Position numbers and translations under genes: made by a program | In this document: positions 1-64,000 of the stretch, piece after piece | Numbering within the stretch: the first letter of the stretch is position 1 | How the letters are laid out: each line of letters starts with the position of its first letter | Notes under the pieces: model-generated | Databases searched by the model: none | Told to the model about the DNA's origin: nothing | What the model saw: the letters and a program-made list of their open reading frames with translations, nothing else | From: an uncultured Bacteroidota bacterium | Lineage (GTDB): Bacteria > Bacteroidota > Bacteroidia > 2-12-FULL-35-15 | Assembly (NCBI GenBank): GCA_903926385.1 | Contig: CAIYIS010000007.1 | Location: 71,614 to 135,613 of the forward strand | Reading direction: 5' to 3' | Length of the DNA stretch: 64,000 nt

Positions 1-752
1 CGAACGTTTGTATGCCACTTTCATTTTACTTCGCGGAGTAGAACGAAACATAGATTGTATCCGTTCAAAAAAAGAATTGATACCTTTTGATAAATCAGTT
101 CCGCGCTTGAATTGCTGAATAAAAACATAACCCATCAATGCACCGCCCAGATGAGCCAGATTACCTCCCACATTATTATACGAAGCCACACTCAGCACAT
201 CAATAAACAACACAAACAAGGCCACATATATTAATTTAACCTCTCCGATAAATAACATATTGATACGATAATGCGGCACCAATGTGGCTGCCGCAATAAT
301 AATAGCAGTAACTCCAGCCGATGCTCCCAGCAAATGTGTGCCGATAAATCCATGAAAAAACGGAAGCAGATTAAACAGCATTGTTATCAACCCTCCTGCT
401 ATTCCTCCCATCATATAGAGCGGAATTATTTTTCTGGAATCAGTAAAGTTGGTGAGTATTTGTCCAAACCAGAACAAAGTAACCATGTTCCAGAAAATAT
501 GCATCAGGTCGAAGTGAACAAACATATAAGTAATGAGTGTCCACGGACGGTAAATAAAACCTTCTATACTGATAGGAAGCGAAACAATATTGTTGTAAAA
601 ATCTTCAACCAACAATGTGCTTACACTGCCCCCGACAAAGAAAAAAAGTATTTTGGAAATACTGATAATTAAAAATACAGCAACATTGACAATGATTAAA
701 CGGGTAATAACATTGCCACTTTTTATTTTCTGCTTTATGTCTTCTATTATGT
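1..752 (-). CDS. rhomboid family intramembrane serine protease (C-terminal part runs off the window start)
   Basis: Continuous minus-strand frame from the ATG at 752-750. The translation has GASAGV (GxSG) and AHLGG(A)LMG motifs and multiple TM-like hydrophobic stretches. The plus-strand ORF 271-672 is antisense to it. Confidence 0.6.
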
Positions 753-764
753 GATTCGCCATTT

Positions 765-1517
765 CTAAAAAATTGTTCTTTTATTTTTCTTCCAGAACAT
801 GATTAAAATAAAACCAAACAACATACCTCCTAAATGAGCAAAGTGTGCCACATTGTCATTCGGATTGTTGGCAATTCCAAAAAATAATTCGGCAGCACCA
901 TACAACACAACAAACCATTTTGCTTTAATCGGAATAGCAAAATAAATATACAACAAAGTATTTGGAAACAGCATACCAAAAGCCAGCAATATGCCAAACA
1001 CCGCTCCCGATGCACCAATGGTAGAGTTATTAATCAATATATTTATTTCGCCCATCGTACCGTCTATAAAGTTTTTGCCTTCGGCATACACTTCCTGACC
1101 TTTGCTCAGCACCAGTGTCAAGTCTTCGGGCGATACCTGTGAATAAAGTGACTCCAATCGAAAATACGTTACCGCCAATTGAACCACTGCCGCACCTATG
1201 CCTGTAATCATGTAATACGTAAGGAAACGCTTCGAGCCCCAAAAGTTCTCGAGCACATTGCCAAACATCCATAAGGCAAACATATTAAAGAACAAGTGAG
1301 AAAAAGTAGCGTGCATAAACATATACGACACCAGCTGATACGAGCGAAACCGTTCCGAAAGCGGAAAGTGCAACCCTAAGATGTCTGATAAATCTATTTT
1401 GTATTGACTCTCCAGCACCATCGATGCCAGAAAAAATAAGCCGTTTAGTATCAATAAATTTTTTACTACCGGTGGTAATACACTGAAACTATTCGGTCGA
1501 TATTGTTGGTAACTCAT
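765..1517 (-). CDS. rhomboid family intramembrane serine protease
   Basis: 250 aa. The GASGAVFG (GxSG) motif and AHLGGMLFG catalytic-His region are typical of rhomboids. It sits in tandem with a paralog upstream. Confidence 0.75.
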   Translation of the reverse strand: MSYQQYRPNSFSVLPPVVKNLLILNGLFFLASMVLESQYKIDLSDILGLHFPLSERFRSYQLVSYMFMHATFSHLFFNMFALWMFGNVLENFWGSKRFLTYYMITGIGAAVVQLAVTYFRLESLYSQVSPEDLTLVLSKGQEVYAEGKNFIDGTMGEINILINNSTIGASGAVFGILLAFGMLFPNTLLYIYFAIPIKAKWFVVLYGAAELFFGIANNPNDNVAHFAHLGGMLFGFILIMFWKKNKRTIF

Positions 1518-1650
1518 TAATTTTTTTAGTTGTTCGTTATTAGTTGTTCGTTCCCTCGCCCTTTTTGCCTACTGCAAAATTGTCCAATTGCCTACTGCCA
1601 AATTGTCTTTTCCCCTCTTGCCTATTCGCTATTCACTATTGGCTATTCCA

Positions 1651-3522
1651 TCATTTCTTAAACCTCTTATCCAAATCTTCGCTCGAAAAAGTAGTTATTG
1701 TTGGTTTTCCCGAAGGTGTGCTGTAAGGCATACTGCAGGCAAACAGCTCATCTATCAGGTTATTCATTTCTTCCTGCGTTAATGTTCTGCCCGATTTTAT
1801 TGACATATTTCGTGCCATAGAACGAGCCAGATTCTCTCTTTTGTCCGATTTTAATTCCTGCAGGTTTTGTTTATAGTTTTCCAGTAAACCTTCCAGCAGC
1901 GCCACCGAGTCCATATTTACCGTATCGGCAGGTATCCCGTGTATCACAAATGTGTTCTTTCCAAACTCGCTTATGTCAAAACCCATGGCATGAATTTCCG
2001 GTTGCAGTTCTTTAACCAATGCAAAATCCGAAGCATTCAGCTCTATTGTTTTCGGAAACAGTTCCTGCTGTGTAGCCGACTTATGTTTCTCAAACGCCTC
2101 TAGTATGCGCTCATATAATATCCTTTCGTGAGCCCCCTGCTGGTCTATCACCATCAGTCCCGTTTTAATATGGGTCAAAATATATTTGTTGTGCAACTGA
2201 TAAGCCGTTTTCAGACTACTTTCGTGCAACTCATTATCCCAATCGGCATCTATCGTTTGCTGATTGTTCTCCTCTTTTTTAATCTCTATCTCCAGCTGAT
2301 TATCCGCATGGCGGCTATACATTTTTTCCCAATTAGCACGGTTCGATAATTCTCTTTCCGAAGTGTTGCGCTCCGGCAAAGCCCCCGTTACAAAAGGATT
2401 AAAATTAGGATCCACCTTTATTGTTGGCACTTTATAAATACCATCCACCGGTTTCAGAGGCATGTTATACAAATGTGCTTCCTGGTCAAAATCCAAACTC
2501 GGAGCTATATTAAATTGCCCAAGCGACTTTTTGACAGTGGAACGAAGAAAAGCATAAATCGCTTTTTCGTCTTCAAACTTCACTTCCGTTTTGGTAGGAT
2601 GTATGTTTATGTCTATACTTTTGGGGTCTACATCCAGCGTCAAAAAATACGATGCATAACTGTCCTTGGGCAGCAATTGCTCAAAAGCCGACTGCACCGC
2701 ATGATGCAAATACGAACTTTTTATAAATCGTTTGTTCAGAAAAAAGAACTGCTCCCCCCGGGTTTTCTTTGCAAAATCAGGCTTTATCACATATCCCTTT
2801 ATGTTCACTATTCCTGTTTCTTCCTCCACCGGCACCAGCCTTGTGTTATACGAATTGCCAAACAATGCCATCAGCCGCTGTTTCAAATTGCCTGCCGTTA
2901 GGTTAAACAGCTCTGTGTTGTTATGAAAAAAACTAAACCCCACCTGAGGATTAGGAATAGCCACCCGCTGAAACTCATCCATTATATGGCGCAACTCCAC
3001 AGCATCCGTTTTCAAAAAGTTTCGCCGGGCCGGCACATTATAAAACAAATTTTTAATCGCAATACTCGTTCCTTCCGCACAACTGCTCGCCTCCTGCCTT
3101 TTCACCTCGCTGCCTTCTATCTCTATCATCACCCCCACATCATCCCCTATCCGTTTTGTTTTTAGCTCCACCTGAGCTATAGCCGCTATCGAAGCCAGCG
3201 CCTCTCCCCTAAAACCCATCGTACGGATAGCAAACAAATCGTCTGCCTTTCTTATTTTCGAAGTAGCATGACGCTCAAAACTCATCCTTGCATCCGTAGC
3301 ACTCATCCCGCAACCATTGTCTATTACCTGAATCAACGTTTTGCCAGCATCTTTCACTATCAGCTTTATGTTTCCTCCCCCTGCATCCAGCGCATTTTCC
3401 ATCAATTCCTTTACTGCCGAAGCTGGCCTCTGAACCACCTCTCCGGCCGCTATCTGATTGGCTACTGAGTCCGGTAATAAATGAATTATATCTGACATTA
3501 TTTCTTGTTTCTTTTTGGGCAA
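1651..3522 (-). CDS. mutL: DNA mismatch repair protein MutL
   Basis: The N-terminal GHKL ATPase motifs (LPDSVANQIAAGEVVQRPASAVKELMENALDAG, DNGCGM) are unmistakable for MutL. An alternative start at the second Met (3498) is possible. Confidence 0.9.
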   Translation of the reverse strand: MPKKKQEIMSDIIHLLPDSVANQIAAGEVVQRPASAVKELMENALDAGGGNIKLIVKDAGKTLIQVIDNGCGMSATDARMSFERHATSKIRKADDLFAIRTMGFRGEALASIAAIAQVELKTKRIGDDVGVMIEIEGSEVKRQEASSCAEGTSIAIKNLFYNVPARRNFLKTDAVELRHIMDEFQRVAIPNPQVGFSFFHNNTELFNLTAGNLKQRLMALFGNSYNTRLVPVEEETGIVNIKGYVIKPDFAKKTRGEQFFFLNKRFIKSSYLHHAVQSAFEQLLPKDSYASYFLTLDVDPKSIDINIHPTKTEVKFEDEKAIYAFLRSTVKKSLGQFNIAPSLDFDQEAHLYNMPLKPVDGIYKVPTIKVDPNFNPFVTGALPERNTSERELSNRANWEKMYSRHADNQLEIEIKKEENNQQTIDADWDNELHESSLKTAYQLHNKYILTHIKTGLMVIDQQGAHERILYERILEAFEKHKSATQQELFPKTIELNASDFALVKELQPEIHAMGFDISEFGKNTFVIHGIPADTVNMDSVALLEGLLENYKQNLQELKSDKRENLARSMARNMSIKSGRTLTQEEMNNLIDELFACSMPYSTPSGKPTITTFSSEDLDKRFKK

Positions 3523-3589
3523 AGATAGGATTTTAAATTTCGGGATTCCATATTTCAGATTTCAAATTAATCAACAATTATTAGGGCGC

Positions 3590-3838
3590 ATCAAAGCAAT
3601 CTCTCAAGTTCAATTCGGCAATAGGCAATAAACAATAATCAATCACCAATCTTTCATTTGCCTACTGCCCAATTGCAAAATTGCTTAATTGTTTTTAGGG
3701 CACCATCCTTATCTCCCTTCGTATTCCCCTCTCCCGCTATCCGTTCCAAGTCCGCCCCCGCCATTGCCTGCACACTTCGGGCTTTCCACTGCTATCGGGT
3801 GCAGTTAGTCAGCGCCTCTTTCTTTGTTAGCTTTAAGT
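3590..3838 (+). repeat. dispersed ~250-bp repeat element, copy A (inverted relative to copies B and C)
   Basis: Over 90% identical to the reverse complement of 6594-6740 (shared core GGGCACCATCCTTATCTCCCTTCGTA...GTTAGTCAGCGCCTCT). The left arm shares GAACTTGAGAGATTG and GATTGGTGATTG blocks with copy B. Confidence 0.6.
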
Positions 3839-3869
3839 AAGCACGTAATAATACCCCAACCGTCTCGCA

Positions 3870-4050
3870 TCTCCCCCTCTCTTGTGGAGAGGGGATAAAG
3901 GGGAGAGGTACTTTCAACCCCGTTAGGGGTTATATGTTGGTAGCCACGGGTGAAACCCGTGGTAATTCAAATCCCCACCATCCTCCTAAACCCCTTTAGG
4001 GCGGCAAACAGCCAGTGGCTGTTTGAGCGAGTTCGTGCGTCAGCTGGTAG
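3870..4050. repeat. cluster of GC-rich stem-loops (REP/MITE-like palindromic element family)
   Basis: Consecutive perfect hairpins: CCCCTCTC-ttgtg-GAGAGGGG, AACCCC-gtta-GGGGTT, CCACGGG-tgaaa-CCCGTGG, AACAGCC-agt-GGCTGTT. Related hairpins recur at 5805-5875, 37406-37430 and 40503-40662. Confidence 0.45.
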
Positions 4051-4169
4051 CCTCGGCTTTTCCGTTTTCTGTTTTATTTTTGTTTTAAAAAGAGGGTTGT
4101 GCAACGGCTACTTATGTTAGCTGCTGTGCTTTCTTTCGTCTGTCTTGTGTTCTGTCAGTTTTAATGATG

Positions 4170-4752
4170 TTATTTAATTTCAAGTTTCGTCCAAATACTG
4201 TCTTGTTTCAATTCATTAATAAAGTCGTTTTTCAGTTCTGTGTTAGGAGCAGAATATGGAATTTCTTTTATGTCCGTCTTAAAGCAAACTTTTTCTTTAC
4301 AACTAAACTTTGTCCATTTCAAAGTTACCGCATTATCTTCTCGTGTCTTAACAATAAAAGCAGGAAGGTTTTTATTTATAGTGTCAGTTTCTGCTGCCCA
4401 ATTGGTTGCTTTGTCAACCCGCAAACTGTTGCAAAGTAACAACACTGTATTATTCTTTTGTCTATATGTTCCTTTGTAATATGTGTCGTTGCCAACACAA
4501 TAGTTAACTGCAACAAATTCGCTGTCATTTAAAAATAAAACATTCCCAGAACAACAATCACATTCACCCGTTGCGCGACATAATACTGTGTCAAAGTCTG
4601 GAGCTGTAACGTAAAGTTGTCCTGCAAGATTGATTTTTGTTAAACTGTCTCCTGCGGTCATTAATGTTTTGTCTGCTGTATTTGATTTGCAAGAGAATAG
4701 TCCAAGTGTCAATATTAAAACTATGTTGTATTTAGCGTTTTTCCAAAGTGTC
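4170..4752 (-). CDS. hypothetical lipoprotein
   Basis: The ORF has a signal peptide plus lipobox (ILTLGLFSC) if started at MTLWKN. It has several Cys pairs and no recognisable catalytic motif. Confidence 0.5.
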
Positions 4753-5051
4753 ATTTCTCTTTCTTTTATCAATGTCAGGCTTACGTTACGTTCGGTTCGT
4801 AGCATTGCAGCTAACAGTTATTATGCGCTACTCCTAATCCATTTATAGCGCAATGCATACCTAATTCGGCAGGATTTGCGCTATAACTTGTTCTATTCAG
4901 TAGCGTATATTTATAATAGTTTGTCAAGTGGCGATTGTATTTTGCTTAAATGTTTTTTGCTCACGTGTGTGTGTATTGATGCCTTTGCCGTTGTTTCCCT
5001 CCTCCAAATCTTCCTCGCTTAAATTCTTTTACAAATATATACTATTATTAT

Positions 5052-5091
5052 ATACCCAAAAAACAATCCCACCCATTTCTGAGCGGGATTG
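5052..5091 (-). terminator. rho-independent terminator (minus strand)
   Basis: On the minus strand, a CAATCCC / GGGATTG 7-bp stem is followed by TTTTTTGGG, immediately 3' of the 5103 stop. Confidence 0.45.
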
Positions 5092-5102
5092 ATGTTTTAA
5101 TT

Positions 5103-5675
5103 CTAACCGTTTTTTATTGCTGTTGGCAAACCGAGTACTTTCCTTTTTAAGGATTGTACTTCATCTGTCAAGGATAGTACTTTCCTTATCAAGGATTGTA
5201 CTTCATCTGTCAAGGATAGTTCTTTCCTTATCAAGGATTGTACTTTATCTGTCAAGGATAGTTCTTTCCTTATCAAGGATTGTACTTTATCTGTCAAGGA
5301 TTGTACTTTCCTTATCAAGGATTGTACTTTATCTGTCAAGGATAGTACTTTCCTTATCAAGGATTGTACTTTATCTGTCAAGGATTGTACTTTCCTTATC
5401 AAGGATTGTACTTTATCTGTCAAGGATTGTACTTTCCTTATCAAGGATTGTACTTTATCTGTCAAGGATAGTACTTTCCTTATCAAGGATTGTACTTCAT
5501 CTGTCAAGGATAGTACTATTTTTAGGAAGGATAGTACTCCATTTAGTAAGCCGAGTACTTCCTTTAACAATTGGAGTACTCCATCAAACAGACCGAGTAC
5601 TCCATTTAACAAGTCGAGTACTCCATTTAACAGACCGAGTACTCCATTTAACAAGTCGGCACGCGCGATGTACAC
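5103..5675 (-). CDS. coiled-coil protein built from 21-nt (heptad) tandem repeats; coding status uncertain
   Basis: The minus frame gives canonical a/d leucine heptads (LNGVLGL.., SLTDKVQSLIRKVQ repeated many times) and a terminator follows the stop. The opposite strand is also open through the repeat (5117-5764), so frame alone cannot decide. Confidence 0.35.
   Translation of the reverse strand: MYIARADLLNGVLGLLNGVLDLLNGVLGLFDGVLQLLKEVLGLLNGVLSFLKIVLSLTDEVQSLIRKVLSLTDKVQSLIRKVQSLTDKVQSLIRKVQSLTDKVQSLIRKVLSLTDKVQSLIRKVQSLTDKVQSLIRKELSLTDKVQSLIRKELSLTDEVQSLIRKVLSLTDEVQSLKRKVLGLPTAIKNG
5110..5660. repeat. tandem repeat, 21-bp unit alternating as a 42-bp super-unit, ~25 copies
   Basis: Direct reading shows CAAGGATTGTACTTTATCTGT / CAAGGATAGTACTTTCCTTAT alternating, degenerating to AACAGACCGAGTACTCCATTT units toward 5660. 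Confidence 0.85.
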
Positions 5676-5804
5676 TTAAACTCCGTTTTACCCATAGCCC
5701 AAGTTATTATATGCGTTTAAACGAAGGATTTTTAAGGTTTCGTGTTTTTCAGGTTTTGGGGTAAAATGCGTTTTAAAGCGATTTTTTGAGAAATTATCAC
5801 CTCT

Positions 5805-5875
5805 CCCCTGCCCCTCTCCGCAAAAACACCTCACCCCTTAATCCCCTCTCCGAAGGAGAGGGGGAGATGCGTGAC
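5805..5875. repeat. GC-rich hairpin element (same family as 3870-4050)
   Basis: CCCCTCTCC-gaa-GGAGAGGGGG perfect stem-loop plus CACCTCTCCCCTGCCCCTCTCC; same CCCTCTC/GAGAGGG core as the other copies. Confidence 0.4.
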
Positions 5876-6035
5876 GGTTGGGGTAAGTTTTAAGTATACA
5901 TATATATATATGTATTATATTTGTGGGGGGGAGGAAACGGGTTTGGTTTAACACCTGAAAAGGCGAGAAAATAGTTTAGCAAATTTATATGTTAACAGCA
6001 AGCGTAATGCCCGAACCTAACCGAACAACTATAGC

Positions 6036-6458
6036 GTGAAGAAGATTATAATTATATTGACAATTGCTTTTAGTTCTTGCAACAAATTTAATTGCGAAGA
6101 AGATTTAAGACAAGCAGGAATTAACTTCACTGAAGATTTTACAATACTAAAATATGATTCGGATGGAGCTCTTGGTGATTGGGATGATAACTTTCAATTA
6201 AAAATTAGCGACAAAGACGTGGAACTATTTATAAAAAAGGTACAGCAAACAAAGGGCTATAGAGAGTATAAGGAAAAAGAAATAGGTGAAGGAACTGATT
6301 GTTCAATCCCAGATTCCGATAGAATAACAGGTTATAAAAGAGGGACGACATTTTACTACTATATTGAAAAGAAATATGTAAAAGGGAAAGCAAATGAAAA
6401 TTATTGTATTTGGTTGACACCAGACAAAACATTTCACTTTGCATATAGAATGGAATGA
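6036..6458 (+). CDS. hypothetical lipoprotein
   Basis: Signal peptide with lipobox (LTIAFSSC), followed by a strong terminator. Confidence 0.55.
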   Translation: MKKIIIILTIAFSSCNKFNCEEDLRQAGINFTEDFTILKYDSDGALGDWDDNFQLKISDKDVELFIKKVQQTKGYREYKEKEIGEGTDCSIPDSDRITGYKRGTTFYYYIEKKYVKGKANENYCIWLTPDKTFHFAYRME

Positions 6459-6510
6459 ACACCCCTTCCTCTCCCTGGTTTCATTATAAAACTAAAACAA
6501 AAATAATTTC

Positions 6511-6546
6511 AAACCTCCGTTCAGCAATGTTCGGAGGTTTTTTTGT
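6511..6546 (+). terminator. rho-independent terminator
   Basis: ACCTCCG-ttcagcaatgtt-CGGAGGT stem followed by TTTTTTT. Confidence 0.6.
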
Positions 6547-6593
6547 GAAAGAAATGTAACCTCCAAACTCGCAAAAGAGCGAGTTCGGAGTGA

Positions 6594-6840
6594 GAACTGA
6601 AAGCTAACAAAGAGAGAGGCGCTGACTAACTGCACCCGATAGAAGTGGAAAGCCCGAAGTGGGGAGGCAATAGCGGGGGCGGACTTGGAACGGATAGCGG
6701 GAGAGAGGACTACGAAGGGAGATAAGGATGGTGCCCTAATGATTGGTGATTGGTGATTGAGATGTAAGATTTGAGATGTGAGATTTGAGATTGACGGTTG
6801 AACTTGAGAGATTGCTTCGCTACGCTCGCAATGACAGACA
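6594..6840 (-). repeat. dispersed ~250-bp repeat element, copy B
   Basis: Inverted near-identical copy of 3590-3838. It also carries GATTGGTGATTGGTGATTGAG and GAGATGTAAGATTTGAGATGTGAGATTTGAGATTG micro-repeats and the GAGATTGCTTCGCTACGCTCGCAATGACA tail shared with copy C. Confidence 0.6.
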
Positions 6841-6888
6841 CGAAACTTGAAACTTTACACTTTCTAACTTTAAACTGACAACTCTAAA

Positions 6889-7692
6889 TTAAATCTTAAA
6901 AGTAATAGCCTCCGAAAAGCTAAAATAAAAAGGAGCAATGGGAACTACGGGGTGGGTGTCGTAAATGCTGTTGAAGTTAAACTCTATGCCCACATGTTTG
7001 GTAATGTTAACATCCCATTTAATAACATTGGCAATGCGGGGGTAGATAAAAAATCGGTCGGGACGAGTTTGCAAAAAGGTGGTGAAGAAAAAATCGCTGT
7101 TGTCGCTTACTTTAATTTCGAATTTGATATACGAGTTGGATTTGATATACTGAGTTTGCACCGAAGGGGCGTTATGCGGAATGAGAGTGGAGTCGTAAAC
7201 AGCGGTGTAGTTCCATTGTTCCTGCTCGTACATTACGCCTGTGGCAAGCACAATATTGAACCGAGGATGAACGTAATTATTCCATCGGATGTTAGAGCCC
7301 GCCAGAGAGCGATACAAAATGCCTCGCTTGTTGTCCCACTGATACTGGGCATAACACTCGGGGTGTACTTTGTTTTTATAGTTATGCCGATAGCGAAGAT
7401 GAATAAAACCGGTGTTCAGGATATCGTCAGGCCCGTTGTAAGTAAACCGGAAACCGGATGAAAGCAACAGCAATTCTTTCGATTTTTGAAGAGACATGTC
7501 GAGCGTGTTCGAAGCATCATAAATGGTTGTTTTTTGTTTATCCACCTCCAGCCCACTGCCAAATACTGAATTGAAAAGGGCTTTGGATTTATATCCTGTT
7601 GTATCTATCTTATCAATAGAGATGATTTGCGCCCGCAACAATGGGGAGGAAAAGATAAAGAAAGTAAAAAAAAGAAGTAAGCTGTGTTTCAT
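6889..7692 (-). CDS. putative outer-membrane protein (signal peptide, beta-rich, C-terminal aromatic-x-hydrophobic)
   Basis: The N-terminal signal peptide MKHSLLLFFTFFIFSSPLLRAQ, the alternating hydrophobic pattern and the C-terminal ...ITFKI are consistent with an OM beta-barrel. Assignment to a named family was not possible. Confidence 0.45.
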   Translation of the reverse strand: MKHSLLLFFTFFIFSSPLLRAQIISIDKIDTTGYKSKALFNSVFGSGLEVDKQKTTIYDASNTLDMSLQKSKELLLLSSGFRFTYNGPDDILNTGFIHLRYRHNYKNKVHPECYAQYQWDNKRGILYRSLAGSNIRWNNYVHPRFNIVLATGVMYEQEQWNYTAVYDSTLIPHNAPSVQTQYIKSNSYIKFEIKVSDNSDFFFTTFLQTRPDRFFIYPRIANVIKWDVNITKHVGIEFNFNSIYDTHPVVPIAPFYFSFSEAITFKI

Positions 7693-7883
7693 TCAAAGTA
7701 ATTGATAGTGCAAAGTAACAAAACTTATGGCAATAATTTGATGTGAGATATGAGATATGAGATTTGAGATGGGTTTGCTTTAAGAAATCCGAATGGTGAA
7801 TATAAATTATGAATGCTTAAATCAAGGGGAGTGGTTTAAGTGAATTCTAACTATTGTTTATTTTAGTACTTTTGAGCCCCCAA

Positions 7884-9188
7884 ATGAAAAAAGTAGCATT
7901 TCATACATTAGGTTGTAAACTTAATTTTTCCGAAACAAGCACCATAGCTAGGCTGTTTGAAGAGCAGGGGTATGCCAAAGTGGATTTTAAACAGCCTTCG
8001 GATATTTATGTAATCAATACCTGCTCGGTAACAGCTAATGCTGACAAGGAATGTAAGCAGATAGTAAAATCGGCTTTGAGTATTTCGCCCGATGCATACA
8101 TAGTGGTGGTGGGCTGTTATGCCCAACTAAAGCCCGAAGAGATAGCCGATATAGATGGTGTAGACCTGGTGTTGGGTGCATCGGAAAAGTTTAAACTGCT
8201 GAATTACCTGAATGATTTGACTAAAAAAACAAAAGCGGAAGTGTATAGCTGCGAAATAGAGGAGGCCAACTTTTTTGTGGATGCTTACTCCTTTGGCGAC
8301 CGAACACGGGTGTTTTTAAAAGTACAAGACGGATGTGATTATACTTGTTCTTTCTGCACCATTCCCATGGCGCGCGGAAATAGCCGCAGTGATAGTATAG
8401 AGAATGTAGCCGCTAATGTAAAAAAGATAGCTAAGCAGGATGTAAAAGAGATAGTGCTTACAGGAGTTAATCTGGGTGATTTTGGAAATGATAATTCGAA
8501 CGATTTTTTTCAATTAGTACAAACATTGGATACACTTGCTTTTACTGAAGGCATAGAGCGATTCAGAATCTCGTCCATAGAGCCCAATTTGCTAAAGGAT
8601 GAAATAATAGCATTTGTGGCACAATCGAAGCGGTTTGTTCCGCATTTTCATATTCCATTGCAGTCGGGTAGTAATAAAATACTGAAAGCAATGCGCAGGC
8701 GCTATTTGCGCGAACTGTATGCCGAACGAGTGGCAACTATTAAAAAGGAGATGCCTCACTGCTGTATAGGAGTGGATGTAATAGTAGGCTTTCCGGGCGA
8801 AACGGATGATGATTTTCTGGAAACATATACTTTTTTAAACGAATTGGATGTGTCGTATCTGCATGTGTTTACTTATTCTGAACGGGATAATACAGATGCT
8901 GTGAAACTGAAAGACGCAGTGCCTATGAATGTGAGAAAGAAACGCAACAAAATGCTTCGCATATTATCTGCAAAAAAACTAAGAGCTTTTTATGAGCAAC
9001 ATTTGGGCGAAACCCGAACGGTGCTGTTTGAAGCCGATAATAAAGACGGATTTATGCACGGATTTACAGATAACTACATTAAGGTGAAAACCCCTGTAAA
9101 CAGCCAATTGATAAACCAACTAAAACAAGTAAAGCTAACCGAACTGGATGCGGATGGCTGTGTGTTGGTAACGGTTTTGGATGCGTAA
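7884..9188 (+). CDS. mtaB: radical-SAM methylthiotransferase, MtaB-like (MiaB/RimO family)
   Basis: N-terminal UPF0004 domain MKKVAFHTLGCKLNFSETS, radical SAM CxxxCxxC (CDYTCSFCTIP) and C-terminal TRAM-like region. The MtaB assignment over MiaB/RimO is by the N-terminal motif and is tentative. Confidence 0.7.
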   Translation: MKKVAFHTLGCKLNFSETSTIARLFEEQGYAKVDFKQPSDIYVINTCSVTANADKECKQIVKSALSISPDAYIVVVGCYAQLKPEEIADIDGVDLVLGASEKFKLLNYLNDLTKKTKAEVYSCEIEEANFFVDAYSFGDRTRVFLKVQDGCDYTCSFCTIPMARGNSRSDSIENVAANVKKIAKQDVKEIVLTGVNLGDFGNDNSNDFFQLVQTLDTLAFTEGIERFRISSIEPNLLKDEIIAFVAQSKRFVPHFHIPLQSGSNKILKAMRRRYLRELYAERVATIKKEMPHCCIGVDVIVGFPGETDDDFLETYTFLNELDVSYLHVFTYSERDNTDAVKLKDAVPMNVRKKRNKMLRILSAKKLRAFYEQHLGETRTVLFEADNKDGFMHGFTDNYIKVKTPVNSQLINQLKQVKLTELDADGCVLVTVLDA

Positions 9189-9287
9189 GGCATAACTGAG
9201 TGAGGCAAGACTACCTGAATTATTTTTCAACAATATTATTTTCAAAAGACACAAGTTCAACCTTTTATTATTAACAATAAAAAGAGG

Positions 9288-9320
9288 CCCTTTGTAACCC
9301 GCGTGTTCTCTCTATATTTG
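9288..9320 (+). promoter_or_regulatory. putative Bacteroidota sigma-A promoter (-33 TTG / -7 TATATTTG)
   Basis: TATATTTG (9313-9320) matches the TAnnTTTG -7 consensus about 30 nt upstream of the 9351 ATG. A TTG lies about 23 nt further upstream. Confidence 0.3.
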
Positions 9321-9350
9321 AGCATTAAATAATTTTATATAATTATAAAG

Positions 9351-12035
9351 ATGCTTACACGAATATCATTAATCAACTCAAAAGGCTATGGAAAAGCCGA
9401 ACTTAAATTAGATAATTGCGACTCGCTTCAGTTGGTGGGGCCTAATAATATTGGGAAAAGTACACTTATTTATGCTTTGAACTTTTTGTTTATTGTAGAC
9501 GGACAGAAAATGTCGTTTAGCGGACAACGAAAAGGAGATAAAGAAACCATTCACCATTATTTTCCTACTCATAACAAGAGTTTTCTGGTGTTCGAAATGA
9601 ACAAGCTCGGGTATTCGTGTATATTGGTTAAAGCCAATTCGGACTGGGATTTGGAGTATTACCGAATAGAAAGCGAATATAACGAAGAATACTTTTTTGA
9701 CAGTCAGGAAAAACATCGTATACGCAGTTTTGACGAAGTGGAAGCTTTGCTTGCCGCTAAAGGAATTGAATACAGAAAGTATGCAAACAAAACAGAAGTG
9801 TTTAATGATGTTTACAAAAGAGGGAAAAACAACAATGCTGTGGTTTGGCTTGAAGATGCAGTAAAAACGGATGGACTGAGTAATAACTTTTCGAAGATAT
9901 ACCGTTACCTTATCAACTCGAAACTTATTACCAATAAAACGCTGAAAGATTCGTTGATAATTGCCGATAACAGAGAAAATGAGGGGTTGAACTTTTCGCA
10001 ACGAAACAAAACGGATATACTTAGTTTGTTAAAAGCAAATCAGGAAATACGAAATATTAAAGCAATTCAGCACGACTTTTTGGAGTTCAGAGAAACAGTA
10101 CGTGTCTTTAATTCGAAATCGAAAATTGTAAGTGAGTTGATTTATTGTTTCAACAAAGCATACGTTTCGGCTATTCCTCAATTTGAAAATACAATTTTGG
10201 AAAAAGGACATAACATAACTTCTATCCATAATGAAATAAACGAAATACTTCAACCGAAGGAACTCGATTTTGCCACACGAATAGGTGAGAAAAAATCGGA
10301 TATAAAAAACAAAACAAATTACTTCCTTGATAAGCAAGCTGAGTTGAATGAAATCAACAAGTTTGAGACCATTGATTTTCTAAATGAACAACTGAGAAAT
10401 CTGGATAAATCTCGTAAAGAAATTGAGTCGAGGATAACTACTATTGAGTCGCAGAAACTTTCGAGCAAGCAACTAGAGGCAAGACTCGAAAAAATAAATC
10501 AGCAAATAGCGTTAACCGAAAAACAAATAGATAACTATAATAACCTGCTTATTCATAAAATTTCGGATGATGAGGATGTGAAAAAGTTGTTGAATACTGT
10601 TCTTTCGGAGCAGGTAGCTAGCTTGTCGAGCAAACAAATAAAAAAACCTATTAAGAAAATATCGAACAAATTACTTAGCATTTTTGATGGTGAGATTGAT
10701 ATTTCCAAAGGCTTGCTTTTAAAAGAATTTAAATCGGTAAAAGAATTTAAGGACGAACTAAAAGCACTGGAACATGAAAAAAACCAAACGCTGGAACTTC
10801 TGAAAGTGGTTACCGATAAAGAAAAAACGGATGCCAAACTAAAAGAAATTATTGGGGAGATAGAGGAGATAAAAGAGAAGGTGAAAAAGATAGTTAGTAA
10901 ACCTCAGCTCGAAAAACACCTTGCAATAGTTCAAGCAGATATCAAAAAGCTTACAGGCGAGCAAAATGATTTGGATGAAGCCTTGAAAGATTTGGTAAAA
11001 GAAATAGCGCAAAAACAAATAGCACTGGAGGCATTCCAGGATGAGAGAAGGAATTTTGAGGTAAGGTTGAAAGAACTTAAAGAACGTAAGATGGAGATAG
11101 AAACCATTACCGACATTGAGCCTACTGAATTTGAAATAACCGATAATCTCGACCACATTTATCAGAAAATAAAAATTCATCAAAATGATCGTTTAGACAT
11201 TAAGCTAAATAAAGGAAGGGTGTTTGACAGTTTGAAAAACAAACTGAATAACGATATAGCCGATGAAGAAGAGTTTATCAAATTTGTGCAGGAAGAGATA
11301 CTTTGTTTGAGTGATAAAGAAAGAAGTATTGACGGCCTTTTGCAAAGTATTTCAATGCAGTTTGCTACTCCTGCTCATGCCTTGATTAAGCGTTATGATG
11401 AATTTAAGCAGTTTGTTTATAATAAATTTAATACCAAACTTTCTAAAACTCGTATTTCTAACATTGAGTCGATGCGTGTGGAATTACTGGATAATGAACG
11501 TATCATTGGAGAGTTAAAGAAAATAAGCGCTATTCAGGAGTTTAACGGGCAAATGAGTTTTGAATTTGATCAATCAGAAAACTTAAAAATACTAAATACT
11601 TATTTGGATAACGGAAAGAAGATAAGTTTTGATGAGTTGTTTAACATTCAACTTGTGTTAACTATTCAAGGGAATGAAAAGCATGTGGACCTTGCCAATC
11701 AGGTGGAGTCGGATGGAACTGACAGAATGATACGTTTGGTTATGATCATGTCGATTATTAACCGACTTGCAATAACTGATGAGCAGAATAAGATAGTTTT
11801 GTTTATTGATGAGGTTGCCACGATAGATAAACAAAATCGTCCGGAGATTGTAAAGTTTTGTAACGAACATTTCTTTATCCCGATTTTTGCCGCACCAGAT
11901 GCAGTAGAAGGATTCAATAAATACTATTTTATTTATCCTTCTAAAAATAAGATTAACATCAATGAACGACAAAATGCAATTGTTGTTGAGAAAAATGGTG
12001 TAGTAGAAAAAATAGGAAAAAAAGTTAAATCTTAA
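9351..12035 (+). CDS. SMC/Rad50/SbcC-like ABC ATPase with long central coiled coil
   Basis: N-terminal Walker A GPNNIGKST. A region of roughly 400 aa rich in heptad-like E/K/L/I repeats follows. The C-terminus has a degenerate signature (ESDGTDRM), Walker B IVLFIDE, a D-loop and a later His. No nuclease partner (SbcD-like) follows. Confidence 0.7.
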   Translation: MLTRISLINSKGYGKAELKLDNCDSLQLVGPNNIGKSTLIYALNFLFIVDGQKMSFSGQRKGDKETIHHYFPTHNKSFLVFEMNKLGYSCILVKANSDWDLEYYRIESEYNEEYFFDSQEKHRIRSFDEVEALLAAKGIEYRKYANKTEVFNDVYKRGKNNNAVVWLEDAVKTDGLSNNFSKIYRYLINSKLITNKTLKDSLIIADNRENEGLNFSQRNKTDILSLLKANQEIRNIKAIQHDFLEFRETVRVFNSKSKIVSELIYCFNKAYVSAIPQFENTILEKGHNITSIHNEINEILQPKELDFATRIGEKKSDIKNKTNYFLDKQAELNEINKFETIDFLNEQLRNLDKSRKEIESRITTIESQKLSSKQLEARLEKINQQIALTEKQIDNYNNLLIHKISDDEDVKKLLNTVLSEQVASLSSKQIKKPIKKISNKLLSIFDGEIDISKGLLLKEFKSVKEFKDELKALEHEKNQTLELLKVVTDKEKTDAKLKEIIGEIEEIKEKVKKIVSKPQLEKHLAIVQADIKKLTGEQNDLDEALKDLVKEIAQKQIALEAFQDERRNFEVRLKELKERKMEIETITDIEPTEFEITDNLDHIYQKIKIHQNDRLDIKLNKGRVFDSLKNKLNNDIADEEEFIKFVQEEILCLSDKERSIDGLLQSISMQFATPAHALIKRYDEFKQFVYNKFNTKLSKTRISNIESMRVELLDNERIIGELKKISAIQEFNGQMSFEFDQSENLKILNTYLDNGKKISFDELFNIQLVLTIQGNEKHVDLANQVESDGTDRMIRLVMIMSIINRLAITDEQNKIVLFIDEVATIDKQNRPEIVKFCNEHFFIPIFAAPDAVEGFNKYYFIYPSKNKININERQNAIVVEKNGVVEKIGKKVKS

Positions 12036-12048
12036 TTAGTCTAATAAA

Positions 12049-13242
12049 ATGAAGGCAGAACCAAGAACCGTACTCCGATTTTTGTTAGAGTATTTTGATA
12101 TTGTAAAAGACCTGTTTGATGCACAAACAAGGGATAACATCATTACATACGAGGTAATGAATGAAATTACATCCAAACATAAAATGGATGTAAAGATTCA
12201 GTTGCTGGAGTATAAAATAATAAGTAATGTTGCGGAAAACTATCAGTTTCGTCCGGTATTCGCCAATTTGATTGAGTTTATTCTAAGCGAGTTTAAACCT
12301 ATGTTGCCCGAAACGATTGAAAAGTATCATGTTTCGATTGGTGAGCTATTCAGGAAAATACGTGAAAATATCAATGGAGATAGAGTTATCTTAAACCAGC
12401 GCATTAGTGAACTGAGTAATGAAATCAATAATTTCTATGAATCGGTAGAAAAGAATACGCTTGCGCTTTTGAATGAAACGCGCGAATTGAAAGCCAATGT
12501 AAAGAAAGTGGATTACCGTGAGAAAATTATTCGTGCATCCCGTTGGATTGATGAGTACATTATTCCGCTTAATAAAATTCTTGACTTAAACCATTCTACA
12601 TCGCTTACCACTAAACTGTATGAGGTGTCGGAATATACAAATCGTTATCGTTTAAATTTTGATGATGAAGGAACGCGAATTCAATTCGAGAAACTCTATT
12701 TTTCATTGATTCAAGTAAACGATAATCTATTGCGGCAGTCAAAAATTCTGACAAATGAATTATTGCCATTAATTGAACGAATCCGGACGGAGTCAATCAT
12801 TCTTTCCGGCTGGATTAATTTTCTTAAGGCACCTCACAAGAAAAAAGTTCCGAAAATACTTGAAGTAAAGAGAAACTACATTTATTCGAAAGATACCTTT
12901 TTTAATGCGGCAGAGTTTTTTGATGCCTTCAAAAATGATGCTGATGTATATATAGAAGATGAAGAGTATGCAGATGAAAAATGGATTTTTGACAAACAAC
13001 ATTACAAAGACAAATTGCAGGAAAATATGCCGGTGCTTGATTTCTTTAAATGGTGTAACAAAACGTTGAAAGAAGATTATAAAAAAGTAGAAATAGAAAA
13101 ATTCTTTGCCCTTACATCACTTGCATTTGAAGAGGATTTACAATTGGAATATCCGGCCAAAGCAGAATTTGACAAAATAAAAATAAACGAGTTAACATTA
13201 ACAGTACCAAAAATTACAATTAATAAACATGGAATATCCTAG
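12049..13242 (+). CDS. hypothetical protein, second gene of the ATPase operon
   Basis: 397 aa, starting 13 nt after the ATPase stop. Alpha-helical composition with no recognisable catalytic motifs. Confidence 0.65.
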   Translation: MKAEPRTVLRFLLEYFDIVKDLFDAQTRDNIITYEVMNEITSKHKMDVKIQLLEYKIISNVAENYQFRPVFANLIEFILSEFKPMLPETIEKYHVSIGELFRKIRENINGDRVILNQRISELSNEINNFYESVEKNTLALLNETRELKANVKKVDYREKIIRASRWIDEYIIPLNKILDLNHSTSLTTKLYEVSEYTNRYRLNFDDEGTRIQFEKLYFSLIQVNDNLLRQSKILTNELLPLIERIRTESIILSGWINFLKAPHKKKVPKILEVKRNYIYSKDTFFNAAEFFDAFKNDADVYIEDEEYADEKWIFDKQHYKDKLQENMPVLDFFKWCNKTLKEDYKKVEIEKFFALTSLAFEEDLQLEYPAKAEFDKIKINELTLTVPKITINKHGIS

Positions 13243-13750
13243 AAACCACCGCAAAATTGTAGACGAACTCATGAGCGGTAAATTTATTTTACCCATTGAA
13301 CAGCATTACGAAGTATTAAAAGAAAATGAAGAATTCTATATTGATTTTTTTAAAATTTCTTTTAATTATGATTTGAAGTTTACTCAACATTACGTGTATT
13401 TAGTATCTGATGAATCAGCAGAAATGCTTTCTAGAGATATGTGCATTTTCTTTGCTGTTTTGAGTTACGAACTTGACCGAGACGGAAAAAACTTCCTTGA
13501 ACGCATTCAGTACACCGAGTTTGAACTGGATGAATTAGAAAATTATTTTATCAATTCATCCTACATTGATTTAATTCAAAGCAACAAACAATTGAAAGAT
13601 GCAGATGCTCGCAAGAATTTTATCAATACTTTAAACAGACGAAATATACTCGAAAAGATTGGAGACAACAGAATACTTTTCACGTCAGCGCATAAATTCT
13701 TTATGGATTTCGCATCTGATATTGTGAAATTTGAAAACGTTGAGGAATAA
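13229..13750 (+). CDS. hypothetical protein, third gene of the ATPase operon
   Basis: 173 aa. Its start overlaps the upstream stop by 14 nt (ATGGAATATCCTAG), indicating translational coupling. Acidic helical protein. Confidence 0.6.
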   Translation: MEYPRNHRKIVDELMSGKFILPIEQHYEVLKENEEFYIDFFKISFNYDLKFTQHYVYLVSDESAEMLSRDMCIFFAVLSYELDRDGKNFLERIQYTEFELDELENYFINSSYIDLIQSNKQLKDADARKNFINTLNRRNILEKIGDNRILFTSAHKFFMDFASDIVKFENVEE

Positions 13751-13785
13751 CAAGGTTATTTAGTCAATCCGTGTTTTCTTTAAAA

Positions 13786-13820
13786 TAAAATCAGGTGTCG
13801 ATCACCTGATTTTGTTTTGT
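13786..13820 (+). terminator. rho-independent terminator closing the three-gene operon
   Basis: ATCAGGTG-tcga-(t)CACCTGAT stem followed by TTTGTTTTG. Confidence 0.6.
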
Positions 13821-13871
13821 ACCTTCGTCCCGAAATCAATTATTACAATAATTCATTCATACTAATATAAC

Positions 13872-15047
13872 GTGTATCCATCCATCTACTATGCCCTGAA
13901 AGACTTGTTCGGTTGGGATTTGCCATTCTTTAAAATGATTCAGAGTTTTGGCTTTTTTGTAGCCATTTCGTTTTTGCTGGCCGCTTATTTTCTGACCAGG
14001 GAGTTAAAACGAAAAGAAAATGAAGGGTTGTTGACTACTACCACTCGCAAAGTGTTGATAGGAGAAAAAGCTACACAGATGGAGCTAATCACTTCGGCCA
14101 TCATCGGGTTTCTGATAGGATATAAAGTGGTGTATGTGCTTTTTAATTTTTCGGCATTTACCGAAAATACACAGGGCTTTTTGTTGTCGTCAAAAGGAAA
14201 TTTGTTTGGAGGTATTGTTTTGGCTGTGGTTATGGCCTTTCTTAAATACAGAGAAAAGGAGAAAACAAAATTGCCTGAACCAAAATGGATAGAAGAAACA
14301 GTCCATCCGTTTCAGGAAGTTGGAAATATAACGTTGATAGCGGCTTTTGCGGGTTTGCTGGGCGCTAAGGTGTTTCACAATCTGGAAAACTGGGATGAAT
14401 TTGTGAAAGATCCGGTGGATGCATTGCTTTCGTTTAGCGGGCTAACGATGTACGGAGGACTAATATGTGCTTCGGTGGCTTGTATTTATTACGGATTAAA
14501 AAAGAAAATACCTGCTCCCCACCTGATAGATGCCACTGCACCTTCGCTTATGCTTGCTTATGGTGTCGGTAGATTGGGTTGTCAGATAGCCGGTGACGGT
14601 GACTGGGGGATAAATAATGTGGCCCCAAAACCGGGTTGGTTGAGCTGGGCACCTGATTGGGTTTGGAGTTATGATTATGCTCACAATGTGAATTCGGTGG
14701 GGGAACAAATTCCAAATTGTGTGAATGATAAGTTCTGTTACCATTTGGTTCCACCTGTGTTTCCTACTCCTTTTTACGAAACCATTATGTGTTTGATTTT
14801 GTTTTTTGTGTTGTGGAAAATACGTAAACGCATTACTGTTCCGGGAGTGTTGTTTTGTGTTTATTTAATAATGAATGGCGCAGAACGCTTCGCGATAGAA
14901 TCTATACGAGTGAATACATTGTACCATATCGGCACGTTTGGATTTACACAAGCTCAGTTGATTTCTGTATTGTTATTCATTACGGGAATTGCGGGGGTGT
15001 TTTACTTCCGAAAGAAACACAATGCCACGAGTGTTCAGAAAAATTAA
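13872..15047 (+). CDS. lgt: prolipoprotein diacylglyceryl transferase (Lgt)-like polytopic membrane protein
   Basis: Multi-TM protein with an Lgt-like N-terminus (..GWDLPFFKMIQSFGFFVAISFLLAAYF) and YGVGRLGCQIAGDGDWG, resembling the GRxGCF/GNF Lgt signature. Confidence 0.5.
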   Translation: MYPSIYYALKDLFGWDLPFFKMIQSFGFFVAISFLLAAYFLTRELKRKENEGLLTTTTRKVLIGEKATQMELITSAIIGFLIGYKVVYVLFNFSAFTENTQGFLLSSKGNLFGGIVLAVVMAFLKYREKEKTKLPEPKWIEETVHPFQEVGNITLIAAFAGLLGAKVFHNLENWDEFVKDPVDALLSFSGLTMYGGLICASVACIYYGLKKKIPAPHLIDATAPSLMLAYGVGRLGCQIAGDGDWGINNVAPKPGWLSWAPDWVWSYDYAHNVNSVGEQIPNCVNDKFCYHLVPPVFPTPFYETIMCLILFFVLWKIRKRITVPGVLFCVYLIMNGAERFAIESIRVNTLYHIGTFGFTQAQLISVLLFITGIAGVFYFRKKHNATSVQKN

Positions 15048-15053
15048 GTAAGA

Positions 15054-16781
15054 TTATTTTTCTATGTCTGTTTCGTTATAGATGTGCAAATCGATATAGT
15101 ATAAATCGGTTGCTACTTTAAAATCTTCAGGATGCATGTCTTTTAAATTAATGGTTTGCTGCCCATCTATAGAAGGATAAATTTCAGTAAATACATTTTT
15201 ATCGGTGGTGATTTTAACCGGCATGGAAAAGTGAGATAGCTTAATAATCTGCTCTTCTTCGTCTGTGGTTACGGTTTTGAATTTGTAATAATAATTAGCC
15301 TTTAAATCCATAAAATCCTTCCATAATATAATTTCGAGAGTAGGAATACACTTGGTGCGCAAGTAGACATTAAAGAGGGAGGAGAAATTAATTCCGGAAA
15401 GGTCGTTAAAGTATTTTTCAACCTCGGCAGAAGTTACACTCTGATATTTGTATTTGTCCTGAATACCTCTGATGATGGCAAAAAAACGAGGGTCGTCATC
15501 CATCAAACTTCTGATGGTGTGCAAAAGCATAGCCCCTTTGGAATACATATCGCCCGAGCCTTCGTTGTTTACATTGTATCTGCCAATGATGGCTTCGTCA
15601 TTACTGATGTCTTTTTTTTCAGCGTTGATGTATTCCAGGTATGCATCGTGCCCGTAAAGATATTCGATGTAGAGCGCTTCGGCATAAGTTCCAAAACCTT
15701 CGTGAATCCACATGTCGGCAATATCAGATGAAGTTACACTGTTTCCCCACCATTCGTGTGCGCTTTCGTGAATAATGATGTAATCAAACTGATATCCTGT
15801 TCCGGAACGGTCGTATCCGAGGTATCCGTTTTTAAATTTATTTCCGTAAGCAATACAGCTTTGGTGTTCCATGCCCAGAAAAGGAGCTTCTACAAGTTTG
15901 TATCCATCATTCACAAAAGGATATTCACCAAAATAATTGTAGTAAGCATCCATCATGGGTTTTACCTGAGCAAATTGTTTTTCGGCTTTGGTCGCATTGT
16001 AAGGCAGTACATAATAATCGAGCGTGAGTGTGTCGGGATAGTCTTTGTTTTTATAAAAATCTTTGATGTGTTTGTATTTTCCAATGTTTACCGTTACATC
16101 GTAGTTATTGATGGGATAAGAAACATACCATTCGAAACGGGTGTAATTATTATCTAAATGTGTGGTGCGTTTTAATCTTCCATTCGATATTTCATTCAGC
16201 CCATTGGGTACAGCCACTCTGATGAGCATTTCGTTAGGTTCATCGCTTTGATGTTCTTTGCAAGGATACCATAAACTGGCACCGGTACCCTGGCATGAAA
16301 CACCAACAAATGGATTGCCGTCTTTATCTGTGGTCCATGTAAAGCCACCATCCCATGGAGGATTTTTAGCCACCTGAGGATTTCCGGAATAAAAAACTTT
16401 GATACTTTGGGCGGTTCCCTTTCGGATACTATCGGGGAAAGTTACAAACACAGCATCGAATTGACGAGTAAACTTTAATTCCTTTGTATTGTATAGAATC
16501 TTTTCAATCTTCATATTGCTGAATAAATCAACCTGAAGTGTTTTGAAATTTTTAACTGTAAGAAATTTGATGGTATTGCTACCGCTTATGAATTTATTTT
16601 CGATGTCGATTTTAATATCCAGGTCGTACATCAAAATATCATAACAGGAACGAAAGGGAGTAATCTCTCCTCTCAGCGAATCGGCTTTGGTGAATTTTTT
16701 TTTAACTTCATAAGAAGGTTGGGCTATTGCAGAAATAGTGAATAAAAAAAACAGAATAAAAATAGTATTATGTTTTTTCAC
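15054..16781 (-). CDS. M1 family zinc metallopeptidase (aminopeptidase N-like), secreted
   Basis: Signal peptide, a GxMEN-like FLGMEHQ, zinc motif HESAHEWWGN followed by WIHEGFGTYAE (HExxH-x18-E). Its start abuts the stop of the upstream TPR gene. Confidence 0.75.
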   Translation of the reverse strand: MKKHNTIFILFFLFTISAIAQPSYEVKKKFTKADSLRGEITPFRSCYDILMYDLDIKIDIENKFISGSNTIKFLTVKNFKTLQVDLFSNMKIEKILYNTKELKFTRQFDAVFVTFPDSIRKGTAQSIKVFYSGNPQVAKNPPWDGGFTWTTDKDGNPFVGVSCQGTGASLWYPCKEHQSDEPNEMLIRVAVPNGLNEISNGRLKRTTHLDNNYTRFEWYVSYPINNYDVTVNIGKYKHIKDFYKNKDYPDTLTLDYYVLPYNATKAEKQFAQVKPMMDAYYNYFGEYPFVNDGYKLVEAPFLGMEHQSCIAYGNKFKNGYLGYDRSGTGYQFDYIIIHESAHEWWGNSVTSSDIADMWIHEGFGTYAEALYIEYLYGHDAYLEYINAEKKDISNDEAIIGRYNVNNEGSGDMYSKGAMLLHTIRSLMDDDPRFFAIIRGIQDKYKYQSVTSAEVEKYFNDLSGINFSSLFNVYLRTKCIPTLEIILWKDFMDLKANYYYKFKTVTTDEEEQIIKLSHFSMPVKITTDKNVFTEIYPSIDGQQTINLKDMHPEDFKVATDLYYIDLHIYNETDIEK

Positions 16782-18110
16782 TTATTTGCAATTAAAAATT
16801 CGTTTACTCTTTGCAGCACCATTGCCTAATTTTTCAGCTCGTTTGTAATCTTCACAAGCCAGTTCTGATTTCTTTTGCAGTAAAAATAAATCGCCTCGTG
16901 CTAATAAAATCGAACTGTAGTCAGAATTAATTTCTAACATTTTATTGTAGTCTTCAATGGCACTTTCATAATTTTTGGTGGTGAAGAAGAGGATGGCTCT
17001 TTTATGTAAAATGTCGAGATTTCCGGGAGCAACTTTTAGTGCACGCGTTAAGTCGGAGATAGCACAAACCAAATTACCTTTTTGCGTTTCGGCAATGGCA
17101 CGCTGATTATATCCATCTGTACTATTCGGATTTTTTTCGATTGCGACATTATAATCCATCAATGCTTGTTGATATTTACCCATAAAATCGTAGGCATTGC
17201 CTCGAAGTATAATTGCTTCGTTGTAGTCTTTTTTATATTTTAATGCATAAGTACAATCATCAATTATTTTGTCGTATTTCTTTAAATCAAATTCGGCTAA
17301 TGCCCTGGTGTAATATGCAAGTGCATTGGTTGAATCCAATTGTATAGCTTTGGAACAATCTTCAACAGCACCGGCATCATTTCCCATCTCATCCTTAATT
17401 TCGGCACGTTTCAACAGAGCAAACACATCAGTAGGTTCCAATTCCAGTCCTTTGTTGTAATCTGCCAATGCAAGTTTATTGTTTTTCAGTTCGCGATGCA
17501 TATAGGCTCTGTTAAAATAGGCAGAAGAAACATCTGGATTGATGGCAATGAGTTTTGAAAGAACTTTGATTGAAAGTGAATCAGAGCCAAGTGCACTGTA
17601 AGCATGAGCCTGGTTGATGTAGGCCATAGTGTACTTATTATTCAGTTGAATTGCTTTTCCAAAATCAGCGATGGCCAAATCGTATTTCCGTTGCAGGTTG
17701 TATAAATATCCCCTGTTATTATAAATCTCTGCCATGTTTGGTGCAATGGCTAAAGCTGAATTGAAATCATTTATTGCATCATCATACTTTTGCATTCCGC
17801 TAAAAGTGGTTCCGCGATTCACCAAAGCTTCTACTTTTTTTGGGTTGAAATAAATTGCTCTTGTGTAGTCAGAAATGGCTTCGATGGTATTGCCAATGTT
17901 AGAATATGCAACTCCTCTGCTGTAATAAGCTTCAGCATTTTTCGGGGAATCTTTAATTACTTTGTCGAATACTTTAATGGCTTCTGTGTATTTTTTTTCT
18001 GCAAGCAAACTGTTACCTGTTTTTAAAGCAGGGTCAGAGATGGTGACAACTTGAGCACGAAATACAATGGTAACAAAACAAAACAGAATAAACAGAAAAC
18101 TTTTTTTCAT
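16782..18110 (-). CDS. tetratricopeptide (TPR) repeat protein, secreted
   Basis: Signal peptide MKKSFLFILFCFVTIVFRAQ followed by about 12 canonical 34-aa TPR units (AxxYxxRGxAY.. pattern). Confidence 0.75.
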   Translation of the reverse strand: MKKSFLFILFCFVTIVFRAQVVTISDPALKTGNSLLAEKKYTEAIKVFDKVIKDSPKNAEAYYSRGVAYSNIGNTIEAISDYTRAIYFNPKKVEALVNRGTTFSGMQKYDDAINDFNSALAIAPNMAEIYNNRGYLYNLQRKYDLAIADFGKAIQLNNKYTMAYINQAHAYSALGSDSLSIKVLSKLIAINPDVSSAYFNRAYMHRELKNNKLALADYNKGLELEPTDVFALLKRAEIKDEMGNDAGAVEDCSKAIQLDSTNALAYYTRALAEFDLKKYDKIIDDCTYALKYKKDYNEAIILRGNAYDFMGKYQQALMDYNVAIEKNPNSTDGYNQRAIAETQKGNLVCAISDLTRALKVAPGNLDILHKRAILFFTTKNYESAIEDYNKMLEINSDYSSILLARGDLFLLQKKSELACEDYKRAEKLGNGAAKSKRIFNCK

Positions 18111-18139
18111 CACTTGTTTTAAAAAAACGAACAAATATA

Positions 18140-18182
18140 AAAACAAAAACGCCTCGTAGCACAAAGCAACGAGGCGTTTTGT
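18140..18182 (-). terminator. hairpin terminator (functions for the 18197-18799 minus-strand gene)
   Basis: AACGCCTCG / CGAGGCGTT 9-bp stem flanked by an A-run upstream and a T-run downstream, so it reads as a T-tailed hairpin on the minus strand. Confidence 0.5.
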
Positions 18183-18196
18183 TAATAGAAGAATAA

Positions 18197-18799
18197 CTAT
18201 TTCGATTTTACAATCTTTCTAGTTTCGGAAAGTAAACCTTCTTTGTATGTACGAACAAAGTAAATTCCTGATGGGATTGCATCTAAATTCATTTCAATGG
18301 TTCCTTCAATCGAAGATAATTCAACAGATTTAACCAAAGAACCAACAACGTTCAAAATTTCAATTTTAGATAAGTTATTATACGTTAAACTAATTTTTTC
18401 GGTGAATGGATTAGGGTACACAGATGTCAAGAGATTTTCACTAGGTTCTTCAATTCCTACAGGTGTTACAGTGAAACTAGCCAACATTGAAGTTCCCATT
18501 AATCCACATTTGTAAGCATATGTTCCTGCTGTAGTAATTGTGTATGAGAATGTTTGGCCAGTAGTAGATAGATTTGGAGAATTAAAAGCTGCAGCCCCTG
18601 ATGGAATAATTATGCTTGCAACGTTGTGCGTCCCTGCTCCTGCAGCCAATGTCCAAACAATAACATCGCCAACTGCTGCATTTAATGCTTGTGGAGAAAA
18701 GGCGGCAGACCCTATTGAAACAGGAATGTTAACGGCATTTGAATTAATGTTACAAAAGATGAAACTTGATGCTAATAGAATTGTGTAAATTTTTTTCAT
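18197..18799 (-). CDS. small secreted protein with T9SS type A C-terminal sorting domain
   Basis: Signal peptide, and C-terminal YPNPFTEKISLTY...LPSGIYFVRTY...KIVKSK typical of Por_Secre_tail. The central region has an HNV...YAYKCGLMGTSM cupredoxin-like pattern lacking the second His. Confidence 0.65.
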   Translation of the reverse strand: MKKIYTILLASSFIFCNINSNAVNIPVSIGSAAFSPQALNAAVGDVIVWTLAAGAGTHNVASIIIPSGAAAFNSPNLSTTGQTFSYTITTAGTYAYKCGLMGTSMLASFTVTPVGIEEPSENLLTSVYPNPFTEKISLTYNNLSKIEILNVVGSLVKSVELSSIEGTIEMNLDAIPSGIYFVRTYKEGLLSETRKIVKSK

Positions 18800-18861
18800 T
18801 TGATATAATTTTATTGGTTAATACTTCGTCAAAGGTAATACATTTTTAATATGTATCAAAA

Positions 18862-19587
18862 TTATGAAATAACCTCCTCTAGTATAGCTATGGATTTTAC
18901 TTCGCCAAATCCTATAATATGAAATTGATAAAAAAGGATGAGCGATTCTATTAATTGTTTTCTTTCTAGTTTATTCAGCTTTATGGTGTTGATTGTTTCA
19001 AACGATCCACAAATGAAGGTATAAAGTTGATTACTTCTTGAGATGCTTAAATAAAAAGGATGTTCGGGAACTGAATTCTTGAAGACTCCTTCTTTTAAAT
19101 CGAATATAGAATTGTTATGAATATATTCCCCTTGGGGATAAAATCCTAAGTGTTTTGTTAATCGCAACATAAAATACAAATGAAAATTTGAACAGTTTCT
19201 GTTTTCAATATCTAATAACAATAAAGAATTTTTAATAAATTCGAATAACTCTGCATCAGAATGAGATTCTTTAAGCGATTTGTAAAGAATTTCGTTCACG
19301 AATAGTAGGATGGAGCTTTTTACGATTTGATAGGGAATTGTTTGATATGGAGAGCTGTTGTTAACTTCAGTCATACGTTGAAGTTCTCCCTTTTCAGAAT
19401 GAGTTACTTCTAAGTCTATTATTGAGAGTGGCTGGAAGAGACTGGCTTTTGTTTTAGATTTTTTTGAACGAGTACCATTAATAAGATATGATTGCAATCC
19501 AAAATCTTTGGTATATAATTTAACAATTAAGCTGGTATCTGAATATTTCTGACAATGAAGAACGATTCCACTTGTTTTGTGTAGCAT
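18862..19587 (-). CDS. recO: DNA repair protein RecO
   Basis: N-terminal OB-fold sequence MLHKTSGIVLHCQKYSDTSLIVKLYTKDFGLQSYL and a length typical of RecO. The longer ORF start at 19674 would overlap the upstream gene. Confidence 0.65.
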   Translation of the reverse strand: MLHKTSGIVLHCQKYSDTSLIVKLYTKDFGLQSYLINGTRSKKSKTKASLFQPLSIIDLEVTHSEKGELQRMTEVNNSSPYQTIPYQIVKSSILLFVNEILYKSLKESHSDAELFEFIKNSLLLLDIENRNCSNFHLYFMLRLTKHLGFYPQGEYIHNNSIFDLKEGVFKNSVPEHPFYLSISRSNQLYTFICGSFETINTIKLNKLERKQLIESLILFYQFHIIGFGEVKSIAILEEVIS

Positions 19588-19624
19588 ACTGGAAATTACC
19601 TGTTTCAAAAAAGTAGAATTACTT

Positions 19625-21964
19625 TTAATTAATAAACAGAATTTTTGAGACACATTTTTGACTGCCATCAACACTTGTGCAGAATACCATGTAAACTCCG
19701 GTACTCACTCTTTCCCCTTTAAAATTGGTGCCGTACCATAATGCCTGACCTCCTTCTGAAGTAGTTTCATACACTAGTGTACCACTTATATCCGTAATTT
19801 TTACAGTTGAACTTTCAGACATTCCTTTGATTGCAATTGGTCCTGTATAATCTGGTTTTACTGGATTCGGAAACGCATACATACCGCTACAATCGTCATT
19901 GCTTTCGGTTGCAGAACCTCTGAATTCGATTATTCCTTTCGCCGTTCCAAAAAACACTTCACCTGTTTTATGGTTAATGGCAATTGTTCTAACATCATTA
20001 CTGAAAAGCGGACTGTTGTTCTCATCAAAATGATAGATTTGCTGTGTTCCGTCAGCTGACATTAAAAATACACCAGAATTGGCGGTTGCAATCCATTTTC
20101 TATTGGCATCATCCACAGCAATAGCCTGAACCAACTCTGTAAGTAATAAAATTTGAACATGCCCATCTTGAGTTAATAATATTTGCTGTGAATCAAAATT
20201 CTGACCAGAGACAAATGCATTTTCAGGAGAATAAAATACAGAAATACCCTTATCCGTTCCAACCCAAATTTCTCCATTTTTATCTTCTGCCATACAATAA
20301 ACATTTACACTTGGCAAAGCTCCGTTTCCTGAAGCTGATGTTAGGATTTTAGTATTTGCAGAGGAGGCGGTAGAATAATTTCCCGATGCGCATACCATCA
20401 TTCCTTTTCCCTGCAATGCAACCCATTTTTGATCATTTTTATCAATTAGTACTTGCCTTACATAGGCTCCACCTGCACCAATCATACTAGTGAAATCGAT
20501 AGCAGACCAAGTTCCTGATGAAGATTTTTTAACCAAACAATGCGGTACAGATGAATTACCAACCCACAAAGTTCCGTTAGCATCCATTGCCATGCCATCG
20601 GTCTTAATAGACCCAGCAACGCCTAATGTGCTGTTGGTATTGTTATAATATTTTACCGGAATATTATTGTAAAGTTCAATCACTCCATGTTCCCATGAAG
20701 AAGCAAAGCCATGTTTTTCATCTGCTGGATCAACTAAAGTATTGACCAAATCTAATAGTGTGTCAAAGCCAACTACGCTAGGGTAAGCTCCTTTTAAGTT
20801 AGTCCATGTATTATCCTTGTATGTATATATTTCGGCAGCCCTCCAAAGCCCATATGCACTCACATCGTATCCTCCAGGAACAACCAATAGGTTTCCTCCA
20901 GAACAACTCATCCCAAATGTTTTTTCGCTTGCAGGCCCATTAGGGTAATGATATTCTGAACCATAAGAATGTCTCCATGACACCAAACCATTGTTTCCAT
21001 CAGCAATCCACATATCTCCATTGGAATCATAGGCCGCACTATTTGCGTCGGTAACATAACTAGAAGGGCCTCCAAAAAACCATGAAGAATAGGCTGTTGA
21101 ACCAATAATTGAGTCGTACAAGGCAGCAGAACCCATCATAACTACTCCTAACTTATTGTTAAATACTCTTAATTGACGAACTGTATAGCCTGATGACTGG
21201 AACCATGGATTCCAAGAAGTATCTACGGGATTATAAACACTTATTAAATCCTGAAAAATCACTCCATTTTCTAAAAATTTTGAGCGATTAACATAAATTT
21301 TTCCTTGGAAGGCGGCAATTGTGCTGTATTTACCAGTAGGCAAATTTTGAACTCGATGCCAGTTGTTGAAATCAGCTAAGTTGGTGTTTTGAAAAAAGGC
21401 TTTGTAAACCCCAACTTCAGTAGCAACGTAAAAATAAGTGTCATCTGAAGTGATATCATATACTTTCATGGCATTTCCGTTTGTTCCAATATAGTAGGTA
21501 TCCGAGACTTCCATTCTATACATGTCGATAACCACAATACCAAACCCGCAAGCCAGATATGCAAATTGGTTCGAAAAATAAACATTGTAAATATGTTTAT
21601 CTCCAATTATGTTTTTGCGTTTGATATCCGAAATATTAATGATTGAATTGGAATTGTCAATGATATCGATGTTGGAATTTTCATAACAAATGATGGCCTT
21701 GTTCACGGTATGATTAAATCCAACCACCTTACCTTGCACATCTGATAGGCCGTTTATTTTTGATAAACGATCCATGGAATTGTCGCCTTTATTGAAGGCA
21801 AATATTCCGCTTTTGGTAACGCAATATACTTTTCCGTTTCCTTCGGCCACAGCCACTCCGCTCTTATACGAAAGGTGGTCAGCCCAATGAAAGATGGGTA
21901 CATTTTGGGCTATTCCAAAAGTGATGACGAACTGAACAGAAATTAATAAAATTATATTTTTCAT
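19625..21964 (-). CDS. PorZ-like T9SS protein: two-component-regulator propeller repeats plus T9SS type A CTD
   Basis: 779 aa with a signal peptide and repeated Reg_prop-like blades (..NGEIWVGTDKGISVF.., ..NRKWIATANSGVFLM..). The C-terminal YAFPNPV...GVYMV sorting domain and the size match P. gingivalis PorZ. Confidence 0.55.
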   Translation of the reverse strand: MKNIILLISVQFVITFGIAQNVPIFHWADHLSYKSGVAVAEGNGKVYCVTKSGIFAFNKGDNSMDRLSKINGLSDVQGKVVGFNHTVNKAIICYENSNIDIIDNSNSIINISDIKRKNIIGDKHIYNVYFSNQFAYLACGFGIVVIDMYRMEVSDTYYIGTNGNAMKVYDITSDDTYFYVATEVGVYKAFFQNTNLADFNNWHRVQNLPTGKYSTIAAFQGKIYVNRSKFLENGVIFQDLISVYNPVDTSWNPWFQSSGYTVRQLRVFNNKLGVVMMGSAALYDSIIGSTAYSSWFFGGPSSYVTDANSAAYDSNGDMWIADGNNGLVSWRHSYGSEYHYPNGPASEKTFGMSCSGGNLLVVPGGYDVSAYGLWRAAEIYTYKDNTWTNLKGAYPSVVGFDTLLDLVNTLVDPADEKHGFASSWEHGVIELYNNIPVKYYNNTNSTLGVAGSIKTDGMAMDANGTLWVGNSSVPHCLVKKSSSGTWSAIDFTSMIGAGGAYVRQVLIDKNDQKWVALQGKGMMVCASGNYSTASSANTKILTSASGNGALPSVNVYCMAEDKNGEIWVGTDKGISVFYSPENAFVSGQNFDSQQILLTQDGHVQILLLTELVQAIAVDDANRKWIATANSGVFLMSADGTQQIYHFDENNSPLFSNDVRTIAINHKTGEVFFGTAKGIIEFRGSATESNDDCSGMYAFPNPVKPDYTGPIAIKGMSESSTVKITDISGTLVYETTSEGGQALWYGTNFKGERVSTGVYMVFCTSVDGSQKCVSKILFIN

Positions 21965-22141
21965 AGATAATTACACATAAGGTTACAATACTAACAAAAA
22001 ACTTCACGTATTATTGCGTAAACTTAAAAATATTTTTTCGAAATCGACTTTAGAATAATCATCATTTGTTGTATTTTTTTGATTCTTCTTTAATGAATTC
22101 CAATACTCATTACTTAATTTATATCTTTGCGCCCATTCAAA

Positions 22142-22215
22142 GGCTTCGTAGTTCAACTGGATAGAATGGCAGATTCCGGTTCTGCAGGTTGGAGGTTCGA
22201 ATCCTCTCGAGGTCA
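22142..22215 (+). tRNA. tRNA-Arg (anticodon CCG)
   Basis: Hand-folded cloverleaf: D-arm GTTC/GAAT, perfect anticodon stem GCAGA/TCTGC with loop TTCCGGT, T-arm GGAGG-TTCGAAT-CCTCT. The acceptor GGCTTCG/CGAGGTC has two G-T wobbles and CCA is not encoded. The six-frame GFEPP ORF at 22004-22228 is the usual tRNA artefact. Confidence 0.6.
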
Positions 22216-22293
22216 CTAAATAATCCAATAGGATAAAATGGATGGAGATAGTTCTGGTTTTCGAATTATCTACTACTTATTCCAACAATGGAA

Positions 22294-23337
22294 TTAAAAA
22301 GTTACCGCTACTTCCTTTATATTATTGTAAGTAATCTTAGAAATCGCATTCAGTACATCAGGCAGTTTTTTTACATCTTTTCCTTGTGTCATTACTGTGA
22401 GTAGATATGGTGTTTGGTCAAGATAAACAATGCCCGATTCGGATAATTGATGAATTTCTGGATTGTTTCGGTCTCCCCACTCTCCAAATTTATGAGCTAA
22501 CAGGATGCTATTAGGAAGGCCGCTTTGAATTCCGTCTTTAAAGTCGCATTCGGTTAATAATTCAGCAATGAACTCTGAATCTTCTGTTTTCAAGTATCCC
22601 GAATTGTAAACTACTTTTAGAAAAGCGGAATAATCTTTGGCCGAAATCTGATAATTGATATCATGTACATCGGGCACAACTAACCCAAAATCGGAAAACA
22701 TTTTTTTGAATGCATCCAAATCAACATTGTTATTTAAAATAAAAGTTGCGTTGTTATCCGAATAAGCAATCATGTATTTGAGCAATTCTTTTATGGAATA
22801 GGTTCTTCCCGGAACAATCTGATTGGAATTGTACGTTTGCTGAGGCACTCCGCTTTTTGGTAAATTAAAAACTAATTTTTTGTTCAATATTCCCGGATTT
22901 CGTTCTTCCATTTTTAAATAGGTGATGAGTATTGGCAGTTTGATGAGAGAACCTGGATGAAACATAGCGTTTTCATTTATACTTATAAAATCACCTTTGC
23001 CAAATACTCTAATGTAAACCGAAGCATTGTCGAGTATTCCGTTTTGTTTGAATCTAGATATTGCGTCTTGTAACTCTATTTTTAATCCTTTGTAGTTACC
23101 CGATTCACAGGTTTTATCGGCAAACAATAAAGGGTTGATTAATTTAAACCCTTGTAATCTTTGGGCAGTTAATTCGCATGAAGAACCTGATGATTGAACG
23201 GTTTCAGGTATGGAAGTAACGGAGGCTGCATGGAGATTTGATTTCTTGTAGGCCTTATAACAAATAGCAAACGTAACTATACTAGAAGCTACAGAAGCTA
23301 CTAATAGCCCTTTTATCGTTACTTTTTTATTTAACAT
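22294..23337 (-). CDS. class A beta-lactamase-like serine hydrolase, secreted
   Basis: SxxK (SLIK), SDN (YSDNNA) and a KTG-like KFG motif in the correct order and spacing; N-terminal signal/anchor. Confidence 0.6.
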   Translation of the reverse strand: MLNKKVTIKGLLVASVASSIVTFAICYKAYKKSNLHAASVTSIPETVQSSGSSCELTAQRLQGFKLINPLLFADKTCESGNYKGLKIELQDAISRFKQNGILDNASVYIRVFGKGDFISINENAMFHPGSLIKLPILITYLKMEERNPGILNKKLVFNLPKSGVPQQTYNSNQIVPGRTYSIKELLKYMIAYSDNNATFILNNNVDLDAFKKMFSDFGLVVPDVHDINYQISAKDYSAFLKVVYNSGYLKTEDSEFIAELLTECDFKDGIQSGLPNSILLAHKFGEWGDRNNPEIHQLSESGIVYLDQTPYLLTVMTQGKDVKKLPDVLNAISKITYNNIKEVAVTF

Positions 23338-23454
23338 TTTTATTTAGTTTTGTTATAGGGAGGCGAATGTAGAAACAATATTCAGTAGTTAGCGTATAAG
23401 TAGGTATAAAGGGTATTCTCGTAGACGAACATGGCTTTTGCTTAAGTATAATAG

Positions 23455-23495
23455 ATAAAAAAAGTCCTGTTATTTATTTATAACAGGACTTTTCT
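23455..23495 (-). terminator. bidirectional hairpin terminator downstream of hppA
   Basis: AGTCCTGTTAT-ttattt-ATAACAGGACT 11-bp stem flanked by A7 and T4. Confidence 0.55.
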
Positions 23496-23513
23496 ATTTT
23501 ATACTTAAAAAGA

Positions 23514-26117
23514 CTAGTGTTTCTCAGCACAAACTGATCCGCAGCTTTTCATACATTCTTCTTTTGTTTTGCAACCTTTGGTGCAACCTTCCATACATGC
23601 ACTTTCTTTTTTGTTTCCACATGCTGCTCCTTCTTTTTTATCGCAACAAGCTTTTGCTCCAGCGTTGCATATCTTTTTACATTCTGTGCAACCTTTTGCT
23701 TCGCACTCTACGTGGCATTTCCCAAAACATCCTTTTTCGCAAGCTATTCCTTTTTCTTTGCATTTATCCATGCACTCTTGAGAACAATCTGTCATTCCGG
23801 CATGTTCCATACACATTGCTTTTTCGTCAGGCGAGCATTTCATCGAATCGCAATATGCTGCACATTCTTCTATTGTCATTTGTGCACATTTGCTCATGTC
23901 GCATTTCATTTCCATTGCACCTGCACAACATTCTTTTTTCATTCCGCTGCACTCTCCGCCTTCTGTTGCACCTGCTACAGGAGCCATTGAAATGTATGGA
24001 GCAATTACCAACGAAACAATAGACATTAATTTGATAAGAATATTCATTGACGGGCCTGATGTATCTTTAAACGGGTCTCCAACTGTATCACCGGTAACAG
24101 ATGCTTTGTGTGGCTCTGATTTTTTGTAATACATTTCTCCGTTTATCATTACTCCTTTTTCGAATGATTTTTTAGCGTTATCCCAAGCACCTCCGGCATT
24201 GTTCTGGAAAATTCCCATCAATACACCCGAAACAGTAACACCGGCTAATAAGCCTCCTAATACTTCAGGGCCGAATGCAAATCCAACAATAAGTGGAGTG
24301 ATTAACGCAATGGCTCCCGGAAGCATCATTTCGCGGATAGATGCTTTGGTAGATATTTCCACACATTTTTCGTATTCAGGTTTTGCTTTGTATTCCATTA
24401 TTCCAGGAATTTCTCTGAATTGTCTTCTCACTTCGTTCACCATATCCATTGCTGCACGACCTACTGCTGCAATAGCCAATGAGGAGAAAATAAACGGAAT
24501 CATTGCTCCAACAAATAATCCGGCCAAAACATTGGCTTTGTAAATATCGATGGCGCTAATTCCGGCCACTCCAACAAATGCGGCAAACAATGCCAAAGCA
24601 GTTAACGCTGCCGAAGCTATCGCAAATCCTTTTCCGGCTGCAGCTGTGGTATTTCCTACTGCATCCAAATTATCGGTGCGCTCTCTAACTTCAGGTGGCA
24701 ATTGGCTCATTTCGGCTATACCACCTGCGTTATCAGCGATAGGGCCGAAAGCATCAATGGCTAATTGCATTGCTGTAGTAGCCATCATTCCGGCTGCAGC
24801 TATTGCCACCCCGTATAAACCCGCAAAATGATATGATATCATTATACCTCCTGCTAATGTCAAAATAGGAATAACTGTAGATTCCATACCTACCGAAAGT
24901 CCTCCGATAATATTAGTAGCATGTCCGGTTGCTGATTTCTGAATAATACTGTTTACCGGACGTTTGCCCATAGCTGTATAATACTCCGTAACGATACTCA
25001 TGATGGTTCCTACCACAAGTCCAACCATGATAGAAATAAATACATTGATATTAGTAAAATCATATCCTCTCAAATTCATATTAACCGGCAACATGTACAT
25101 TACCACAAAATAACTGGCAATAGCCGTTAAAATGATAGACGACCAGTTACCCAAATTCAAAGCTTTCTGAACACTGTCTTTTTCTCCTCTAATCTGAACA
25201 AAGAAAGTTCCGATAATGGAGAAAACAATACCTAAACCGCAAATAACCATTGGCAGCAATACCGGTGAGAAACCATTGAAACCGTCAATTGCAACACCGT
25301 TTTCTTTTGGCATTACAATTTCTTGTCCAAGGACCATTGTAGCCAAAATAGTAGCCACATACGAACCAAATAAGTCGGCACCCATACCAGCCACATCACC
25401 TACATTGTCTCCTACGTTATCAGCTATAGTGGCAGGGTTACGCACATCGTCTTCGGGAATTCCTGCTTCTACTTTACCCACTAAGTCTGCTCCCACATCG
25501 GCTGCTTTGGTGTAAATACCTCCACCCACACGGGCAAACAAAGCGATTGACTCAGCTCCTAATGAGAAACCGGTTAATACTTCGATAGCAGTGCGCATTT
25601 GCTCACTGTCCACATCCACTACATTAAATATTTTAAGGAAAATGATAAACAAACCACCTAATCCAAATACGGCTAATCCGGCCACACCTAATCCCATTAC
25701 AGTTCCTCCTGTAAACGATACTTTAAGGGCTTTTGCCAAACTGGTACGAGCAGCCTGTGTGGTACGAACGTTGGCTTTGGTAGCCACTTTCATTCCTATG
25801 TATCCGGCTGTAGCCGAAAATACTGCTCCTATAATAAAGGCAACGGCAATAATCCAGCTGGAGTGGATAGGATGACCATGTATTTCGTGTACAGTACCCG
25901 AAAAGGCCAGTAATGCCGCGGCAAAAATTACAAATATGCTCAATACTCTCCATTCGGCTTTCAAAAAGGCCATAGCTCCTTTGGCTATGTAGCCAGCAAG
26001 TTCTTGCATATTGGCATCTCCTGCATCCTGTTTGCTTACCCAGGCCGACTTCACTGCCATTACTATTAATCCTAAAATCCCGAAGAGGGGTGCTAAATAA
26101 ATAAAGTATTGATTCAT
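23514..26117 (-). CDS. hppA: membrane-bound H+-translocating pyrophosphatase (K+-stimulated type) with an unusual Cys-rich C-terminal extension
   Basis: Diagnostic DNVGDNVGD and [17 protein letters not shown] motifs; GNTTAA (Ala, not Lys) indicates the K+-dependent class. The last ~150 aa (from ..[13 protein letters not shown]) contain about 36 Cys plus many Met/Lys/Glu, unlike normal H+-PPases. Confidence 0.9.
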
Positions 26118-26159
26118 TTTTTAATTAATTATTTTTTCCTTTTGTTTCTATTATAATTC

Positions 26160-26195
26160 TTTCCCTTTTTTAAAAGGGGTGCAAAACTATACAAA
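26160..26195 (-). promoter_or_regulatory. putative Bacteroidota promoter for hppA (-7 TAGTTTTG followed by GCACCCC)
   Basis: The minus strand reads TATAGTTTTGCACCCC. The same TTTGCACCCC context precedes the dehydrogenase gene at 54690-54715. Confidence 0.3.
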
Positions 26196-26544
26196 TTATC
26201 CTAATTAGCAAAAAGAGATTTTACCTTATACGGTAATTTTTATAGAAATCAATAATTTCGGAGGGGAGAAGAGTCGATTGAAAGTTGAAATGTTGGAAGT
26301 TTCAGGTATTAGGTTGTCATTATGAGCGCAGCAATTTCCATATTATCATTATTCAATAAACCTACTATTTATATTGCGTAAAATACGACAATAAAAGTCC
26401 GAATATTTCTGAACGGAGGTAATTGTTGCGGTTGGAAGTTAAAAGCAGGGGAATTAGAAATTTTAAGCACCGATATGAAGAGGGAGTTTGACAATTGGGG
26501 CATTCCGTTTCGGGACTTCTGTAATTATATTACATTTTCTTATC

Positions 26545-26780
26545 TTTAGTTTATAAATTCGTGTCTTGAGTTAATCAATTCGTGTCTCCAGATTATAAAT
26601 TCTTGTTTCCAGATTATAAATTCGTGACTTGAGGTAATCAATTCGTGTATTCAGTTTATGAATTCGTGTCTCCGGATTATAAATTCGTGTCTTGAGGTAA
26701 TCAATTCGTGTCTTCAGTTTATTAATTCGTGTCTCCAGATTACAAATTCGTGTCTCTAGTTTATGAATTCGTGCCAAGGT
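26545..26780. repeat. tandem array of about 11 copies of a 21-bp unit (consensus ATnAATTCGTGTCTCCAGATT)
   Basis: Direct reading: an invariant AATTCGTGTCT core with a variable 3' half. It lies in a 1.3-kb gene-free region upstream of hppA. There are no unique spacers, so it is not CRISPR. Confidence 0.85.
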
Positions 26781-27040
26781 ATTTGAGGGTTGGTTTGTTG
26801 ATTTGTTGGTTTGGTCTGTTGTGTTTTTAGCCTTGGTAATTGAAGAAATTGGGTTTTTATACTGGAAAATGTAAAATTTGTTAGGTGTTTTTCAAGAAAT
26901 CGGTGGGTTTTTTAAAATTAGGGATGTGGTGTTAGTAGGAAGGAGAGGTTTGACGATTGTTTCGGTGGGCACATACATTGTATGTAGGAAGAAAATCTTC
27001 TAACTCAGAAACGAGATAGTTGGGAGGGAAAAATGTAGGG

Positions 27041-27296
27041 TAACAAAGAGCGATGCGATGACTAACTGCACCCGACCCGTGCGAAGTATCCTTTTTTTGG
27101 TTCGATGGAGAAGTAGGGAATAACCCTTCGACAGGCTCAGGGTGACGAGAAAGCTCATGATGACTGAGAAAAAGATACCGTGCGAGGGCGGGAGAGAGGA
27201 CTACGAAGGGAGATAAAGGATGGTGCCCTAACGATTGTTGATTGGCGATTGGTTATTGAGCATTAGAGATTGCTTGGCTGCGCTCGCAATGACAAA
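27041..27296 (-). repeat. dispersed ~250-bp repeat element, copy C
   Basis: Shares both ends with copy B (GACTAACTGCACCCGA... and GGGAGAGAGGACTACGAAGGGAGATAAAGGATGGTGCCCTAACGATTG...GCTCGCAATGACA) but has a divergent or inserted middle. Confidence 0.55.
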
Positions 27297-27408
27297 CTCA
27301 AACTTTAGCTAAGATATGAGCAATGCTATGTTAAAATTGCATTGAAAGGAGAGGTAAATCATTATTAAAATCAATTTATCTTTGCTTTCGATGTGCTAAA
27401 ATGGCTAA

Positions 27409-28044
27409 ATGAAAAGGGTGTTTTTTTGGGTATGTATTCTTATGGGTAAGGTGGGCAGTGCTCAGGTAAACGATAAGTTGCCTGCTGCAAATGTTTTCAA
27501 AATTGGAAACTACACGGTAACCATGAAAAATTCTTTTGAGTTTTACTCGGTAGATAAACAGAGTAACGATACGCTATTAATCGAAATTTGCTCGAATAAT
27601 ATGTTCGCTCCTTTTGGTGTGTTTAAAGATACCAATGCTATTAAACAAAGCCAGCTAAAAAATTACCGAATGAGAAACCGAATTGGTACAGGCGAAGATG
27701 CTCATCTGGTGCAAACCACCCTTACTAGCGACACGAATAATTTGGAATATTATTTTTTTAGCAATGCAGAAACAGCAGCTCATTCTTATATAATAAGAGG
27801 AAATATTTTTGATCCTAAGCTCAAAATTTTTAATACCATTCAGCTTGGCGTTGATAAAAAGACTTTTTACGATACCTTTTTTATTTCGTATCCGCAGGCT
27901 TTGGAATCGAATTTTAATTATGTTATACTTCAAACATGTGTATTTGGTATTCAACATATTTATCGATTTGAGAAAAATAAGTTGTATTCGGTGCGGTTTC
28001 GCTGCCCCAATTGTGTGGGGGTAAAACGAATTGACAAATATTAA
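27409..28044 (+). CDS. hypothetical secreted protein
   Basis: Signal peptide MKRVFFWVCILMGKVGSAQ; no recognisable motifs. Confidence 0.5.
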   Translation: MKRVFFWVCILMGKVGSAQVNDKLPAANVFKIGNYTVTMKNSFEFYSVDKQSNDTLLIEICSNNMFAPFGVFKDTNAIKQSQLKNYRMRNRIGTGEDAHLVQTTLTSDTNNLEYYFFSNAETAAHSYIIRGNIFDPKLKIFNTIQLGVDKKTFYDTFFISYPQALESNFNYVILQTCVFGIQHIYRFEKNKLYSVRFRCPNCVGVKRIDKY

Positions 28045-28056
28045 GAGGAGGAAGAA

Positions 28057-30324
28057 TTATTTAGCCAAAATTTTCATGGCATCTTTTACCGGTATTAGTT
28101 CATCTTTATTATAGGCTACCAGAAAGGCATCTTTTATTCCAAAGTTTTTTTTGATTTCTTCTTTATAATCTTTGGCTTGTTTGTAGTCTGTGAAAGCACC
28201 TACCAGATAACGCAAATTTCCTTCGTTGTCTTTCTGAGCTTTTACATTATTCATTTTTTTGAACACTGCTTGTAAATCTGCCGGAGGTAAACCTTTAAAC
28301 TTGCCTACCTGTATTTTTATAAACACTTCGTTTTTGTTGGCGTGCATCACTGTGGAATCTTCTTCCACCACCATTGGTTTTAGTTCGTCAGCCAAAATAG
28401 GTGTTACTCCTGCTTCTTTCATGGTAATGCGCACACCGTCTTTGTAAGCGGTTACATAAGTGCCTTCATAACCTTTGTCAGTAAGTTCGTTTTTGTAAGA
28501 ATTGGCTTCTTCGTAATTTTTGTAAGAACCACTGGTGTAACGATACACTCCGTCTTCCATTTGAATTTCTACTACATTATTAATATCGTTCAAAACTGAT
28601 TTTGGCAATCGTTCTTTAAATGCACCAATCTGAATACGAAATACAATGCCCGGAGTTTTAATGTCGGTGTAAGGGTAGTAATCTTTTTCGGTAAGTTTTT
28701 CGTTATCTTTATAATTCCTGAAAAGTGTTTTTTTCTTTACAGGTTTTGTTGTACGGCCTTGTAGTTTGGTTAGAGCTGCTTTGTTATCGTCAGCGTTATC
28801 GGCCAATGCATTTACATCTTCAGGAGTTTCTTCAGTGGTGGTACCGTTGGAGTTCTTATGTTTAATTTTCTTAGGATACGGACTGTAAAATTTTCCATGT
28901 TGTTTTAAAACCACACGTGCTTTACTAAATCCAATGGCAATCATTTCCAGTTTTCTTTTCTCGGCATATTCAAGAATATGAAAATCGCCTGCTGTGTACA
29001 TAGCAGTGTTTGGGCTAATTTCGTTAGTTCCCAAATCAGGAATGCTTAATAAAATATTCATAAGTGGTACCGGAATATTTTCGCGATAGGTTCCCAAATC
29101 GACCATATACTGTTTTTTGTAAAATTCGTCGTAGGCTGTTTGCTCGTTGTGGGTATGAACCACTCTTGGATTGTATTCTCCAGTAGAATCCATGTAAACC
29201 AAGTATTGACGGGCCTGAAGAGAATCGTTTAGAGTGACACCTCTTAAATCTACAATTGCCTCTTTAGCCGACTCGGGCTCGTCATCTTTAAAATTAGGCA
29301 CATTGTCCAAATCTCCGTCAAGAGGGCAACCCTTGCTGTTTACCGAAACACCGTGAGGAGTACCGGGACAATCGTCTCTGAAATCGGGAACTTTATCACC
29401 ATCTTCGTCTGCTTTTTCGAATGAACGCATCAGTTTATAATCCGCATCTTTCACTTTTCCGAAGGTATAACTCAACGAAACAGACGACATCATATAGTTA
29501 TCTTTTTTACTGTTTCCGGCTCTATTTCCAATGCTGCTTGCAGTAATTCCATCAATGTAATCGGTAGAAGTGAAATGCATCACAGCTCCCATTTTAAACT
29601 TTAAATTATCTGTCAAGTTGAATAAAATACCGGCTCCAACAGGCAAGGCAAACGCAGTGGTGGGGTAACTGCCAAAACCATCTGCATTTGATGCTCGTAT
29701 ATCAGTTTCAAATTTATAATCTCGCTGAATAATGACAGCATTGGTAGCATTAACATCGTTTTGGTCTAGGTTTCGGATGGTGCCGTCTGACCAGTAATGA
29801 TAAGCTATTCCGTTTTTGTCAAACAAATCTGTTTTAGAAGAAAATTGAAATGCTTCGAAACCTAAGGAAATAAAAGGGCTAGCAATGCGATCTTTTTTGA
29901 GGAAGTTACCGAAATCGTATTGAACATTTATTCCTCCAGAAGTTATTTGCGATTCGAAATTAAGGTTTCTATTGTTTGCGGCAAAGCGTTCGTTGGCCGA
30001 TAATTTTCCGTAAAGAAAGAAGATGTTTACATCCAGGTAATCGGTAATAGCGTGTCCGAGATTGGCTTCCAAAGCCATTTTACTTACGGTTGGAGAAGTA
30101 AAATGCTTGTCGTACATATCACCGTAAAAAGAAAGCATACCAATACCAGCACCAAACTTAGGACGAAAATAAAACTTCTTTACAGGTTTATCATCAGCTG
30201 CCACATAGTTGTGAGCAGCAGAATAACGAGCAGCCGAATCGGCCGGAGATGTCGAACCATTCTGGGAAACAGCAATACTGCTGATAAGTAAGAAAAGAAA
30301 AATATATTTTATTTTCAAAAACAT
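28057..30324 (-). CDS. outer-membrane beta-barrel-domain protein with thrombospondin type 3 (Ca-binding) repeats and three SPOR-like C-terminal repeats
   Basis: Signal peptide; N-terminal roughly 300-aa domain paralogous to that of 32406-33722; DxDxDG-type TSP3 repeats (DEDGDKVPDFRDDCPGTP...); three copies of a ~70-aa unit (..IQIGAF..., ..IQVGKF..., ..LVGAF...) resembling SPOR domains. Confidence 0.6.
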   Translation of the reverse strand: MFLKIKYIFLFLLISSIAVSQNGSTSPADSAARYSAAHNYVAADDKPVKKFYFRPKFGAGIGMLSFYGDMYDKHFTSPTVSKMALEANLGHAITDYLDVNIFFLYGKLSANERFAANNRNLNFESQITSGGINVQYDFGNFLKKDRIASPFISLGFEAFQFSSKTDLFDKNGIAYHYWSDGTIRNLDQNDVNATNAVIIQRDYKFETDIRASNADGFGSYPTTAFALPVGAGILFNLTDNLKFKMGAVMHFTSTDYIDGITASSIGNRAGNSKKDNYMMSSVSLSYTFGKVKDADYKLMRSFEKADEDGDKVPDFRDDCPGTPHGVSVNSKGCPLDGDLDNVPNFKDDEPESAKEAIVDLRGVTLNDSLQARQYLVYMDSTGEYNPRVVHTHNEQTAYDEFYKKQYMVDLGTYRENIPVPLMNILLSIPDLGTNEISPNTAMYTAGDFHILEYAEKRKLEMIAIGFSKARVVLKQHGKFYSPYPKKIKHKNSNGTTTEETPEDVNALADNADDNKAALTKLQGRTTKPVKKKTLFRNYKDNEKLTEKDYYPYTDIKTPGIVFRIQIGAFKERLPKSVLNDINNVVEIQMEDGVYRYTSGSYKNYEEANSYKNELTDKGYEGTYVTAYKDGVRITMKEAGVTPILADELKPMVVEEDSTVMHANKNEVFIKIQVGKFKGLPPADLQAVFKKMNNVKAQKDNEGNLRYLVGAFTDYKQAKDYKEEIKKNFGIKDAFLVAYNKDELIPVKDAMKILAK

Positions 30325-30407
30325 TCGCAAATGTAAACAAAAAACCCAATCTAACATTTCGTTGACCTGAATGCTAAATTGGGCTTAAAAGTACTATTAT
30401 TTGTTTA

Positions 30408-32339
30408 CTACTTATACCATTTTTGGCTGGTAATCATTAGTGCCTCTTGAACAGTAATACGTTTTCCTTGATTATAGGCAGTTACCCAAGCATCAGAAAC
30501 ACCTTTAGTTTTTATTTGGTCGCGTGCATCATGAGCTTCTTTATATACTTTATGCGAACCAACCACATATTTAGTAAATCCATCAGCCATTTCAGTGTTT
30601 ACTTTTTGTTTGATATTGTATAAAGAAGCTAAACTTTCAGCTGTTCTTGCATTGCGCAATGCTGCTATCTGAACACTATACGAAACATTACCCTGAGGAG
30701 AAGGTATAGTGGAAGCAGATAATTCAGGAACTTTAGGTTCAGGAGCTGATTTAACAGCAGCCACTTCTGGTTCCGCTTTTTTGATTTCAGCAGGAGTTTC
30801 TGTTTTTACAACAGGAGGAGTTACTTCCGTAGTTTCTTTGTTGACTAATGGCTCAGCTATTTTGGTTACAGCAGGAGGAGGAGTAACAGCTGTTGATTCT
30901 GTAACAGGTGTAGGAGGTGTTACTACTGGTTGCTCGTTAGTGTTAGCAGGAGTATTAGCATTTGCAACAGCAGGAGTTGAACCAGCTACAAGTATATTTA
31001 CATTACTAGTGGCAACCACAGATCTTTTTGTTTCATCGTTTTCGATATAGGAAAATGAACCATCAATAGGCTGCATTCCGCTTGTACCTGAAACAATATC
31101 TACTTTATAAGATATTTTAAAAGTAGGAGTAGTAGGTAACGACACCCACACAAATTTTATTTTTCCATCAATAAACGAGAATGAAGCACCTGCAGATTCT
31201 TTAGCAGAGGCAACTAATCCACCCGGTAAGGTTTCGATATACTTTGCAAATCCTCCAATATTACCTTTGTTAATTGTTATTTCAACATTGAAAGACGATT
31301 CGGATACACTTTCAGGAACATTTCGGGTACAAACAACTGAAGAAGCTTCAGGGCCTGTAGTAGCCGCAGGAGGAGGTGTAGGAGTTACATTAGTTGTTTC
31401 AGGAGCCTTTGTTGTAGGAGTTTCTGTTACAGCCGAAGGTGGTTGATAAGCAACTGCTGGTTCTGGCACTTTTGTAGCCACTGCGGGAGGAACAACAGTG
31501 TTTGTTGCAGGTGTTTCTGTAGTTGTAACCGGAGGTTCTGTTGGAGTAACTGTTTCTGTAGCGACTGCTGCAGGAGCATTTCCTTTCAAATCTTTTGTTA
31601 ATACCACTATATCTTTCGAGTCTTTATAGTTTGCTTTCGATTTTAGTCCTACCATATGAGTATCGGTTTCTTCTAAAGCTACCATACATTCTTTGTCAAT
31701 TGATAATTTGGAGAAAAGGAAAAAGCCTGTTGTATCGGTTATGGTACTCTGAATTACTTCACCTGAGGCATTTTTTAATAATACTTTCAAATTAGAAATT
31801 GGAGCATCTTTGTCGTCAAAGTAATTTCCGGAAACGGAAACAAGACTATTTTTATCTGTATTTGCTGGAGGAGTTACTACAGGAGGCGCACTAACAACCG
31901 GAGCTGGTTTTGCTTCTATATTAATAGTAACAGGAGAAATTTCTACTTGTTGTTTTACATTATTCACTACATAAGCAAACTTTCCGGCAATAAATTTATC
32001 ACCCGGAACAATACTTCCGTCAACTTTTATTTTATAGGATATTTTCATCTCTTTATCGTTTGGCATAGCCATCCAGATAAATTTTACCGAATTATTCGAA
32101 AAAGTAAAAGACGCACCATCAGTAGCACCGGCAGTTGCTTCAAAACCATCAGGTAGTTCCTGCTGAAGCTTAGCAAAGCCATCGGCATCTCCTTTCTTAA
32201 TCACTAACTCAACGGTAAATTCACTACCCACCTTAGCGCTTCCCTGTGCTTTTTGTGTAATGGTAATACCATCAGCGAAAAAAAACTGATAAATCAACAA
32301 TGCGAATGTGTTGAATAATAATAAAAGATATTTTATCAT
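30408..32339 (-). CDS. cell-surface protein with two ~100-aa repeated domains, Pro/Thr-rich linkers and a C-terminal SPOR-like domain
   Basis: Duplicated domain (..GSEFTVELVIKKGDADGFAKLQQELPDGF.. / ..SSFNVEITINKGNIGGFAKYIETLPGGL..), long PT-rich spacers, and a YSVQIAALRN...AWVTAY SPOR-like terminus. Confidence 0.55.
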   Translation of the reverse strand: MIKYLLLLFNTFALLIYQFFFADGITITQKAQGSAKVGSEFTVELVIKKGDADGFAKLQQELPDGFEATAGATDGASFTFSNNSVKFIWMAMPNDKEMKISYKIKVDGSIVPGDKFIAGKFAYVVNNVKQQVEISPVTINIEAKPAPVVSAPPVVTPPANTDKNSLVSVSGNYFDDKDAPISNLKVLLKNASGEVIQSTITDTTGFFLFSKLSIDKECMVALEETDTHMVGLKSKANYKDSKDIVVLTKDLKGNAPAAVATETVTPTEPPVTTTETPATNTVVPPAVATKVPEPAVAYQPPSAVTETPTTKAPETTNVTPTPPPAATTGPEASSVVCTRNVPESVSESSFNVEITINKGNIGGFAKYIETLPGGLVASAKESAGASFSFIDGKIKFVWVSLPTTPTFKISYKVDIVSGTSGMQPIDGSFSYIENDETKRSVVATSNVNILVAGSTPAVANANTPANTNEQPVVTPPTPVTESTAVTPPPAVTKIAEPLVNKETTEVTPPVVKTETPAEIKKAEPEVAAVKSAPEPKVPELSASTIPSPQGNVSYSVQIAALRNARTAESLASLYNIKQKVNTEMADGFTKYVVGSHKVYKEAHDARDQIKTKGVSDAWVTAYNQGKRITVQEALMITSQKWYK

Positions 32340-32405
32340 GATATTTTGGTTTTGGTTTTACTTAATTGTTTTGTTGTTTTTATTTTACTTGTTATTAATT
32401 TTAAT

Positions 32406-33722
32406 TTATTGTTCAAAGAAAAAGTCAATCAGATCATTCAGTTTTTCAACAGTGAAACTAGAGTCACCATCAAAGAAGCTGTCTATCGCACCTGTTATTT
32501 CATCCGTTGAAATAAATCCATCATTATTTTTATCTGCAGGTTTTAAAGTTCCAGGTATTTTAGACAGAGCTCCAGAGTTGTTTTTGTTTTCCTGTTTTGT
32601 TTTGTTTTCAACTTCGTAGAGATAAGCCAATGTTGGGTTATCGTATAATAACTTGCTTCTTTCAGTTGCAACCGAATCAAATTGCATCTGACGAGCAGCT
32701 AATGTAGAATCGGAAAGAGCACTGCCAAATTCGTCTACTACAGCTCCTGGGGCAGTATACGGGTCTCTGTCTTTAAAATTAGGAACACCATCTTCATCCG
32801 AATCCCAAGGGCATCCAAATGGATCAGTCTTAACACCTTTCGGAGTTCCGGGGCAACGGTCATCTTTATCTTTTATACCATCACCATCGGTGTCCATTTT
32901 GTCTAGAGCCGAAAAATCAACAGCTTTATATTGAGGGCGGCTGTCGTCTTCCATTTTACCGAAATTATATTGAAGAGCAAAATGTGTGAACAAATATTTA
33001 TCGTTTCTTCCGGTTTTTACATTATCAATCCAATCCGTCATAGTAACATAATAAGTGGCTCCCAGATTAACATCTATATTATAAGCAAGTTTTAATTTAA
33101 CCCCTAAACCAAGCGGAAAGGAAAGAGAGCTTCGTTTATAATTAATCAATGAATCTTTTAATTGTGTTTCGTAAGTGTAATCTCTTTTTAATTCTACCGA
33201 TTGGAAATAGTTGGGAGCCGATTCGTCAATATCGCGAATAGAACCATCTCTCCAATAATGATAAGGTCTGCCCTGAGCATCGGTTAAATCTCCGTGCGGA
33301 TCGAATTTCAAAAATCCGATACCGGCTAAAACATAAGGAGCCATTATACTGTTACGTTTTAATAAATAGTCGTTATCAAAATGAGCAACTACACATAAAT
33401 CGGCTTGTATTATTTTTGATTCGAAGTTCAAGTTACTGCTTTGAGAACTTTCGTTGTCAGAAAGTTTACCATATAAACCAGAAAGCGATACTCCTAAATA
33501 TTTGCCTATTCTTTCTTCAACAGTAAGATTCATACCGCTTCTCATTTTAGAGAACTTGCTTAATTTTATTCCGTTTCCTAAATCTCCGTCAAAGGTTAGT
33601 ATTCCAACACCCAAAGCAGCAGACGGGAGTTGTTTAGCCTTCTCAGGAGTTGTTATTTCCTGTGAATTGATTGCTCCAATCAACACACACTGAAAAACTA
33701 ATGCAAATAAATATTTTGTCAT
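32406..33722 (-). CDS. outer-membrane beta-barrel-domain protein with thrombospondin type 3 repeats (paralog of 28057-30324)
   Basis: Signal peptide MTKYLFALVFQCVLIGAINSQ, a paralogous barrel-like domain, and TSP3 repeats (DTDGDGIKDKDDRCPGTPKG..DSDEDGVPNFKDRDP). Confidence 0.6.
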   Translation of the reverse strand: MTKYLFALVFQCVLIGAINSQEITTPEKAKQLPSAALGVGILTFDGDLGNGIKLSKFSKMRSGMNLTVEERIGKYLGVSLSGLYGKLSDNESSQSSNLNFESKIIQADLCVVAHFDNDYLLKRNSIMAPYVLAGIGFLKFDPHGDLTDAQGRPYHYWRDGSIRDIDESAPNYFQSVELKRDYTYETQLKDSLINYKRSSLSFPLGLGVKLKLAYNIDVNLGATYYVTMTDWIDNVKTGRNDKYLFTHFALQYNFGKMEDDSRPQYKAVDFSALDKMDTDGDGIKDKDDRCPGTPKGVKTDPFGCPWDSDEDGVPNFKDRDPYTAPGAVVDEFGSALSDSTLAARQMQFDSVATERSKLLYDNPTLAYLYEVENKTKQENKNNSGALSKIPGTLKPADKNNDGFISTDEITGAIDSFFDGDSSFTVEKLNDLIDFFFEQ

Positions 33723-34287
33723 TTTTAGACCGATTAATTTATTATATGTATTCGTTTGTACCAAGGGGTATTTGTTTTTCTTGGACAAATCTATTCCTAA
33801 ATGAAGTAGACTTTTCACCTGCTACTTTTGTAATTGCAAACATCAATATGTTGATAACCGCTTTTTTGGTTTTTTATTATTTGTATGCTTGTTTGTGAAT
33901 AAAACTGCTTTGTAGTGTCAGTAAAATAAGGCATAGTCATGTTTTTGATTAGATGTGGAAATAAAAGAAATAAACACGTTATTAACAATTTTGTTTTAAT
34001 AACTATTGACCTGTATTTTTAAAACACGAATTGAGAAAAACAAAAAAAGAGAAGCGGAGATGAGTTCCTTAAATTTGGTGTTTTTTAAGAAAGCACGATT
34101 TTATTTCATTTCTTTTCGTGCGAAAAGTAAAACCGGAGCCTGCCTTTTTTTCTTATATAATTAGGGTAATGAAAAAAATAAATTATTCATGATTCTGTTT
34201 CCTAAAGAAAAAAAAGAAATGTTAGGAATATGAACATGTTGTTTGAAATGTTTAAGAAGGGCTTCCAGATTCTCCTCCGAATTTTGA

Positions 34288-37200
34288 ATGAACAAAGATT
34301 GTATTCAAGAAAAAATATACGAATTTGTATTTGAAACATTTTTATGCGTACATTTAGCATCGAATTTGAGTAAATCTAATCTAAAAACTTTTAAGAAATT
34401 GAAAAAACAATTACTACTACTACTTGTCTGTATAATTAATGGTTTTGCACTAAGTGCTCAGTCGTTTCAGTTGTTTACAGAAGATTTTGAATCCACCAAT
34501 GCTTTTACCCTTAACACACCTGGACCCGGTTCTTCATCTGGTAATAACAGATGGACAGTAACCAACAATTATACAGGAGTTCCTTTATACAACAATACCA
34601 TGAGTGAGGATAGTACTTATAGCGGTTCCATTGCATTTGCACCTCACAGTAAATATCTTCATATTTATGATTCATTTTCGGGTATTACTAATGCTAATTA
34701 TGATGCTACAACAGTGTCTGACAATTTTTCATGTCTTACCAACGGCTTGTGTACATTGGGAATGGATAGTGTTCATTTTATTTTTTATTACCTGTGCGAA
34801 GGCTCTGCAAATGCTCATGGAGAAGTTTATTATAGTATAAATGGTGGTCCTTGGATCCAAACAGGACAAGCTCAGTATAAGAATAAATACAAATGGCAAT
34901 ACGAAGACATTACTGACCCAGCATTCAGTAATCAAACCAACTTGCGTTTTGGTTTCAGATGGTTAAACGGGAGCGGTACTCCTCCTTCTAACGAATCTTT
35001 TTCTATAGATGATATAGATGTTGCAGCCAGTTACGGAAGCAATACAGGAAATCCGGTTACATGTACTGTTGACAGTGTCGTTCCGAATCCGGTGTGTCAA
35101 GGTAACTATATTTATATTTATTGGCACTTGTCGGATACTTTATGTGACGGAAGTTATACCATTCAACTTTCAAATTCAGGCGGTACTTTTCCGGGAGCAA
35201 ACGCTTGGATATTTAATGTGTATTATCCTCAAACTAGCGGTGTAATGGTTATTCAGTTACCAAATACTGTACTTCCCGGAAGTTGTTATAAAATACGAAT
35301 CAATCGAACCACTCCTCTCCCTGCCATCACAGGAATCGCCAGTGCATGTTATTCAATAATTGCTTGTCCTAATACCATTTCCACACTCCAACCTGTCGTC
35401 ACCATGGATACAAATGCCGTCTGTATAGGTAGTGCTATTGATATTCCATTCTGGTCGGAAGGTGTGTATCTTATTGGCAATTCATACACAGCTCAGCTGT
35501 CCGATTCAAACGGAGTTTTCCCGAGTTCTCCAACTATAATAAATGCTTCGTTTGATCACAATACCTATTCACCAGTTCTTCCCCCTTATCAGCCAGGGTC
35601 AGTTTCAGGTATAGTACCAACAGTGACACCTGGGTGCAATTATTATATCCGTGTTGTTTCCAATAACCCTACTGCAATCGGGACCCCCTATGGACCTTTC
35701 TGCATTCGGCAGTGTGATATAGAAACCAACAACAACACGGATCTTCATTTTTGTGTAACCGATTGTTCTGTGCTTCCTCTTGGGCAGAACACGACAATAC
35801 CGGTTGGTACAAATACGTTTGATTCCACCATGACAGGAGCGGTGTATGGGTTTGGGAATATTTTCAAATCTCAATTAATGAGCAGTATGACATTTGCTCA
35901 GATTGGTTCGGACGGGATACTAGGCCATGTAGCAGCCACACACGACACCATAATGCCTATTCATGCTCCTTGTAAAGATAGTTTAGCTATTAATCCTCCT
36001 TATGGAATTCCGCTTGGAATGAATTATATGAGAGCAATTGCAACGAACACCACTCAGCCGGATAATGCATTGGGTAGTTTGGTAAGAGTTACCATTGGAG
36101 CTACGCATTCTGTGGGGCCTTCTGTAGACTGTTTGAACTACACCACATTTATGCCGCAAGATACTTTTTGTTTAGGCGATCAGATATATCCTGAGTTTTC
36201 GCCTTATAATTATTTTGATAATTCCACTTATCAATGGATTATAAGCGGATTCAATAATGGCAATCCTTTTTCAAATCTTCAGGGCGCTAATTCAAACAAT
36301 ACTGGTTATGCATTCAATTTTCAACCGGGAACTTATACTTTTTCTGTTCTGGAAACCAATAACGGATGTATAGGACAATGGGGACCTGTTAAAACAATTG
36401 TGGTACTTGGGCCTCCAAGTGTTGCTATTACCGGACCAAATGTAATTTGTTTGGGCGACACCGTTCATTATTCGATACCCGCACAAGGTGTGGTTACACT
36501 GGGTGTTTGGAATAGCACTAATTCAAATGGACATTTAATTAATTCAACCAATACAGAAACTAATGCAATCGGTCAATCTACCGGTACATTTTTACTAACT
36601 GTGCAAGCGGTTAATACATGTGGTTCGGCTTCGAATTCACGAAGCATTACTGTAAAACCATATCCGAATGCTAATGCTGGAAATGATACTACTGTTTGTG
36701 TCAATCAGCCGATAACCCTGAGTACACCTACAGGAACAGGTTATATGTACAATTGGGTAACGGGAGGTACTACTGTAAATTCAACACATAGTTTTACGGT
36801 TAATCCGGTATCTACTTCCACTTATGTTGTTACCGTTTCAGTTTCGGGAGGATGTAAAACAAGAGATACGGTGGTGGTAAATGTGCAAACTCCTACCGGA
36901 GTTGCATTTCCTGAAAACGTTTGTCCATTAGGTAATAATCCGATTACATTGGCTGCCGACAGTTCCGGAAGTAGTTATTACTGGTTGCCGGGAGGACAAA
37001 CAACTCCAAGTATTTCGGTAAACGATACGGGTGTTTATTCGGTAGCGATAACAATGCCTGGAAGAGCTTGTGCAAGAGTTGTTACATTTAATGTGGCTCC
37101 CGAACCATGCCCTCAGGATTTGGTGTTAGCTATGCCTAATGTATTTTCGCCAGAAGGAAATGGTGTGAATGATTTTTTCACTCCAATTACTACTGGTGCT

Positions 37201-37398
37201 TATGCTGACTTTAAAGTAAAAATATACGACCGTTGGGGATTGCTGGTGTTCGAATCTGCCGACCCTTTCTTTAAATGGGATGGTACACACAAAGGAAAAA
37301 AATGCCCGGATGGTGTTTATTATTACATTGTAAATTATTTGCAAACTGGAAAAGATAGTCAGAGTCAAAGCGGATTCATAACCTTAATAAGAAAATAG
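34288..37398 (+). CDS. large secreted adhesin-like protein with T9SS type B (gliding-motility-associated, CHU_C-type) C-terminal domain
   Basis: The C-terminal ..FSPEGNGVNDFF...YDRWGLLVFES...KWDGT...GVYYYIV motif set is characteristic of the type B sorting domain. The upstream region has Cys-containing Ig/SprB-like repeats. The true start is probably internal (the signal peptide is near aa 40-58). Confidence 0.75.
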   Translation: MNKDCIQEKIYEFVFETFLCVHLASNLSKSNLKTFKKLKKQLLLLLVCIINGFALSAQSFQLFTEDFESTNAFTLNTPGPGSSSGNNRWTVTNNYTGVPLYNNTMSEDSTYSGSIAFAPHSKYLHIYDSFSGITNANYDATTVSDNFSCLTNGLCTLGMDSVHFIFYYLCEGSANAHGEVYYSINGGPWIQTGQAQYKNKYKWQYEDITDPAFSNQTNLRFGFRWLNGSGTPPSNESFSIDDIDVAASYGSNTGNPVTCTVDSVVPNPVCQGNYIYIYWHLSDTLCDGSYTIQLSNSGGTFPGANAWIFNVYYPQTSGVMVIQLPNTVLPGSCYKIRINRTTPLPAITGIASACYSIIACPNTISTLQPVVTMDTNAVCIGSAIDIPFWSEGVYLIGNSYTAQLSDSNGVFPSSPTIINASFDHNTYSPVLPPYQPGSVSGIVPTVTPGCNYYIRVVSNNPTAIGTPYGPFCIRQCDIETNNNTDLHFCVTDCSVLPLGQNTTIPVGTNTFDSTMTGAVYGFGNIFKSQLMSSMTFAQIGSDGILGHVAATHDTIMPIHAPCKDSLAINPPYGIPLGMNYMRAIATNTTQPDNALGSLVRVTIGATHSVGPSVDCLNYTTFMPQDTFCLGDQIYPEFSPYNYFDNSTYQWIISGFNNGNPFSNLQGANSNNTGYAFNFQPGTYTFSVLETNNGCIGQWGPVKTIVVLGPPSVAITGPNVICLGDTVHYSIPAQGVVTLGVWNSTNSNGHLINSTNTETNAIGQSTGTFLLTVQAVNTCGSASNSRSITVKPYPNANAGNDTTVCVNQPITLSTPTGTGYMYNWVTGGTTVNSTHSFTVNPVSTSTYVVTVSVSGGCKTRDTVVVNVQTPTGVAFPENVCPLGNNPITLAADSSGSSYYWLPGGQTTPSISVNDTGVYSVAITMPGRACARVVTFNVAPEPCPQDLVLAMPNVFSPEGNGVNDFFTPITTGAYADFKVKIYDRWGLLVFESADPFFKWDGTHKGKKCPDGVYYYIVNYLQTGKDSQSQSGFITLIRK

Positions 37399-37405
37399 TC
37401 ACTTG

Positions 37406-37430
37406 TTATTTGTTTTTCCCCCTCTCGAGT
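37406..37430 (+). terminator. GC-rich hairpin immediately after the 37398 stop (terminator-like; same CCCTCTC/GAGAGGG family)
   Basis: CCCCCTCTC-gagtga-GAGAGGGGG perfect 9-bp stem; the T-tract is weak. Confidence 0.3.
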
Positions 37431-37473
37431 GAGAGAGGGGGAAACTATTTTGATAGGGTTAAATAAAACAAAG

Positions 37474-40437
37474 ATGAGGTTGCTTCTACATATATTTTCA
37501 GCTGGTGCTAAGCAGGTTTATTTTCGACTTGTTTTGTTAGTTGCTTTTTTATGTGTTGCTAATCCCTTCGTTTCTTTTGCTCAGCGGCCCGACCCGATAT
37601 TAAAACCCGGACAATACCTTCCTCGTCTTACGGGATTATATTCCAGCAAACAAAGTCTCCCTTCTCCAAATAATACGGATGATACAGAGAATTATTTTCC
37701 TGAAAAATTTCCTTTGGATAAAAATCATTGCAAAGAAGATATTAGCAAACGTACGCCTACATCGAGAACATACAAGTCGGATGATGGGCAAATAGTGGTG
37801 GAAAATTCGCTTGCAAACATAAATTATTATGATAAGAATAAAGAGTTGCAGCCACTCACTCCCAATTTATATCCTGCATTAAACGGATGGATGGGCAAGT
37901 GTCAAGAGTTTCCTACTTATCTTCATCCTGATGGAAGTACCGAACTGACTTTATACGAGCATACATTTTCTTTTAATAAAAATTGCCGAATAAATAATCA
38001 GCCAATTAATATGACTGATTACACGGTAGGAGTAGAGGGTATGTATGCTCATGAGGTTTATCCTTCAGTTGATAAAAAAATCGTGTTTTTTGAAAATATG
38101 ATAGAAACCGATTACATCATTCAACAGCCCGTTGCTAGTAACGGACAGGACATTGTTTTTTCGGAAGAAATTAATTTGCCTGCCGGATATACTATTGTAA
38201 AAAATCCAAAACCTGTGCAGTTTAGAAAAGAAGGAGTGCCGATGGTGAACGATGATGAGTTGGATGAATACATAGTGGTGGATGCAGAAAAACGAGTGCA
38301 ATCGCAATTAAAGACTCCTGTTTATTATGATAAAAAATATAAATCGATAGCAGGTAAATATGAAGTAGTAACGGAGAATAACAAGACCATTCTGAAATAT
38401 GTTGTGCCTGCATCGTGGCTAAATGATGCATCAAGAGTATATCCGGTAACTATCGACCCTGTGGTATTTGGCCCGTATTCATGGTATCCTCCTCAGTTTG
38501 GTCCTTACAGTTATCCTACAGGTTGGTTACCGAGTTGTCAGGCTCCTAACTGGTCATCCGATAGTATGCTTATTACTATTCCTGCCAATGTTACTGTAAC
38601 ACATTTGATAACTTGGGATAGTTATTATGCGGATATGGTAAATGGAATTTTGATGGTATGGGGAGCTATGTACTTGCATTCGCCTTGTGGCACAACACCT
38701 GTGTTTGTTGCCGGTGGAGTAGGGGCCGACTCCTCCGGATATGCTTACCTGGATAGTTTCAATTTGGCAACCTGGGTTGGTTGTTGTTTTCCTCCATCGT
38801 GTAGCCCTCAATCATTTTATTTATCTCACCATTTTCAGCGCATTGCTATGTTGGGGCCTGGTTGCAATTTAACTATGGTTGGTTATAGTCCGGCAAGTCC
38901 ATGGAAATTTCATTGTTTCTTTATTGGGCGAACAGTAGAAACCTCTCAAAGTAATGGATGGTTTCTGTTTCCTTCTCCGGTGTGTTCGGACACCTGTAAT
39001 GTCAAGTTGAGAGTTATTAGTAATTATGGCGTACCTCCTTATACGCTCACACATCCGTGGGCTGCCGGAAGCTTGACGTACGGCACTGCAACAGGTGGAT
39101 GCAATAGTCACGGAACAGACACAATATCGCTTACCATTCCCGGATGTCCTACGTATTGTGGTGTTAATTCTACATTGAGTGTTCCTCCGCCCCATATCAC
39201 AGATGTTTGTGGAGATACAGTGGCGGGGCTTTCGCCTAAAAATATTACCATTCATCCTGCACCCGATGCACAAGCCAGCAATGTTACTGTTTGTGCAGGT
39301 ATGCCCATAAGTATTGCTGTTACATCGTGTGTGCCCACAGCCACATTTATATGGACAGGTAGCGATGCCAGCAGCGGTACAGGAAATATTTCGAATACTA
39401 ATACTGCTGTGCCAGGAGTTATTACATACACCGCTACACCAACAGCCAATGGATGTGCAGGCGCTCCTGCTATAGTTACCGCCACCATAGCCAATCAGCC
39501 AACGGCATCTCTTGTGGCTTCGGGCAATTTTATATGCGGAGGAATTCCGATTACCATTACCGGTTCGGGTGGGCCGCCTTATCAGTGGAGTGGAGGAAGC
39601 ACCGCCACTACAGCTTCAATCACTGTTACTCCAATGCTTACTACTGCTTATTATTTAACGGTAGGTTCGGGCAGTTGTACCGATTCGGCTAGTGTTATTA
39701 TTCAGGTCGATTCAATGCCTTTGCCTACTGTGGCCGGAAATCAGGTTATTTGCGAAGGGCAGAGTACTACTTTGGTTGCTACTGGTGCATCCACTTATTT
39801 ATGGAGTGGAGGTGTAAACAGTACTAATGCAACTGTTACTGTTTCGCCAGTATTAACCACTACTTATTATGTTACTGGTACTACTTCTTGCGGAAGTTCT
39901 ATAGATACTGCTGTGGTTACGGTTAATCCTATACCCAATGTTTACACCGGAAATACAGATACTACCATCACTGCAGGAATTACTTTGCAGTTGAGCAGTT
40001 TTGGTGGTAACTCTTATATATGGAGCGGAGATGGTTTGTCGTGTTCAGCTTGTCCCGACCCCATTGCACAGCCTCTAACCACTACTACGTACACATTAAC
40101 AGGAACCGATTTGAACGGATGTTCTTCTACCGATTACTTTACGGTTACCGTATTGCCGGGAGAAGATATTTTATATATACCGAATACTATTACCCCTGAC
40201 GAGAATGATAAAAACGATGTTTTTTATGCCTATGGCATCAACATAAAACATTTGCAAATGCAGGTGTTCGACCGTTGGGGAGAACTTATTTTTGAAAGTA
40301 ATGATAAATCAATTGGCTGGAATGGTATGCAAAACGGGGATTATGTGGGTATGGGGGTGTACGTTTATGTTATTCGTTGCGACTTTAACGATGGCACCAG
40401 TGTGAAACGAATTGGAAATATTAATGTGATTTATTAG
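37474..40437 (+). CDS. large secreted adhesin-like protein with T9SS type B C-terminal domain
   Basis: Signal peptide MRLLLHIFSAGAKQVYFRLVLLVAFLCVANPFVSFAQ. Repeated ~75-aa Cys-containing Ig-like units (..CxG..xxLxAxGAxxYxWSxG..). C-terminal ITPDENDKNDVF...FDRWGELIFES...GWNG...GVYVYVI type B CTD. Confidence 0.75.
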   Translation: MRLLLHIFSAGAKQVYFRLVLLVAFLCVANPFVSFAQRPDPILKPGQYLPRLTGLYSSKQSLPSPNNTDDTENYFPEKFPLDKNHCKEDISKRTPTSRTYKSDDGQIVVENSLANINYYDKNKELQPLTPNLYPALNGWMGKCQEFPTYLHPDGSTELTLYEHTFSFNKNCRINNQPINMTDYTVGVEGMYAHEVYPSVDKKIVFFENMIETDYIIQQPVASNGQDIVFSEEINLPAGYTIVKNPKPVQFRKEGVPMVNDDELDEYIVVDAEKRVQSQLKTPVYYDKKYKSIAGKYEVVTENNKTILKYVVPASWLNDASRVYPVTIDPVVFGPYSWYPPQFGPYSYPTGWLPSCQAPNWSSDSMLITIPANVTVTHLITWDSYYADMVNGILMVWGAMYLHSPCGTTPVFVAGGVGADSSGYAYLDSFNLATWVGCCFPPSCSPQSFYLSHHFQRIAMLGPGCNLTMVGYSPASPWKFHCFFIGRTVETSQSNGWFLFPSPVCSDTCNVKLRVISNYGVPPYTLTHPWAAGSLTYGTATGGCNSHGTDTISLTIPGCPTYCGVNSTLSVPPPHITDVCGDTVAGLSPKNITIHPAPDAQASNVTVCAGMPISIAVTSCVPTATFIWTGSDASSGTGNISNTNTAVPGVITYTATPTANGCAGAPAIVTATIANQPTASLVASGNFICGGIPITITGSGGPPYQWSGGSTATTASITVTPMLTTAYYLTVGSGSCTDSASVIIQVDSMPLPTVAGNQVICEGQSTTLVATGASTYLWSGGVNSTNATVTVSPVLTTTYYVTGTTSCGSSIDTAVVTVNPIPNVYTGNTDTTITAGITLQLSSFGGNSYIWSGDGLSCSACPDPIAQPLTTTTYTLTGTDLNGCSSTDYFTVTVLPGEDILYIPNTITPDENDKNDVFYAYGINIKHLQMQVFDRWGELIFESNDKSIGWNGMQNGDYVGMGVYVYVIRCDFNDGTSVKRIGNINVIY

Positions 40438-40502
40438 TGCATTGGTTCGATTGATCAATGGTTAATTAGTTTCCTACCTATTCCTAATCTTATAATCTTC
40501 TG

Positions 40503-40662
40503 AACGCCTCACCCCTGAACTAGCACACAATCCGGCTCAAACAGCCACAGGCTGTTTGCCCTTCCCTCTCCAAAGGAGAGGGGGCGAAGCTTAGTGAAAC
40601 ATGAATTTTGTTTATAATTAGGCTCCCCTCTCTTTTGGAGAAGGGCCGTGGGTGAGGCGTTT
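40503..40662. repeat. ~160-bp highly structured palindromic element with terminal inverted repeats (MITE/REP-like)
   Basis: Outer inverted repeat GAACGCCTCACCCC ... GGGTGAGGCGTT encloses the hairpins AAACAGCC-aca-GGCTGTTT and CCCTCTCC-aaa-GGAGAGGG, the same motifs as at 3870-4050. Confidence 0.5.
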
Positions 40663-40740
40663 TGTTATTTATAAATAATGTTAAGGATGGGTGCAATTAG
40701 TATAGTTGTTTCTCCTTCCCCAATTTTCTTCCTTTATTAA

Positions 40741-41097
40741 TTAGTATGCTCTGAACAGCGATTCCAAAGGGATGTTTAGTTTTTCGTGCAAATTACGAAT
40801 CATATTAATGGATAGTTTACGCTTGCGGTTTAATATCTCGCTTACTCTGTTTCTTGAACCAATGATATTAGTGAGGTCTTTTGCCTCGTAACCCAATTGT
40901 TCCATTCTAAATTTAATCGCTTCAATTGGGTCAGGAGCATCTATGGGGTAATGCTCATCTTCATATTTTTCAATCAAAATACCAAGAATCTCTAATTCGT
41001 TTCCTTCCTTAGTTCCGGGACGAGAATCGAATATTTCTTCCAAACGGAGCAATGCTTGTTTATAATCTTTTGCCGATTTTATGGGTTTAATGTTCAT
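40741..41097 (-). CDS. higA: type II antitoxin HigA (XRE-family HTH)
   Basis: 118 aa. The HigA-like N-terminal region MNIKPIKSAKDYKQALLRLEEI and HTH region LGYEAKDLTNIIGSRNRVSEILNRKRKLSINMIRNL. It lies directly downstream of a HigB-like toxin. Confidence 0.7.
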   Translation of the reverse strand: MNIKPIKSAKDYKQALLRLEEIFDSRPGTKEGNELEILGILIEKYEDEHYPIDAPDPIEAIKFRMEQLGYEAKDLTNIIGSRNRVSEILNRKRKLSINMIRNLHEKLNIPLESLFRAY

Positions 41098-41108
41098 CTG
41101 TTGAATTA

Positions 41109-41423
41109 TTAAATTGTGTTAGCGTCTATCCTGTTGTAAGCAGCATGTGTTCCCACAAACCGAATCCAAACCATTTTATATTTATAATTTATCTTTACTA
41201 TTAAACGATACGAATTGCCTTTAATATTAAATACAACCCTGTTGTTGGCCAAAAAGCTTGCACTCGGATAATTTATTTTTATATCTTTTGTGGAACGCCA
41301 ATCAGCAGTGTTCGTTTCGTCATACCAAGCCTTTAATTGCTGTTCGCTATCGGCATGTTTTTCCCAAAACTCCTTCAATGTTTTTTTTGCAATAACTCTC
41401 AATGTCTTTTTATATGGGTACAA
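41109..41423 (-). CDS. higB: type II toxin HigB (RelE/ParE superfamily mRNA interferase)
   Basis: 104 aa. ..KTLKEFWEKHADSEQQLKAWYDE....NYRLIVKINYKYKMVWIRFVGTHAAYNRIDANTI matches the HigB family. Toxin-first order with an 11-bp gap to higA. Confidence 0.75.
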   Translation of the reverse strand: MYPYKKTLRVIAKKTLKEFWEKHADSEQQLKAWYDETNTADWRSTKDIKINYPSASFLANNRVVFNIKGNSYRLIVKINYKYKMVWIRFVGTHAAYNRIDANTI

Positions 41424-41910
41424 ATGTACGAATCGTTTTTTAGGAATGTTCCCAAATGGGGAACTTTATTTTTAAGAGGTGTTTTTTGTTTATTACTTTT
41501 TTCATCTTATCCGTGATGTAAAATATTTTTATCATAAATTAACCAACCAAATAAATTATTTTGTATTTTTGAACCATCCTATTCAACTGACAGCAAAAGC
41601 TTAAGTCGATTGAGGCGAAATGGTAATTCTATTATTTTTTAGATTTTGTTGGTTTTTTGTTAGGTTAAAATAAAAGAGTGCGCTGATTTGTATGATTGTT
41701 TAGGATAAAAAATGATTGCTTATAATACAATTGGAATTAGGAAGAAAATGAGATAGAATAGTATGATCGAATTTATGATAAAGTGGTTTGCACATGCGTA
41801 CTTCTCTTTATGCACAACATCATTTTTTATCATCACTTCAATCATAAATCATTTTCAATTCTTACCTATCATAATTATCAGCGTACCATTTTTCGAATCA
41901 ACAGAAAATT

Positions 41911-42627
41911 TTGTATAACTTCAATTTTTATAGTATGAAAACAAAACGCTATTTAACCAGCACTAAAACACGCAGAAGTATTGTCCGTAAAAGTTACAAG
42001 TCCGGAAAAAAACAAAAAAAGATACTGATTTTATTGAGCACAACCACCGTAATTCATACGGTTATCGGTTTGCTGAAAATGCCCAGAACAGTGGCTGCAA
42101 AAGGTGTTCGGGCTTCCGAAATTTCAAGGGCTGTGGCAGCAAGCACACGAGTGACTACTTCGGCAGCAGTAATAACTGCACTCAATCAAAAAATTAATAC
42201 CTATACTAAAGCCACTCCAAAAACTCGGCCTGCAGCAGAACTAGCCATGATGAAAGCTCTCAATTCTATTCTTCGTAATTATCAAACTACAGCAGATAAC
42301 GACCCTGAAAATGCTTTGGACATATTTGCTTCCGGAACATTTGGAACTAAAGGGTATGGAGGACGCACTCAACAAGAATTTAAAGTGAAAAATTCTACGG
42401 TAACTGGCTCAGTTACTCTAGTGGCTAAAGGAGGTGGAAACTATTGTTGTCATGTTTGGAAGTATTCTCTGGATGGAGAGAACTGGAATTGGATAATGCC
42501 TACCATTAAAGCTAAAGCTACTATCGAAGACCTTCCAGAAGGGCAAACTGTTTATTTTACTCACGAGTTAGTTACCGGAAAAGGGCCACAAGGTGTAAGT
42601 CAAATATTCAAATTAGTGATAGGCTGA
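41911..42627 (+). CDS. hypothetical protein
   Basis: 238 aa; basic N-terminus, one hydrophobic segment, no recognisable motifs. Start may be at MKTKRYL (41935). Confidence 0.4.
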   Translation: MYNFNFYSMKTKRYLTSTKTRRSIVRKSYKSGKKQKKILILLSTTTVIHTVIGLLKMPRTVAAKGVRASEISRAVAASTRVTTSAAVITALNQKINTYTKATPKTRPAAELAMMKALNSILRNYQTTADNDPENALDIFASGTFGTKGYGGRTQQEFKVKNSTVTGSVTLVAKGGGNYCCHVWKYSLDGENWNWIMPTIKAKATIEDLPEGQTVYFTHELVTGKGPQGVSQIFKLVIG

Positions 42628-42689
42628 TTAGTAATTTGCTTTGCCAAGTATACAAAATACATAAGTAGTTGAGTAAAATGTACAACAAC

Positions 42690-42960
42690 TCACATTGTTG
42701 TTACAATAATTTCTCACATTGTTACAATATTATCTCACATTGTGAGGAGAATCTCTTACATTATTACAATAATCTCTCACATTCTTACAATAATGTCTTA
42801 CATTATTACGATAATGTCTCACATTGTTATAATAATCTCTAACATTATTACGAAAATTTCTTACATTGTTACAATAATTTATCACATTATTACGATAATG
42901 TCTTACATTATTACAACATTGCCTCTCATTATTACATTAATGTCTCACATCAATATAACA
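42690..42960. repeat. tandem array of about 13 copies of a 21-bp unit, each containing the palindrome ATTGT-n-ACAAT
   Basis: Units such as AATTTCTCACATTGTTACAAT, AATGTCTTACATTATTACGAT; the half-sites ATTGT/ACAAT are exact reverse complements. There are no unique spacers. Confidence 0.85.
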
Positions 42961-43045
42961 ACTCAGTATTCTGCTTAAACATAACAAGTTTAAAGGGGAA
43001 TTTCTTCGTCTGTTCTTACTGCCAATCAAATATTAAAAAGCTAAA

Positions 43046-43087
43046 GTGAAAAGGGAATAATGAATAGAAAGATAGTAAAGGAGTAAA
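43046..43087 (+). pseudogene. remnant of a T9SS type A CTD tail (..KGIMNRKIVKE*); left direct repeat of the PIN cassette
   Basis: AAGGGAATAATGAATAGAAAGATAGTAAAGGAGTAA is a 37-nt, 3-mismatch direct repeat of 43785-43821. Only 11 codons stay in frame before an upstream stop. Confidence 0.4.
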
Positions 43088-43098
43088 ATTTCTTTGCC

Positions 43099-43470
43099 TT
43101 ATTTTTCATAAAGCAAAACATCAATTTCATTTATTTTTTTAAAATCTTTATCTGCCGTAAGTAATGGTAATGAAAGATATTGTGCTGTGGCGGCAATAAT
43201 AGCATCAGGTAATTTCAATTTATTTTTAACGCGATGTGTGATTGCATTTTTTTTGATGGAAGGATTAATATCAATAATAATACAATCGTTTAATAATTCA
43301 GAAAGTTTATCTTTTTCATGCAAAGAATATTTTCTATACGACAATAATTCTAATTCGGTGATAAATGAAATGTAAACTGAGTTGGAATCGAGCAGAGAAA
43401 CTAATGCTTCGTCTTTATCGAGAAGGTAAATGAGAATATTTGTGTCAACAAAAATATTATTGCCATTCAT
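43099..43470 (-). CDS. vapC: PIN-domain toxin (VapC-like)
   Basis: 123 aa. Conserved acidic residues (FVDTN.., ..ELE.., ..TADKDF) in PIN order. Confidence 0.75.
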   Translation of the reverse strand: MNGNNIFVDTNILIYLLDKDEALVSLLDSNSVYISFITELELLSYRKYSLHEKDKLSELLNDCIIIDINPSIKKNAITHRVKNKLKLPDAIIAATAQYLSLPLLTADKDFKKINEIDVLLYEK

Positions 43471-43621
43471 CGCGCATTTGTTTTTGAATGGATAATGCGT
43501 CTTCAGAGAAGTGAATAGCTCCGGAATATTTTTTTGCGTTAAATACCCTTTTATTATTTCCAGATTTAAGGAATTTCTCTAAAATTCGCTTGCTTGTTTT
43601 TTTATTAATGACCAATACCAT
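43457..43621 (-). CDS. putative small antitoxin partnered with the PIN toxin
   Basis: 54-aa ORF (MVLVINKKTSKRILEKFLKSG...MRDEWQ), too short for the ORF track. Its TAA stop overlaps the PIN ATG (..GATGAATGGCAATAA), the classic toxin-antitoxin arrangement. Confidence 0.5.
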   Translation of the reverse strand: MVLVINKKTSKRILEKFLKSGNNKRVFNAKKYSGAIHFSEDALSIQKQMRDEWQ

Positions 43622-43740
43622 ACTACTATTTTTTTTGTAAAAGTACGAAAAAGAAAAATACTACTATTAAAATAGTGAACCTATTTGGAGAATGCATCCA
43701 ACAACTAACAACCAACAACCAACAACTTACCCTTGATATG

Positions 43741-43824
43741 AGCGGTATGGCAAAGGGAGTTTATTTTTTAACAGTAAATAGCAAGAAGGGAATAGTGAAT
43801 AGAAAAATAGTGAAGGAGTAAGGA
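43741..43824 (+). pseudogene. C-terminal fragment of a T9SS type A sorting domain (..LTLDMSGMAKGVYFLTVNSKKGIVNRKIVKE*); right direct repeat of the cassette
   Basis: In-frame Por_Secre_tail-like tail of about 35 aa. Its stop is followed by a strong terminator, but there is no upstream ORF body (the frame opens only after a stop at ~43690). Confidence 0.5.
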
Positions 43825-43861
43825 TGCAAGGAATATCCATAGTTAAAGAATAAAGAAAAGG

Positions 43862-43893
43862 CCTCCGAACAAAATAGTTCGGAGTTTTTTTTG
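43862..43893 (+). terminator. rho-independent terminator
   Basis: CTCCGAAC-aaaatag-(t)TCGGAG stem plus T8. Confidence 0.55.
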
Positions 43894-43945
43894 TTTTATA
43901 CGGCCCCGATGAAGCAAAATATGCCTTGTATCTGAAAAAAAAGAG

Positions 43946-43953
43946 TACTTTTG
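43946..43953 (+). promoter_or_regulatory. putative -7 promoter element TACTTTTG upstream of tig
   Basis: Matches the TAnnTTTG consensus about 45 nt upstream of the tig start. Confidence 0.3.
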
Positions 43954-43996
43954 TGCTCCTTAAAAAAAATTAAAGAAAAATTACCAAAAACAAATT

Positions 43997-45349
43997 TTGA
44001 AAATGAATATTATTCAGGAGAACATTGACGAGTTAAATGCAGTATTGAAAGTGGAAGTATCGGCCGAAGATTATCTGCCGCAAGTAAAATCGGTATTGAA
44101 AAATTATCAGAAAAAAGCCAGTATACCAGGGTTTCGTCCCGGTAAAGTACCTGCAGGATTGATAGAAAAACAATACGGAAAAGGAATAAAAGTGGATGAG
44201 ATTCAAAAACTGTTGAGCGATTCATTGATTCAATATATGACAGAAAAAAAACTGAATGTATTGGGAAGTCCGTTGCCTAAAGAAGGTACCGAAAACACTA
44301 TTGACTGGGATGGAAGTAATTTCGAATTTTATTATGAATTAGGTCTTTCGCCTGAGTTTTCGGTAGAAATTACACCGAAAGATAAATTGGTTTTTCAAAC
44401 CTTGAAAATAGATGATGCTTTGTTAAACAAAAACATTGAAAGCATCACCAAACGTTACGGAAAAGTACAACCTCAGGAATCGGTAAGTGCTGATGATTTA
44501 TTGTATGGAGAATTTGTTCAGCTAAACGATGCAGGTGAAGTGGTAGAAGGCGGAATTAACAAAGCAGGTTCTTTGTTTCTTGACAAATTAGTGGATGACG
44601 ATACCAAAAAAATGTTGTTGGGTAAAAAAGCGGGCGACCAAGTAGTGATTCATTCTACTAAACTTTCGGCAAACAAAACCGACCTTGCAGCAATGCTGGG
44701 AATTGAAAAAGGGATTGCCGAAATATTGAACTGCAATATTCAGTTCACCATTAAAGAAATTACACATATCGTTCCTGCCGAAATCAATCAGGAGTTTTTA
44801 GATAAAGTGTTCGGACCGGGTGTGGTTAATTCGGAAGAAGAATTCAGATTAAAAATAAAAGACGAACTTACGGAGAGTTATCTGAATGATAGCAATACCA
44901 AGTTTTATTACGATGCAATAGATTATTTAATGTCTAAAATAAATTTTAATTTGCCGGAGAAGTTTTTGAAACGTTACCTTACTTTTTCGAACAGAGATAA
45001 ATTTACACCTGATGAAGTTGAAAAGGATTTCAGTCAATATTCTATTGGAATGAAATGGCAGTTGATACAAAACAAACTGACTGATGAGTATAACATTAAT
45101 GTTACAGAAGAGGACATGGTTGATTACATCAAAAATAACATCATCCGTCAGTATGGAGCTCATTTGCTGGAGTCGATGGGAGATGAAGAGTTAACCAAAA
45201 CAGCAAAACGTGTGTTGGGTAACGAAGAGGAGGCTAAAAAAGTTCATGACGACCTTCTTGTTTATAAAATGAAAGAGCTTTTTAAATCAAAATTTACTTT
45301 GGAAAATCAGGAAGTAGATTATGATGTGTTTTTTGGTGTGAAAAAATAG
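43997..45349 (+). CDS. tig: trigger factor
   Basis: N-terminal ribosome-binding domain with the GFRPGKVP signature; the length and the tig-clpP-clpX gene order are conserved. Confidence 0.9.
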   Translation: MKMNIIQENIDELNAVLKVEVSAEDYLPQVKSVLKNYQKKASIPGFRPGKVPAGLIEKQYGKGIKVDEIQKLLSDSLIQYMTEKKLNVLGSPLPKEGTENTIDWDGSNFEFYYELGLSPEFSVEITPKDKLVFQTLKIDDALLNKNIESITKRYGKVQPQESVSADDLLYGEFVQLNDAGEVVEGGINKAGSLFLDKLVDDDTKKMLLGKKAGDQVVIHSTKLSANKTDLAAMLGIEKGIAEILNCNIQFTIKEITHIVPAEINQEFLDKVFGPGVVNSEEEFRLKIKDELTESYLNDSNTKFYYDAIDYLMSKINFNLPEKFLKRYLTFSNRDKFTPDEVEKDFSQYSIGMKWQLIQNKLTDEYNINVTEEDMVDYIKNNIIRQYGAHLLESMGDEELTKTAKRVLGNEEEAKKVHDDLLVYKMKELFKSKFTLENQEVDYDVFFGVKK

Positions 45350-45399
45350 AATTACCTTCGCATCGCAATCAAAGAAATTAAATTCTAAAATCTATATAT

Positions 45400-46074
45400 A
45401 TGTTCGACAATAATGAATTTCGCAAGTATGCTGTAAAGCACAAAGGAATCAGTGGAAGTACATTCGATTCTTATTCCCGTCACAACGTTACCAGTATGAC
45501 CCCTTACATCATTGAGGAGCGTCAGCTGAACGTAGCTCAGATGGACGTATTTTCGCGTTTGATGATGGACCGGATTATTTTTCTGGGAACAGGAATTGAC
45601 GATCAAGTAGCTAATATTATTCAGGCACAGCTATTGTTTTTACAATCAGTAGATGCTAAAAAAGACATTCAGATTTATTTGAACAGTCCGGGAGGCTCTG
45701 TTTATGCAGGTTTGGGGATTTATGATACCATGCAATATATTTCTCCTGATGTAGCTACCATTTGTACAGGTATGGCTGCTTCGATGGGAGCGGTATTGAT
45801 GTGTGCTGGTGCAAAAGGAAAACGAGCTGCTTTGAAACACGCTCGTGTAATGATTCATCAGCCAATGGGTGGAGCAGAAGGACAAGCATCGGATATCGAA
45901 ATCACAGCTAAGGAAATTCAAAAGTTGAAAAAAGAATTGTACGACATCATTGCTAAACACAGCGGACAAACGTATGAAAAAGTGTGGGCCGATAGCGACC
46001 GCGATTACTGGATGACTTCGGAAGAAGCCAAAGAATACGGTATGGTGGATGAGCTGTTGTTCAGAACAAAATAA
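45400..46074 (+). CDS. clpP: ATP-dependent Clp protease proteolytic subunit
   Basis: RIIFLG..., the TICTGMAASMGA (active-site Ser) and HQPMGG (His) motifs. Confidence 0.92.
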   Translation: MFDNNEFRKYAVKHKGISGSTFDSYSRHNVTSMTPYIIEERQLNVAQMDVFSRLMMDRIIFLGTGIDDQVANIIQAQLLFLQSVDAKKDIQIYLNSPGGSVYAGLGIYDTMQYISPDVATICTGMAASMGAVLMCAGAKGKRAALKHARVMIHQPMGGAEGQASDIEITAKEIQKLKKELYDIIAKHSGQTYEKVWADSDRDYWMTSEEAKEYGMVDELLFRTK

Positions 46075-46209
46075 ACAAAGCGTTTACTGAAAATAAAACG
46101 TAAAATTAAATGGTTATGGGCATTGCCGGTAGCCATTTAATTTTTTAACAAAATACCCGGAGCGAGTAGTTAATCATAAACCCCGATTTCTAAATCACTC
46201 AATTAAAAA

Positions 46210-47466
46210 ATGGCAAAAGAAAAAGAAGACAAAGAAATTAAATGCTCTTTCTGCGGAAGAAGCAAGCAAGGAACAGATGTTTTGATAGCCGGTATTACGG
46301 GGCATATCTGTAATCATTGCGTTGCTCAGGCACAAACTATAGTTCGCGATGAAGTGAGTCAGCGTACCAATTCTTCTATGTATTCGGCTCTTCAATTACT
46401 CAAACCTCATGATATCAAAAAGCATCTGGATGAGTATGTAATAGGTCAGGATGAAGCAAAGAAAGTGCTTTCGGTAGCTGTTTACAACCATTACAAACGA
46501 TTGATGCAATCGCAAACCAAGACTACTCACAAGGACGATATAGAAATAGAAAAGTCGAATGTGATTATGATTGGCGAAACCGGTACTGGTAAAACGTTAT
46601 TGGCTCGTACCATTGCTAAAGTGCTCAATGTGCCTTTTTGTATTGCTGATGCTACTGTGCTAACAGAAGCAGGATATGTAGGAGAAGATGTGGAAAGTAT
46701 TTTATCGCGTTTGCTTCAGGCTGCCGATTTTGATGTAGCTGCAGCCGAAAGAGGAATAGTGTTTATTGATGAATTGGATAAAATTGCCCGCAAAGGAGAT
46801 AATCCTTCCATCACCAGAGATGTTTCGGGAGAGGGAGTTCAACAAGGTCTTTTAAAATTGCTCGAAGGGTCTATAGTGGGTGTGCCTCCTCAGGGCGGAC
46901 GTAAACATCCGGAACAAAAGATGATTCAGGTGAACACCAAAAATATTCTTTTTATTTGCGGAGGTGCATTCGATGGCATTACCCGTCATATAGGAAATAG
47001 ATTGAATACTCAAGCTATAGGTTATAGTCTTGACAAGGATGTAGAAAACATTGATAAAGAAAATTTGCTTCAGTATGTTTCGCCTCAGGATATCAAAAGT
47101 TTCGGACTCATACCCGAATTAATCGGTCGTTTACCGGTACTTACTTATCTTAATCCGTTGGATGCCGACACCCTGCTGAGAATATTAAGTGAGCCTAAAA
47201 ATGCATTGATAAAACAATACACTCATCTATTTGAAATGGATGGAGTGAAAATAAAGTTCGAAAAGGGGGTGCTGGATTACATTGTGGAGAAAGCAATGGA
47301 ATTTAAATTGGGAGCAAGAGGTTTGCGTTCCATCTGCGAAGCAATCATGATCGAACTGATGTACGATACACCTTCTAATCCATCGGTGAAGGAAATAAGC
47401 ATTACACTAAAATATGTAAAAGATAAATTGAAAAAATCATTAATCAACAAGCTGAAAGCCGCATAG
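46210..47466 (+). CDS. clpX: ATP-dependent Clp protease ATP-binding subunit ClpX
   Basis: C4 zinc finger CSFCGRS...CNHC, Walker A GETGTGKT, Walker B FIDELDKI. Confidence 0.92.
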   Translation: MAKEKEDKEIKCSFCGRSKQGTDVLIAGITGHICNHCVAQAQTIVRDEVSQRTNSSMYSALQLLKPHDIKKHLDEYVIGQDEAKKVLSVAVYNHYKRLMQSQTKTTHKDDIEIEKSNVIMIGETGTGKTLLARTIAKVLNVPFCIADATVLTEAGYVGEDVESILSRLLQAADFDVAAAERGIVFIDELDKIARKGDNPSITRDVSGEGVQQGLLKLLEGSIVGVPPQGGRKHPEQKMIQVNTKNILFICGGAFDGITRHIGNRLNTQAIGYSLDKDVENIDKENLLQYVSPQDIKSFGLIPELIGRLPVLTYLNPLDADTLLRILSEPKNALIKQYTHLFEMDGVKIKFEKGVLDYIVEKAMEFKLGARGLRSICEAIMIELMYDTPSNPSVKEISITLKYVKDKLKKSLINKLKAA

Positions 47467-47493
47467 GTTTTTGCTTTGATTAAATCGGAATCG

Positions 47494-47532
47494 AAAATCC
47501 TGCTTCGTGTTTGCGAGGCAGGATTTTTTTAT
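47494..47532 (+). terminator. rho-independent terminator after clpX
   Basis: AATCCTGC-ttcgtgtttgcga-GCAGGATT stem plus T7. Confidence 0.6.
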
Positions 47533-47652
47533 TCTATACTTTTCAACACCGCAAAATTTTGACACTTTAATATCTACTTTTACAAGCAAACTTAACGAAC
47601 GATTTAAGAGAGCTAAATTGTTAGAATCAACATTAAAAACTATTAAAATACA

Positions 47653-50600
47653 ATGAATTTTTCCCATCTTCATGTGCATACCCAATTTTCGCTGTTGGAT
47701 GGAGCAGCCGATATTTCTTCGCTTTACAAAAAAGCGGTAAACGATAATATGCGAGCTGTTGCTATTACCGATCATGGAAACATGTTTGGTGTATTCAAAT
47801 TTGTAGCAGAAGCCGGCAAACACAATACGCCCGAAAACCCTAATAAAATTAAACCCATTGTAGGTTGCGAATTTTATGTGGTAGATAACATGCATAAACG
47901 AGCCTTTACAAAGGATGATAAAGATGTGCGCTACCATCAGCTATTATTAGCCAAAGATGCCGAAGGATATAAAAACCTGGTTAAGCTTTGTTCCTATGGT
48001 TATATGGAAGGGTTGTACGGAAAATACCCGCGTATCGACAAAGAACTTATTCTGAAATATCATAAGGGCCTGATTGCAACAACCTGTTGTTTGGGAGCAT
48101 CTGTGCCTCGTGTTATATTGAGAAAAGGAGAGGATGAAGGTGAAAAGGAATTCAAATGGTGGCTGGATATTTTTGGTGAAGATTATTATGTAGAGTTGCA
48201 ACGACACAATATTCCAGAACAAAATACCGTGAATGAAGTATTGCTAAAACTTGCTAAAAAATATAATGTAAAAATAATTGCTTCTAACGATTCGCATTAT
48301 GTTGACCAAGAAGATTCCAATGCTCATGATATTTTGCTTTGCATAAATACTGGTGAGAAACAAAGTACACCAACCATGAAAGATTTTGGTGATGACGATT
48401 CTGTTTCTTCAAAAGGAAAACGTTTTGCTTTTTATAACAACGAATTTTATTTTAAGACAACAGCTGAAATGACTCAGCTTTTCAGCGACCTGCCTCAGGC
48501 CATTGATAACACCAATGAGATAGTAGATAAAATAACTCCGCTCAAACTAAAGCAGGATATCATGTTGCCCAATTATCAAATACCTGATGGTTTTGCCACT
48601 CAGGATGATTTTTTGTACGACATGACTTACAAAGGCGCGAAAGAACGTTACAAGGAAATTACACCTGAAGTAGATGAACGATTGAGATTCGAATTGTTTA
48701 CTATTAAAACAATGGGTTTTGCAGGTTACTTCCTTATTGTAGCCGATTTTATTAATCACGGAAAAGACATTGGTGTGTTTGTTGGGCCTGGTCGTGGTTC
48801 TGCTGCGGGTTCTGCGGTGGCTTATTGTATTGGAATAACCAACATCGACCCGATAAAATATAATTTACTATTCGAACGTTTCCTTAATCCCGACCGTAAA
48901 ACAATGCCCGATATTGATACGGATTTTGATGATGAAGGTCGTCAAAAGGTGATTGATTATGTGGTGGAGAAATACGGAAAGAATCAAGTTGCACAAATTG
49001 TAACCTATGGTACAATGGCTGCCAAAAGCAGTATTAAAGATGTTGCCCGTGTTATGGATTTACCATTGCAGGAATCGAATATGCTAGCCAAACTCGTACC
49101 CGACAAACCCGGCATTGAACTGGACAGAGTGATGAATGCTCCGCTTACAGGAGATGACAGTCTGGAAATGAAAGAAGGTTTGATGGCTGATGATATTGAA
49201 AATGTAAAGAAACTACGTGCCATAGCTGATGGAAATGATTTACAGGCAACCGTTCTGAGAGAAGCATTGGTGCTCGAAGGTTCTGTTCGCGGAACTGGTA
49301 TTCATGCTTCTGCTATTATCATTGCTCCAAAAGATTTAACGGATATTGTTCCTATATCGGCCTCCAAAGAAACCGAGTTGTTCATTACTCAGTACGATGG
49401 TAAAGTGATTGAAGATGCCGGTGTAATTAAGATGGATTTTTTGGGACTCAAAACACTAACTATCCTGAGAGATGCCTTGAGACTGATAAAGGAAAACCAT
49501 GGAGTGGAAATGGAGATAGATGATGTTCCGTTGGACGATGCTGCTACTTTCGAACTTTATCAAAAAGGAGATACCAATGGTACATTTCAGTTCGAAAGTG
49601 CCGGAATGCAGAAGCACTTGATTAATCTGAAACCGGATAAGTTTGCAGATTTAATTGCCATGAACGCATTGTATCGTCCCGGCCCTATTGAATACATCCC
49701 TAACTTTATTGCGCGTAAAAGCGGTAAGGAAGCCATTACATACGATTTGCCCGAAATGGAAGAATACCTTTCGGATACTTATGGTATCACGGTATATCAG
49801 GAGCAAGTCATGCTTCTATCGCAAAAGTTGGCAGGTTTTACAAAAGGTGATGCCGATATTTTGCGTAAAGCAATGGGAAAAAAAGACCGTGGCACACTGG
49901 ATAAAATGAAAAGCAAGTTTGTAGAAGGTGCCACTGCTAAAGGACATCCTATTGAAAAGCTTGAAAAGATATGGACTGATTGGGAAAAGTTTGCTCAATA
50001 TGCGTTTAATAAATCTCACTCTACTTGTTATGCATTTGTTGCATTTCAAACAGCTTATTTAAAAGCTCACTATCCTGGCGAATACATGTCGTCCGTGCTA
50101 ACTCACCATTTAAGTAATATTGATAAAATTACTTTCTTTATGGATGAGTGTAAACGTATGGGAGTGCCTGTACTCGGCCCGGATGTAAACGAAAGTCAAT
50201 ATCAGTTTTCGGTAAATAAAAACGGACAAATCCGTTTTGGAATGGGAGGAATAAAAGGGGTTGGAGAAAATGCCGTAATTGCAATAGTTAACGAGCGTAA
50301 AGAAAATGGCCCTTACAAAAATGTCTTCGATTTTGTTCGAAGAATAAATCTGAGAGCGGTAAACAAAAAGACATTAGAAAGTCTTGCTTATTCAGGTGGT
50401 TTGGATAGTTTCGGCATTCATCGTGCTACTTATTTCTTTACCGAGGGGAATGATAATTCCAATTTTCTGGAACGCGTTATTCGCTATGGTGGTTCACATC
50501 AGGAAGGGGTTAACTCGGCTCAGGTGTCGCTTTTTGGAGAAGAATCTTCAGCAGATATTCCTGAACCTAAAATACCCGTATGTGAAGAGTGGCATAAATT

Positions 50601-51249
50601 AATACAACTGAAAAACGAAAAAGATGTGGTTGGTTTCTTTATTTCAGGGCATCCTCTGGATACGTATAAACTGGAAATGGAAAACTTCTGCTTTCATTCG
50701 GTGAGTGATACAAAAAAACTTGAAGAAAATAAAAACAAAGAACTTGTGTTTGGAGGTATCGTTACTGCCGTTCACAACGGTGTTACCAAAACCGGAAATC
50801 CCTGGGGGAAAATAACACTCGAAGATTATCGCGAATCGGCCGAACTGGCTTTCTTTGGTGAGGATTATGTAAAGTTCAAGCAATATATGGTTAATGGATT
50901 GTTTCTATACATCAAAGGTAAAGTACAAGAACGATTCAGACAGGCAGATAATTTAGAATTTAAAGCAAGTAATATTCAACTGTTATCTGAACTGCGAGAT
51001 AAACTTGCCAAAACCATTACCATTAATGTTGGTTTGTCCGAATTGAATGATGATTTTATTTTAAAAGTAGAAGAGATACTTAGCGAAAATGCAAACGTAC
51101 AACCCCGCAACTGTTTGTTGCGTTTCCGTGTGATAGATGCGGAAGAAAATATTTCTGTTTTTCTGCCGTCAAAAAAAATAAAAGTGAATCCTAATAATGA
51201 GCTGTTAGAAATGTTAGAAGTCAATCATCTTACTTATTCTTTGAATTAA
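47653..51249 (+). CDS. dnaE: DNA polymerase III alpha subunit
   Basis: N-terminal PHP domain (HLHVHTQFSLLDGA), polymerase core motifs (PDIDTDF, GLLKMDFLGLKTL), C-terminal OB region. Confidence 0.92.
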   Translation: MNFSHLHVHTQFSLLDGAADISSLYKKAVNDNMRAVAITDHGNMFGVFKFVAEAGKHNTPENPNKIKPIVGCEFYVVDNMHKRAFTKDDKDVRYHQLLLAKDAEGYKNLVKLCSYGYMEGLYGKYPRIDKELILKYHKGLIATTCCLGASVPRVILRKGEDEGEKEFKWWLDIFGEDYYVELQRHNIPEQNTVNEVLLKLAKKYNVKIIASNDSHYVDQEDSNAHDILLCINTGEKQSTPTMKDFGDDDSVSSKGKRFAFYNNEFYFKTTAEMTQLFSDLPQAIDNTNEIVDKITPLKLKQDIMLPNYQIPDGFATQDDFLYDMTYKGAKERYKEITPEVDERLRFELFTIKTMGFAGYFLIVADFINHGKDIGVFVGPGRGSAAGSAVAYCIGITNIDPIKYNLLFERFLNPDRKTMPDIDTDFDDEGRQKVIDYVVEKYGKNQVAQIVTYGTMAAKSSIKDVARVMDLPLQESNMLAKLVPDKPGIELDRVMNAPLTGDDSLEMKEGLMADDIENVKKLRAIADGNDLQATVLREALVLEGSVRGTGIHASAIIIAPKDLTDIVPISASKETELFITQYDGKVIEDAGVIKMDFLGLKTLTILRDALRLIKENHGVEMEIDDVPLDDAATFELYQKGDTNGTFQFESAGMQKHLINLKPDKFADLIAMNALYRPGPIEYIPNFIARKSGKEAITYDLPEMEEYLSDTYGITVYQEQVMLLSQKLAGFTKGDADILRKAMGKKDRGTLDKMKSKFVEGATAKGHPIEKLEKIWTDWEKFAQYAFNKSHSTCYAFVAFQTAYLKAHYPGEYMSSVLTHHLSNIDKITFFMDECKRMGVPVLGPDVNESQYQFSVNKNGQIRFGMGGIKGVGENAVIAIVNERKENGPYKNVFDFVRRINLRAVNKKTLESLAYSGGLDSFGIHRATYFFTEGNDNSNFLERVIRYGGSHQEGVNSAQVSLFGEESSADIPEPKIPVCEEWHKLIQLKNEKDVVGFFISGHPLDTYKLEMENFCFHSVSDTKKLEENKNKELVFGGIVTAVHNGVTKTGNPWGKITLEDYRESAELAFFGEDYVKFKQYMVNGLFLYIKGKVQERFRQADNLEFKASNIQLLSELRDKLAKTITINVGLSELNDDFILKVEEILSENANVQPRNCLLRFRVIDAEENISVFLPSKKIKVNPNNELLEMLEVNHLTYSLN

Positions 51250-51310
51250 TGTCTGACAGAAGTCACACTTGTTGCGATTCATATTTTATAAATTTGCCGG
51301 GTTTTAAAAA

Positions 51311-52063
51311 ATGAATACAGACGCAATAATTGAAATAAAGAATTTAGTGAAGTCGTTTAAAGGCTCATCATCGCCTGCTGTTAACGATGTTTCATTTACC
51401 ATTAGTCGGAATGAAATCTTTGGTTTGCTAGGCCCAAACGGTGCAGGGAAGACAACTACTATTTCTATTTTATGCGGATTATTCCCCCCTACAAGAGGCC
51501 ATGTTTTAATTGATGGGAAAGATTTAAACGGAGATTTGGATACTATCAAACAAATAGTGGGAGTAGTTCCTCAGGACTTGGCGCTTTATCCTACACTCAC
51601 TGCCCGCGAAAATCTTAGTTTTTATGGACACATGTATGGACTAAGCGGAAAAACACTGAAAGATAAAATCAGTATGTGGCTTGATAATTTCGGGTTAACC
51701 GAGGCGGCCAACAGGCGAGTGTCCACTTTTTCGGGAGGAATGAAACGAAGAGTAAATTTGATTGCCGGAATATTACACAGTCCTAAGATTTTGTTTTTAG
51801 ATGAACCTACAGTGGGGGTGGATGTGCAATCGCGTAATGTGATTATTGAATATTTAAAACAACTGAATCAAACCGGGACTACTATTATTTATACATCACA
51901 TCACATGGACGAAGCAGAGCACTTTTGTACTCAGGTTGCCATTATCGATCATGGAAAAATAATAATTGAAGGAAGTCCTAAAAAATTAATTTCGGATAAT
52001 GCCGGATGCGAGAATCTGGAATCTGTTTTCCTTAAACTAACTAACCGAGCTTTGCGCGATTAA
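51311..52063 (+). CDS. ABC transporter ATP-binding protein (ABC-2 type)
   Basis: Walker A GPNGAGKTT, signature FSGGMKRR, Walker B ILFLDEPT, H-loop. Confidence 0.85.
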   Translation: MNTDAIIEIKNLVKSFKGSSSPAVNDVSFTISRNEIFGLLGPNGAGKTTTISILCGLFPPTRGHVLIDGKDLNGDLDTIKQIVGVVPQDLALYPTLTARENLSFYGHMYGLSGKTLKDKISMWLDNFGLTEAANRRVSTFSGGMKRRVNLIAGILHSPKILFLDEPTVGVDVQSRNVIIEYLKQLNQTGTTIIYTSHHMDEAEHFCTQVAIIDHGKIIIEGSPKKLISDNAGCENLESVFLKLTNRALRD

Positions 52064-52072
52064 TCGATACGT

Positions 52073-53368
52073 ATGTTTAAAAAGTTATTAGCAGCAATAA
52101 AAAAAGAAGCACTAATTCTATTACGAGATAGAGTAGGGCTTGCTATTTTATTTCTGATGCCAATGATTCTGATTTTTGTAATGACACTTATTCAGGATTC
52201 AGCTTTTAAAACTTTAAATGAAAAAGGCATTCCTGTTTTATTTGTTGATGACGACAAAGATTCGTTGGGTGTAGATATCGAAAGGGGATTGCGTAAATCG
52301 GAATTGTGTTCGTTTCACGATTCTATAAACGGAAAACCTGCCACTGCCGATATAGTTAAACAAGCAGTAGCAGACGGAAAGTTTCTGGTGGGGATTGTAG
52401 TTCCTAAAGGAGCTACCAAAGCCATAAAGAAAAATGTGGCTTGGTTAGTTCAGCAAACATTAAGTGTGGATTCTGTGTCCGAAAAAAGCAAACATCTAAA
52501 ATTCGATTCGGTAGAAATTGCCATCTATATTGACCCTATTACCAAAAAGTCTTTTATAAATTCGGTAACCAGCAGCCTTCATGAATTTATTTCGAACATA
52601 AAAACAAAGATTATGTTTCGTTCGTTTTCGAGCGAACTCGATGCTCTGATTCCGGACAAAAAGCCAACTCCTGATAATGTATTCGGACAAACTCAGATTA
52701 TTAAATATAAAGAAGAGTATGCTTCAAAAAGCATAGGTGAAATAGTGCCAAATGCAGTTCAGCATAATGTTCCGGCCTGGACTATTTTTGCAATGTTTTT
52801 TATTGTTCTTCCATTAGCTGGTAGTATGGTGAAAGAAAAAAATGAAGGCAGTATATTTAGGTTGCACACCATGCCGAGTTCTTTTCTTATCCTCATCAAC
52901 GGAAAAATAATTGTGTATGTTTTTGTTTGTCTAATTCAGTTTGTGCTGATGTTGTCAGTAGGGCTGGTGTTTTTACCTATGCTTGGACTCCCCACATTGA
53001 TAATGGGACAGAGTTTGGCCGGGATCATTATCATTACTATTGCTACATCGTTTGCTGCTACAGGTTATGGTGTAATGGTTGGAACCATTGCGACAACAGA
53101 ACAGCAAGGGGCCATAGTGGGTTCGCTTTCTATTCTTCTTTTGTCAGCTATTGGAGGAGTGTGGGTTCCTACTTATGTAATGCCCGAAGTAATGCGAAAC
53201 ATCAGTGTAGTTTCTCCCCTCAACTGGTCGCTTGAAGGATTTTATGACTTGTTTCTTCGCAACGGAACAGTGAGTACCATCATTCCTCAGGCAATAAAAT
53301 TGATTGTTTTCTTTTTTATCACTATGGCTGTTGCGTCATTTGTAAACCGTATGAAACGAAAAATTTAA
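52073..53368 (+). CDS. ABC-2 family transporter permease
   Basis: N-terminal TM helix, a large extracytoplasmic loop, then five further TM helices; it follows the ATPase after a 9-bp gap. Confidence 0.7.
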   Translation: MFKKLLAAIKKEALILLRDRVGLAILFLMPMILIFVMTLIQDSAFKTLNEKGIPVLFVDDDKDSLGVDIERGLRKSELCSFHDSINGKPATADIVKQAVADGKFLVGIVVPKGATKAIKKNVAWLVQQTLSVDSVSEKSKHLKFDSVEIAIYIDPITKKSFINSVTSSLHEFISNIKTKIMFRSFSSELDALIPDKKPTPDNVFGQTQIIKYKEEYASKSIGEIVPNAVQHNVPAWTIFAMFFIVLPLAGSMVKEKNEGSIFRLHTMPSSFLILINGKIIVYVFVCLIQFVLMLSVGLVFLPMLGLPTLIMGQSLAGIIIITIATSFAATGYGVMVGTIATTEQQGAIVGSLSILLLSAIGGVWVPTYVMPEVMRNISVVSPLNWSLEGFYDLFLRNGTVSTIIPQAIKLIVFFFITMAVASFVNRMKRKI

Positions 53369-53435
53369 TTCAACTTCCTCTTTCCTAAAAAAAGGACTGA
53401 GAAATTAGATAAGAAAATAGAATAGGATAATATAA

Positions 53436-53470
53436 AAGGCCTCCCCCAAAAAGAGAGGCCTTTATTTTTA
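53436..53470. terminator. bidirectional hairpin terminator between convergent genes
   Basis: AAAGGCCTC-ccccaaaaaga-GAGGCCTTT stem flanked by A/T runs. Confidence 0.55.
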
Positions 53471-54673
53471 ATAGGCGTAATCGCTTAGGTATTCAAAAGG
53501 GGTATTTAATTTACCATCTATGCAAATGGATGCTCTGTTTATTACGTTGTCAGGGTCTTCGTTTATCAAACAAGGTAATACTCGTTCCATTAAATCTTTT
53601 CCAAAATCATCGCTTGAATCGCGAGGTAATTCACAAGGTAAATTATCTACTGCCATAATACAAACGGTATGTTTGTTAAATGGCAAATCTTCTTTGTCCT
53701 GTTTAATATTGTATCCGTAAAACGGATCAGCAATAGTACTCGAACGAATAGTGGTAGGTACGGAACCATTCATGTCGCAGGTAATATCTGCAATAACACT
53801 AATTCTGAAATCGTTTTCTTTTGTATCAGAAAGCTCAAACATACGAGGAGCTTTGGGGTCCCAGTAGTGCGATGAAATAAATATATCCGTCACCTTGGTA
53901 TACTGTCGGAAAATAGATTTAAAATGTTCAGGATGCTGAAAAAAGTCGTGCAGGTCGAAATTATGGTCATCCACACGTTCCACATAATCTCTCGGGTTTA
54001 GTTGACAATACACAGGTTCGCGGAAAGATGCCATAAGAAATTCTTCGGGAGTAACCTTGCGAATACGCAAAGCGCTTAAGGTTTCTATCACACCGTTAGC
54101 CACTCGTCCACCACCGGTAAGTGCTATTTTGATATTAGGTAATTTGGCACGTTTTAATTCTTCTTCCATTTCAGCACGGTCTCTGCAAATATTGGCAGGC
54201 TTAAGCTGGAACAAATCGTATTTTTTACCATAACCTAATATTCCGTTGTAAGCCCCTACAATGCCAGCATAACGACCAAAGCCGATAATACGATTGTTGT
54301 TTTTGTCTGTCAGCGTTTCGTAATCGATCATCTGAATTTTCTTTTCAATAAAAGCTTTCATCAGTTTCTGATTATGCGCTTGTTTTTTGATAGTATGCGA
54401 AAAGAAAAAGTATTTTTTCCCTGGAATCAACAAGTCTTTTGGCACCTCTTTAACTCCCATCAATATATCGCAGCCGCTTAGATCTTCTTTAAGCATCACC
54501 CCAAATGCCGTGTATTCGCTGTCGGCATAACATCTTATTTTGCTGGGTTGCACAAATATTTTAATAGAAGGATAAGTGCGCATTAACTCTGCACAGATTA
54601 ATGGAGTTAAGGGAACACGTTTATCAGGAGGATTCTTTTCTTCGCGTAGTACGCCAATTCTTAGTTTGTTCAT
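53468..54673 (-). CDS. NAD(P)-dependent dehydrogenase of the alanine dehydrogenase/PNT family (saccharopine/alanine dehydrogenase-like)
   Basis: N-terminal LREEKNPPDKRVPLTP and Rossmann ALTGGGRVANGV; about 400 aa. The specific substrate cannot be inferred. Confidence 0.5.
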   Translation of the reverse strand: MNKLRIGVLREEKNPPDKRVPLTPLICAELMRTYPSIKIFVQPSKIRCYADSEYTAFGVMLKEDLSGCDILMGVKEVPKDLLIPGKKYFFFSHTIKKQAHNQKLMKAFIEKKIQMIDYETLTDKNNNRIIGFGRYAGIVGAYNGILGYGKKYDLFQLKPANICRDRAEMEEELKRAKLPNIKIALTGGGRVANGVIETLSALRIRKVTPEEFLMASFREPVYCQLNPRDYVERVDDHNFDLHDFFQHPEHFKSIFRQYTKVTDIFISSHYWDPKAPRMFELSDTKENDFRISVIADITCDMNGSVPTTIRSSTIADPFYGYNIKQDKEDLPFNKHTVCIMAVDNLPCELPRDSSDDFGKDLMERVLPCLINEDPDNVINRASICIDGKLNTPFEYLSDYAY

Positions 54674-54689
54674 TTTATTACAATTTTAG

Positions 54690-54715
54690 GGGTGCAAAGA
54701 TAGTTTTAATTAGGA
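54690..54715 (-). promoter_or_regulatory. putative promoter (-7 TATCTTTG followed by GCACCCC) for the dehydrogenase gene
   Basis: The minus strand reads AAAACTATCTTTGCACCCCTAAAA, the same TTTGCACCCC context as upstream of hppA. Confidence 0.3.
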
Positions 54716-54869
54716 AAGGAGAACCTAATAGAGGGTGATATGCAGTATTGCAATTTTGCAAAATTCTTATATATGAAGAGTTATTCTCTTTTTTTAGTCT
54801 TAAAATTAATTTGCTTTAAATAAGGGTGCGATATTTGCGTATCTTTGCGCTCAGTTCTTTTAAACAATA

Positions 54870-55232
54870 GGGGTCGTACGGTTTTGACAGCGAGTGCGAT
54901 TTTTATGTAAGCATGTCGTGTGTTGTGAATATGACACGTAAATACTAATTCTCAAATTTCTATATGGCGAGTCTAACTACGCTATGGCTGCTTAATACCA
55001 AGTATTAAGTGCCTTTGTTTCCGGAGAAGCTCTGATCTTCTGCGTCTCCAGCGAAGCATCATAAACGAAGAAATAGTTGCGAAGAACTTCGATTCGCAAT
55101 GAGATAAAGAAGATAAGTAAACCTGTTGGCCTGCAAACTTGCCTAAGTTTAACGAAAATCAAAAGTAAGCTACACATGTAGAAAGCATATTAATTCCTTG
55201 TTTGGACGAGGGTTCGAATCCCTCCGACTCCA
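54870..55232 (+). ncRNA. ssrA: transfer-messenger RNA (tmRNA); tag peptide G-E-S-N-Y-A-M-A-A-stop
   Basis: The 5' end GGGGTCGTACGGTTTTGAC pairs with the 3' end CGACTCC-A. Internal tag ORF GGCGAGTCTAACTACGCTATGGCTGCTTAA; 3' tRNA-like T-arm GGACGAGGGTTCGAATCCCTCC. About 363 nt. Confidence 0.85.
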
Positions 55233-55295
55233 CTCCATGGGAAGGTTACATAAGTAGCCTTCCCTTTTTTGTTTCACCTGTAAGCGCTCTAATTC

Positions 55296-55700
55296 CTAAG
55301 ATTTCATTGCTATCACTTCTTTGAGCAAAGCGATGTCATTTTTTAGTTTTTCATTCTCTTTTTCCAATTCTTGCACTCGTGTGGTGAGTTCATTGCTTGC
55401 ATGTGGGCCAAATTCGGCTGGTAAAGTATCGGCAATTTCTCTGATGAAATTATACTTCAAAATCTGGCAAACATCGTATAGTGTACCCAACGGCAGCACC
55501 GGCTTTTTGAAAAAACCGGCAATGGTGGATGGTTTCATCCCCTGCATCCTTGCCCATCCCGATTGATAAAGCCTGTGATCTTTTACATATTTTCTTAGCA
55601 TTTCACCTACATGAGGCGGCTTGGCTCCGTTAAACGGTGTACGTTTGGTTGATGTTCGCGACATTTTTTTAATTAGTTTAGTTATCGTTTCTGACGGCAA
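55296..55700 (-). CDS. hypothetical small DNA-binding-like protein (putative HTH plus C-terminal leucine-zipper-like coiled coil)
   Basis: 134 aa, with a basic N-terminus, an HTH-like segment GEMLRKYVKDHRLYQSGWARMQGMKPSTIAG, and a C-terminal coiled coil ELEKENEKLKNDIALLKEVIAM. It lies directly 3' of ssrA. Confidence 0.4.
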   Translation of the reverse strand: MPSETITKLIKKMSRTSTKRTPFNGAKPPHVGEMLRKYVKDHRLYQSGWARMQGMKPSTIAGFFKKPVLPLGTLYDVCQILKYNFIREIADTLPAEFGPHASNELTTRVQELEKENEKLKNDIALLKEVIAMKS

Positions 55701-55719
55701 ATATACAAATTTAGAATTA

Positions 55720-55990
55720 GTGATACTTATAGTAGGTAATATAATTACTTTATAAGGGTAATTATATTTATTATATTAGGTAAATATTAATCTTTATATT
55801 GGTAATTATATTACTCAAAATTGGTAAAAGAATATATTTAAGTAGGTAATACGATTACTTAAAGTAAGTAATTATATTACTTATTAATAGTAATATGTTT
55901 ACCTTTATAAGGTAAGTATATTGCCTTTTATAATGAAATGAATTACTTTTTTTAGGTAAATGTATTCCTTATTATAGGGAATAATTAAAT
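55720..55990. repeat. AT-rich array of about 11 copies of a ~22-bp unit containing the palindrome GTAAT-n3-ATTAC
   Basis: Units GGTAATTATATTAC.., GGTAATACGATTAC.., AGTAATTATATTAC.. about 22 bp apart; half-sites GTAAT/ATTAC are exact reverse complements. It sits in the promoter region of the 55296-55700 gene. Confidence 0.7.
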
Positions 55991-56137
55991 TATAAAACTA
56001 TATTAGAGCTTAAGGGAATAATTATTCTAATAAGAATAGAGAGAAATTTAAAAAAGTGTATTAAATTAATGGATAACTCCTACTTGATGTACCCCCCTAA
56101 AGTGAGATGAAGTGATTCTGCTTCTAAAATAGGTTGG

Positions 56138-59100
56138 TTACTTAAGCACCGTAACACTTCCAATATATTTATGGTCTTCTTTGTGATTATCTTTTAAATT
56201 TACCACGTAAACATACACACCATCCTGCACCAAGTTCCCCATATAGGTTCCATCCCAGTGTTTAGATAAATCATCTCCATAAAATAACAGATTTCCCCAC
56301 CGGTCAAAAATTCTCATTTCGTAGGAAGTAATGCTTTCGCCCAAACCGTAAAACTCATCATTCACACCATCTCCGTTAGGAGTAAAAGCATCCGGAATAT
56401 AAAAAGTAAATACACCTTCTATAGAAATACAATGGGTTACAGTATCCGAACAATTCGCATTTGACGCGGTTAGTAACACGCAGTAAGAACCTATTTGAGA
56501 ATATTCATGTGTTGGATTTTTGGCACTACTGAAATTATTTGGCATTCCTGTATCTCCGAAATTCCAGCTCCACATAGTTGAATTGGTTGATAGATTAGTA
56601 AAATTAACAACCGGGAAAGTGATTAATGATGTCAATGGTGCTGTGAATTCAGCCACAGGCACCACATTAACTGTAACAGTTCCCGTTCCCGAACTAGAGC
56701 ACCCATTGGAGGTTCCGGTTACTGTATAAGTAGTTGTTGTGTCAGGAATTACTACTATATTGTTAGAAGTAGAGCCCGTATTCCACGAATAAGCAAGTGC
56801 TCCGTTGGCCGTAAGCACTGCTGAAGTACCTGCACACACCGTTACCGAATTTACACTAATTACAGGAAATTGATAAACCGTTATGGTTGCAGATGCAGTA
56901 GTGCTGCATCCCAATGCTGTTCCGGTTACAGTGTAACTTGTGGTAGCTGTTGGAAACACTGTAATGGCCGCAGTATTTGCCGCAGTATTCCATAAAAACG
57001 AAGTGGCATTACCCAACGCAGTTAAGGTTGCCGGTTGTCCTGCACAAGAAGAGATCGAATTTACAATAAGATTAGGAAGAGGATTAACCGTAACAGTTGA
57101 AACAGCTGTTGCCACACATCCAAGTGTTGAGCCGGTTACCGTATACGTAGTGGTTACAACAGGAGAGGCTGTTGCTGATGCTCCTGCAGCCGTTACTCCT
57201 GCACTCCATGTATAACTCACCGCTCCTGCTGCTGTCATGGTGGCCACAGCTCCGTTACATATTGTTGGTGAAGTAACGGTAACAATCGGAAGCGGATTAA
57301 CCAGCACCGATATGGTGTCTCTCGCACTTTCACAGCTAGCTATGGTTTGCGATACATAATAATTTGTTGTTCCTGCCACAAGTGTCGAAGGTGTTGGCGA
57401 AAGCGCATTTCCTGAGCCTCCTGCCGCAGCGGTGTACCAAAGCAAACCCGCACCGGTGGAAGTCAGGGCGGGTGCAACATCGTTCTGACAATAGGTAAGC
57501 GGTGAAACAACAACAGGTGGAGCAGGGGCACTAATGGTGACATTATAGCTGACTGCAGTTCCTGCACCACAAGTACCGGTTTCGGTAACAGAAACAGTTC
57601 CTACTCCGGCCGCACCAAAACTCACGGTTATCTGGTTTGTTCCTTGTCCGGCCGTTATGCTTGCTCCTGCCGGTACAGACCAGTTGAATGTAGAACCAGC
57701 AGTATTGGTTACAGAATATATAATACCTGTGGCATTCGGGCAAACAGGAGTAGTACCTGTGATGGCCGATGTTACGGGCAAAAGAGTAACCCCTACAGCT
57801 AAACTGACTGCTGTTCCCGGTCCGCAATTGTTTGTTTCGATCACAGAAACATTGCCACTGGTTACTCCAAAGGTTACTGTTATTTGATTGGTTCCTTGTC
57901 CGGCTGTAATGGTTGCACCTGCCGGAACGGTCCAGGCATAAGTGTTTCCAACTGTATTGGTAACTGAATAAACAACTCCTGTTGTATTTAAACATACAGT
58001 TGCAGGTCCTGTAATGACGGAGGTTGCAGGCAAAGAAGTTACCACAACAGCAAAGTTGACAGCCGCTCCCGGTCCGCAATTATTAGTTTCTATTACAGAA
58101 ACATTGCCTGAATTTGAACCGAAGGTTACAGTTATTTGATTGGTGCCTTGTCCTGCTGTGATACTTGCACCAACAGGAACTGCCCATGCATAGGTATTCC
58201 CAACAGTGTTGGTTACAGAAAACGTTACACCAGCTGTATTCGGACAAACAGGTGTAGTGCCTGTAATAGCCGATGTAACCGGTAAAGAGAATAAAGTAAC
58301 AGCAAAATTTACAGCTGCTCCCGGTCCGCAATTGTTGGTTTCTATTACGGAAACATTGCCCGCAGTCGCTCCAAAGTTTACTGTAATCTGGTTGGTGCCT
58401 TGGCCGGCAGTAATTGTTGCTCCTGCCGGAACGGTCCAGGCATAGGTATTTCCAACCGTATTGGTAACTGAATAAACAACTCCGGTGGCATTCGGGCAAA
58501 CAGGGGTAGTACCTGTAATGGCTGATGTAACAGGTAACGGAGAAATAGCAACAGCAAAGTTAACAGCCGCACCCGGTCCGCAATTATTGGTTTCTATTAC
58601 GGAAACATTGCCGGCATTGGTTCCAATGGTTACGGTTATCTGATTAGTCCCCTGACCGGCTGTAATGACAGAACCGGCTGGCACTGTCCATGCATAGGTT
58701 GAACCTGCTGTATTGGTAACCGAATAAATTACACCGGCAGTGTTTGGACAAACTGGTGTGGTGCCTGTGATAACTGATGTTACAGGTAAAGTGGTAACAC
58801 CAACAGCAAAGTTAACTGCCGCTCCCGGTCCGCAATTGTTTGTCTCAATTACTGAAACTGTTCCAGAAGTTACACCAAAGCTAACTGTAATTTGATTGGT
58901 ACCTTGACCGGCTGTTATGACTGCTCCTGCCGGAACAGTCCAGGCATAGGTATTTCCAATGGTGTTGGTAACAGAATAAGTAATACCTGTTGCATTCAAA
59001 CACACAGGTGTAATTCCTGTTATAGCTGATGTTGTTGGCAATGGAAAAATGGCAACAGCAAAGTTAACAGCTGCTCCCGGTCCGCAATTATTCGTTTCTA

Positions 59101-62100
59101 CAACTGAAACATTTCCCGGAGTAGTTCCAAAATCAACAGTGATCTGATTGGTGCCTTGTCCGGCTGTAATTGTTGCACCTGCCGGAACGGTCCAGGCATA
59201 AGTATTTCCAACCGTATTGGTAACTGAATAAACAACTCCTGTTGTATTAGGACAAACTGGTGTAGTGCCTGTGATGGCTGAAGTAACAGGTAATGAAAAA
59301 GTGGTTACAACAAAATTTACTGCTGTTCCTGGTCCGCAATTATTCGATTCGGCAACGGAAACAGTACCAGCAGTCGCTCCAAAGTTTACAGTAATCTGAT
59401 TAGTGCCTTGTCCTGCAGTAATCGTTGCTCCGGCAGGAACGGTCCAGGCATAAGTGTTTCCAACTGTATTGGTAACTGAATAAACAGCACCTGTTGCATT
59501 CGGGCAAACGGGAGTAGTGCCTGTAATGGTTGATGTGACAGGCAATGAATAAGTAGTTACAGCAAAATTTATGGCTGTTCCGGGTCCACAATTATTCGAT
59601 TCGACAACAGAAACAGTGCTTGCTGTTGCTCCAAAAGTTACTGTTATTTGGTTGGTGCCTTGTCCGGCTGTAATCGTAGCTCCTGCCGGAACGGTCCAGG
59701 CATAAGTATTTCCAACAGTGTTGGTGACTGAAAAAACAACTCCTACAGCATTCGGACAAACTGGTGTGGTGCCTGTGATGACTGATGTTACAGGTAACTG
59801 TGTAATCGTAACCGGGAAGTTAACGGCTGTTCCGGGTCCGCAATTGTTTGTCTCAATTACTGAAACTGTTCCAGAAGTTACACCAAAGCTAACTGTAATT
59901 TGATTGGTACCTTGACCGGCTGTTATGATTGCTCCTGCCGGAACAGTCCAGGCATAGGTATTTCCAATGGTGTTGGTAACAGAATAAGTAATGCCAGAGG
60001 CATTCAAACAAACCGGAGAAGAGCCTGTGATGGCTGATGTGGTTGGCAAAGGTGAAATGGCTACAGCAAAATTAACTGCCGGACCTGAACCGCACATATT
60101 GGTTTCAATTACTGAGACATTTCCCGGAGTGGCTCCGAAAGTAACGGTTATCTGATTGGTGCCTTGACCGGCTGTGATGGCAGCTCCTGTCGGAACAGTC
60201 CAGGCATAAGTATCTCCGGCAATATTGGTAACAGAATAAATTACCCCTGTGGTATTCGGACAAACTGGTGTGGTACCGGTAATGGCTGAAGTAACAGGTG
60301 GAGGAAGTATAGCAACAGCATAGTTAACTGTAGCTCCCACTCCGCATGTTCCCGTTTCGGTAACGGTAACATTTCCTCCCGTAGGGCCGAAGTTTACTGA
60401 AATTTGATTACTGCCTTGACCCGAAACGAGTGTAGCTCCTGCCGGAACTGTCCAGGCATAGGTACTGCCGGTGGTATTAACTACTGAAAAAAGAACTCCT
60501 GCAGCATTTGCACAAATAGGTGAAGTACCCGTGATAGCTGATGTAACTGGAAGTAAAGTAATAGCTACCGGAAGACTAACAGCAGCTCCTATTCCACACA
60601 CATTCGATTCGATAACAGAAACGGTGCCGCCTGCAGCTCCCCAATTGATGGCAATCTGATTTGTACCTTGCCCTGAAGCAATGGTAGCTCCGCCAGTTAC
60701 TGTCCAGCTGTATGTATTTCCAGCCACATTGGTAACCGAATAAGCTATACCGGGAGCATTGAGACAAACGGGCGAAGGGCCAATGATGGGTGTAGTTACA
60801 GGAATTGGTGTAACCACCAAGGCATAATTTACAGCAGGTCCCGGCCCGCAAACATTGGTTTCTACCACAGAAATGGTTCCTCCGGTTGTGCCGAAATTAA
60901 CGGTAATTTGATTAGTGCCTTGTCCGGCTGTAATGGTGGCTCCTGCCGGAACCGTCCAGGCATAGGTATCTCCAGGAGTATTGGTAACCGAATAACTAAC
61001 ACCTGCTGTGTTCGGACAAACAGGTGTGGTACCTGTGATGGCTGATGTAACAGGCAAAGGAGTAACAGCAACGGCCATGTTAACAGCTGCTCCGGGTCCG
61101 CAAATATTGGTTTGAACCACCGAAACGGTTCCGTTTGCACTTCCCCAGTTAACGGTTATCTGATTGCTACCTTGTCCGGCTGTGATGGTGGAACCTGCCG
61201 GAACGGTCCAGGCATAGGTGTTTCCAACAACATTAGTAACCGAATAAACCAATCCGGTTTGATTAGGACAAACGGGAGTGGTGCCTGCAATGGCTGATGT
61301 AACAGGTAAAGGGAAAATAGCAACTGGAAAATTAACTAAAACTCCCGGGCCGCAAACATTACTTTCTGTAACCGAAACATTGCCTCCTGTGCCGGCAAAG
61401 GTGACTGTAATCTGATTGGTACCTTGTCCGGAGGTAATAGTAGCACCTACCGGAACGGTCCAGGCATAGGTATCTCCGGGAACATTGGTAGCCGAATAAA
61501 TAACACCTGCAGCCGTAGGGCAAACGGGTGTGGTGCCTGTGATGGCTGAGGTAACGGGCAATTGAGTTACCACAACTGCAAGGTTAACGGCAGCTCCGGG
61601 TCCGCAAATATTGGTTTGAATAACAGAAATAGTTCCGTTGGCTCCGCCCCAGTTAACAGTTATCTGATTAGTGCCTTGTCCGGCTGTAATGGTGGCACCG
61701 GCCGGAACGGTCCAGGCATAGGTGTTTCCAACAACATTAGTAACCGAGTAAATCAATCCAGTTTGATTAGGACAAACGGGAGTGGTGCCTGCAATGGCTG
61801 AAGTAACAGGCAGAGGGAAGATAGCAACCGGAAAATTAACTGAAACTCCGGGTCCGCAAACATTGCTTTCTGTTACCGAAACATTGCCTCCTGTACCGGC
61901 AAAGGTTACTGTAATTTGATTGGTGCCTTGTCCGGATGTAATGGTAGCTCCAGCCGGAACGGTCCAGGCATAGGTATCTCCGGGAATATTGGTAACCGAA
62001 TAAACGACACCAGCAGCTGTAGGGCAAACGGGGGTGGTACCGGTGATGGCTGATGTAACTGGCAATTGAGTTACCACAACTGCAAGGTTAACAGCTGCTC

Positions 62101-64000
62101 CTGCTCCGCAAATATTGGTTTGAATCACCGAAACGGTTCCGTTTGCATTTCCCCAGTTAACTGTTATCTGATTAGTTCCTTGTCCGGCTGTGATGGAGGT
62201 TCCTGCCGGAACGGTCCAGGCATAGGTATCTCCAACAACATTGGTAACCGAAAAGATTAATCCGGTTTGATTAGGACAAACGGGAGTGGTGCCTGTGATG
62301 GCTGAGGTAACTGGTAAAGGAAAAATAGCCACCGGGAAGTTAACGGCCGGAGCAACTCCGCACGGGTTACTTTGTATCACCGACACATTGCCTCCTGTTC
62401 CGGCAAAGTTTACTGTAATTTGATTGGTGCCTTGTCCTGATGTAATGGTAGCTCCCGGAGGAACTGTCCAGGCATAAGTGCTTAATGCCACATTGGCCAC
62501 AGAATAAACAACTCCTGAAGCAGTAGGGCATACGGGTGTTGTTCCGGTAATAGGAGTGGCAACGGGCAATGGAGTAACGGAAACAGCCATGGTGATGGCC
62601 GGGTCGCTGCGGCAAATGTTAGACTGAATAACAGAAACGGTTCCACCTGTAGTGCCAAAATTAACAGTAATTTGATTTGTACCTTGCCCGGAAGTAATGG
62701 TAGCACCTGCCGGAACGGTCCATGTATAGGTTATTCCAGCAACAGCCGGAAGAGAATACACCATGCCGGTGGCGTTAGGACAAATAGGTGTTGGGCCGGT
62801 GATGGGTGCCGGAACAATAGTTACACCAATTACAGTAACCACTATTGGTTTTCGATAAGTGCCGGGGCAAAACCCTGCATAATAAGTGGCGGTAGCAAAC
62901 AAAGGAGGGGTGGTATAAGTAGGGCCTGTGGCTATGGGCGCTCCTCCAACCAAAGTTGTGTACCAATAAATGGTGGCACCAATAGGGCCATTTATAGAAG
63001 CCGTTAAAGTAGCAGTGTTTCCGTTACAGATGGTAATATCGGCCACGGTTATGGTATCGTGAGTAATGAGTTGATTTATAAGTCCGCTTGCACCTTTTGT
63101 TGCTCCGTTTGGAGGAAATTCAGTAAGTCCAGCTGAGTTTGTTGTTCCGTTGTTTCCACCATTTCCAATTTGAGTTATTGCTCCTCCTGCTGTGGCAAGG
63201 TAACCAGCACCGCCACCTCCACCAGGACCTTCAGCTTCAATACTGCCTGCAATAAGAAATTGTGTGCCCCCGGGGCCTCCGTTGACGGAAGCGGTAATGC
63301 CTGAAAGTGTTCCAACACTATTTATAATAATAGTTCCACCACCACCACCACCGGCAGCTCCATCAAATCCTGAATTTAAACAGGCTCCTCCAGGAGCTAC
63401 AATACTTCCCCCTCCGCTTAAAGTACCATAATTCATTATGTATACGATTCCGCCTCCTGGCATTCCAACACCAGCAGCTCCATTATCCCTGTCACCGGCA
63501 CCACCACCACCACCCATAAAAATTTTACCTGTAGAATAATCGAGCGGCCGTCCTCCTAATCCTCCGTTAGCTTGACGGTTATCTCCTCCCCATAAAGCAT
63601 TATTCGTTCCAGTAATCGTTGCATTCTGGTCTGTTAAAGAAGTGGAATAACCACCTCTTCCTCCACCTCCTGAAGTATGAGCTGAAAATCCAGGAGATTC
63701 CAAATCCCAGGCTGAAACCCAACCTGCACCTCCTGCAACACTTGGATTTCCTTGGCCATCCCAAGTAAGCAATGATGAAGCATTAGCACCACCACCACCA
63801 CCAGCATTATGACAATCACCACCACCACCTCCATTAGCGAAAGCTCCTCTACCATACTGCCCACCCAATGTATTGTAATCGGCACCATATCCTCCAATGC
63901 CTTCTCCTTTATTGGAGCCCACTGTGAAACTTGTTCCTGCATATTGTGTTCCTCCGAAGCCAGTGGGGTTAAGGGGAGCCAAACCGCCTCCCCTGAAACC
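56138..64000 (-). CDS. giant T9SS type B substrate / adhesin (over 2614 aa; the N-terminus continues beyond the window end)
   Basis: The N-terminus is Gly-rich. About 25 tandem 76-aa Ig/PKD-like repeats follow (..PVTSAITGTTPVCPNxxGVxYSVTNxxGxTYAWTVPAGATITAGQGTNQITVxFG..). After further Ig-like repeats come a PKD domain (WSWNFGDTG...HEY...GSY) and a type B CTD (FTPNGDGVNDEF...FDRWGNLLF..WDGT..GVYVYVV). Confidence 0.85.
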   Translation of the reverse strand, partial: GFRGGGLAPLNPTGFGGTQYAGTSFTVGSNKGEGIGGYGADYNTLGGQYGRGAFANGGGGGDCHNAGGGGGANASSLLTWDGQGNPSVAGGAGWVSAWDLESPGFSAHTSGGGGRGGYSTSLTDQNATITGTNNALWGGDNRQANGGLGGRPLDYSTGKIFMGGGGGAGDRDNGAAGVGMPGGGIVYIMNYGTLSGGGSIVAPGGACLNSGFDGAAGGGGGGTIIINSVGTLSGITASVNGGPGGTQFLIAGSIEAEGPGGGGGAGYLATAGGAITQIGNGGNNGTTNSAGLTEFPPNGATKGASGLINQLITHDTITVADITICNGNTATLTASINGPIGATIYWYTTLVGGAPIATGPTYTTPPLFATATYYAGFCPGTYRKPIVVTVIGVTIVPAPITGPTPICPNATGMVYSLPAVAGITYTWTVPAGATITSGQGTNQITVNFGTTGGTVSVIQSNICRSDPAITMAVSVTPLPVATPITGTTPVCPTASGVVYSVANVALSTYAWTVPPGATITSGQGTNQITVNFAGTGGNVSVIQSNPCGVAPAVNFPVAIFPLPVTSAITGTTPVCPNQTGLIFSVTNVVGDTYAWTVPAGTSITAGQGTNQITVNWGNANGTVSVIQTNICGAGAAVNLAVVVTQLPVTSAITGTTPVCPTAAGVVYSVTNIPGDTYAWTVPAGATITSGQGTNQITVTFAGTGGNVSVTESNVCGPGVSVNFPVAIFPLPVTSAIAGTTPVCPNQTGLIYSVTNVVGNTYAWTVPAGATITAGQGTNQITVNWGGANGTISVIQTNICGPGAAVNLAVVVTQLPVTSAITGTTPVCPTAAGVIYSATNVPGDTYAWTVPVGATITSGQGTNQITVTFAGTGGNVSVTESNVCGPGVLVNFPVAIFPLPVTSAIAGTTPVCPNQTGLVYSVTNVVGNTYAWTVPAGSTITAGQGSNQITVNWGSANGTVSVVQTNICGPGAAVNMAVAVTPLPVTSAITGTTPVCPNTAGVSYSVTNTPGDTYAWTVPAGATITAGQGTNQITVNFGTTGGTISVVETNVCGPGPAVNYALVVTPIPVTTPIIGPSPVCLNAPGIAYSVTNVAGNTYSWTVTGGATIASGQGTNQIAINWGAAGGTVSVIESNVCGIGAAVSLPVAITLLPVTSAITGTSPICANAAGVLFSVVNTTGSTYAWTVPAGATLVSGQGSNQISVNFGPTGGNVTVTETGTCGVGATVNYAVAILPPPVTSAITGTTPVCPNTTGVIYSVTNIAGDTYAWTVPTGAAITAGQGTNQITVTFGATPGNVSVIETNMCGSGPAVNFAVAISPLPTTSAITGSSPVCLNASGITYSVTNTIGNTYAWTVPAGAIITAGQGTNQITVSFGVTSGTVSVIETNNCGPGTAVNFPVTITQLPVTSVITGTTPVCPNAVGVVFSVTNTVGNTYAWTVPAGATITAGQGTNQITVTFGATASTVSVVESNNCGPGTAINFAVTTYSLPVTSTITGTTPVCPNATGAVYSVTNTVGNTYAWTVPAGATITAGQGTNQITVNFGATAGTVSVAESNNCGPGTAVNFVVTTFSLPVTSAITGTTPVCPNTTGVVYSVTNTVGNTYAWTVPAGATITAGQGTNQITVDFGTTPGNVSVVETNNCGPGAAVNFAVAIFPLPTTSAITGITPVCLNATGITYSVTNTIGNTYAWTVPAGAVITAGQGTNQITVSFGVTSGTVSVIETNNCGPGAAVNFAVGVTTLPVTSVITGTTPVCPNTAGVIYSVTNTAGSTYAWTVPAGSVITAGQGTNQITVTIGTNAGNVSVIETNNCGPGAAVNFAVAISPLPVTSAITGTTPVCPNATGVVYSVTNTVGNTYAWTVPAGATITAGQGTNQITVNFGATAGNVSVIETNNCGPGAAVNFAVTLFSLPVTSAITGTTPVCPNTAGVTFSVTNTVGNTYAWAVPVGASITAGQGTNQITVTFGSNSGNVSVIETNNCGPGAAVNFAVVVTSLPATSVITGPATVCLNTTGVVYSVTNTVGNTYAWTVPAGATITAGQGTNQITVTFGVTSGNVSVIETNNCGPGTAVSLAVGVTLLPVTSAITGTTPVCPNATGIIYSVTNTAGSTFNWSVPAGASITAGQGTNQITVSFGAAGVGTVSVTETGTCGAGTAVSYNVTISAPAPPVVVSPLTYCQNDVAPALTSTGAGLLWYTAAAGGSGNALSPTPSTLVAGTTNYYVSQTIASCESARDTISVLVNPLPIVTVTSPTICNGAVATMTAAGAVSYTWSAGVTAAGASATASPVVTTTYTVTGSTLGCVATAVSTVTVNPLPNLIVNSISSCAGQPATLTALGNATSFLWNTAANTAAITVFPTATTSYTVTGTALGCSTTASATITVYQFPVISVNSVTVCAGTSAVLTANGALAYSWNTGSTSNNIVVIPDTTTTYTVTGTSNGCSSSGTGTVTVNVVPVAEFTAPLTSLITFPVVNFTNLSTNSTMWSWNFGDTGMPNNFSSAKNPTHEYSQIGSYCVLLTASNANCSDTVTHCISIEGVFTFYIPDAFTPNGDGVNDEFYGLGESITSYEMRIFDRWGNLLFYGDDLSKHWDGTYMGNLVQDGVYVYVVNLKDNHKEDHKYIGSVTVLK
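57200..62810. repeat. about 25 near-identical 228-bp tandem repeats inside the giant adhesin gene
   Basis: DNA-level periodicity of 228 bp (76 codons) with high identity. It generates dozens of spurious ORFs in all other frames. Confidence 0.8.

Follow-up and report, generated by a model that had tools for sequence, protein, structure and literature searches.

The three repeat copies c1, c2 and c3, found in the window (the whole 64-kb stretch of DNA that was analysed), are, judged from sequence and predicted structure, very probably divergent Flavo-1-class repeats. They are new members of a family that is already known, not a new RNA class; Flavo-1 (Weinberg et al. 2010, Genome Biol 11:R31) is an established structured repeat with multiple copies in Bacteroidota. 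The best explanation overall, which we consider probable though well short of assured, is that these dispersed repeats are embedded in a lineage-specific mosaic of intergenic modules and resemble REP/BIME elements. The features on which this reading is based are collected in Table 1.

Table 1. Positions of the repeat copies, their parts and neighbouring features in the window
Feature	Position	Strand	Details
c1 core domain	3695..3849	-	Rfam Flavo-1 match; own covariance model (R1) 148 bits
c1 5' leader		-	CTTACTTAAAGCTAACAAAG..; part of c1 core domain
c1 outer-helix 5' strand	3802-3799	-	GCAC
c1 P1	3799-3732	-	Flavo-1-type hairpin
c1 linker	between P1 and GTGC	-	purine-rich, 28 nt
c1 outer-helix 3' strand	3703-3700	-	GTGC, then CCTAA 3699-3695
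c1 tail	3586..3694	-	AT-rich quasi-repeats: heptamer block GATTGGTGATTGATTATTG and degenerate GAGAGATTGCTT.. module
mutL promoter-like box	3523-3530	-	TATCTTTG; 3' of c1 tail; mutL ATG at 3498
c2 core domain	6585..6739	+	Rfam Flavo-1 match; R1 143 bits
c2 parts	GCAC 6632-6635, P1 6635-6702, linker 6703-6730, GTGC 6731-6734, CCTAA 6735-6739	+	preceded by leader
c2 tail heptamers	6740-6792	+	TGATTGG x2.9, TTGAGAT x5.1 (TRF)
c2 tail hairpin module	6810-6835	+	GATTGCTTCGCTACGCTCGCAATGAC; pattern search; c2 tail spans 6740..6840
Terminator-like hairpin	6503..6545	+	CCTCCG-N12-CGGAGG then T7; immediately 5' of c2
c3 core domain	27021..27235	+	R1 84 bits; leader and arms as in c1/c2
c3 parts	GCAC 27068-27071, GTGC 27223-27226, CCTAA 27227-27231	+	linker before GTGC
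c3 remodelled hairpin	27071-27193	+	123 nt, ~60-nt apical extension; predicted fold
c3 tail	27232..27300	+	heptamer-like repeats (CGATTGGTGATTGG type), then hairpin module GATTGCTTGGCTGCGCTCGCAATGAC at 27268-27293
Promoter-like box 3' of c3	24 nt ahead of ATG at 27409 (211-aa gene)		TATCTTTG
GC-rich hairpin cluster 5' of c1	3852..3990		modules CCCCTCTCC..GGAGAGGGG, AACCCCGTTAGGGGTT, CCACGGGTGAAACCCGTGG
GC-rich hairpins between copies	3852-3914 and 5794-5885		5794-5885 is the second cluster
Lipoprotein-like ORFs	4170-4805; 6036-6458	-; +
21/42-nt tandem-repeat ORF	5103-5675	-
H+-pyrophosphatase gene	23514-26117	-	adjoins 1.3-kb gene-free spacer holding c3

Identity and structure of the copies

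Against the Rfam Flavo-1 model (RF01705), c1 scores 34.5 bits (whole-window E 1.5e-3, 3726-3806, minus strand) and c2 scores 35.6 bits (whole-window E 7.3e-4, 6624-6708). Both alignments are full-length (model positions 1-76), and both scores lie below the Rfam gathering cut-off of 42 bits because the tip of these copies is a G-rich 28-nt segment and not a U/A stem. For c3, Rfam gave no match at E<=10. Six external copies with window-type arms (L002-L005, L007, L013) reach 65-70 bits, above the cut-off. Copies collected with an invariant 19-mer of the 5' arm come from two Bacteroidota MAGs and two lake metagenomes, and all have the arm-hairpin-arm-CCTAA layout of the window copies; because every external copy was collected by this exact 19-mer taken from the element, the conservation of the 5' arm is partly an ascertainment effect. 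The hairpin interior of c1 and c2 (GAUAGAAGUGGAAAGCCCG..GGACUUGGAACGGAUAGC) is close to Flavobacterium johnsoniae seed members of the 2010 alignment (PMC2864571 supplement). The host fits the family as well, with the window MutL being 81-88% identical to 'Bacteroidia/Bacteroidota bacterium' proteins and the copies dispersed between genes, three in 64 kb and further ones at unrelated loci.

The original prediction described c1 and c2 as inverted 250-bp copies more than 90% identical. This is true of a 144-nt core (3695-3838 versus 6596-6739), which is 94% complementary with 8 mismatches (BLASTN self-match in the window, E = 3.7e-61), but the full ~250-nt spans (3590-3838 versus 6594-6840) have a global identity of 74%. 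Their ~100-nt tails share just short blocks (3586-3613/6798-6825 and 3633-3654/6738-6759) and reach no more than 52% identity. The third copy, c3 (about 27021-27300), had been described as carrying a replaced middle. Its arms are indeed kept, at 80% identity to the other copies in the 5' part (27002-27075) and 94% in the 3' part (27188-27251), around a middle that is longer than and different from that of c1 and c2; going by its predicted fold, this middle is better described as a remodelled, extended Flavo-1-type hairpin. The position of c3 in a gene-free spacer by hppA was confirmed, as was the content between c1 and c2 (two lipoprotein-like ORFs, the tandem-repeat ORF and GC-rich hairpins), while the quoted micro-repeats were found at 6740-6792 with a 7-nt period and have relatives in c1 and c3. 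No fourth copy was found in the 64-kb window by BLASTN at word size 7, an Rfam E-value scan or our own model R1, and one MAG lineage holds at least four.

On the Rfam-modelled strand, each copy consists of an outer helix P0 (GCAC/GUGC) whose 5' strand is followed by the hairpin P1, a purine-rich linker of ~30 nt, the 3' strand of P0 and, directly thereafter, CCUAA. P1 is built of 2-4-bp helices parted by conserved purine-rich internal loops and has a variable tip; aligned to the model, c2 displays the basal Flavo-1 hairpin with its short helices and conserved 3-nt purine loops. The helices pair in 96.5% of cells in 12 lineage copies, as opposed to 28-50% for slid partners, and two pairs carry compensatory changes: at columns 57/119, U-A becomes A-U in 5 sequences, and at columns 61/115, G-C becomes C-G in 2 sequences. 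In the 2010 Flavo-1 seed, GGG/CCC is found as opposed to CCG/CGG, along with further states (PMC2864571 supplement). The covariance analysis that had been suggested for the element yields helices that keep pairing through compensatory changes and, with the core falling into the Flavo-1 class and copies lying at unrelated loci elsewhere, the alternative offered in the original prediction, a family of small structured RNAs, is supported. In 13/13 copies the fold of the modelled strand is better than that of its complement. When the ~250-nt elements are folded singly, they are no more stable than shuffles (z-scores +1.5, -0.7 and -1.3).

P0 has three Watson-Crick pairs in 19/19 type-B sequences tabulated, although it comprises 3-4 bp only and takes just two states among type-B copies, GCA/UGC in the window lineage and AGC/GCU in Flavobacterium. 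Its register is identical in both, and its position is fixed at 31-34 nt after P1, followed by YC-WAA. In the other subtype, an analogous 5-bp helix covaries (GCGUG/CACGC, GCGUU/AACGC, GCCUU/AAGGC, GGCUU/AAGCC and GCGUC/GACGC). The c3 hairpin retains the closing CCCG/CGGG as well as the blocks GAAGU..AUCCUUUUU / AAAAAGAU..GCGGGA, and its loops are largely paired. The c3 subtype recurs in another species at a separate locus (L029, 20043-20215, minus strand), and an ortholog of c3 in L011 is 97% identical over 7.9 kb.

Mosaic flanks and genomic context

All copies are intergenic, and terminator-like, GC-hairpin and heptamer modules combine variously around them. The flanks of c1 match those of the metagenome copy L014, whose tail is homologous to the c1 tail as the c2 tail is not, and the flanks of c2 match L016/L018. 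The GC-rich modules 5' of c1 also stand ahead of Flavo-1 copies L004, L007, L014, L016 and L018. Terminator-like hairpins precede c2, L016/L018 and L012/L013/L017; since the one ahead of L016 and L018 is near-identical to that ahead of c2, the latter acts as a mosaic module. Several Rfam families align to it, below threshold, with their terminator portion, and a simple terminator scan misses it because its loop exceeds 8 nt. Heptamer and 21-nt repeats are present in many other spacers of the window, and as the heptamers also occur away from Flavo-1 copies, the heptamer tails are a property of the genome's spacers and not of the element. The 26-mer class of the c2 tail hairpin module was also seen on Novosphingobium and Aulosira plasmids. 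Extragenic imperfect palindromes are thus joined with other motifs into mosaics, as in REP/BIME elements.

At 9/11 independent loci the element is directed toward the next gene (binomial p about 0.03 against 50%) and lies 304-365 nt ahead of its ATG, and a Bacteroidota-type TAnnTTTG box is found 12-30 nt ahead of the ATG in 8/9 co-oriented loci. The box lies between element and ATG, and the element is therefore upstream of the promoter; this layout is shared by those examples from F. johnsoniae and F. psychrophilum that come with flanking sequence. Both the orientation bias and the narrow distance could reflect a cis-acting module that regulates or insulates mutL, the 211-aa gene and their counterparts elsewhere. 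Such a module could work at the DNA level, through its architecture ahead of the promoter, or as part of an RNA leader, provided that transcripts begin farther upstream, and several long 5' transcribed regions of F. psychrophilum do coincide with Flavo-1 (PMC9723704). We nevertheless consider such a role quite improbable. The genes downstream are unrelated to one another (mutL, pyruvate dehydrogenase beta-like, ribulose-phosphate epimerase-like, transporters and hypotheticals), c2 and L016/L018 face a convergent gene, in L029 a type-A copy runs antisense to the genes on either side, the predicted promoters are downstream of the element, and the family was scored as not cis-regulatory (Weinberg et al. 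2010, Genome Biol 11:R31). In relatives whose MutL is 85-88% identical, no copy lies upstream of mutL.

Another possibility is that the copies are genes for a trans-acting sRNA or a protein-sequestering RNA, in which a transcribed P0-P1-linker would bind protein or pair with targets through its purine (GGA/GAA) loops. The Rfam type entry for Flavo-1 is Gene; sRNA, the helices covary, and tip length varies as in many RNAs. Loops that are conserved yet non-complementary, together with a fold that is more stable on the modelled strand in every copy, are expected of a functional RNA and favour this reading, or a cis-acting RNA, over a purely DNA-level repeat. However, by reading, no TAnnTTTG box was found directly 5' of any copy, and a terminator-like hairpin lies just upstream of several. 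No terminator was found 3' of the domain, where there are heptamer repeats instead, and the single-sequence folds do not exceed shuffles. In the transcriptome of F. psychrophilum, Flavo-1 matches occur in sense or antisense orientation to transcripts, with many outside transcribed regions (PMC9723704). Taken together, these observations make an sRNA gene rather unlikely.

Facing orientation of c1 and c2

The original prediction also likened the segment between c1 and c2 to one that is composite, invertible or MITE-flanked. A cassette at 3839-6595 (2.7 kb) that moves or inverts, be it composite, MITE-flanked or a recombinase-driven switch, would account for the inverted 94% cores around small, accessory-looking genes for two lipoproteins and one repeat protein, for the absence of the segment beside mutL in relatives and for the assembly breaks at or inside copies. 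The absence beside mutL is not specific evidence, because synteny around mutL is generally rearranged in the clade. Pfam searches of the ORFs between and beside c1 and c2 revealed no transposase, integrase or invertase, and public gene calls with Pfam marks revealed no recombinase or transposase among the neighbours. Alignments of 12-13 copies contain neither terminal inverted repeats nor duplicated flanking bases; homology at the copy ends fades into differing neighbour modules and, as the mosaics that flank the copies differ, the copies lack discrete boundaries. Gene tables of contigs with mutL, the 211-aa gene or the DUF481 gene (three look-ups covering 6, 13 and 9 contigs, in which differing neighbourhoods would appear as separate entries) contain only the window arrangement, with no alternative orientation or empty site. 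Copies elsewhere are solitary. The cassette is accordingly very improbable, and neither the switch nor the composite transposon is supported, no recombinase or transposase having been found in or near the segment and a single orientation being seen in assemblies.

It is hardly credible either that a 250-bp sequence belonging to no family was simply duplicated here in recent times. Such a duplication would explain why the c1 and c2 cores are closer to each other (94%) than to external copies (83-87%), but the homology between them ends at the core, their flanks match different external copies, and related copies, which match a curated family, are present at unrelated loci of other genomes and of metagenomes. 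The idea that the element is confined to these loci without covariation is contradicted by the unrelated loci and the compensatory changes, and we regard simple local duplication as already refuted. The contrast between 94% in the 144-nt core and ~50% in the flanks points to homogenisation of the core between neighbours. Each of the two copies sits in its own spacer. Their facing orientation looks incidental, and the pair is at most a substrate for rare homologous inversion. For annotation, c1-c3 are divergent Flavo-1-class repeats, and no special mechanism is required to explain the inverted arrangement of c1 and c2.

Assembly breaks tend to fall at the copies or inside them. Such breaks in metagenome assemblies matter for MAG reconstruction of an abundant freshwater clade.

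Proposed mode of action and comparison with known systems

We tentatively suggest a REP/BIME-like mode of action, to which we give somewhat less than an even chance. The element would be non-coding and non-autonomous and would gather in the spacer between the end of one gene and the promoter of the next. A trans-acting host or mobile-element factor may recognise the folded single strand, as RNA or ssDNA, and this recognition would preserve the strand-specific fold. Recombination or gene conversion, and not transposition of their own, would spread and homogenise the copies. No propagating enzyme was identified, the available sequence of this genome being 64 kb.

A more speculative idea, and one with a small chance of being right, is that the Rfam hairpin is the centre of a larger conserved unit of ~105-125 nt that a single-strand enzyme recognises or cleaves. 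In this unit P0 may close the hairpin, to be followed by the 31-34 nt linker or a second hairpin and a terminal YC-WAA. The larger unit is conserved from Flavobacterium to the freshwater clade of the window, and its other subtype also turns up in contigs of phages and, within a Microviridae genome, in the non-coding region. By analogy with REP/RAYT, integron attC and phage single-strand origins, the strand-specific, junction-like fold and its flanking motif could form a site for a single-strand-specific enzyme with a role in recombination, integration or priming. If true, this would supply the function that the family has lacked since 2010. The Rfam model misses clade variants, with two copies below the cut-off and one subtype invisible, and the outer helix, fixed-length linker and terminal motif that appear to extend the family beyond the modelled hairpin could sharpen both searches for Flavo-1 and hypotheses about it.

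Among known systems, REP/BIME elements of enterobacteria and pseudomonads are likewise short, imperfect extragenic palindromes with many copies in both orientations and covarying stems, and they form mosaics with other short motifs, often near gene ends and terminators. They have no sequence similarity to the window copies, for which neither a GTAG-type flanking tetranucleotide nor a RAYT transposase was identified, and the Flavo-1 hairpin is longer (about 70-120 nt) with conserved non-complementary loops. MITEs (Correia, ERIC, RUP and cyanobacterial Nezha) are also small, non-coding, dispersed and foldable and can bear promoter or terminator signals, but the window copies have no terminal inverted repeats, target-site duplication or cognate IS. 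Invertible switches of Bacteroides, such as Mpi-controlled promoters, share inverted repeats around a segment in a Bacteroidota genome. In these switches, a promoter lies between repeats of ~20-30 bp, and the genome encodes a tyrosine or serine recombinase, often close by. The window repeats differ in being 144 nt long, with whole genes inside, no nearby recombinase and one orientation. The tails resemble the STRR heptamers of heterocystous cyanobacteria in being tandem 7-nt intergenic units (TGATTGG, TTGAGAT, TAGTTGT), while the phylum and unit sequences differ and the window heptamers also occur away from Flavo-1 copies. With Flavo-1 itself, the window copies share the CCG/CGG, UW/WA, GY/RC and AA/UU helices, the GAA/GGA-type purine loops, the variable tip and a multi-copy intergenic distribution in Bacteroidota. 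They depart from it in the sub-threshold scores of c1 and c2 and in the remodelled 123-nt hairpin of c3, which Rfam does not see, and whereas the Rfam model comprises the hairpin only, the unit in the window apparently also includes a conserved outer helix, YC-WAA as its terminal motif and a linker of ~30 nt.

Divergent members of the Flavo-1 family

The three repeat copies of the window, c1, c2 and c3, add new and divergent members to a known family, the structured repeat Flavo-1 (RF01705) of Bacteroidota; they are ordinary for the phylum and represent neither a switch nor a transposon. The repeat formed by c1 and c2 is genuine and well above chance, with its high similarity confined to a core. 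A repeat finder gives inverted arms of 144 nt (3695-3838 and 6596-6739) that are 94% complementary, and a BLASTN search of the window with the c2 region returns c1 with E = 3.7e-61 as well as a third site (27002-27305) matched as three separate blocks. The original prediction had described 3590-3838 and 6594-6840 as more than 90% identical in inverted orientation; the repeat itself stands, but in global alignment the full spans are 74% identical, the 144-nt core having 8 mismatches and the ~100-nt tails being 52% identical. The micro-repeats ascribed to the copies are present, with 7-nt tandem units at 6740-6792, as are the lipoprotein genes, the repeat ORF and the hairpins described between c1 and c2. 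Several public assemblies break within this repeat ORF.

Window coordinates of the repeat copies and of the features around them
Feature	Position	Strand	Remark
c1 (core)	3695-3849	-	
c2	6585-6739 (core)	+	
c3	27021-27235 (core)	+	
2.7-kb segment	3839-6595		bracketed by c1 and c2 in inverted orientation
ORF with lipoprotein-type signal end	4170-4805	-	between c1 and c2
ORF with lipoprotein-type signal end	6036-6458	+	between c1 and c2
190-aa ORF	5103-5675	-	almost wholly 21/42-nt (7/14-aa) repeats; public annotations list it as a gene
c3 spacer (1.3 kb)			between the H+-pyrophosphatase gene (23514-26117, -) and a 211-aa ORF (27409, +)
Heptamer-based tandem repeats (7, 14, 21 nt)	1526-1648, 6740-6792, 7740-7770, 26543-26813, 27232-27258, 42701-42950, 43698-43726		intergenic
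GC-rich hairpin modules (CCCCTCTCC-N-GGAGAGGGG, CCACGGGTGAAACCCGTGG, AACCCCGTTAGGGGTT)	3852-3990, 5794-5885		also in the external sequences L004, L007, L014, L016, L018
3' hairpin module GATTGCTTCGCTACGCTCGCAATGAC	6810-6835, 27268-27293		

No family reaches threshold in an Rfam gathering-score scan of the c1, c2 and c3 regions. With E-values computed for the whole window, c2 matches Flavo-1 over its full length with 35.6 bits (6624-6708, E 7.3e-4) and c1 with 34.5 bits (3726-3806, minus strand, E 1.5e-3), the gathering cut-off of the family being 42 bits; c3 has no Rfam match at E-value level. Flavo-1 is the sole family matched by the c1 and c2 regions at this level, sub-threshold matches at 6480-6553 to what is merely a terminator-like hairpin aside. 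Other Rfam families were rejected: apart from Flavo-1, the scans by gathering score and by E-value, run on the window and on the three regions, yield tmRNA and one tRNA only. A one-piece tmRNA (54870-55235, 135.5 bits) and one tRNA gene (22142-22215) are the only matches in the window above the gathering score.

Public genome and metagenome collections were probed for external copies with a 19-mer, GMTGACTAACTGCACCCGA, that is invariant in c1, c2 and c3. The genome collection returned five true matches in two Bacteroidota MAGs and two chance matches (L001, Poribacteria, and L006, labelled an archaeon), and the metagenome collection returned eight matches in two lake metagenomes. All true matches have a common layout of a 5' arm, a hairpin, a purine-rich stretch of ~30 nt, ..TGCCCTAA and C-poor micro-repeats, and six of them score 65-70 bits against Flavo-1. 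L014, L016 and L018 have the same hairpin variant as the window, and L011 is an ortholog of the c3 region (97% identity over 7.9 kb).

The seed alignment of 2010 contains two subtypes, type A (GCGUGA-GGGAUA..AUAGCCC-GACC) and type B (UAGCC-CCGAUU..AAAGCGGGA) (PMC2864571, supplement). The closing pairs of c1 and c2 are of type B, their interior closely resembles type-A members of F. johnsoniae, and a G-rich 28-nt tip in place of the usual U/A stem explains their low score. In c3 the arms are kept, as are the blocks GAAGU..AUCCUUUUU and AAAAAGAU..GCGGGA; the loops are largely base-paired, and the tip bears an extension of ~60 nt. Our own covariance model, which rests on 12 lineage copies, gives c3 84 bits and also detects its subtype at a different locus of a relative (L029, 20043-20215, minus strand). 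The same L029 contig carries a type-A unit at 3770-3960 (minus strand), with an insertion of ~80 nt directly after GGGAUU and antisense between two co-oriented genes; thus, both subtypes coexist in the clade. Membership of all three window copies in the Flavo-1 class is well supported, and the alternative already raised in the original prediction, a family of small structured RNAs, is supported in this form. Flavo-1 has been described computationally only, with 239 members, as a probable RNA that is not cis-regulatory and with no function given (PMC2864571), and a literature search found no functional study of it.

Fold and possible extended architecture

Covariance analysis of the copies, as initially proposed, found standard pairs in 96.5% of pair cells within the lineage, compared with 28-50% when the partners were slid, and double changes at two pairs. 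In all 13 copies the modelled strand gives the better fold of the two. This strand asymmetry and the conservation of the purine loops speak for transcription into an RNA (an sRNA or a cis-acting element), the main rival to the mosaic repeat favoured below. For the whole ~250 nt, a stable long-range fold was rejected, being no better than that of shuffles. Rejected too was pairing between the long arms on the 5' and 3' sides, as MAG-type arms are direct and not inverted repeats (CGAAGCGTGAYG in both); complementarity in MAG-type copies is limited to a 3-4-bp helix adjoining the hairpin.

The strands of this short outer helix, P0 and P0', were tabulated as the bases immediately before the hairpin and immediately before the terminal YC-WAA in 13 lineage and six Flavobacterium type-B copies, with the Flavobacterium flanks taken from the 2010 supplement and the rows of L014, L016 and L018 read by eye. 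Three positions pair in every sequence and in the same register, with GCA/UGC in the lineage and AGC/GCU in the Flavobacterium copies; a fourth pair is present in the window copies (GCAC/GUGC), and L014, L016 and L018, which read GGTGC followed by CCAAA, also pair. Hairpin and YC-WAA motif are 31-34 nt apart in all tabulated copies. The type-A counterpart is a covarying 5-bp helix (GCGUG/CACGC, GCGUU/AACGC, GCCUU/AAGGC, GGCUU/AAGCC, GCGUC/GACGC) followed, as in type B, by CC and A/U-rich bases. Taken together, the P0 pairing, the fixed spacing and the type-A helix lead us to read each copy as P0, P1 (the Flavo-1 hairpin), a linker, P0' and CCUAA. For the putative type-B P0, which is short and has two states only, the evidence is thin.

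In viral collections the arm 17-mer and the type-B pattern gave no matches, and the type-A pattern identified type-A units in eight IMG/VR contigs (L021-L028). A complete type-A unit, GCGUC A GGGAUAGUAGUGG..ACGGAUAGCCC GCCCG GACGC CCAAAA, is found at 5590-5670 (minus strand) of L019 (MG945641.1, Microviridae sp.), in a non-coding region of this 5.7-kb genome and antisense to every annotated gene. Of these results, only the possible extended architecture, together with its occurrence in phage genomes, has further potential.

The segment between c1 and c2

The proposal of a composite, invertible or MITE-flanked segment was not borne out. Neither Pfam nor neighbour annotations reveal any recombinase or transposase within the 2.7-kb segment or in its surroundings, and public contigs with exactly the window's MutL (6 read), DUF481 protein (13) or 211-aa protein (9) show only the window's arrangement in the returned gene tables. 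Exact MutL matches were absent from the TTG start and found from an ATG start 24 nt downstream. Several of these contigs end at or near copies or within the 21-nt repeat array, as is expected of repeats. In relatives whose MutL is 85-88% identical, other genes lie upstream of mutL and the element is lacking there, and gene order is conserved in relatives around neither mutL nor the pyrophosphatase gene. The copies are thus not ancient syntenic features, and no clean empty site is definable for the element ends. Rejected as well were a diversity-generating retroelement with template and variable repeats (no reverse transcriptase, and 8 mismatches that are not adenine-specific) and a TnpB/IscB guide RNA or retron RNA (no associated protein gene).

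When window positions 1651-9188 are compared with L031, a contig of 1.26 Mb from a related genome, the mutL-rhomboid-rhomboid-phosphatase-SBP block appears inverted relative to the radical-SAM/ATPase block, which places the repeat-rich spacer with c1, c2 and the segment at a rearrangement junction. Adjoining the segment, an operon-like trio at 9351-13750 (plus strand) encodes an 894-aa ATPase-like, a 397-aa and a 173-aa protein; the last is marked MksE in public Pfam matches, and the trio is a predicted condensin-like (Mks/Wadjet-type) set.

Genomic context and the favoured mechanism

At nine of 11 independent loci the element is directed towards the next gene and lies 304-365 nt 5' of its ATG, and in eight of these nine a TAnnTTTG box, the Bacteroidota-type promoter consensus, occurs 12-30 nt 5' of the ATG. 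From these distances the element is upstream of the likely promoter and outside the mRNA. Both c1, upstream of mutL, and c3, upstream of the ORF at 27409, fit this arrangement, while c2, L016 and L018 face a convergent gene instead. A hairpin with a T-run precedes c2, L016/L018 and the external loci L012/L013/L017 on their 5' side and, being common to loci with different upstream genes (one divergent), appears to act as part of the repeat. Such terminator-like hairpins upstream argue against a transcribed RNA, as do the lack of a promoter box immediately before any copy and published transcript data: a transcriptome study of F. psychrophilum reported Flavo-1 matches in sense or antisense orientation to transcribed regions, and many that lie outside such regions (PMC9723704).

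The flanks of the copies are mosaic, those of c1 resembling L014 over 380 nt and those of c2 resembling L016/L018. The GC-rich hairpin modules recur beside Flavo-1 copies in several genomes, where they build larger mosaic blocks, as long as ~380 nt, that different loci have in common. In BLAST of c2 against plasmid and phage sequences the 3' hairpin module alone matched; a Novosphingobium resinovorum megaplasmid carries it at 15 places and an Aulosira laxa plasmid at one, and, judged by these matches, it looks like a short repeat that spans phyla. Literature searches found no report of this hairpin sequence and nothing useful on REP elements in Flavobacterium.

The heptamer tails are not element-specific, as 7-, 14- and 21-nt arrays are found in numerous other spacers across the window. 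In two arrays a 21-nt unit is repeated 11-12 times; one of these arrays (26543-26773) lies a short way upstream of c3. Tandem repetition is also seen in a 2614-aa ORF (56138-63982, minus strand), with ~19 copies of a 252-nt (84-aa) unit at 57627-62479.

The mechanism we favour is that of a REP/BIME-like mosaic repeat, in which a strand-specific fold would be recognised by some factor; the inverted c1/c2 pair would be incidental and its core homogenised. The heptamer-based repeats of the window, for their part, recall the STRR repeats of cyanobacteria.

What the first reader, a model, noticed from the sequence alone, without database searches (positions are those of the whole stretch)
9285..13820. 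Self-contained three-gene operon: coiled-coil SMC/Rad50-like ABC ATPase plus two coupled motif-less proteins, a candidate undescribed condensin-like or defence module
An 894-aa protein has an N-terminal Walker A (GPNNIGKST) and a coiled coil of roughly 400 aa. Its C-terminus carries a degenerate signature, Walker B and D-loop (ESDGTDRM...IVLFIDEVATID). It is followed at +13 nt by a 397-aa helical protein, and at -14 nt (overlapping ATGGAATATCCTAG) by a 173-aa acidic protein. The operon has its own TAnnTTTG promoter and a strong terminator and is wedged between housekeeping genes (mtaB-like, lgt). The sizes (SMC-like plus about 400 plus about 170 aa) echo the kleisin plus KITE partners of MukBEF/MksBEF/Wadjet, but the gene order (ATPase first) and the short ATPase differ from canonical JetABC/MksFEB. 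No SbcD-like nuclease, Toprim or HNH partner is present, so it is not SbcCD, Wadjet with JetD, Gabija, PARIS, Septu or a classic Lamassu arrangement.
Basis: partly seen in the sequence, partly recalled or inferred. Interest (0 to 1): 0.8.

Follow-up and report, generated by a model that had tools for sequence, protein, structure and literature searches.

The report
Nuclease-less compact Wadjet-type SMC operon
This three-gene operon in an uncultured Bacteroidota chromosome encodes a small, highly divergent relative of the MukBEF/Wadjet DNA-looping machines whose closest relatives carry a DNA-cutting nuclease gene that it lacks, so it looks like a plasmid-defence system turned into a chromosome organiser.

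Summary
Three co-directional, tightly coupled genes (894, 397 and 173 aa) lie between a MiaB/MtaB-type methylthiotransferase gene and lgt, and end in a strong terminator.

All three proteins can now be assigned:
- The 173-aa protein passes Pfam's MksE (KITE) cutoff (E 6.5e-18).
- The ATPase model matches MukB best (E 7e-16), then JetC.

The operon therefore belongs to the Mks/Wadjet group of SMC complexes. It differs from described members in several ways. The gene order is B-F-E rather than F-E-B(-G). The subunits are small. PADLOC and NCBIfam do not recognise it, and no B-first operon is listed in the supplementary tables of the largest published census, as held.

Its nearest relatives, from 44% kleisin identity downward, carry a 264–270-aa JetD_C/Toprim gene between the ATPase and the kleisin. 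The window's clade lacks that gene. This clade is monophyletic, syntenic across about 50 species and chromosome-only, and it is conserved at least as strongly as the flanking core genes.

Best reading: a Wadjet-derived, nuclease-less condensin-like loop extruder. The function is inferred, not shown. Verdict: new variant of a known kind.

The parts
9291..9320 (+). Putative Bacteroidetes-type promoter (TTTG, 18-nt spacer, then TATATTTG), 31 nt upstream of the ATPase start codon
   Evidence: The pattern matches here and the sequence was read directly. The pattern is not enriched over chance in the window (6 found, 5.4 expected), so this part is tentative.
9351..12035 (+). MksB/JetC/MukB-like SMC ATPase, 894 aa. 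Head halves are at residues 1-215 and 705-860. Antiparallel arm helices are at 217-394 and 470-697. A small hinge-like region lies at about 395-470.
   Evidence: ORF. AlphaFold model with pLDDT 70. Foldseek best hits are MukB at 7e-16 to 1e-14, then JetC types I and II at 1e-10 to 1e-8. Homologues P0061 and P0118 pass Pfam DUF3584. The window protein itself gets only sub-cutoff AAA_21/AAA_29 hits.
9438..9464 (+). Walker A / P-loop GPNNIGKST (residues 30-38)
   Evidence: Direct reading. Invariant across 34 family members.
10533..10760 (+). Hinge-like central region (residues 395-470) with invariant F445-D446-G447; presumed dimerisation module
   Evidence: Break between the two arm helices in the model, at low confidence (pLDDT 43-58). 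The FDG motif is invariant in both tiers of the family. The role is inferred.
11706..11828 (+). C-terminal ATPase motifs: signature-like ESDGT (786-790), Walker B IVLFIDE (815-821) and D-loop ATID (823-826)
   Evidence: Direct reading. S787, G789, T790, D820 and E821 are invariant across both tiers.
12049..13242 (+). MukF/JetA/MksF-type kleisin, 397 aa. N-terminal winged helix (5-67), helical bundle (87-260), flexible linker (about 265-315) and C-terminal winged helix (316-392).
13229..13750 (+). MksE/JetB/MukE-type KITE subunit, 173 aa, acidic; its start overlaps the kleisin stop by 14 nt
   Evidence: Pfam PF21980 MksE, E 6.5e-18, 66 bits against a cutoff of 27, covering model positions 2-161 of 163. 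pI 4.81. Overlap.
13781..13822 (+). Intrinsic terminator: 17-bp hairpin followed by a U-rich tail
   Evidence: RNA fold dG -20.7 kcal/mol, z -5.05, 0 of 200 shuffles fold as well.

Best explanation
The operon encodes a compact SMC-kleisin-KITE complex of the MukBEF-like (Mks/Wadjet) group.

Proposed mechanism, by analogy with MukBEF and JetABC (PMC7617805, PMC10586767):
- Two ATPase subunits dimerise at the small central hinge.
- Each kleisin bridges the neck of one head and the cap of the other, through its helical bundle and its C-terminal winged helix.
- The kleisin N-terminal winged-helix and bundle region pairs two such motors.
- A KITE dimer sits on the kleisin linker.
- ATP binding and hydrolysis at the Walker A, Walker B and signature sites drive DNA entrapment and loop extrusion.

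The window's version has no Toprim nuclease, and its closest relatives do. I therefore propose it is a Wadjet-type plasmid-sensing machine that lost its effector and was kept as a chromosome-folding or segregation factor. That is the route proposed in the literature for MukBEF and MksBEF, taken here independently inside Bacteroidota.

What is shown and what is inferred:
- Shown: the identity of the three subunits, intact ATPase motifs, absence of the nuclease, presence of the nuclease in sister operons, and core-gene-like conservation and synteny.
- Inferred: complex stoichiometry, loop extrusion, and action on the chromosome rather than on foreign DNA.

My confidence in the identity is about 0.9 and in the chromosomal role about 0.55.
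For: Identity of the three proteins:
- Pfam MksE for the 173-aa protein.
- ATPase model best matches MukB, then JetC. Homologues pass DUF3584 at both head halves.
- Walker A, signature and Walker B residues are invariant.

Operon:
- A-B-C order holds in 71 of 71 loci, and the kleisin-KITE overlap is kept in most.

Nuclease in relatives:
- A 264-270-aa gene lies between ATPase and kleisin in 13 of the 21 distant-tier loci fetched, and in L075, L076 and L077.
- It has invariant ENLDS, HTYGG, PDYD and EQQ motifs.
- 8 of 11 members hit JetD_C and 11 of 11 hit DUF7281, all below cutoff.
- UniRef names it 'Wadjet protein JetD C-terminal', and some homologues carry precomputed PF09983.

Loss of the nuclease:
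- In a neighbour-joining kleisin tree the window's nuclease-less clade is monophyletic, and its nearest neighbours carry the nuclease gene. A second nuclease-less subclade lies elsewhere in the tree.

Core-like behaviour:
- mtaB lies upstream in 25 of 29 loci where that flank is visible. lgt lies downstream on the same strand in 21 of 42.
- Flanks are housekeeping genes in more distant lineages too.
- The window is core chromosome: DnaE, ClpX, H+-PPase, PorZ.
- The kleisin has no copies in PLSDB plasmids or the phage collection.
- dN is 0.04-0.05, against 0.11-0.12 for mtaB and lgt in the same genome pairs.
- One genome carries both a triad and a four-gene nuclease operon, which suggests distinct roles.

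Literature:
- Nuclease loss is the proposed origin of MksBEF and MukBEF (PMC10586767; 10.1101/2025.03.10.642339).
- Several Wadjet-group members lack MksG (PMC7617805).
Against: - No functional data exist for any member of this family.
- The window's ATPase does not itself reach any SMC, Muk or Jet sequence-profile cutoff.
- The ATPase model is only moderately confident (pLDDT 70, pTM 0.37), and its hinge region is poorly predicted.
- The tree is a crude neighbour-joining, midpoint-rooted tree without support values, so the direction of change (loss or gain of the nuclease gene) is inferred.
- I could not test whether host genomes also have Smc-ScpAB, so the operon's standing as a chromosomal condensin is open.
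- A nuclease-less SMC complex could still act against foreign DNA, as eukaryotic Smc5/6 does (PMC10586767).
Confidence: 0.6

Rival explanations
1. It is still a defence system. The nuclease-less SMC complex recognises small circular or foreign DNA by loop extrusion. It then either silences or compacts that DNA, or recruits an effector encoded elsewhere in the genome.
For: - The closest relatives are Wadjet-like operons with a JetD_C/Toprim gene.
- The KITE N-terminus (YPxxHxxIV...) is invariant in operons with and without the nuclease gene, so any nuclease-docking surface could still be present.
- SMC complexes can restrict DNA without cutting it, as Smc5/6 does (PMC10586767).
- One genome keeps both versions, which could also mean two defence specificities.
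Against: - There is no defence-island context. Neighbours are housekeeping genes in three different lineages.
- Synteny is stable across about 50 species.
- Amino-acid divergence is lower than in the flanking core genes. From general knowledge, that is unusual for defence genes, which tend to be patchy and fast-evolving.
- The kleisin has no plasmid or phage copies.
- PADLOC finds no system.
Confidence: 0.3
2. The ATPase is a standalone Rad50/SbcC/RecN-type repair protein, and the two downstream genes are unrelated neighbours.
For: - Rad50 (7zr1) appears among the fold hits at E 2e-10.
- JGI labels some homologues 'SbcCD ATPase subunit'.
Against: - The two downstream genes are a MukF/JetA-fold kleisin and an MksE KITE.
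- They are translationally coupled to each other, follow the ATPase gene by 13 nt, and co-occur with it in 71 of 71 loci.
- There is no SbcD/Mre11 partner gene and no CxxC zinc hook.
- MukB hits are about five orders of magnitude better than Rad50.
Confidence: 0.02
3. It is a Lamassu / ABC-3C-type SMC-like defence system, made of LmuB plus accessory proteins.
For: - It is a three-gene operon with a short SMC-like ATPase.
- There is a faint LmuB match (E 0.08) in one distant homologue, and a weak Lamassu fold hit, 9hqx, at E 0.026.
Against: - There is no LmuA-type effector domain in any of the three proteins.
- The partners are kleisin and KITE. From the review PMC10586767, Lamassu instead pairs LmuB with the effector LmuA and the small protein LmuC.
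- PADLOC Lamassu models do not hit the window proteins.
Confidence: 0.03

Closest known systems
Wadjet / JetABCD (MksBEFG, EptABCD), types I-III
   Same: - It has an SMC ATPase with a JetC/MukB-type fold, a JetA-type kleisin with N- and C-terminal winged helices and a helical bundle, and a JetB/MksE KITE.
- Its sister operons carry a JetD_C-type Toprim gene.
- My estimate of its arm length (about 178 residues, roughly 26 nm) is close to type I JetC (about 29.5 nm; 10.1101/2025.03.10.642339).
   Different: - The window operon has no JetD/MksG.
- The gene order is C-A-B (ATPase first) instead of A-B-C-D. In the sister operons the nuclease gene sits between the ATPase and the kleisin rather than at an end.
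- The kleisin is 397 aa. Listed examples are about 440-530 aa, calculated from Data S1 coordinates.
- The sister nuclease is 264-270 aa. From memory, JetD is about 400 aa and has a CAP domain.
- No PADLOC Jet model fires on the window proteins.
MksBEF of Pseudomonas aeruginosa (nuclease-less Mks condensin)
   Same: - It is a nuclease-less three-subunit Mks complex encoded on the chromosome.
- The literature proposes that MksBEF arose from a Wadjet ancestor by JetD loss and acts on the chromosome (PMC10586767).
   Different: - The gene order differs (mksF-E-B there, B-F-E here).
- The nearest relatives here are Bacteroidota operons that carry the nuclease gene, so the loss looks independent.
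- Orthology with Pseudomonas MksBEF was not tested.
- A chromosomal function has been shown for Pseudomonas and has not been tested here.
MukBEF of Escherichia coli and relatives
   Same: - MukB and MukF are the best structural matches for the ATPase and the kleisin.
- MukBEF also lacks the nuclease, and it is the main chromosome organiser in its hosts (PMC7617805).
   Different: - MukB is about 1,480 aa with arms of about 58 nm. This ATPase is 894 aa with arms of about 26 nm.
- Sequence identity in the structural alignments is about 10-14%.
- The gene order and the host phylum differ.
Smc-ScpAB
   Same: It has the same general architecture of SMC, kleisin and KITE.
   Different: - SMC_N scores 10.3 bits against a cutoff of 40, and no SMC hinge family appears among the Pfam hits.
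- The kleisin matches MukF/JetA, not ScpA.
- The KITE matches MksE, not ScpB.

Membership tests
Mks/Wadjet group (MukBEF-like SMC complexes) | KITE subunit of the MukE/MksE/JetB type | tested here: met
   Pfam PF21980 MksE, E 6.5e-18, 66 bits against a cutoff of 27, nearly full length. The same hit occurs in relatives.
Mks/Wadjet group (MukBEF-like SMC complexes) | Kleisin of the MukF/MksF/JetA type (N-terminal winged helix plus helical bundle, linker, C-terminal winged helix) | tested here: met
Mks/Wadjet group (MukBEF-like SMC complexes) | SMC ATPase of the MukB/MksB/JetC type, judged by fold | tested here: met
   The model topology is head, arm, hinge-like region, arm, head. Best Foldseek hits are MukB at 7e-16, then JetC types I and II.
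Mks/Wadjet group (MukBEF-like SMC complexes) | SMC ATPase recognised by the family's sequence profile (Pfam DUF3584 or PADLOC JetC) | tested here: inconclusive
   The window protein has no DUF3584 or JetC hit. 4 of 34 family members reach DUF3584, best 1.2e-15. One distant-tier ATPase touches JetC1-3 weakly.
Mks/Wadjet group (MukBEF-like SMC complexes) | Canonical operon order F-E-B, with G at an end if present | tested here: not met
   The order here is B-F-E, and B-G'-F-E in sister operons. The census tables of PMC7617805, as held, list FEB, FEBG and GFEB and contain no BFE, BGFE, GBFE or BFEG.
Wadjet defence system (JetABCD) | JetD/MksG Toprim nuclease encoded in the operon | tested here: not met
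   There is no such gene in or beside the window operon, nor in 50 orthologous loci or in L072-L074. It is present in sister operons.
Wadjet defence system (JetABCD) | Restriction of small circular plasmids | not testable with these tools
   This needs transformation or plasmid-stability assays.
MksBEF condensin (Pseudomonas type) | Nuclease-less Mks complex that contributes to chromosome organisation or segregation | not testable with these tools
   Nuclease-less status is shown. The chromosomal role rests only on indirect evidence: core context, synteny and low dN.
Smc-ScpAB | SMC_N head and SMC hinge profiles, with ScpA and ScpB partners | tested here: not met
   SMC_N scores 10.3 bits against a cutoff of 40, and no hinge family appears among the hits. 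The partners match MukF/JetA and MksE.
SbcCD / Mre11-Rad50 | Mre11/SbcD phosphoesterase partner and a CxxC zinc hook at the coiled-coil apex | tested here: not met
   There is no such partner gene and no CxxC anywhere in the ATPase.
Lamassu | LmuB ATPase together with an LmuA effector | tested here: not met
   No PADLOC Lmu hit for the window proteins and no effector domain.

The most novel reading that the evidence does not exclude
In this uncultured Bacteroidota lineage the triad is the principal chromosome-folding SMC complex. It would be a third, independent domestication of a Wadjet-type defence system, after MukBEF and MksBEF. It may replace Smc-ScpAB, as MukBEF did in gamma-proteobacteria. 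The ancestral nuclease-bearing form would still be alive in sister taxa, and even in one of the same genomes.

That would supply a natural before-and-after pair for studying how a plasmid-killing SMC machine becomes a condensin. It would also bear on the report that no homologues of known condensins could be found in some Bacteroidetes (PMC10197239).
Probability: 0.15. Interest if true: 0.85.

Novelty: new variant of a known kind. Interest (0 to 1): 0.6.

Why it matters
1. It extends the Mks/Wadjet group with a compact subfamily that current detection misses. PADLOC, NCBIfam and most Pfam models do not see it. The published census filters of MksF at least 400 aa, MksB above 890 aa and consecutive B/F/E hits would probably exclude much of it. 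Annotation pipelines therefore label all its proteins 'hypothetical'.

2. The family contains both nuclease-bearing four-gene operons and nuclease-less three-gene operons, with at least two apparent losses. That offers a recent, traceable example of the route from defence system to chromosome organiser that is hypothesised for MukBEF and MksBEF.

3. The nuclease-bearing form occurs in cultured strains (Pedobacter lithocola CCM 8691, Zhouia amylolytica), so it is open to experiment.

4. The subunits are small: an 894-aa SMC and a 397-aa kleisin, plus a Toprim nuclease of about 269 aa in the sister operons. That could make it a convenient minimal system for structural and single-molecule work on loop extrusion.

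Tried and rejected
- PADLOC and NCBIfam scans of all three proteins and of the sister-operon proteins gave no meaningful hits.
- Sequence searches of the PDB found only coiled-coil noise. This covered the ATPase, the KITE, the kleisin family profile and the nuclease family profile.
- The sigma-70 promoter and terminator scan was uninformative for this organism and missed the real terminator.
- The Bacteroidetes promoter consensus is not enriched over chance.
- The 1198-aa ORF at 47653-51249, suspected to be Smc, is DnaE.
- A scan of about 1.1 Mb of fetched loci for canonical Smc found none, only two LSGG-containing ORFs (992 and 1031 aa) that I did not characterise. Co-occurrence with Smc-ScpAB therefore could not be assessed.
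- The kleisin has no plasmid or phage copies.
- The founding MksBEF paper (PMC3179180) is not held.
- The KITE N-terminus does not distinguish operons with and without the nuclease gene.
- I considered and rejected the SbcC/Rad50, RecN, Lamassu and Smc-ScpAB assignments; see the membership tests.


Full report
**Observation**

Genes 1 and 2 are 13 nt apart. Genes 2 and 3 overlap by 14 nt.

The ATPase motifs are present as described:
- Walker A GPNNIGKST at residues 30-38
- signature-like ESDGT at 786-790
- Walker B and D-loop IVLFIDEVATID at 815-826.

The operon ends in a hairpin at 13781-13819 with dG -20.7 kcal/mol and z = -5.05. A TTTG-N18-TATATTTG element sits 31 nt upstream of the first ATG. 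That pattern occurs as often as chance predicts in this window, 6 found against 5.4 expected, so I treat it as tentative.

The flanking genes are a UPF0004 + Radical_SAM methylthiotransferase, and LGT followed by an M1 peptidase. The rest of the window is core chromosome: DnaE, ClpX, H+-pyrophosphatase, PorZ and type IX secretion cargo proteins. It is not a defence island.

**Identity of the three proteins**

*The 173-aa protein.* It passes Pfam's gathering score for MksE, the KITE subunit of Mks condensins (E 6.5e-18, 66 bits against a cutoff of 27, nearly full length).

*The 397-aa protein.* It has no hit in Pfam, PADLOC, NCBIfam or the PDB by sequence, either alone or as a family profile.
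- An exhaustive search of 1.84 billion representative proteins found only 106 related clusters. The full-length members are all about 390-420 aa.
- A 49-sequence alignment gave a confident AlphaFold model (pLDDT 88.3). It shows an N-terminal winged helix, a long helical bundle, a disordered linker and a C-terminal winged helix.
- The 13 best Foldseek matches in the PDB are all MukF or JetA chains, and the alignments cover essentially the whole protein.

*The ATPase.* The model is of moderate quality (pLDDT 70). It has SMC topology: two head halves, antiparallel arm helices of about 178 and 228 residues, and a small central region of about 75 residues.
- Its best fold matches are MukB (E 7e-16 to 1e-14), then JetC of Wadjet types I and II. 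Rad50 and Smc5/6 are interspersed.
- Some homologues pass Pfam DUF3584, which PADLOC's model descriptions link to JetC and call MukB-like, at both head halves. Only 4 of 34 do, and the window protein does not.
- There is no CxxC zinc hook.

Together these results place the operon in the MukBEF-like (Mks/Wadjet) group as defined in PMC7617805.

**Relatives and context**

A scan of one genome per species with the kleisin returned 71 loci, all Bacteroidota. All keep the order ATPase-kleisin-KITE.

*Close tier: 50 loci at 69-94% kleisin identity.*
- They are nuclease-less triads like the window's.
- mtaB lies upstream in 25 of 29 loci where that flank is visible.
- lgt lies downstream on the same strand in 21 of 42.

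*More distant triads, about 55% ATPase identity.* These sit among other housekeeping genes: EF-G and a fatty-acid desaturase in one lineage, yajC, coaE and rpe in another.

*Distant tier: 21 loci at about 30% identity.* This tier includes Pedobacter, Cyclobacteriaceae, Flavobacteriales, Chitinophagales and Bacteroidales. Most are four-gene operons, with a 264-270-aa gene X inserted between the ATPase and the kleisin. All the genes are translationally coupled.

*Gene X.*
- It has invariant ENLDS, HTYGG, PDYD and EQQ motifs, which I read as the acidic catalytic residues of a Toprim domain.
- 8 of 11 copies hit JetD_C and 11 of 11 hit DUF7281, all below cutoff.
- UniRef names the Pedobacter and Zhouia proteins 'Wadjet protein JetD C-terminal...'. 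Some homologues carry precomputed PF09983.

*Where the nuclease gene occurs in the family.* The closest outgroup of the window's kleisin (44% identity) sits in such a four-gene operon. So do kleisins at 35% and 25% identity. In a neighbour-joining kleisin tree the window's nuclease-less clade is monophyletic, and its nearest neighbours carry X. A second nuclease-less subclade lies inside the distant tier. The simplest reading is that the four-gene form is ancestral and X was lost at least twice. The tree is crude and carries no support values.

One genome (MEPB01) carries both a triad and a four-gene operon.

**Selection and mobility**
- Against the two closest orthologous loci, dN is 0.036-0.054 for the three genes. 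In the same genome pairs it is 0.110-0.122 for mtaB and lgt.
- Synonymous sites are saturated. Where dN/dS could be computed it is 0.02-0.09.
- The kleisin has no tblastn match in 72,556 plasmid records or 50,697 phage records.

From general knowledge, this is how a vertically inherited core gene set behaves, not a typical mobile defence island.

**Mechanism**

By analogy with the solved MukBEF and JetABC structures (PMC7617805, PMC10586767), I propose the following:
- the ATPase dimerises at its hinge;
- a KITE dimer binds the kleisin linker;
- ATP turnover drives DNA entrapment and loop extrusion.

From the model I estimate arms of about 26 nm. That is close to type I JetC (29.5 nm) and far shorter than MukB (58 nm); the comparison values come from 10.1101/2025.03.10.642339.

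The window's version lacks the nuclease and behaves like a core gene set. Its most likely role is therefore chromosome folding or segregation. The literature proposes the same domestication route for MksBEF and MukBEF (PMC10586767; 10.1101/2025.03.10.642339). This step is inferred. A nuclease-independent defence role, or a role that depends on an effector encoded elsewhere, remains a serious rival at about 0.3.

**Comparison with what is known, and novelty**

The system belongs to a known kind, the Mks/Wadjet group, but it is a distinct variant.
- *Gene order.* The ATPase comes first. The operon tables of the largest published census, as held, list only FEB, FEBG and GFEB orders. The Bacteroidota entries I saw there are canonical F-E-B(-G) operons, with MksB of about 1,050-1,130 aa calculated from the listed coordinates.
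- *Census filters.* That census required MksF of at least 400 aa, MksB above 890 aa, consecutive B/F/E hits and MksG only at a flank. Those filters would probably exclude much of this family. This is my inference, and the stored supplementary files may be truncated.
- *Annotation.* PADLOC and NCBIfam do not recognise it. Sources label the proteins 'hypothetical'.
- *Literature.* A search for 'Wadjet IV', 'type IV Wadjet', 'Wadjet-like' and 'MksBEF-like' returned three papers, none with a title or abstract about such a system; I did not read them.
- *Pfam.* Some homologues carry precomputed Pfam accessions newer than my copy: PF28007 on the ATPase and PF28010 on the kleisin. Pfam curators may therefore already have built families for these proteins. 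I could not see their names.

**Open question**

A Hi-C study reported that no homologues of known condensins could be found in two Bacteroidetes (PMC10197239). I could not test whether the hosts of this triad have Smc-ScpAB. From memory, many Bacteroidota do encode Smc-ScpAB. I therefore give only about 0.15 to the reading that the triad is the principal condensin of its hosts.

**Verdict**

The operon is a real, conserved, previously uncharacterised subfamily of Mks/Wadjet SMC complexes. It has lost its nuclease and behaves like a core chromosomal function. It is a new variant of a known kind, with interest of about 0.6.

Noticed in passing
L051 7174-7980; L075 2762-3556; also L052-L055, L063-L068 and L071: Sister operons carry a compact (264-270 aa) JetD_C/Toprim-like gene between the ATPase and the kleisin. 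This makes a four-gene, ATPase-first Wadjet-like system, found in cultured Pedobacter lithocola and Zhouia amylolytica. No PADLOC model matched the proteins tested.
   Followed up: partly
L003 and L064 (both from assembly MEPB01): One genome carries both the nuclease-less triad and a four-gene nuclease-bearing operon. In L064 the operon is followed by a 407-aa ORF and a 1031-aa ORF with an LSGGQ motif. From their sizes these may be SbcD and SbcC; this was not tested.
   Followed up: partly
L067 4452-12808: Here a four-gene nuclease-bearing operon is directly followed by mtaB and lgt, the same two genes that flank the window's triad. This could be a coincidence, or a shared ancestral or preferred insertion site.
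   Followed up: no
L009 3495-7910: Two same-strand genes (318 and 1149 aa) are inserted between the ATPase and kleisin genes, which both remain intact. Both end in a PNPANDK-containing C-terminal region that I judged by eye to resemble a type IX secretion tail.
   Followed up: partly
L056, L058, L059, L060, L062, L070: A second subclade without the nuclease gene lies inside the otherwise nuclease-bearing distant tier. Its ATPase is 909-936 aa and abuts the kleisin gene directly, which suggests an independent loss. In L058-L060 a 374-aa ORF lies just downstream; it was not examined.
   Followed up: partly
window 56138-63982 (- strand), 34288-40437 (+ strand): There are very large type IX secretion cargo genes. 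One is a 2614-aa ORF with 21 PKD-like repeats and a CHU_C signal. Two more are about 1000 aa each with CHU_C. G+C rises to 0.45-0.49 over 56-64 kb, against about 0.37 elsewhere.
   Followed up: partly
window 6889-7692 (- strand): A 267-aa ORF with a signal-peptide-like N-terminus has no Pfam hit at E 1e-5 or better. It has no tblastn match in the close-tier loci examined.
   Followed up: no
Homologue tables: Precomputed Pfam accessions PF28007 (ATPase homologue) and PF28010 (kleisin homologues) are newer than the local Pfam copy. Their close numbering hints that a block of new families may cover this operon. Their names could not be retrieved.
   Followed up: no

Follow-up and report, generated by a model that had tools for sequence, protein, structure and literature searches.

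Does a bacterial proton pump truly run on into a long cysteine-rich extension and, if so, what might that extension do? The question is raised by the hppA gene of our window (the whole stretch of 64,000 nucleotides that was analysed), a single uninterrupted ORF of 867 aa whose features are collected in Table 1. The Pfam family PF03030 (H_PPase) covers aa 14-705 along its entire profile (positions 1-645 of 645, E 1.5e-269), and the core aligns end to end with two solved pumps (4a01, E 3.3e-173; 4av3, E 1.4e-169). Because these solved pyrophosphatases stop ~10 residues past the position matching aa 710, we treat aa 712-867 (23517-23984) as extra, which bears out the additional C-terminal segment that the first-pass annotation had read in this ORF. 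Taken together, the sequence comparisons described below make it very probable that the gene encodes a K+-dependent H+-PPase of the F. johnsoniae type, with its last helix running on into a genuine, translated and conserved periplasmic tail of 156 residues.

Table 1. Features of the hppA locus, in coordinates of the window.
Feature	Residues	Position	Strand	Basis and content
hppA gene, including stop codon		23514..26117	-	ORF list and Pfam PF03030; 867-aa membrane pyrophosphatase plus Cys-rich tail
Pump core	aa 1-710	23988..26117	-	Alignment to 4a01 and 4av3; 16 transmembrane helices
Glu at 5.43		within 25506-25559	-	Motif coordinates
Gly6.53/Ala6.57		25350-25376	-	Motif coordinates; motif DLFGSYVA
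Ala12.46/Gly12.49	aa 488-497	24627-24656	-	Motif coordinates
Linker after helix 16	aa 711-737	23907..23987	-	3 Cys, two of them in the conserved 'ECC' pair
Module A	aa 738-769 (32 aa)	23811..23906	-	Six Cys, C-x4-C-x7-C-x3-C-x4-C-x7-C
Lineage-specific insert	aa 778-817 (40 aa)	23667..23786	-	10 Cys, mainly in Cx3C register
Spacer	aa 818-840 (23 aa)	23598..23666	-	3 Cys, two of them in the second CC pair; disorder predicted
Module B	aa 841-867 (27 aa)	23517..23597	-	Six Cys, Cx3Cx3C-x5-Cx3Cx3C; protein C-terminus
Terminator-like hairpin		23458..23495	-	16-bp stem, then T run; 19 nt past the stop codon

Two kinds of label compete for the ion that is pumped. The core passes the NCBIfam equivalog model for Na+-translocating pyrophosphatases (NF001955, 1260 bits against a cutoff of 1059). 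It also carries Ala12.46/Gly12.49 (GNTTAAxGKG), which we take to be the signature of K+ dependence, and a Glu that lies seven residues ahead of R5.50 and opposite S235 of VrPPase, that is, at position 5.43, with no Glu at 6.53 or 6.57. A semi-conserved gate Glu at 5.43 defines the F. johnsoniae-type K+-dependent H+-PPases (Luoto et al., 2011, as relayed in PMC10897367 and PMC6882861), and the Na+ site of Na+-PPases is formed by Glu at 6.53 (PMC6882861, Table 1). Since the core has Gly and not Glu at 6.53, the 'sodium-translocating' label that databases attach to this subfamily's genes is probably wrong, and the pump is most likely an H+-PPase, as first annotated, despite the automatic 'sodium' labels. 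The complete signature (Glu5.43, Gly6.53, Ala6.57, Ala12.46/Gly12.49) recurs in 191/191 full-length tail-bearing relatives scored and is shared with the F. johnsoniae-type enzyme, which belongs to the same phylum; the accessible literature, which does not include the original paper, mentions no Cys-rich tail for the F. johnsoniae enzyme.

In metagenome assemblies a long C-terminal extension may be artefactual, and this general prior is the one point in favour of supposing that a frameshift or a lost stop codon, for instance near 23990, has falsely joined the pump to a downstream ORF. We give that explanation next to no probability, as it is refuted by recurrence across genomes, by selection on the tail, by the lack of any separate tail gene next to a pump and by the terminator. 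The identical 867-aa protein (P0161) is recorded for 10 public contigs, population variants preserve both the reading frame and all Cys, and a related tail is encoded by at least 147 species-level genomes; in 77/80 retrieved genomes it lies in the same ORF as the pump, and the other three are cut by contig ends. Three relatives (L001-L003) retain 28/28 Cys at a non-Cys tail identity of 66-72%, and the dN/dS of the tail (0.07-0.15) is that of a segment under purifying selection. Across the retrieved loci the tail never occurs as a separate gene beside the pump, and a strong terminator-like hairpin closely behind the stop codon by its sequence marks the true gene end. Two plus-strand ORFs (23564-24022 and 23712-23990) were set aside as by-products of composition, because conservation follows the minus-strand frame. 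The first-pass claim of an in-frame fusion, and not a separate gene, thus stands.

The tail holds 28 Cys in 156 residues (not the ~36 first counted), against 2 Cys in the core (711 aa); given the 1.3% Cys of the window's long ORFs, chance would put 28 or more Cys into a stretch of this length with a probability of ~4e-23. Also common in the tail are K (24), E (20), A (19), G (16) and M (12), with one Tyr, one Phe and no Leu, Arg or Trp. GC content is 0.42 in both tail and core, and Tandem Repeats Finder reports no repeat within the tail, which is therefore not a simple-repeat artefact. The CxC, CC and CxxC arrangements of the first-pass annotation survive in part: there are two CC and one CxxC, but among the tail's 27 Cys-Cys spacings CxC is absent and CxxxC prevails (11 CxxxC, 5 Cx7C, 3 Cx6C, 3 Cx4C, 1 Cx5C, 1 Cx8C).

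Aligned with its relatives, the tail reads as a string of small Cys-rich modules, namely a CC linker, the universal module A, a lineage-specific Cx3C insert and module B; the AlphaFold2 predictions cited here were run on database tail proteins. In an alignment of 66 tails the CC Cys of the linker are near-invariant, and the linker is probably flexible, judging by a predicted confidence (pLDDT) of ~50 across the first 20 residues of the tail. Module A, which has invariant columns in the same alignment, opens with KCDMxKC and consists of a 15-aa unit, xCDxxKCx4Kx2C, that is duplicated internally (repeat test p ~1.5e-4). It was recovered in 330 distinct copies, 297 of them with all six Cys, and its conserved residues include the non-redox positions D3, D20, K29, M10 and Y18. 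It is predicted to form three short helices (pLDDT 88-96), for which a structure search returned no fold neighbour in the PDB, and it is always the first folded element past helix 16, even ahead of a YceI or other domain. The insert (pLDDT 69-84) is found in the window protein and in its nearest relatives, L001-L014, and is missing from most other tails; the spacer behind it includes a stretch of low confidence (pLDDT <50 at tail residues 110-128). Module B is conserved in many tails (pLDDT 73-89), with a first arm (CMEGCTKGC) that is not predicted to be helical and a second arm that is, and occurs three times in the stand-alone lipoprotein P0032/L083.

A position of the C-terminus outside the cytoplasm, behind 16 transmembrane helices, had been proposed from the outset, and several lines of comparison place the tail on the periplasmic side. 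In L042, L049, P0257 and P0269 a YceI domain, of a family that we take to be periplasmic, is fused after module A, and the lipoprotein with module B points the same way. The core matches the 16-helix solved pumps, and even-numbered helices begin in the cytoplasm (PMC8657866), so the C-terminus should be non-cytoplasmic. Additional support comes from the pump of Paucibacter sp. KCTC 42545 (810 aa), which likewise carries an extra folded domain, OmpA-like, past helix 16 on the periplasmic side (PMC11210485). Together with the YceI fusions, this domain indicates that the pump C-terminus tolerates fusions; unlike it, the window tail is Cys-rich, has no family assignment and is clade-wide, not sporadic.

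A tail was carried by 120/120 closest full-length relatives, and such tails are what this pump subfamily normally has in Bacteroidota that are for the most part uncultured and live largely in fresh water, with hundreds of such bacteria sharing it. What had been called unusual is therefore a rule of the clade, yet a rule annotated nowhere: although the tail is common there, no annotation of it was found, and neither our literature searches nor a 2024 review of membrane pyrophosphatases brought up a Cys-rich tail on these pumps. Tail length among relatives ranges from 54 to 240 residues, the minimal tail (L071) has 5 Cys, and module A also occurs on fragments labelled Flavobacterium sp. Many record titles of tail-bearing metagenome-assembled genomes name lakes, reservoirs or groundwater. 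Modules without a pump are clear only in P0018 and P0032 among 56 representative matches (P0041 and P0059 look chimeric), and the gene contexts of P0018/L082 and P0032/L081/L083 gave no functional clue. Nor did the loci of the pump itself reveal a conserved neighbour: the commonest family appears in 18/81 loci, no metal-homeostasis gene or redox partner is conserved across the 81, and the window gene's own neighbours are unrelated (class A beta-lactamase-like, PorZ, RecO).

The tail also stands outside the families that it most recalls. Neither Pfam nor NCBIfam matches the window tail at E<=10, and Pfam on the 66 tails (E<=1) returns scattered noise only, such as Ras and DUF6664; the best PDB sequence-profile match, an amyloid precursor (E 0.39), was likewise dismissed as noise. 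Metallothioneins of the SmtA/BmtA type share with the tail a high content of Cys and Lys and a near-absence of aromatic and large hydrophobic residues, so the composition behind the earlier term 'metallothionein-like' is real. However, the tail lacks CxC, has a single CxxC, is Met-rich and is periplasmic and membrane-tethered where metallothioneins are cytosolic and free; with no metallothionein or other Cys-rich Pfam match in any of these searches, it is, by its sequence, not a member of that family. Csp1, which is exported into the periplasm, and Csp3 bind many Cu(I) ions through Cys at i and i+4 on helices. The tail resembles them (PF03860) in its CxxxC spacing and predicted helices, and shows neither a match to that profile nor a four-helix bundle with a Cys-lined core. 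Module B is comparable with the twin Cx3C and Cx9C hairpins of the small Tim proteins and Cox17, which reside in the mitochondrial intermembrane space, the topological equivalent of the periplasm; the spacing is right, but module B has three Cys per arm and not two, only its second arm is predicted to be helical, and Pfam and PDB searches gave no small Tim or CHCH match in sequence or fold. The tail modules therefore constitute a domain family without a counterpart in Pfam, NCBIfam or the PDB, a new and undescribed domain on a known pump.

What this domain does can be argued more tentatively, and the reading we favour, as possible but far from assured, is that the tail binds soft metal ions through thiolates. 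The tail would emerge unfolded after helix 16 and remain anchored at the periplasmic surface of the inner membrane, where its thiolates, with Met, His, Asp and Glu side chains, would gather soft metals (most likely Cu(I) or Zn(II)) into small metal-thiolate clusters. Module A, with its two copies of a three-Cys unit, and module B, with Cx3Cx3C twice, would each arrange six sulfurs around a cluster, so that the tail, tethered to the membrane, might buffer, store or sense metals in the periplasm. In Cox17, disulfides coexist with thiols that bind Cu(I), and some tail Cys may at the same time be disulfide-bonded, as in the partly oxidised form of that protein.

The main rival to metal binding, which we consider somewhat unlikely, is a structural or regulatory cap stapled by disulfides, three within module A and three within module B, whose helical domains would dock beside the ion exit, on the periplasmic face of the pump dimer, and either stabilise the dimer or gate or sense at the exit. 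The periplasmic location suits such a cap, as do six Cys of fixed spacing per module, the pLDDT of ~90 for module A (which at 32 residues is too small for a hydrophobic core) and the resemblance of module B to a Cx3C helical hairpin. Helix 16 lines the ion exit channel, module A always comes first among the folded elements behind it, and fusion to the pump is near-exclusive, with the two clear exceptions mentioned above. A precedent is available in the lumenal loop 2-3 of plant vacuolar H+-PPases, also a lineage-specific element on the exit side and a proposed regulator or sensor of the exit channel (PMC8657866), although that loop is internal, has 14-19 residues and shows no Cys enrichment, whereas the tail is C-terminal and multi-module.

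The Cys themselves argue for metal binding over a pure disulfide scaffold. Across 77 complete species-level tails, even Cys counts (44) do not significantly outnumber odd ones (33; p = 0.25); within module A almost every Cys loss affects one position only, and single losses outnumber paired ones, with C2 alone replaced by V/M/I/L in 22 distinct sequences; and the minimal tail has five Cys. Residues able to serve as ligands (C+M+H+D+E) make up 46% of the 77 tails, which contain hardly any L, I, F, R or W. His-rich ends appear in 10/77 tails, where Cys modules are missing, and two or more MxM/MxxM motifs occupy the linker in 20/77; metal binding is favoured by these features, and a purely structural role leaves the His- and Met-rich segments unexplained. 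The presence of modules on other, unrelated anchors (P0018, P0032) also favours an autonomous binding unit over a cap. Against the metal reading, we found no sequence or fold match to a known metal-binding family in Pfam, NCBIfam or the PDB. Aerobic bacteria normally oxidise their exported Cys to disulfides, and Cu(I) sites in the periplasm are mostly built from Met and His, not Cys. Furthermore, the even number of Cys in every conserved module (6, 6 and CC) and in total (28) fits disulfides equally well, CxxxC is not the classical chelating spacing of metallothioneins, no metal-homeostasis gene is a conserved neighbour, and we know of nothing that ties periplasmic metals to the function of pyrophosphatases.

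Two further explanations fare less well. Cys at 14% and Met at 10% across tails, odd Cys counts that leave free thiols, and the many lake, reservoir and groundwater genomes (by record title) could suit a redox sensor or sacrificial antioxidant, cycling between reduced and oxidised states so as to switch the pump during oxic/anoxic shifts in lakes or to scavenge periplasmic oxidants. We regard this as improbable: the exact Cys spacing, with D3, D20, K29, M10 and Y18, points to a defined fold or site and not a bulk scavenger, the lone CxxC forms no thioredoxin-like active site, and no redox partner gene is conserved nearby. Very improbable, in turn, is a tail that carries a cofactor, an Fe-S cluster or c-type haem, out with the pump; such a domain might be suggested by the abundance of Cys and by a conserved C-x-G-x-C-H in the insert of the closest relatives, reminiscent of rare CxxxCH haem sites. 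No twin-arginine motif can be read in the sequence ahead of helix 16, so the tail should be exported unfolded and could not carry an Fe-S cluster assembled in the cytoplasm (a principle taken from PMC5449189). The CxxxCH is limited to one subclade and missing from module A, the tail has no canonical CxxCH, and none of the 66 tails matches a Pfam cofactor domain; with both the Tat motif and CxxCH absent, this candidate was dropped.

Returning to the metal-thiolate reading, we would suggest, still more guardedly than for metal binding as such, that with this tail a new family of extracytoplasmic metal-thiolate domains has its first example, which, tethered to a primary proton pump, would either store Cu(I)/Zn in the periplasm or regulate the pump's exit side in response to metals or redox state. 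Membrane pyrophosphatases attract interest as minimal primary ion pumps and drug targets, and their known regulation is cytoplasmic or, in plants, lies in a small lumenal loop; to our knowledge, no membrane pyrophosphatase is regulated periplasmically by such a domain. Here, at least 147 species have a conserved, foldable domain without a known family directly on the helix that lines the ion exit, helix 16, and module A merits a domain-database family entry of its own, just as the 'sodium-translocating' annotation of the tail-bearing pump genes probably needs correction. A rare subfamily of Glu5.43 H+ pumps thereby points to a role in the periplasm that is still unexplored. As a disulfide-locked cap, the tail would give bacterial pyrophosphatases their first exit-side regulatory domain; if it binds metals, it would represent a new type of periplasmic metal-thiolate module and membrane-tethered metal buffering in abundant freshwater Bacteroidota.

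The Pfam H_PPase match of the hppA product (aa 14-705, E 1.5e-269) covers the complete profile, and its alignment to the solved structures of the Vigna radiata and Thermotoga maritima pumps runs from end to end, with their chains terminating ~10 residues past the point aligned with aa 710; aa 712-867 are thus extra, and we refer to them here as the tail. The tail comprises 28 Cys (the first-pass annotation had claimed ~36), 24 Lys, 20 Glu and 12 Met, and zero Leu, Arg or Trp. Of the CxC, CC and CxxC arrangements claimed there, CC (two) and CxxC (one) were found; CxC was absent, and CxxxC dominates (11 occurrences). Given that Cys makes up 1.3% of the window's long ORFs, the probability of at least 28 Cys in 156 residues is ~4e-23. 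Tail and core have the same GC content, and Tandem Repeats Finder reported no repeat within the tail, which is therefore not a DNA repeat. Across all tails of the relatives at loci L001-L080, lysine reaches 13.6% vs. 0.2% for arginine, a bias stronger than the AT-richness of the genome by itself leads one to expect; Leu, Ile, Phe and Trp sum to <2% of residues.

The in-frame fusion of pump and tail claimed on first pass is real, as borne out by database records, relatives, substitution pattern and terminator. A protein identical across all 867 residues (P0161) is on record for 10 NCBI/ENA contigs, and population variants (1-12 substitutions) retain the frame and every Cys. Scanning one genome per bacterial species with a tail profile, we found relatives in 147 genomes; tail and pump share one ORF in 77 of the 80 loci retrieved, contig ends cut the remaining three, and none of the 80 has the tail as a separate gene. 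The 120 closest full-length relatives, a comparison proposed by the first-pass annotation, all measure 784-949 aa, and from these lengths all carry tails of 80-241 residues. Against L001-L003, tail dN/dS is 0.07-0.11 (approximate, dS being saturated), and 28/28 tail Cys are kept vs. just 66-72% identity at non-Cys tail positions. Finally, a terminator hairpin with a 16-bp stem follows 19 nt past the hppA stop codon.

We then considered the pump type. Automatic database labels for the pump, and for those related to it, read 'sodium-translocating' or 'K+-stimulated sodium pump'. The core, by contrast, has Glu5.43, Gly6.53, Ala6.57 and Ala12.46/Gly12.49 and no Glu6.53, a signature identical in 191/191 scorable full-length tail-bearing relatives. 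Glu5.43 marks the unusual F. johnsoniae K+-dependent H+-PPase (PMC10897367, PMC6882861). By this signature the window's pump is probably an H+-PPase, as first annotated, and the tail is a trait of the rare Glu5.43 subfamily; the 'sodium-translocating' label is a probable systematic mis-annotation of these pumps.

YceI and OmpA-like domains are periplasmic families. At the same C-terminal position, YceI is fused to relatives and an OmpA-like domain to another pump (PMC11210485), and the pump fold has 16 helices, of which the even-numbered begin in the cytoplasm (PMC8657866); together these place the C-terminus in the periplasm, in support of the non-cytoplasmic position originally expected. No twin-arginine motif was seen before helix 16, suggesting that the tail crosses the membrane unfolded; an Fe-S cluster assembled in the cytoplasm is ruled out by such export.

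The tails (54-240 residues, 5-28 Cys) follow a common plan. The first part past helix 16 is a flexible linker in which '(K/T)ECC' is conserved (and which, in 20/77 species, contains MxM/MxxM runs); then comes the universal element, module A (aa 738-769; C-x4-C-x7-C-x3-C-x4-C-x7-C), whose consensus closes with (S/T)PE(E/Q)KAMC. Among 330 distinct copies, all six Cys are complete in 297, flanking D3, M10, D20 and K29 are 95-97% conserved, and 22 have V/M/I/L in place of Cys2 as the only Cys lost. Its halves are a duplicated 15-residue unit, xCDxxKCx4Kx2C (permutation p ~1.5e-4; p 0.05 using non-Cys columns only), and some tails carry module A twice with 'SMYGADGKF' between the copies. Module B (aa 841-867; Cx3Cx3C-x5-Cx3Cx3C) closes many tails. 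The window and L001-L014, the relatives nearest to it, additionally have an insert of 40 residues with 10 Cys, in the same Cx3C register. In other lineages, 10/77 tails have His-rich C-terminal stretches, and in some relatives a complete YceI-like domain (PF04264, E 8.5e-37) sits right behind module A. In Flavobacterium-type pumps, helix 16 ends ...LTCLIGLVIAPILG; then come, in this order, module A, 'SHYDADGKF', two adjacent Cys (CC) and a conserved domain of ~45 residues without a Pfam match (VKVEI.N.NGKAKATVTT....VFEGS.EEVKAKVEALK).

Coordinates of the pump, its tail, surrounding features and variant tails in relatives
Feature	Position	Strand	Remarks
hppA ORF, 867 aa	23514..26117	-	single open frame without interruption
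Extra tail	aa 712-867, window 23517-23984	-	from Pfam extent and solved-structure alignment
Signature stretches of core (23988-26117)	25350-25376, 25506-25559	-	
Eleven 21-bp tandem repeats	26543-26773		consensus TCTTCAGTTTATAAATTCGTG; 77% matches, 63-bp higher-order period
200-aa protein	18197-18799	-	plastocyanin/azurin-like copper-binding domain (E 8.5e-07), type IX secretion C-terminal sorting domain
PorZ-like type IX secretion component	19625-21964	-	
tRNA-Arg(CCG)	22142-22216	+	
Class A beta-lactamase-family protein	22294-23337	-	directly downstream of hppA
tmRNA gene	54870-55235	+	
Very long ORF, 2614 aa	56138-63982	-	almost to window end
Pump-plus-YceI fusions, ~950 aa	L042:5974-6693, L049:3016-3735		P0257, P0269
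Flavobacterium-type tail	L076:2687-3091		P0025, P0028, P0042, P0048, P0105-P0160

The 21-bp array lies within a ~1.3-kb non-coding stretch upstream of hppA, ~430 nt ahead of the start codon, and reads as a spurious 68-aa 'ETRI..' ORF. The plastocyanin/azurin-like gene is ~5 kb downstream of hppA, with RecO, PorZ, the tRNA and the beta-lactamase-like gene between. The gene neighbourhood offered nothing informative on tail function.

When 1.84 billion representative proteins were searched exhaustively with HMMER, just 56 matches came back, nearly all of them C-terminal fragments of pumps. Two rare proteins are pump-free: P0018 (L082:6001-6576), a small membrane protein of two helices in which modules A and B come after GPG/Cys repeats, and P0032 (L081:237-752, confirmed on a second contig at L083:1351-1824), a lipoprotein carrying module B three times in tandem; their neighbours gave no functional clue. 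The few other exceptions look like assembly chimeras. Proteins of this kind are P0041, P0059 and P0074, each on a short contig, in which a tail fragment is joined to an unrelated N-terminus: a Reg_prop beta-propeller, part of an MFS transporter or the start of SAM synthetase.

What the cysteines do can be read in two ways. They may form disulfides that staple the tail as a cap, the somewhat less likely reading. Several points speak for it: the periplasm is an oxidising compartment, six Cys are present in every conserved module, module A is predicted with confidence to fold yet is too small for a hydrophobic core, it always adjoins helix 16, part of the lining of the ion exit, and the tail is fused almost exclusively to the pump. 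Over a pure disulfide cap we tentatively favour metal-thiolate binding, with which several features are consistent: tail Cys counts show no even-number bias (44 even, 33 odd, p=0.25), losses are of single rather than paired Cys (L071, the minimal tail, has five), potential ligands (C, M, H, D, E) form 46% of tail residues, hydrophobic core residues are nearly missing, orthologues missing Cys modules have His-rich or Met-motif segments, and the modules are found on other membrane anchors too. A mixed state, part disulfides and part metal-binding thiols, is quite possible.

The tail is 'metallothionein-like', as it was first described, in composition only, and fails the tests for both motifs and profile. 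With CxxxC placed on helices, it resembles the Csp copper storage proteins, although profile and fold tests failed here as well. The Cys of module B are spaced as in a twin-Cx3C hairpin, but only its second arm is predicted to be helical, and it has no Pfam match. Nowhere in the results of our literature searches was a Cys-rich pyrophosphatase tail described. The protein is a known pump carrying an undescribed, clade-wide domain family.

Follow-up and report, generated by a model that had tools for sequence, protein, structure and literature searches.

The tandem array in the window, the 64,000-bp stretch of DNA from an uncultured Bacteroidota bacterium analyzed here, is best explained as a cis-acting row of boxes that recur every two helical turns and probably serve as binding sites for the adjacent gene product. 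This reading, which draws on sequence comparison, is given a probability of about 40%. The array would represent the non-coding half of a two-part chromosomal module, in which the gene for a protein of ∼230 aa is followed by a row of short boxes at exactly 21-bp spacing. Since 21 bp corresponds to two turns of B-DNA, all boxes would face one side of the helix. As double-stranded DNA, the array would then offer a cis-acting platform for the side-by-side binding of a sequence-specific factor. The product of the adjacent gene is the simplest candidate for this factor, and the complex may act through titration, anchoring, or marking of the locus.

Structure of the array and of the adjacent gene product

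The array (Table 1) is located between the 3' ends of two convergent genes, the gene for the 230-aa protein on the plus strand and a PIN gene on the minus strand (43099-43470), and begins 62 bp past the stop codon of the former. TRF reports positions 42701 to 42950 with a period of 21, 11.9 copies, 76% matches, and a score of 269. Together with the in-register reading, this agrees with the ∼13 tandem 21-bp units described at this place by an earlier, sequence-only reading. The first unit owes its additional length to a 3-bp insertion. The consensus unit is CTyACATTrTTACrATAATnT, with positions 3, 9, 10, 12 to 14, 16, and 20 being variable. Its conserved skeleton, CT.ACATT..T...A.AAT.T, forms the junction dyad AATGT-CTY-ACATT. 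Perfect copies of this dyad occur in 3 of the 13 units of the window and in 8 of 13 in the orthologous locus L006. A different element, a perfect 5-1-5 palindrome with the sequence ATTGTnACAAT, had previously been assigned to each unit. This palindrome is perfect in only two array units (42718 and 42865), that is, in 2 of 12 units in the window compared to 0 of 12 in L006. A third copy is interrupted by a 3-bp insertion, and in the other units the arms pair at 2 to 4 of 5 positions. It is centered on unit positions 9 to 14, the most variable ones, and is the least conserved part of the unit; the junction dyad is better conserved. The degenerate unit pattern (≤3 mismatches) gives 11 matches in the 64-kb window, compared to a chance expectation of 0.35, and all of them fall within the array, with no occurrence elsewhere in the window. 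No copies of the box were found in the upstream region or promoter of the 230-aa gene, and no flanking or terminal inverted repeats were found around the array.

Table 1. Positions of the gene, the array, and associated segments in the window
Feature	Position	Strand	Description
Gene for the array-linked protein	41935-42627	+	230 aa; ORF, also called as a 230-aa gene in identical contigs
Spacer (leader), gene stop codon to array	42628-42688	.	Holds a decayed partial unit at ∼42672-42688
Tandem array	42689-42964	.	13 units of 21 bp; first unit 24 bp, last degenerate
Trailer 3' of the array	42965-43022	.	92-95% identical to L006
Co-divergent block, window versus L006	42260-42964	+	FN3-encoding 3' half of gene, spacer, and array

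The 230-aa protein consists of a basic N-terminal arm with a net charge of +13 in 29 residues, a four-helix bundle (residues ∼53 to 133), and an FN3-like β-sandwich (residues ∼137 to 228). In the AF2 model (pLDDT of 87), the sandwich is seven-stranded and the basic arm is of low confidence. A fold search of the full model with Foldseek matches FN3 domains only, and the helical domain alone (pLDDT of 91) shows no PDB match at an E value of <1. As modeled, the helical bundle and the FN3-like domain would represent a new fold combination, with a helical domain that has no known relative. Searches against the Pfam, NCBIfam, PHROGs, and PADLOC families give no assignment save fn3 in 3 of 50 members, and a sequence search of the PDB gives no relative. 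No DNA-binding fold is recognizable in the protein by these fold and family searches.

A word-indexed search retrieves only four close homologues of the protein. A profile search expands the family to 737 clusters at an E value of ≤1e-3 and 213 clusters at ≤1e-10, with lengths of ∼200 to 330 aa; the protein of the window scores 306 bits against the family HMM. The linked protein has no tblastn match in 72,556 plasmids or 50,697 phage records, and a protein scan and a DNA pattern scan of viral contigs found nothing. The basic N-terminal arm carries a charge of +8 to +13 in the 230-aa forms and is missing from short family members. The long form of 329 aa (L022/23) shows no signal peptide, and one long subfamily contains a clear N-terminal hydrophobic helix. 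Residues 30 to 47 of the linked protein are calculated to be hydrophobic enough for a membrane anchor. FN3 domains are typical of extracytoplasmic proteins. T9SS cargo genes (CHU_C or Por_Secre_tail) adjoin the gene-array module upstream or downstream in six of nine lineages, at the loci L006, L007, L014, L016 to L019, and L021 and at 37429-40437 of the window, and lie within 3 to 5 kb of the module in L022. The hydrophobic segments and the T9SS cargo neighbors indicate that the linked protein could work outside the cytoplasm.

The window has a G+C content of 38.5% and encodes CHU_C and Por_Secre_tail proteins as well as tig-clpP-clpX, a content in keeping with Bacteroidota. Several features in the vicinity of the module were recorded in addition. 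A segment at 40438-41526 containing HigB (41109-41423), HigA (40741-41097), and a GC-rich element is an insertion relative to L006; HigB and HigA match the PADLOC models PD-Lambda-2_A and PD-Lambda-2_B. A 48-aa ORF at 43675-43821 comprises the Por_Secre_tail C-terminal sorting domain of a T9SS cargo protein alone and is apparently what is left of a decapitated gene that the PIN-antitoxin cassette displaced. GC-rich repeats forming CCCTCTCC...GGAGAGGG hairpins are dispersed in this AT-rich genome (window 40490-40692, 5786-5880, 3867-3893, and 4003-4028; L007 9384-9586). One copy lies upstream of the module in both the window and L007, and the element was considered as a part of the module and rejected as a general genome repeat. 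A minus-strand ORF of 2,614 aa (56138-63982) contains 19 copies of a 252-bp repeat (57627-62479) and probably encodes a giant surface adhesin. In L022, a 340-aa protein encoded 3 kb upstream of the family gene (2938-3960) contains eight 14-aa repeats (GIPKNRVGIKNVPE; 42-bp period) and resembles a winged-helix domain in its C-terminal region.

Linkage, period, and constraint

In nine of nine lineages of the linked gene, a period-21 array is found 25 to 280 bp after the stop codon. These nine are every lineage with retrievable DNA, out of ∼737 clusters, and their proteins share 23 to 66% identity. The arrays are all downstream of the linked gene, on the same side, and often show a higher-order structure of 42, 63, 84, or 105 bp (Table 2). 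Only six other arrays with a period of 21, 42, or 63 occur in 153 kb of non-redundant sequence, and the probability of a chance placement within 300 bp is estimated at roughly 0.01 per locus; the placement in nine of nine lineages is therefore not due to chance. Within the sequences retrieved, gene and array are thus linked, and of the context named in the sequence-only reading, a hypothetical gene and a PIN toxin-antitoxin cassette, the gene holds its place. The cassette does not, as no toxin-antitoxin genes are found next to homologous modules at other loci. Several retrieved contigs stop inside the array, and the contigs of two further homologues stop 200 to 250 bp past the gene. Contig ends at or near arrays are the assembly signature expected of a repeat.

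Table 2. Arrays linked to the family gene outside the lineage of the window, which comprises the window, L006, and L010
Lineage	Protein identity to window	Unit or box	Copies and structure
L007-L009	56%; different locus	Unit TCACCCGTTTGTTACAACCGC	7.8 copies or at least 13
L011	36%	AGTACTC-type units	21/42/105-bp structure
L012	31%	TATGAAATGACACGCCAGACG	
L013	38%	GAACGCGGGACGTTGTCCCGT	
L014/15	35%	42-bp higher-order unit ACAGCCGGTAAAGCGGGAGTCACAAAAGCTAAAGCAACTGTG	∼9 units; TRF 3.6 x 42 bp
L016-L019	32%	ACCAAGAGAATGGAAGGATAC	3, 10, or at least 5.8 copies; one identical protein
L021	33%	CCCCAAGTAGCGAACCATTAT	At least 8.4 copies
L022/23	27%; 329-aa long form	GTGWCACAA plus ∼12 variable bp	9 units, exact 21-bp spacing

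The consensus sequences of the units are unrelated between distant lineages, and the period is exactly 21 bp in all of them. Likeness between arrays is recognizable at 91%, 66%, and 56% protein identity and is gone below ∼45%. The window and L007 (56%) have CTCAC and TTGTTACAA in common, with a mutual shift of 3 bp and a unit total of still 21. L017 and L021 (66%) have the leader AAGACCAAAT and CCAAG in common. Because the likeness of the arrays decays with protein divergence while the unit remains at 21 bp, gene and array have been co-inherited for a long time, with the period being maintained. Conservation across the arrays is block-wise, consisting of a box and a variable stretch, as in L022, where GTGWCACAA and the variable base pairs after it recur nine times. 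The dyads AGTACT, GTGWCAC, and CGGGAC-GTT-GTCCCG, all of them small, are found in several other lineages, with none in L017 and L021. The box is repeated at exactly two helical turns, in line with the helical-turn register proposed earlier. The conserved phased box and the tie to the hypothetical gene in nine of nine lineages also bear out, in spirit, the earlier view of the array as something other than a random minisatellite.

The window contains two further period-21 arrays, A and B, neither of which adjoins a family gene. A six-frame HMM search for family members near both arrays and a BLASTP search with the neighboring 211-aa proteins were negative. Array A (5134-5658) is intergenic. It contains ∼19 units with a higher-order repeat of 42 bp (95% identical), after which come 6 units of AGTACTCCATTTAACAGACCG; the box of array A, GAGTACTCCA, is also present in the array located 3' of the family gene in L011. 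A 190-aa minus-strand ORF over array A (5103-5675) consists of heptads throughout and is called as a gene in an ENA and NCBI record; it is probably a repeat artifact. Array B (26543-26773), with a 63-bp higher-order repeat and the unit TTATAAATTCGTGTCTCCAGA, is likewise intergenic, with a gene for an H+-pyrophosphatase on one side and a gene for a secreted protein on the other. Every intergenic array of the window that exceeds two copies, three in total, has a period of 21. The remaining intergenic tandem repeats of the window are AT-rich two-copy repeats of 22/44 bp (GGTAATATAATTACTTTATAAG-like) at 55727-55978, ∼500 bp 3' of the tmRNA gene (54870-55235); tmRNA genes are classical integration hotspots. 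A second small period-21 array is present in L012 (838-907), ∼200 bp upstream of the family gene, with 3.4 units of TACCATTCACAATGCCAAAAG, a unit unlike that of the downstream array.

Comparison of strains shows how the array changes over shorter distances. Three Logan contigs are 100% identical to the window across the array. The orthologous locus in L006 and L010, with ∼97% overall identity to the window, contains an array of 13 units with a 24-bp first unit and with leader and trailer as in the window. The 471-bp intergenic region shows no indel between the window and L006/L010, and both the window and L006 arrays have 13 units despite 28% divergence inside the array. The co-divergent block shows 67 to 88% identity to L006, compared to 95 to 100% in the 5' half of the gene, and identity returns to 92 to 100% directly past the last unit. 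The proteins differ by 2 amino acids in codons 1 to 110 and by 18 in codons 111 to 230, with differences at residues 154 to 171 of the FN3 domain. The block could be a plain recombination tract. A second mosaic tract is found at the 3' end of tig (44840-45290), with 72 to 87% identity to L006 inside sequence that is 98 to 100% identical; patchy recombination is therefore common between the strains of the window and L006.

Divergence within the array is unevenly distributed. Between the window and L006, identity is 93% at unit positions 1, 2, 4 to 8, 11, 15, 17 to 19, and 21, compared to 39% at positions 3, 9, 10, 12 to 14, 16, and 20. As neutral yardsticks, the spacer (42628-42688) shows 67% identity, and fourfold-type third codon positions of the same tract show 69%. 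The difference between box (93%) and spacer (67%) gives a Fisher p value of 5e-6; when only the window array is used to define the box, identity is 83% compared to 67% for the spacer (p = 0.017). Measured against these yardsticks, the box is constrained. T10>G and A12>T are altered in nearly all units at once, which at the sequence level is concerted evolution.

Copy number varies between strains. L016/18 and L017 contain 3 and 10 units, respectively, with a difference of 147 bp corresponding to 7 units, and L007 and L009 contain 7.8 and at least 13 copies; in both cases the protein is identical. The ENA contig L001 is 99.9% identical to the window over 10.4 kb and continues with unrelated sequence from 43022/43023, 58 bp beyond the array end and at the end of the trailer. 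The segment is therefore strain-variable. The unrelated sequence (10449-10676) takes the place of trailer, array, and gene. An interpretation of L001 as an empty site was rejected, as the contig ends 228 bp past the breakpoint and this tail matches nothing.

Level of action and the candidate binding factor

An RNA-level element is an unlikely explanation. Here, the array would be transcribed as a 3' UTR or as a separate small RNA, and its repeated motifs would bind a protein or an RNA controlling the expression or stability of the gene. No terminator was found between gene and array in the window, where the spacer was searched, or in L006, L007, L012, and L014, and five lineages have none in this position. 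A strong hairpin directly follows the array in L012, as does a hairpin with a T-run in L011, where a terminator on either side of the array gives it the layout of a separate transcription unit. Good intrinsic terminators between gene and array in four lineages (L011, L013, L016/17, and L021), however, argue against an array acting within the mRNA. Compared to shuffled sequence, the window array has a better fold (z = -6.1 for the plus strand and -3.8 for the minus strand), but a good fold follows trivially from palindromic units. As read from the consensus units, the arrays do not all share a hairpin motif, and their composition is not consistently biased to one strand; Rfam gives no match save a sub-threshold chance miRNA. 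For RNA, there is no evident reason to keep a strict period of 21 nt, whereas a strict period of two helical turns would naturally suit proteins arrayed along one face of a DNA duplex.

It is improbable that the array provides phased binding sites or a structural DNA element for a host factor encoded elsewhere, such as a nucleoid or regulatory protein, with the neighboring gene being only the regulated or marked gene. The DNA-level evidence is equal for this explanation and for binding by the adjacent gene product. Arrays A and B, existing without a family gene, the recurrence of the array A box in L011, and the linked protein without a known DNA-binding fold are consistent with an external factor. 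A common factor should keep the box constant, yet each lineage has its own box, and the likeness of the boxes tracks the divergence of the adjacent proteins.

Equally doubtful is a functionless persistent minisatellite (VNTR), originating from slippage or unequal exchange and hitch-hiking with the gene. The shifts in copy number between strains with identical protein, the concerted evolution at variable unit positions, and the assembly breaks at arrays all fit a VNTR. A neutral array should be lost or change its period, whereas period 21 is found in nine of nine lineages down to 23 to 27% identity and is restored after internal 3-bp shifts. The box is more conserved than the neutral flanks, and the window and L006 keep their 13 units through the divergence of the array described above.

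A small peptide or protein of heptad repeats (7 aa corresponding to 21 nt), for example, HIVTIMS on the plus strand, is very improbable as the product of the array. The HIVTIMS frame contains no stops in the window, L007, and L009 and one in L006, but chance alone would be expected to leave a frame open when a short unit is repeated. Gene callers place ORFs over the arrays of L007-type loci (100 to 131 aa), of L014 (77 aa), and over array A of the window (190 aa), and leave the window array uncalled. The ORF called in L007 uses a frame with TAA in every unit of the window, and the frame in which the common box GAGTACTC is read differs between array A and L011. Indels in multiples of 3, as in the 24-bp first unit and the 3-bp shift between the window and L007, would suit a coding sequence, but 3-base periodicity of the variation is absent in all ten arrays tested (p = 0.44 to 0.94). 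The differences between the window and L006 arrays are distributed over the three codon classes as 24/19/27, and the best frame varies at first and second codon positions, whereas its third positions belong to the most conserved bases. Start codons are not kept between the window and L006, the putative array peptides have nothing in common between lineages, and terminators precede several arrays. Because 3-base periodicity and a conserved reading frame are both lacking, the arrays are, judged by their pattern of variation, non-coding. Minus-strand heptads of the a/d type, seen in all three window arrays, were rejected as well: they contain TGA stops in L006, show no 3-periodicity, and lie in frames that are not conserved.

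Binding of the array by the product of the adjacent gene remains the preferred explanation. It is favored by the comparison with L006, in which the array diverges as one block with the spacer and the FN3-encoding gene half, as well as by the basic N-terminal arm of the 230-aa forms and a long form without a signal peptide. Against it stand a gene promoter without a box, a protein without a recognizable DNA-binding fold, and arrays A and B without a family gene. The basic arm missing in short members, the FN3 domain, the hydrophobic segments, and the T9SS neighbors also speak against it. More tentatively, the sequences suggest a widespread Bacteroidota system in which a protein with a basic arm, a helical bundle, and an FN3-like domain recognizes private, rapidly co-evolving, 21-bp phased boxes. 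Candidate roles of such a system are anchoring of the locus, titration-based control, and self/non-self marking beside T9SS cargo genes.

If the protein binds its own array, the module would represent a new DNA-recognition module, with a new class of sequence-specific DNA-binding protein and a chromosomal "address" array. The ∼737 clusters would then hold protein-site pairs that have diversified naturally into hundreds of specificities and could serve as orthogonal DNA-binding parts, and would point to new chromosome biology in an abundant, poorly studied phylum. Independent of the mechanism, the arrays explain recurrent assembly breaks and spurious ORF calls in Bacteroidota metagenomes, and the period-21 array provides a defining genomic signature for an unannotated protein family. 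The module is also a clean case of selection holding a repeat period of two helical turns through complete sequence turnover.

Comparison with known repeat systems

CRISPR arrays consist of identical repeats of 24 to 48 bp and unique spacers of similar length, with cas genes nearby. The array is not a CRISPR array, as its 21-bp units contain at most 6 to 12 variable bases and have no cas neighbors. A closer likeness is shown by the BrickBuilt MITE minisatellite of Porphyromonas gingivalis, also an intergenic Bacteroidetes minisatellite with a short unit, no spacers, leader and tail flanks, and variable copy number. BrickBuilt has a 23-nt unit of one sequence family, occurs 19 times per genome, has small inverted-repeat ends, and is not tied to a particular gene (PMC4596501). 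The array differs in having its own unit at each locus, a period of 21, no terminal inverted repeats, and a tie to one protein family. BrickBuilt was the only comparable element found in the literature on 21-bp repeats or minisatellites in Bacteroidetes, in which no gene-array module is described; with none found in the searchable literature, the module is previously undescribed.

A spacing of 21 bp is typical of iterons, and the exact 21-bp period of all lineages falls within the 17 to 22 bp of iteron-type direct repeats, which are phased at approximately two helical turns. Together with the dyads in the units and the nearby toxin-antitoxin cassette, this recalls an iteron origin of the plasmid type, a partition centromere, or a cluster of operators bound by a dimeric repressor, which the sequence-only reading had favored. 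Such an assignment is scarcely credible. The gene next to the array encodes a helical bundle with FN3 and no Rep initiator. No partition NTPase gene (ParA, ParM, or TubZ) lies near the module in any locus, the neighbors being HigBA, PIN-antitoxin, CHU_C, tig, and others. The fold searches of the linked protein also reveal no centromere-binding adaptor of the ParB-HTH, RHH, or TubR fold. The housekeeping genes tig-clpP-clpX-dnaE flank the locus on contigs of at least 86 kb, in accordance with a chromosomal rather than a plasmid-derived location. The position between convergent 3' ends is no promoter region, as an operator would require; the family is absent from the plasmid and phage collections, and the toxin-antitoxin neighbors are not conserved at other loci. 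Of the earlier interpretation as a whole, the functional phased array stands, whereas the operator, the plasmid origin, the partition site, and the relevance of the PIN cassette do not.

Type II centromeres of the ParR-parC systems consist of 11-bp repeats in R1 and 20-bp repeats in pSK41, with parC located upstream as the promoter/operator of parMR. The likeness lies in the tandem direct repeats, which in ParR-parC are bound cooperatively as a nucleoprotein filament and co-evolve in sequence with the adaptor. The module differs in its downstream array and has neither an actin-like ATPase nor a ribbon-helix-helix protein.

The iteron control arrays of P1 repA-incA and F repE-incC are located downstream of initiator genes and bind and titrate the product. 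The module resembles them in its direct repeats (∼19 to 22 bp in these systems), the phasing of approximately two helical turns, the position downstream of the gene, and a sequence specific to each replicon. In contrast to these systems, the module encodes no winged-helix Rep and contains no origin (no second iteron set, DnaA boxes, or AT-rich unwinding element were noticed), and its protein family does not occur in the plasmid and phage collections.

The type I partition centromere sopC of plasmid F comprises 12 tandem 43-bp repeats directly downstream of sopB, whose product binds them. The module differs from sopB-sopC in being chromosomal, in its period of 21 bp compared to 43 bp, in having no ParA-type ATPase gene and no ParB/HTH fold, and in the terminator between gene and array in several lineages. 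In its layout, the module is like sopB-sopC: a gene is followed by a tandem array, the unit spans an integral number of helical turns and combines a box, partly dyad, with a spacer, and the number of copies far exceeds that required for a single binding event.
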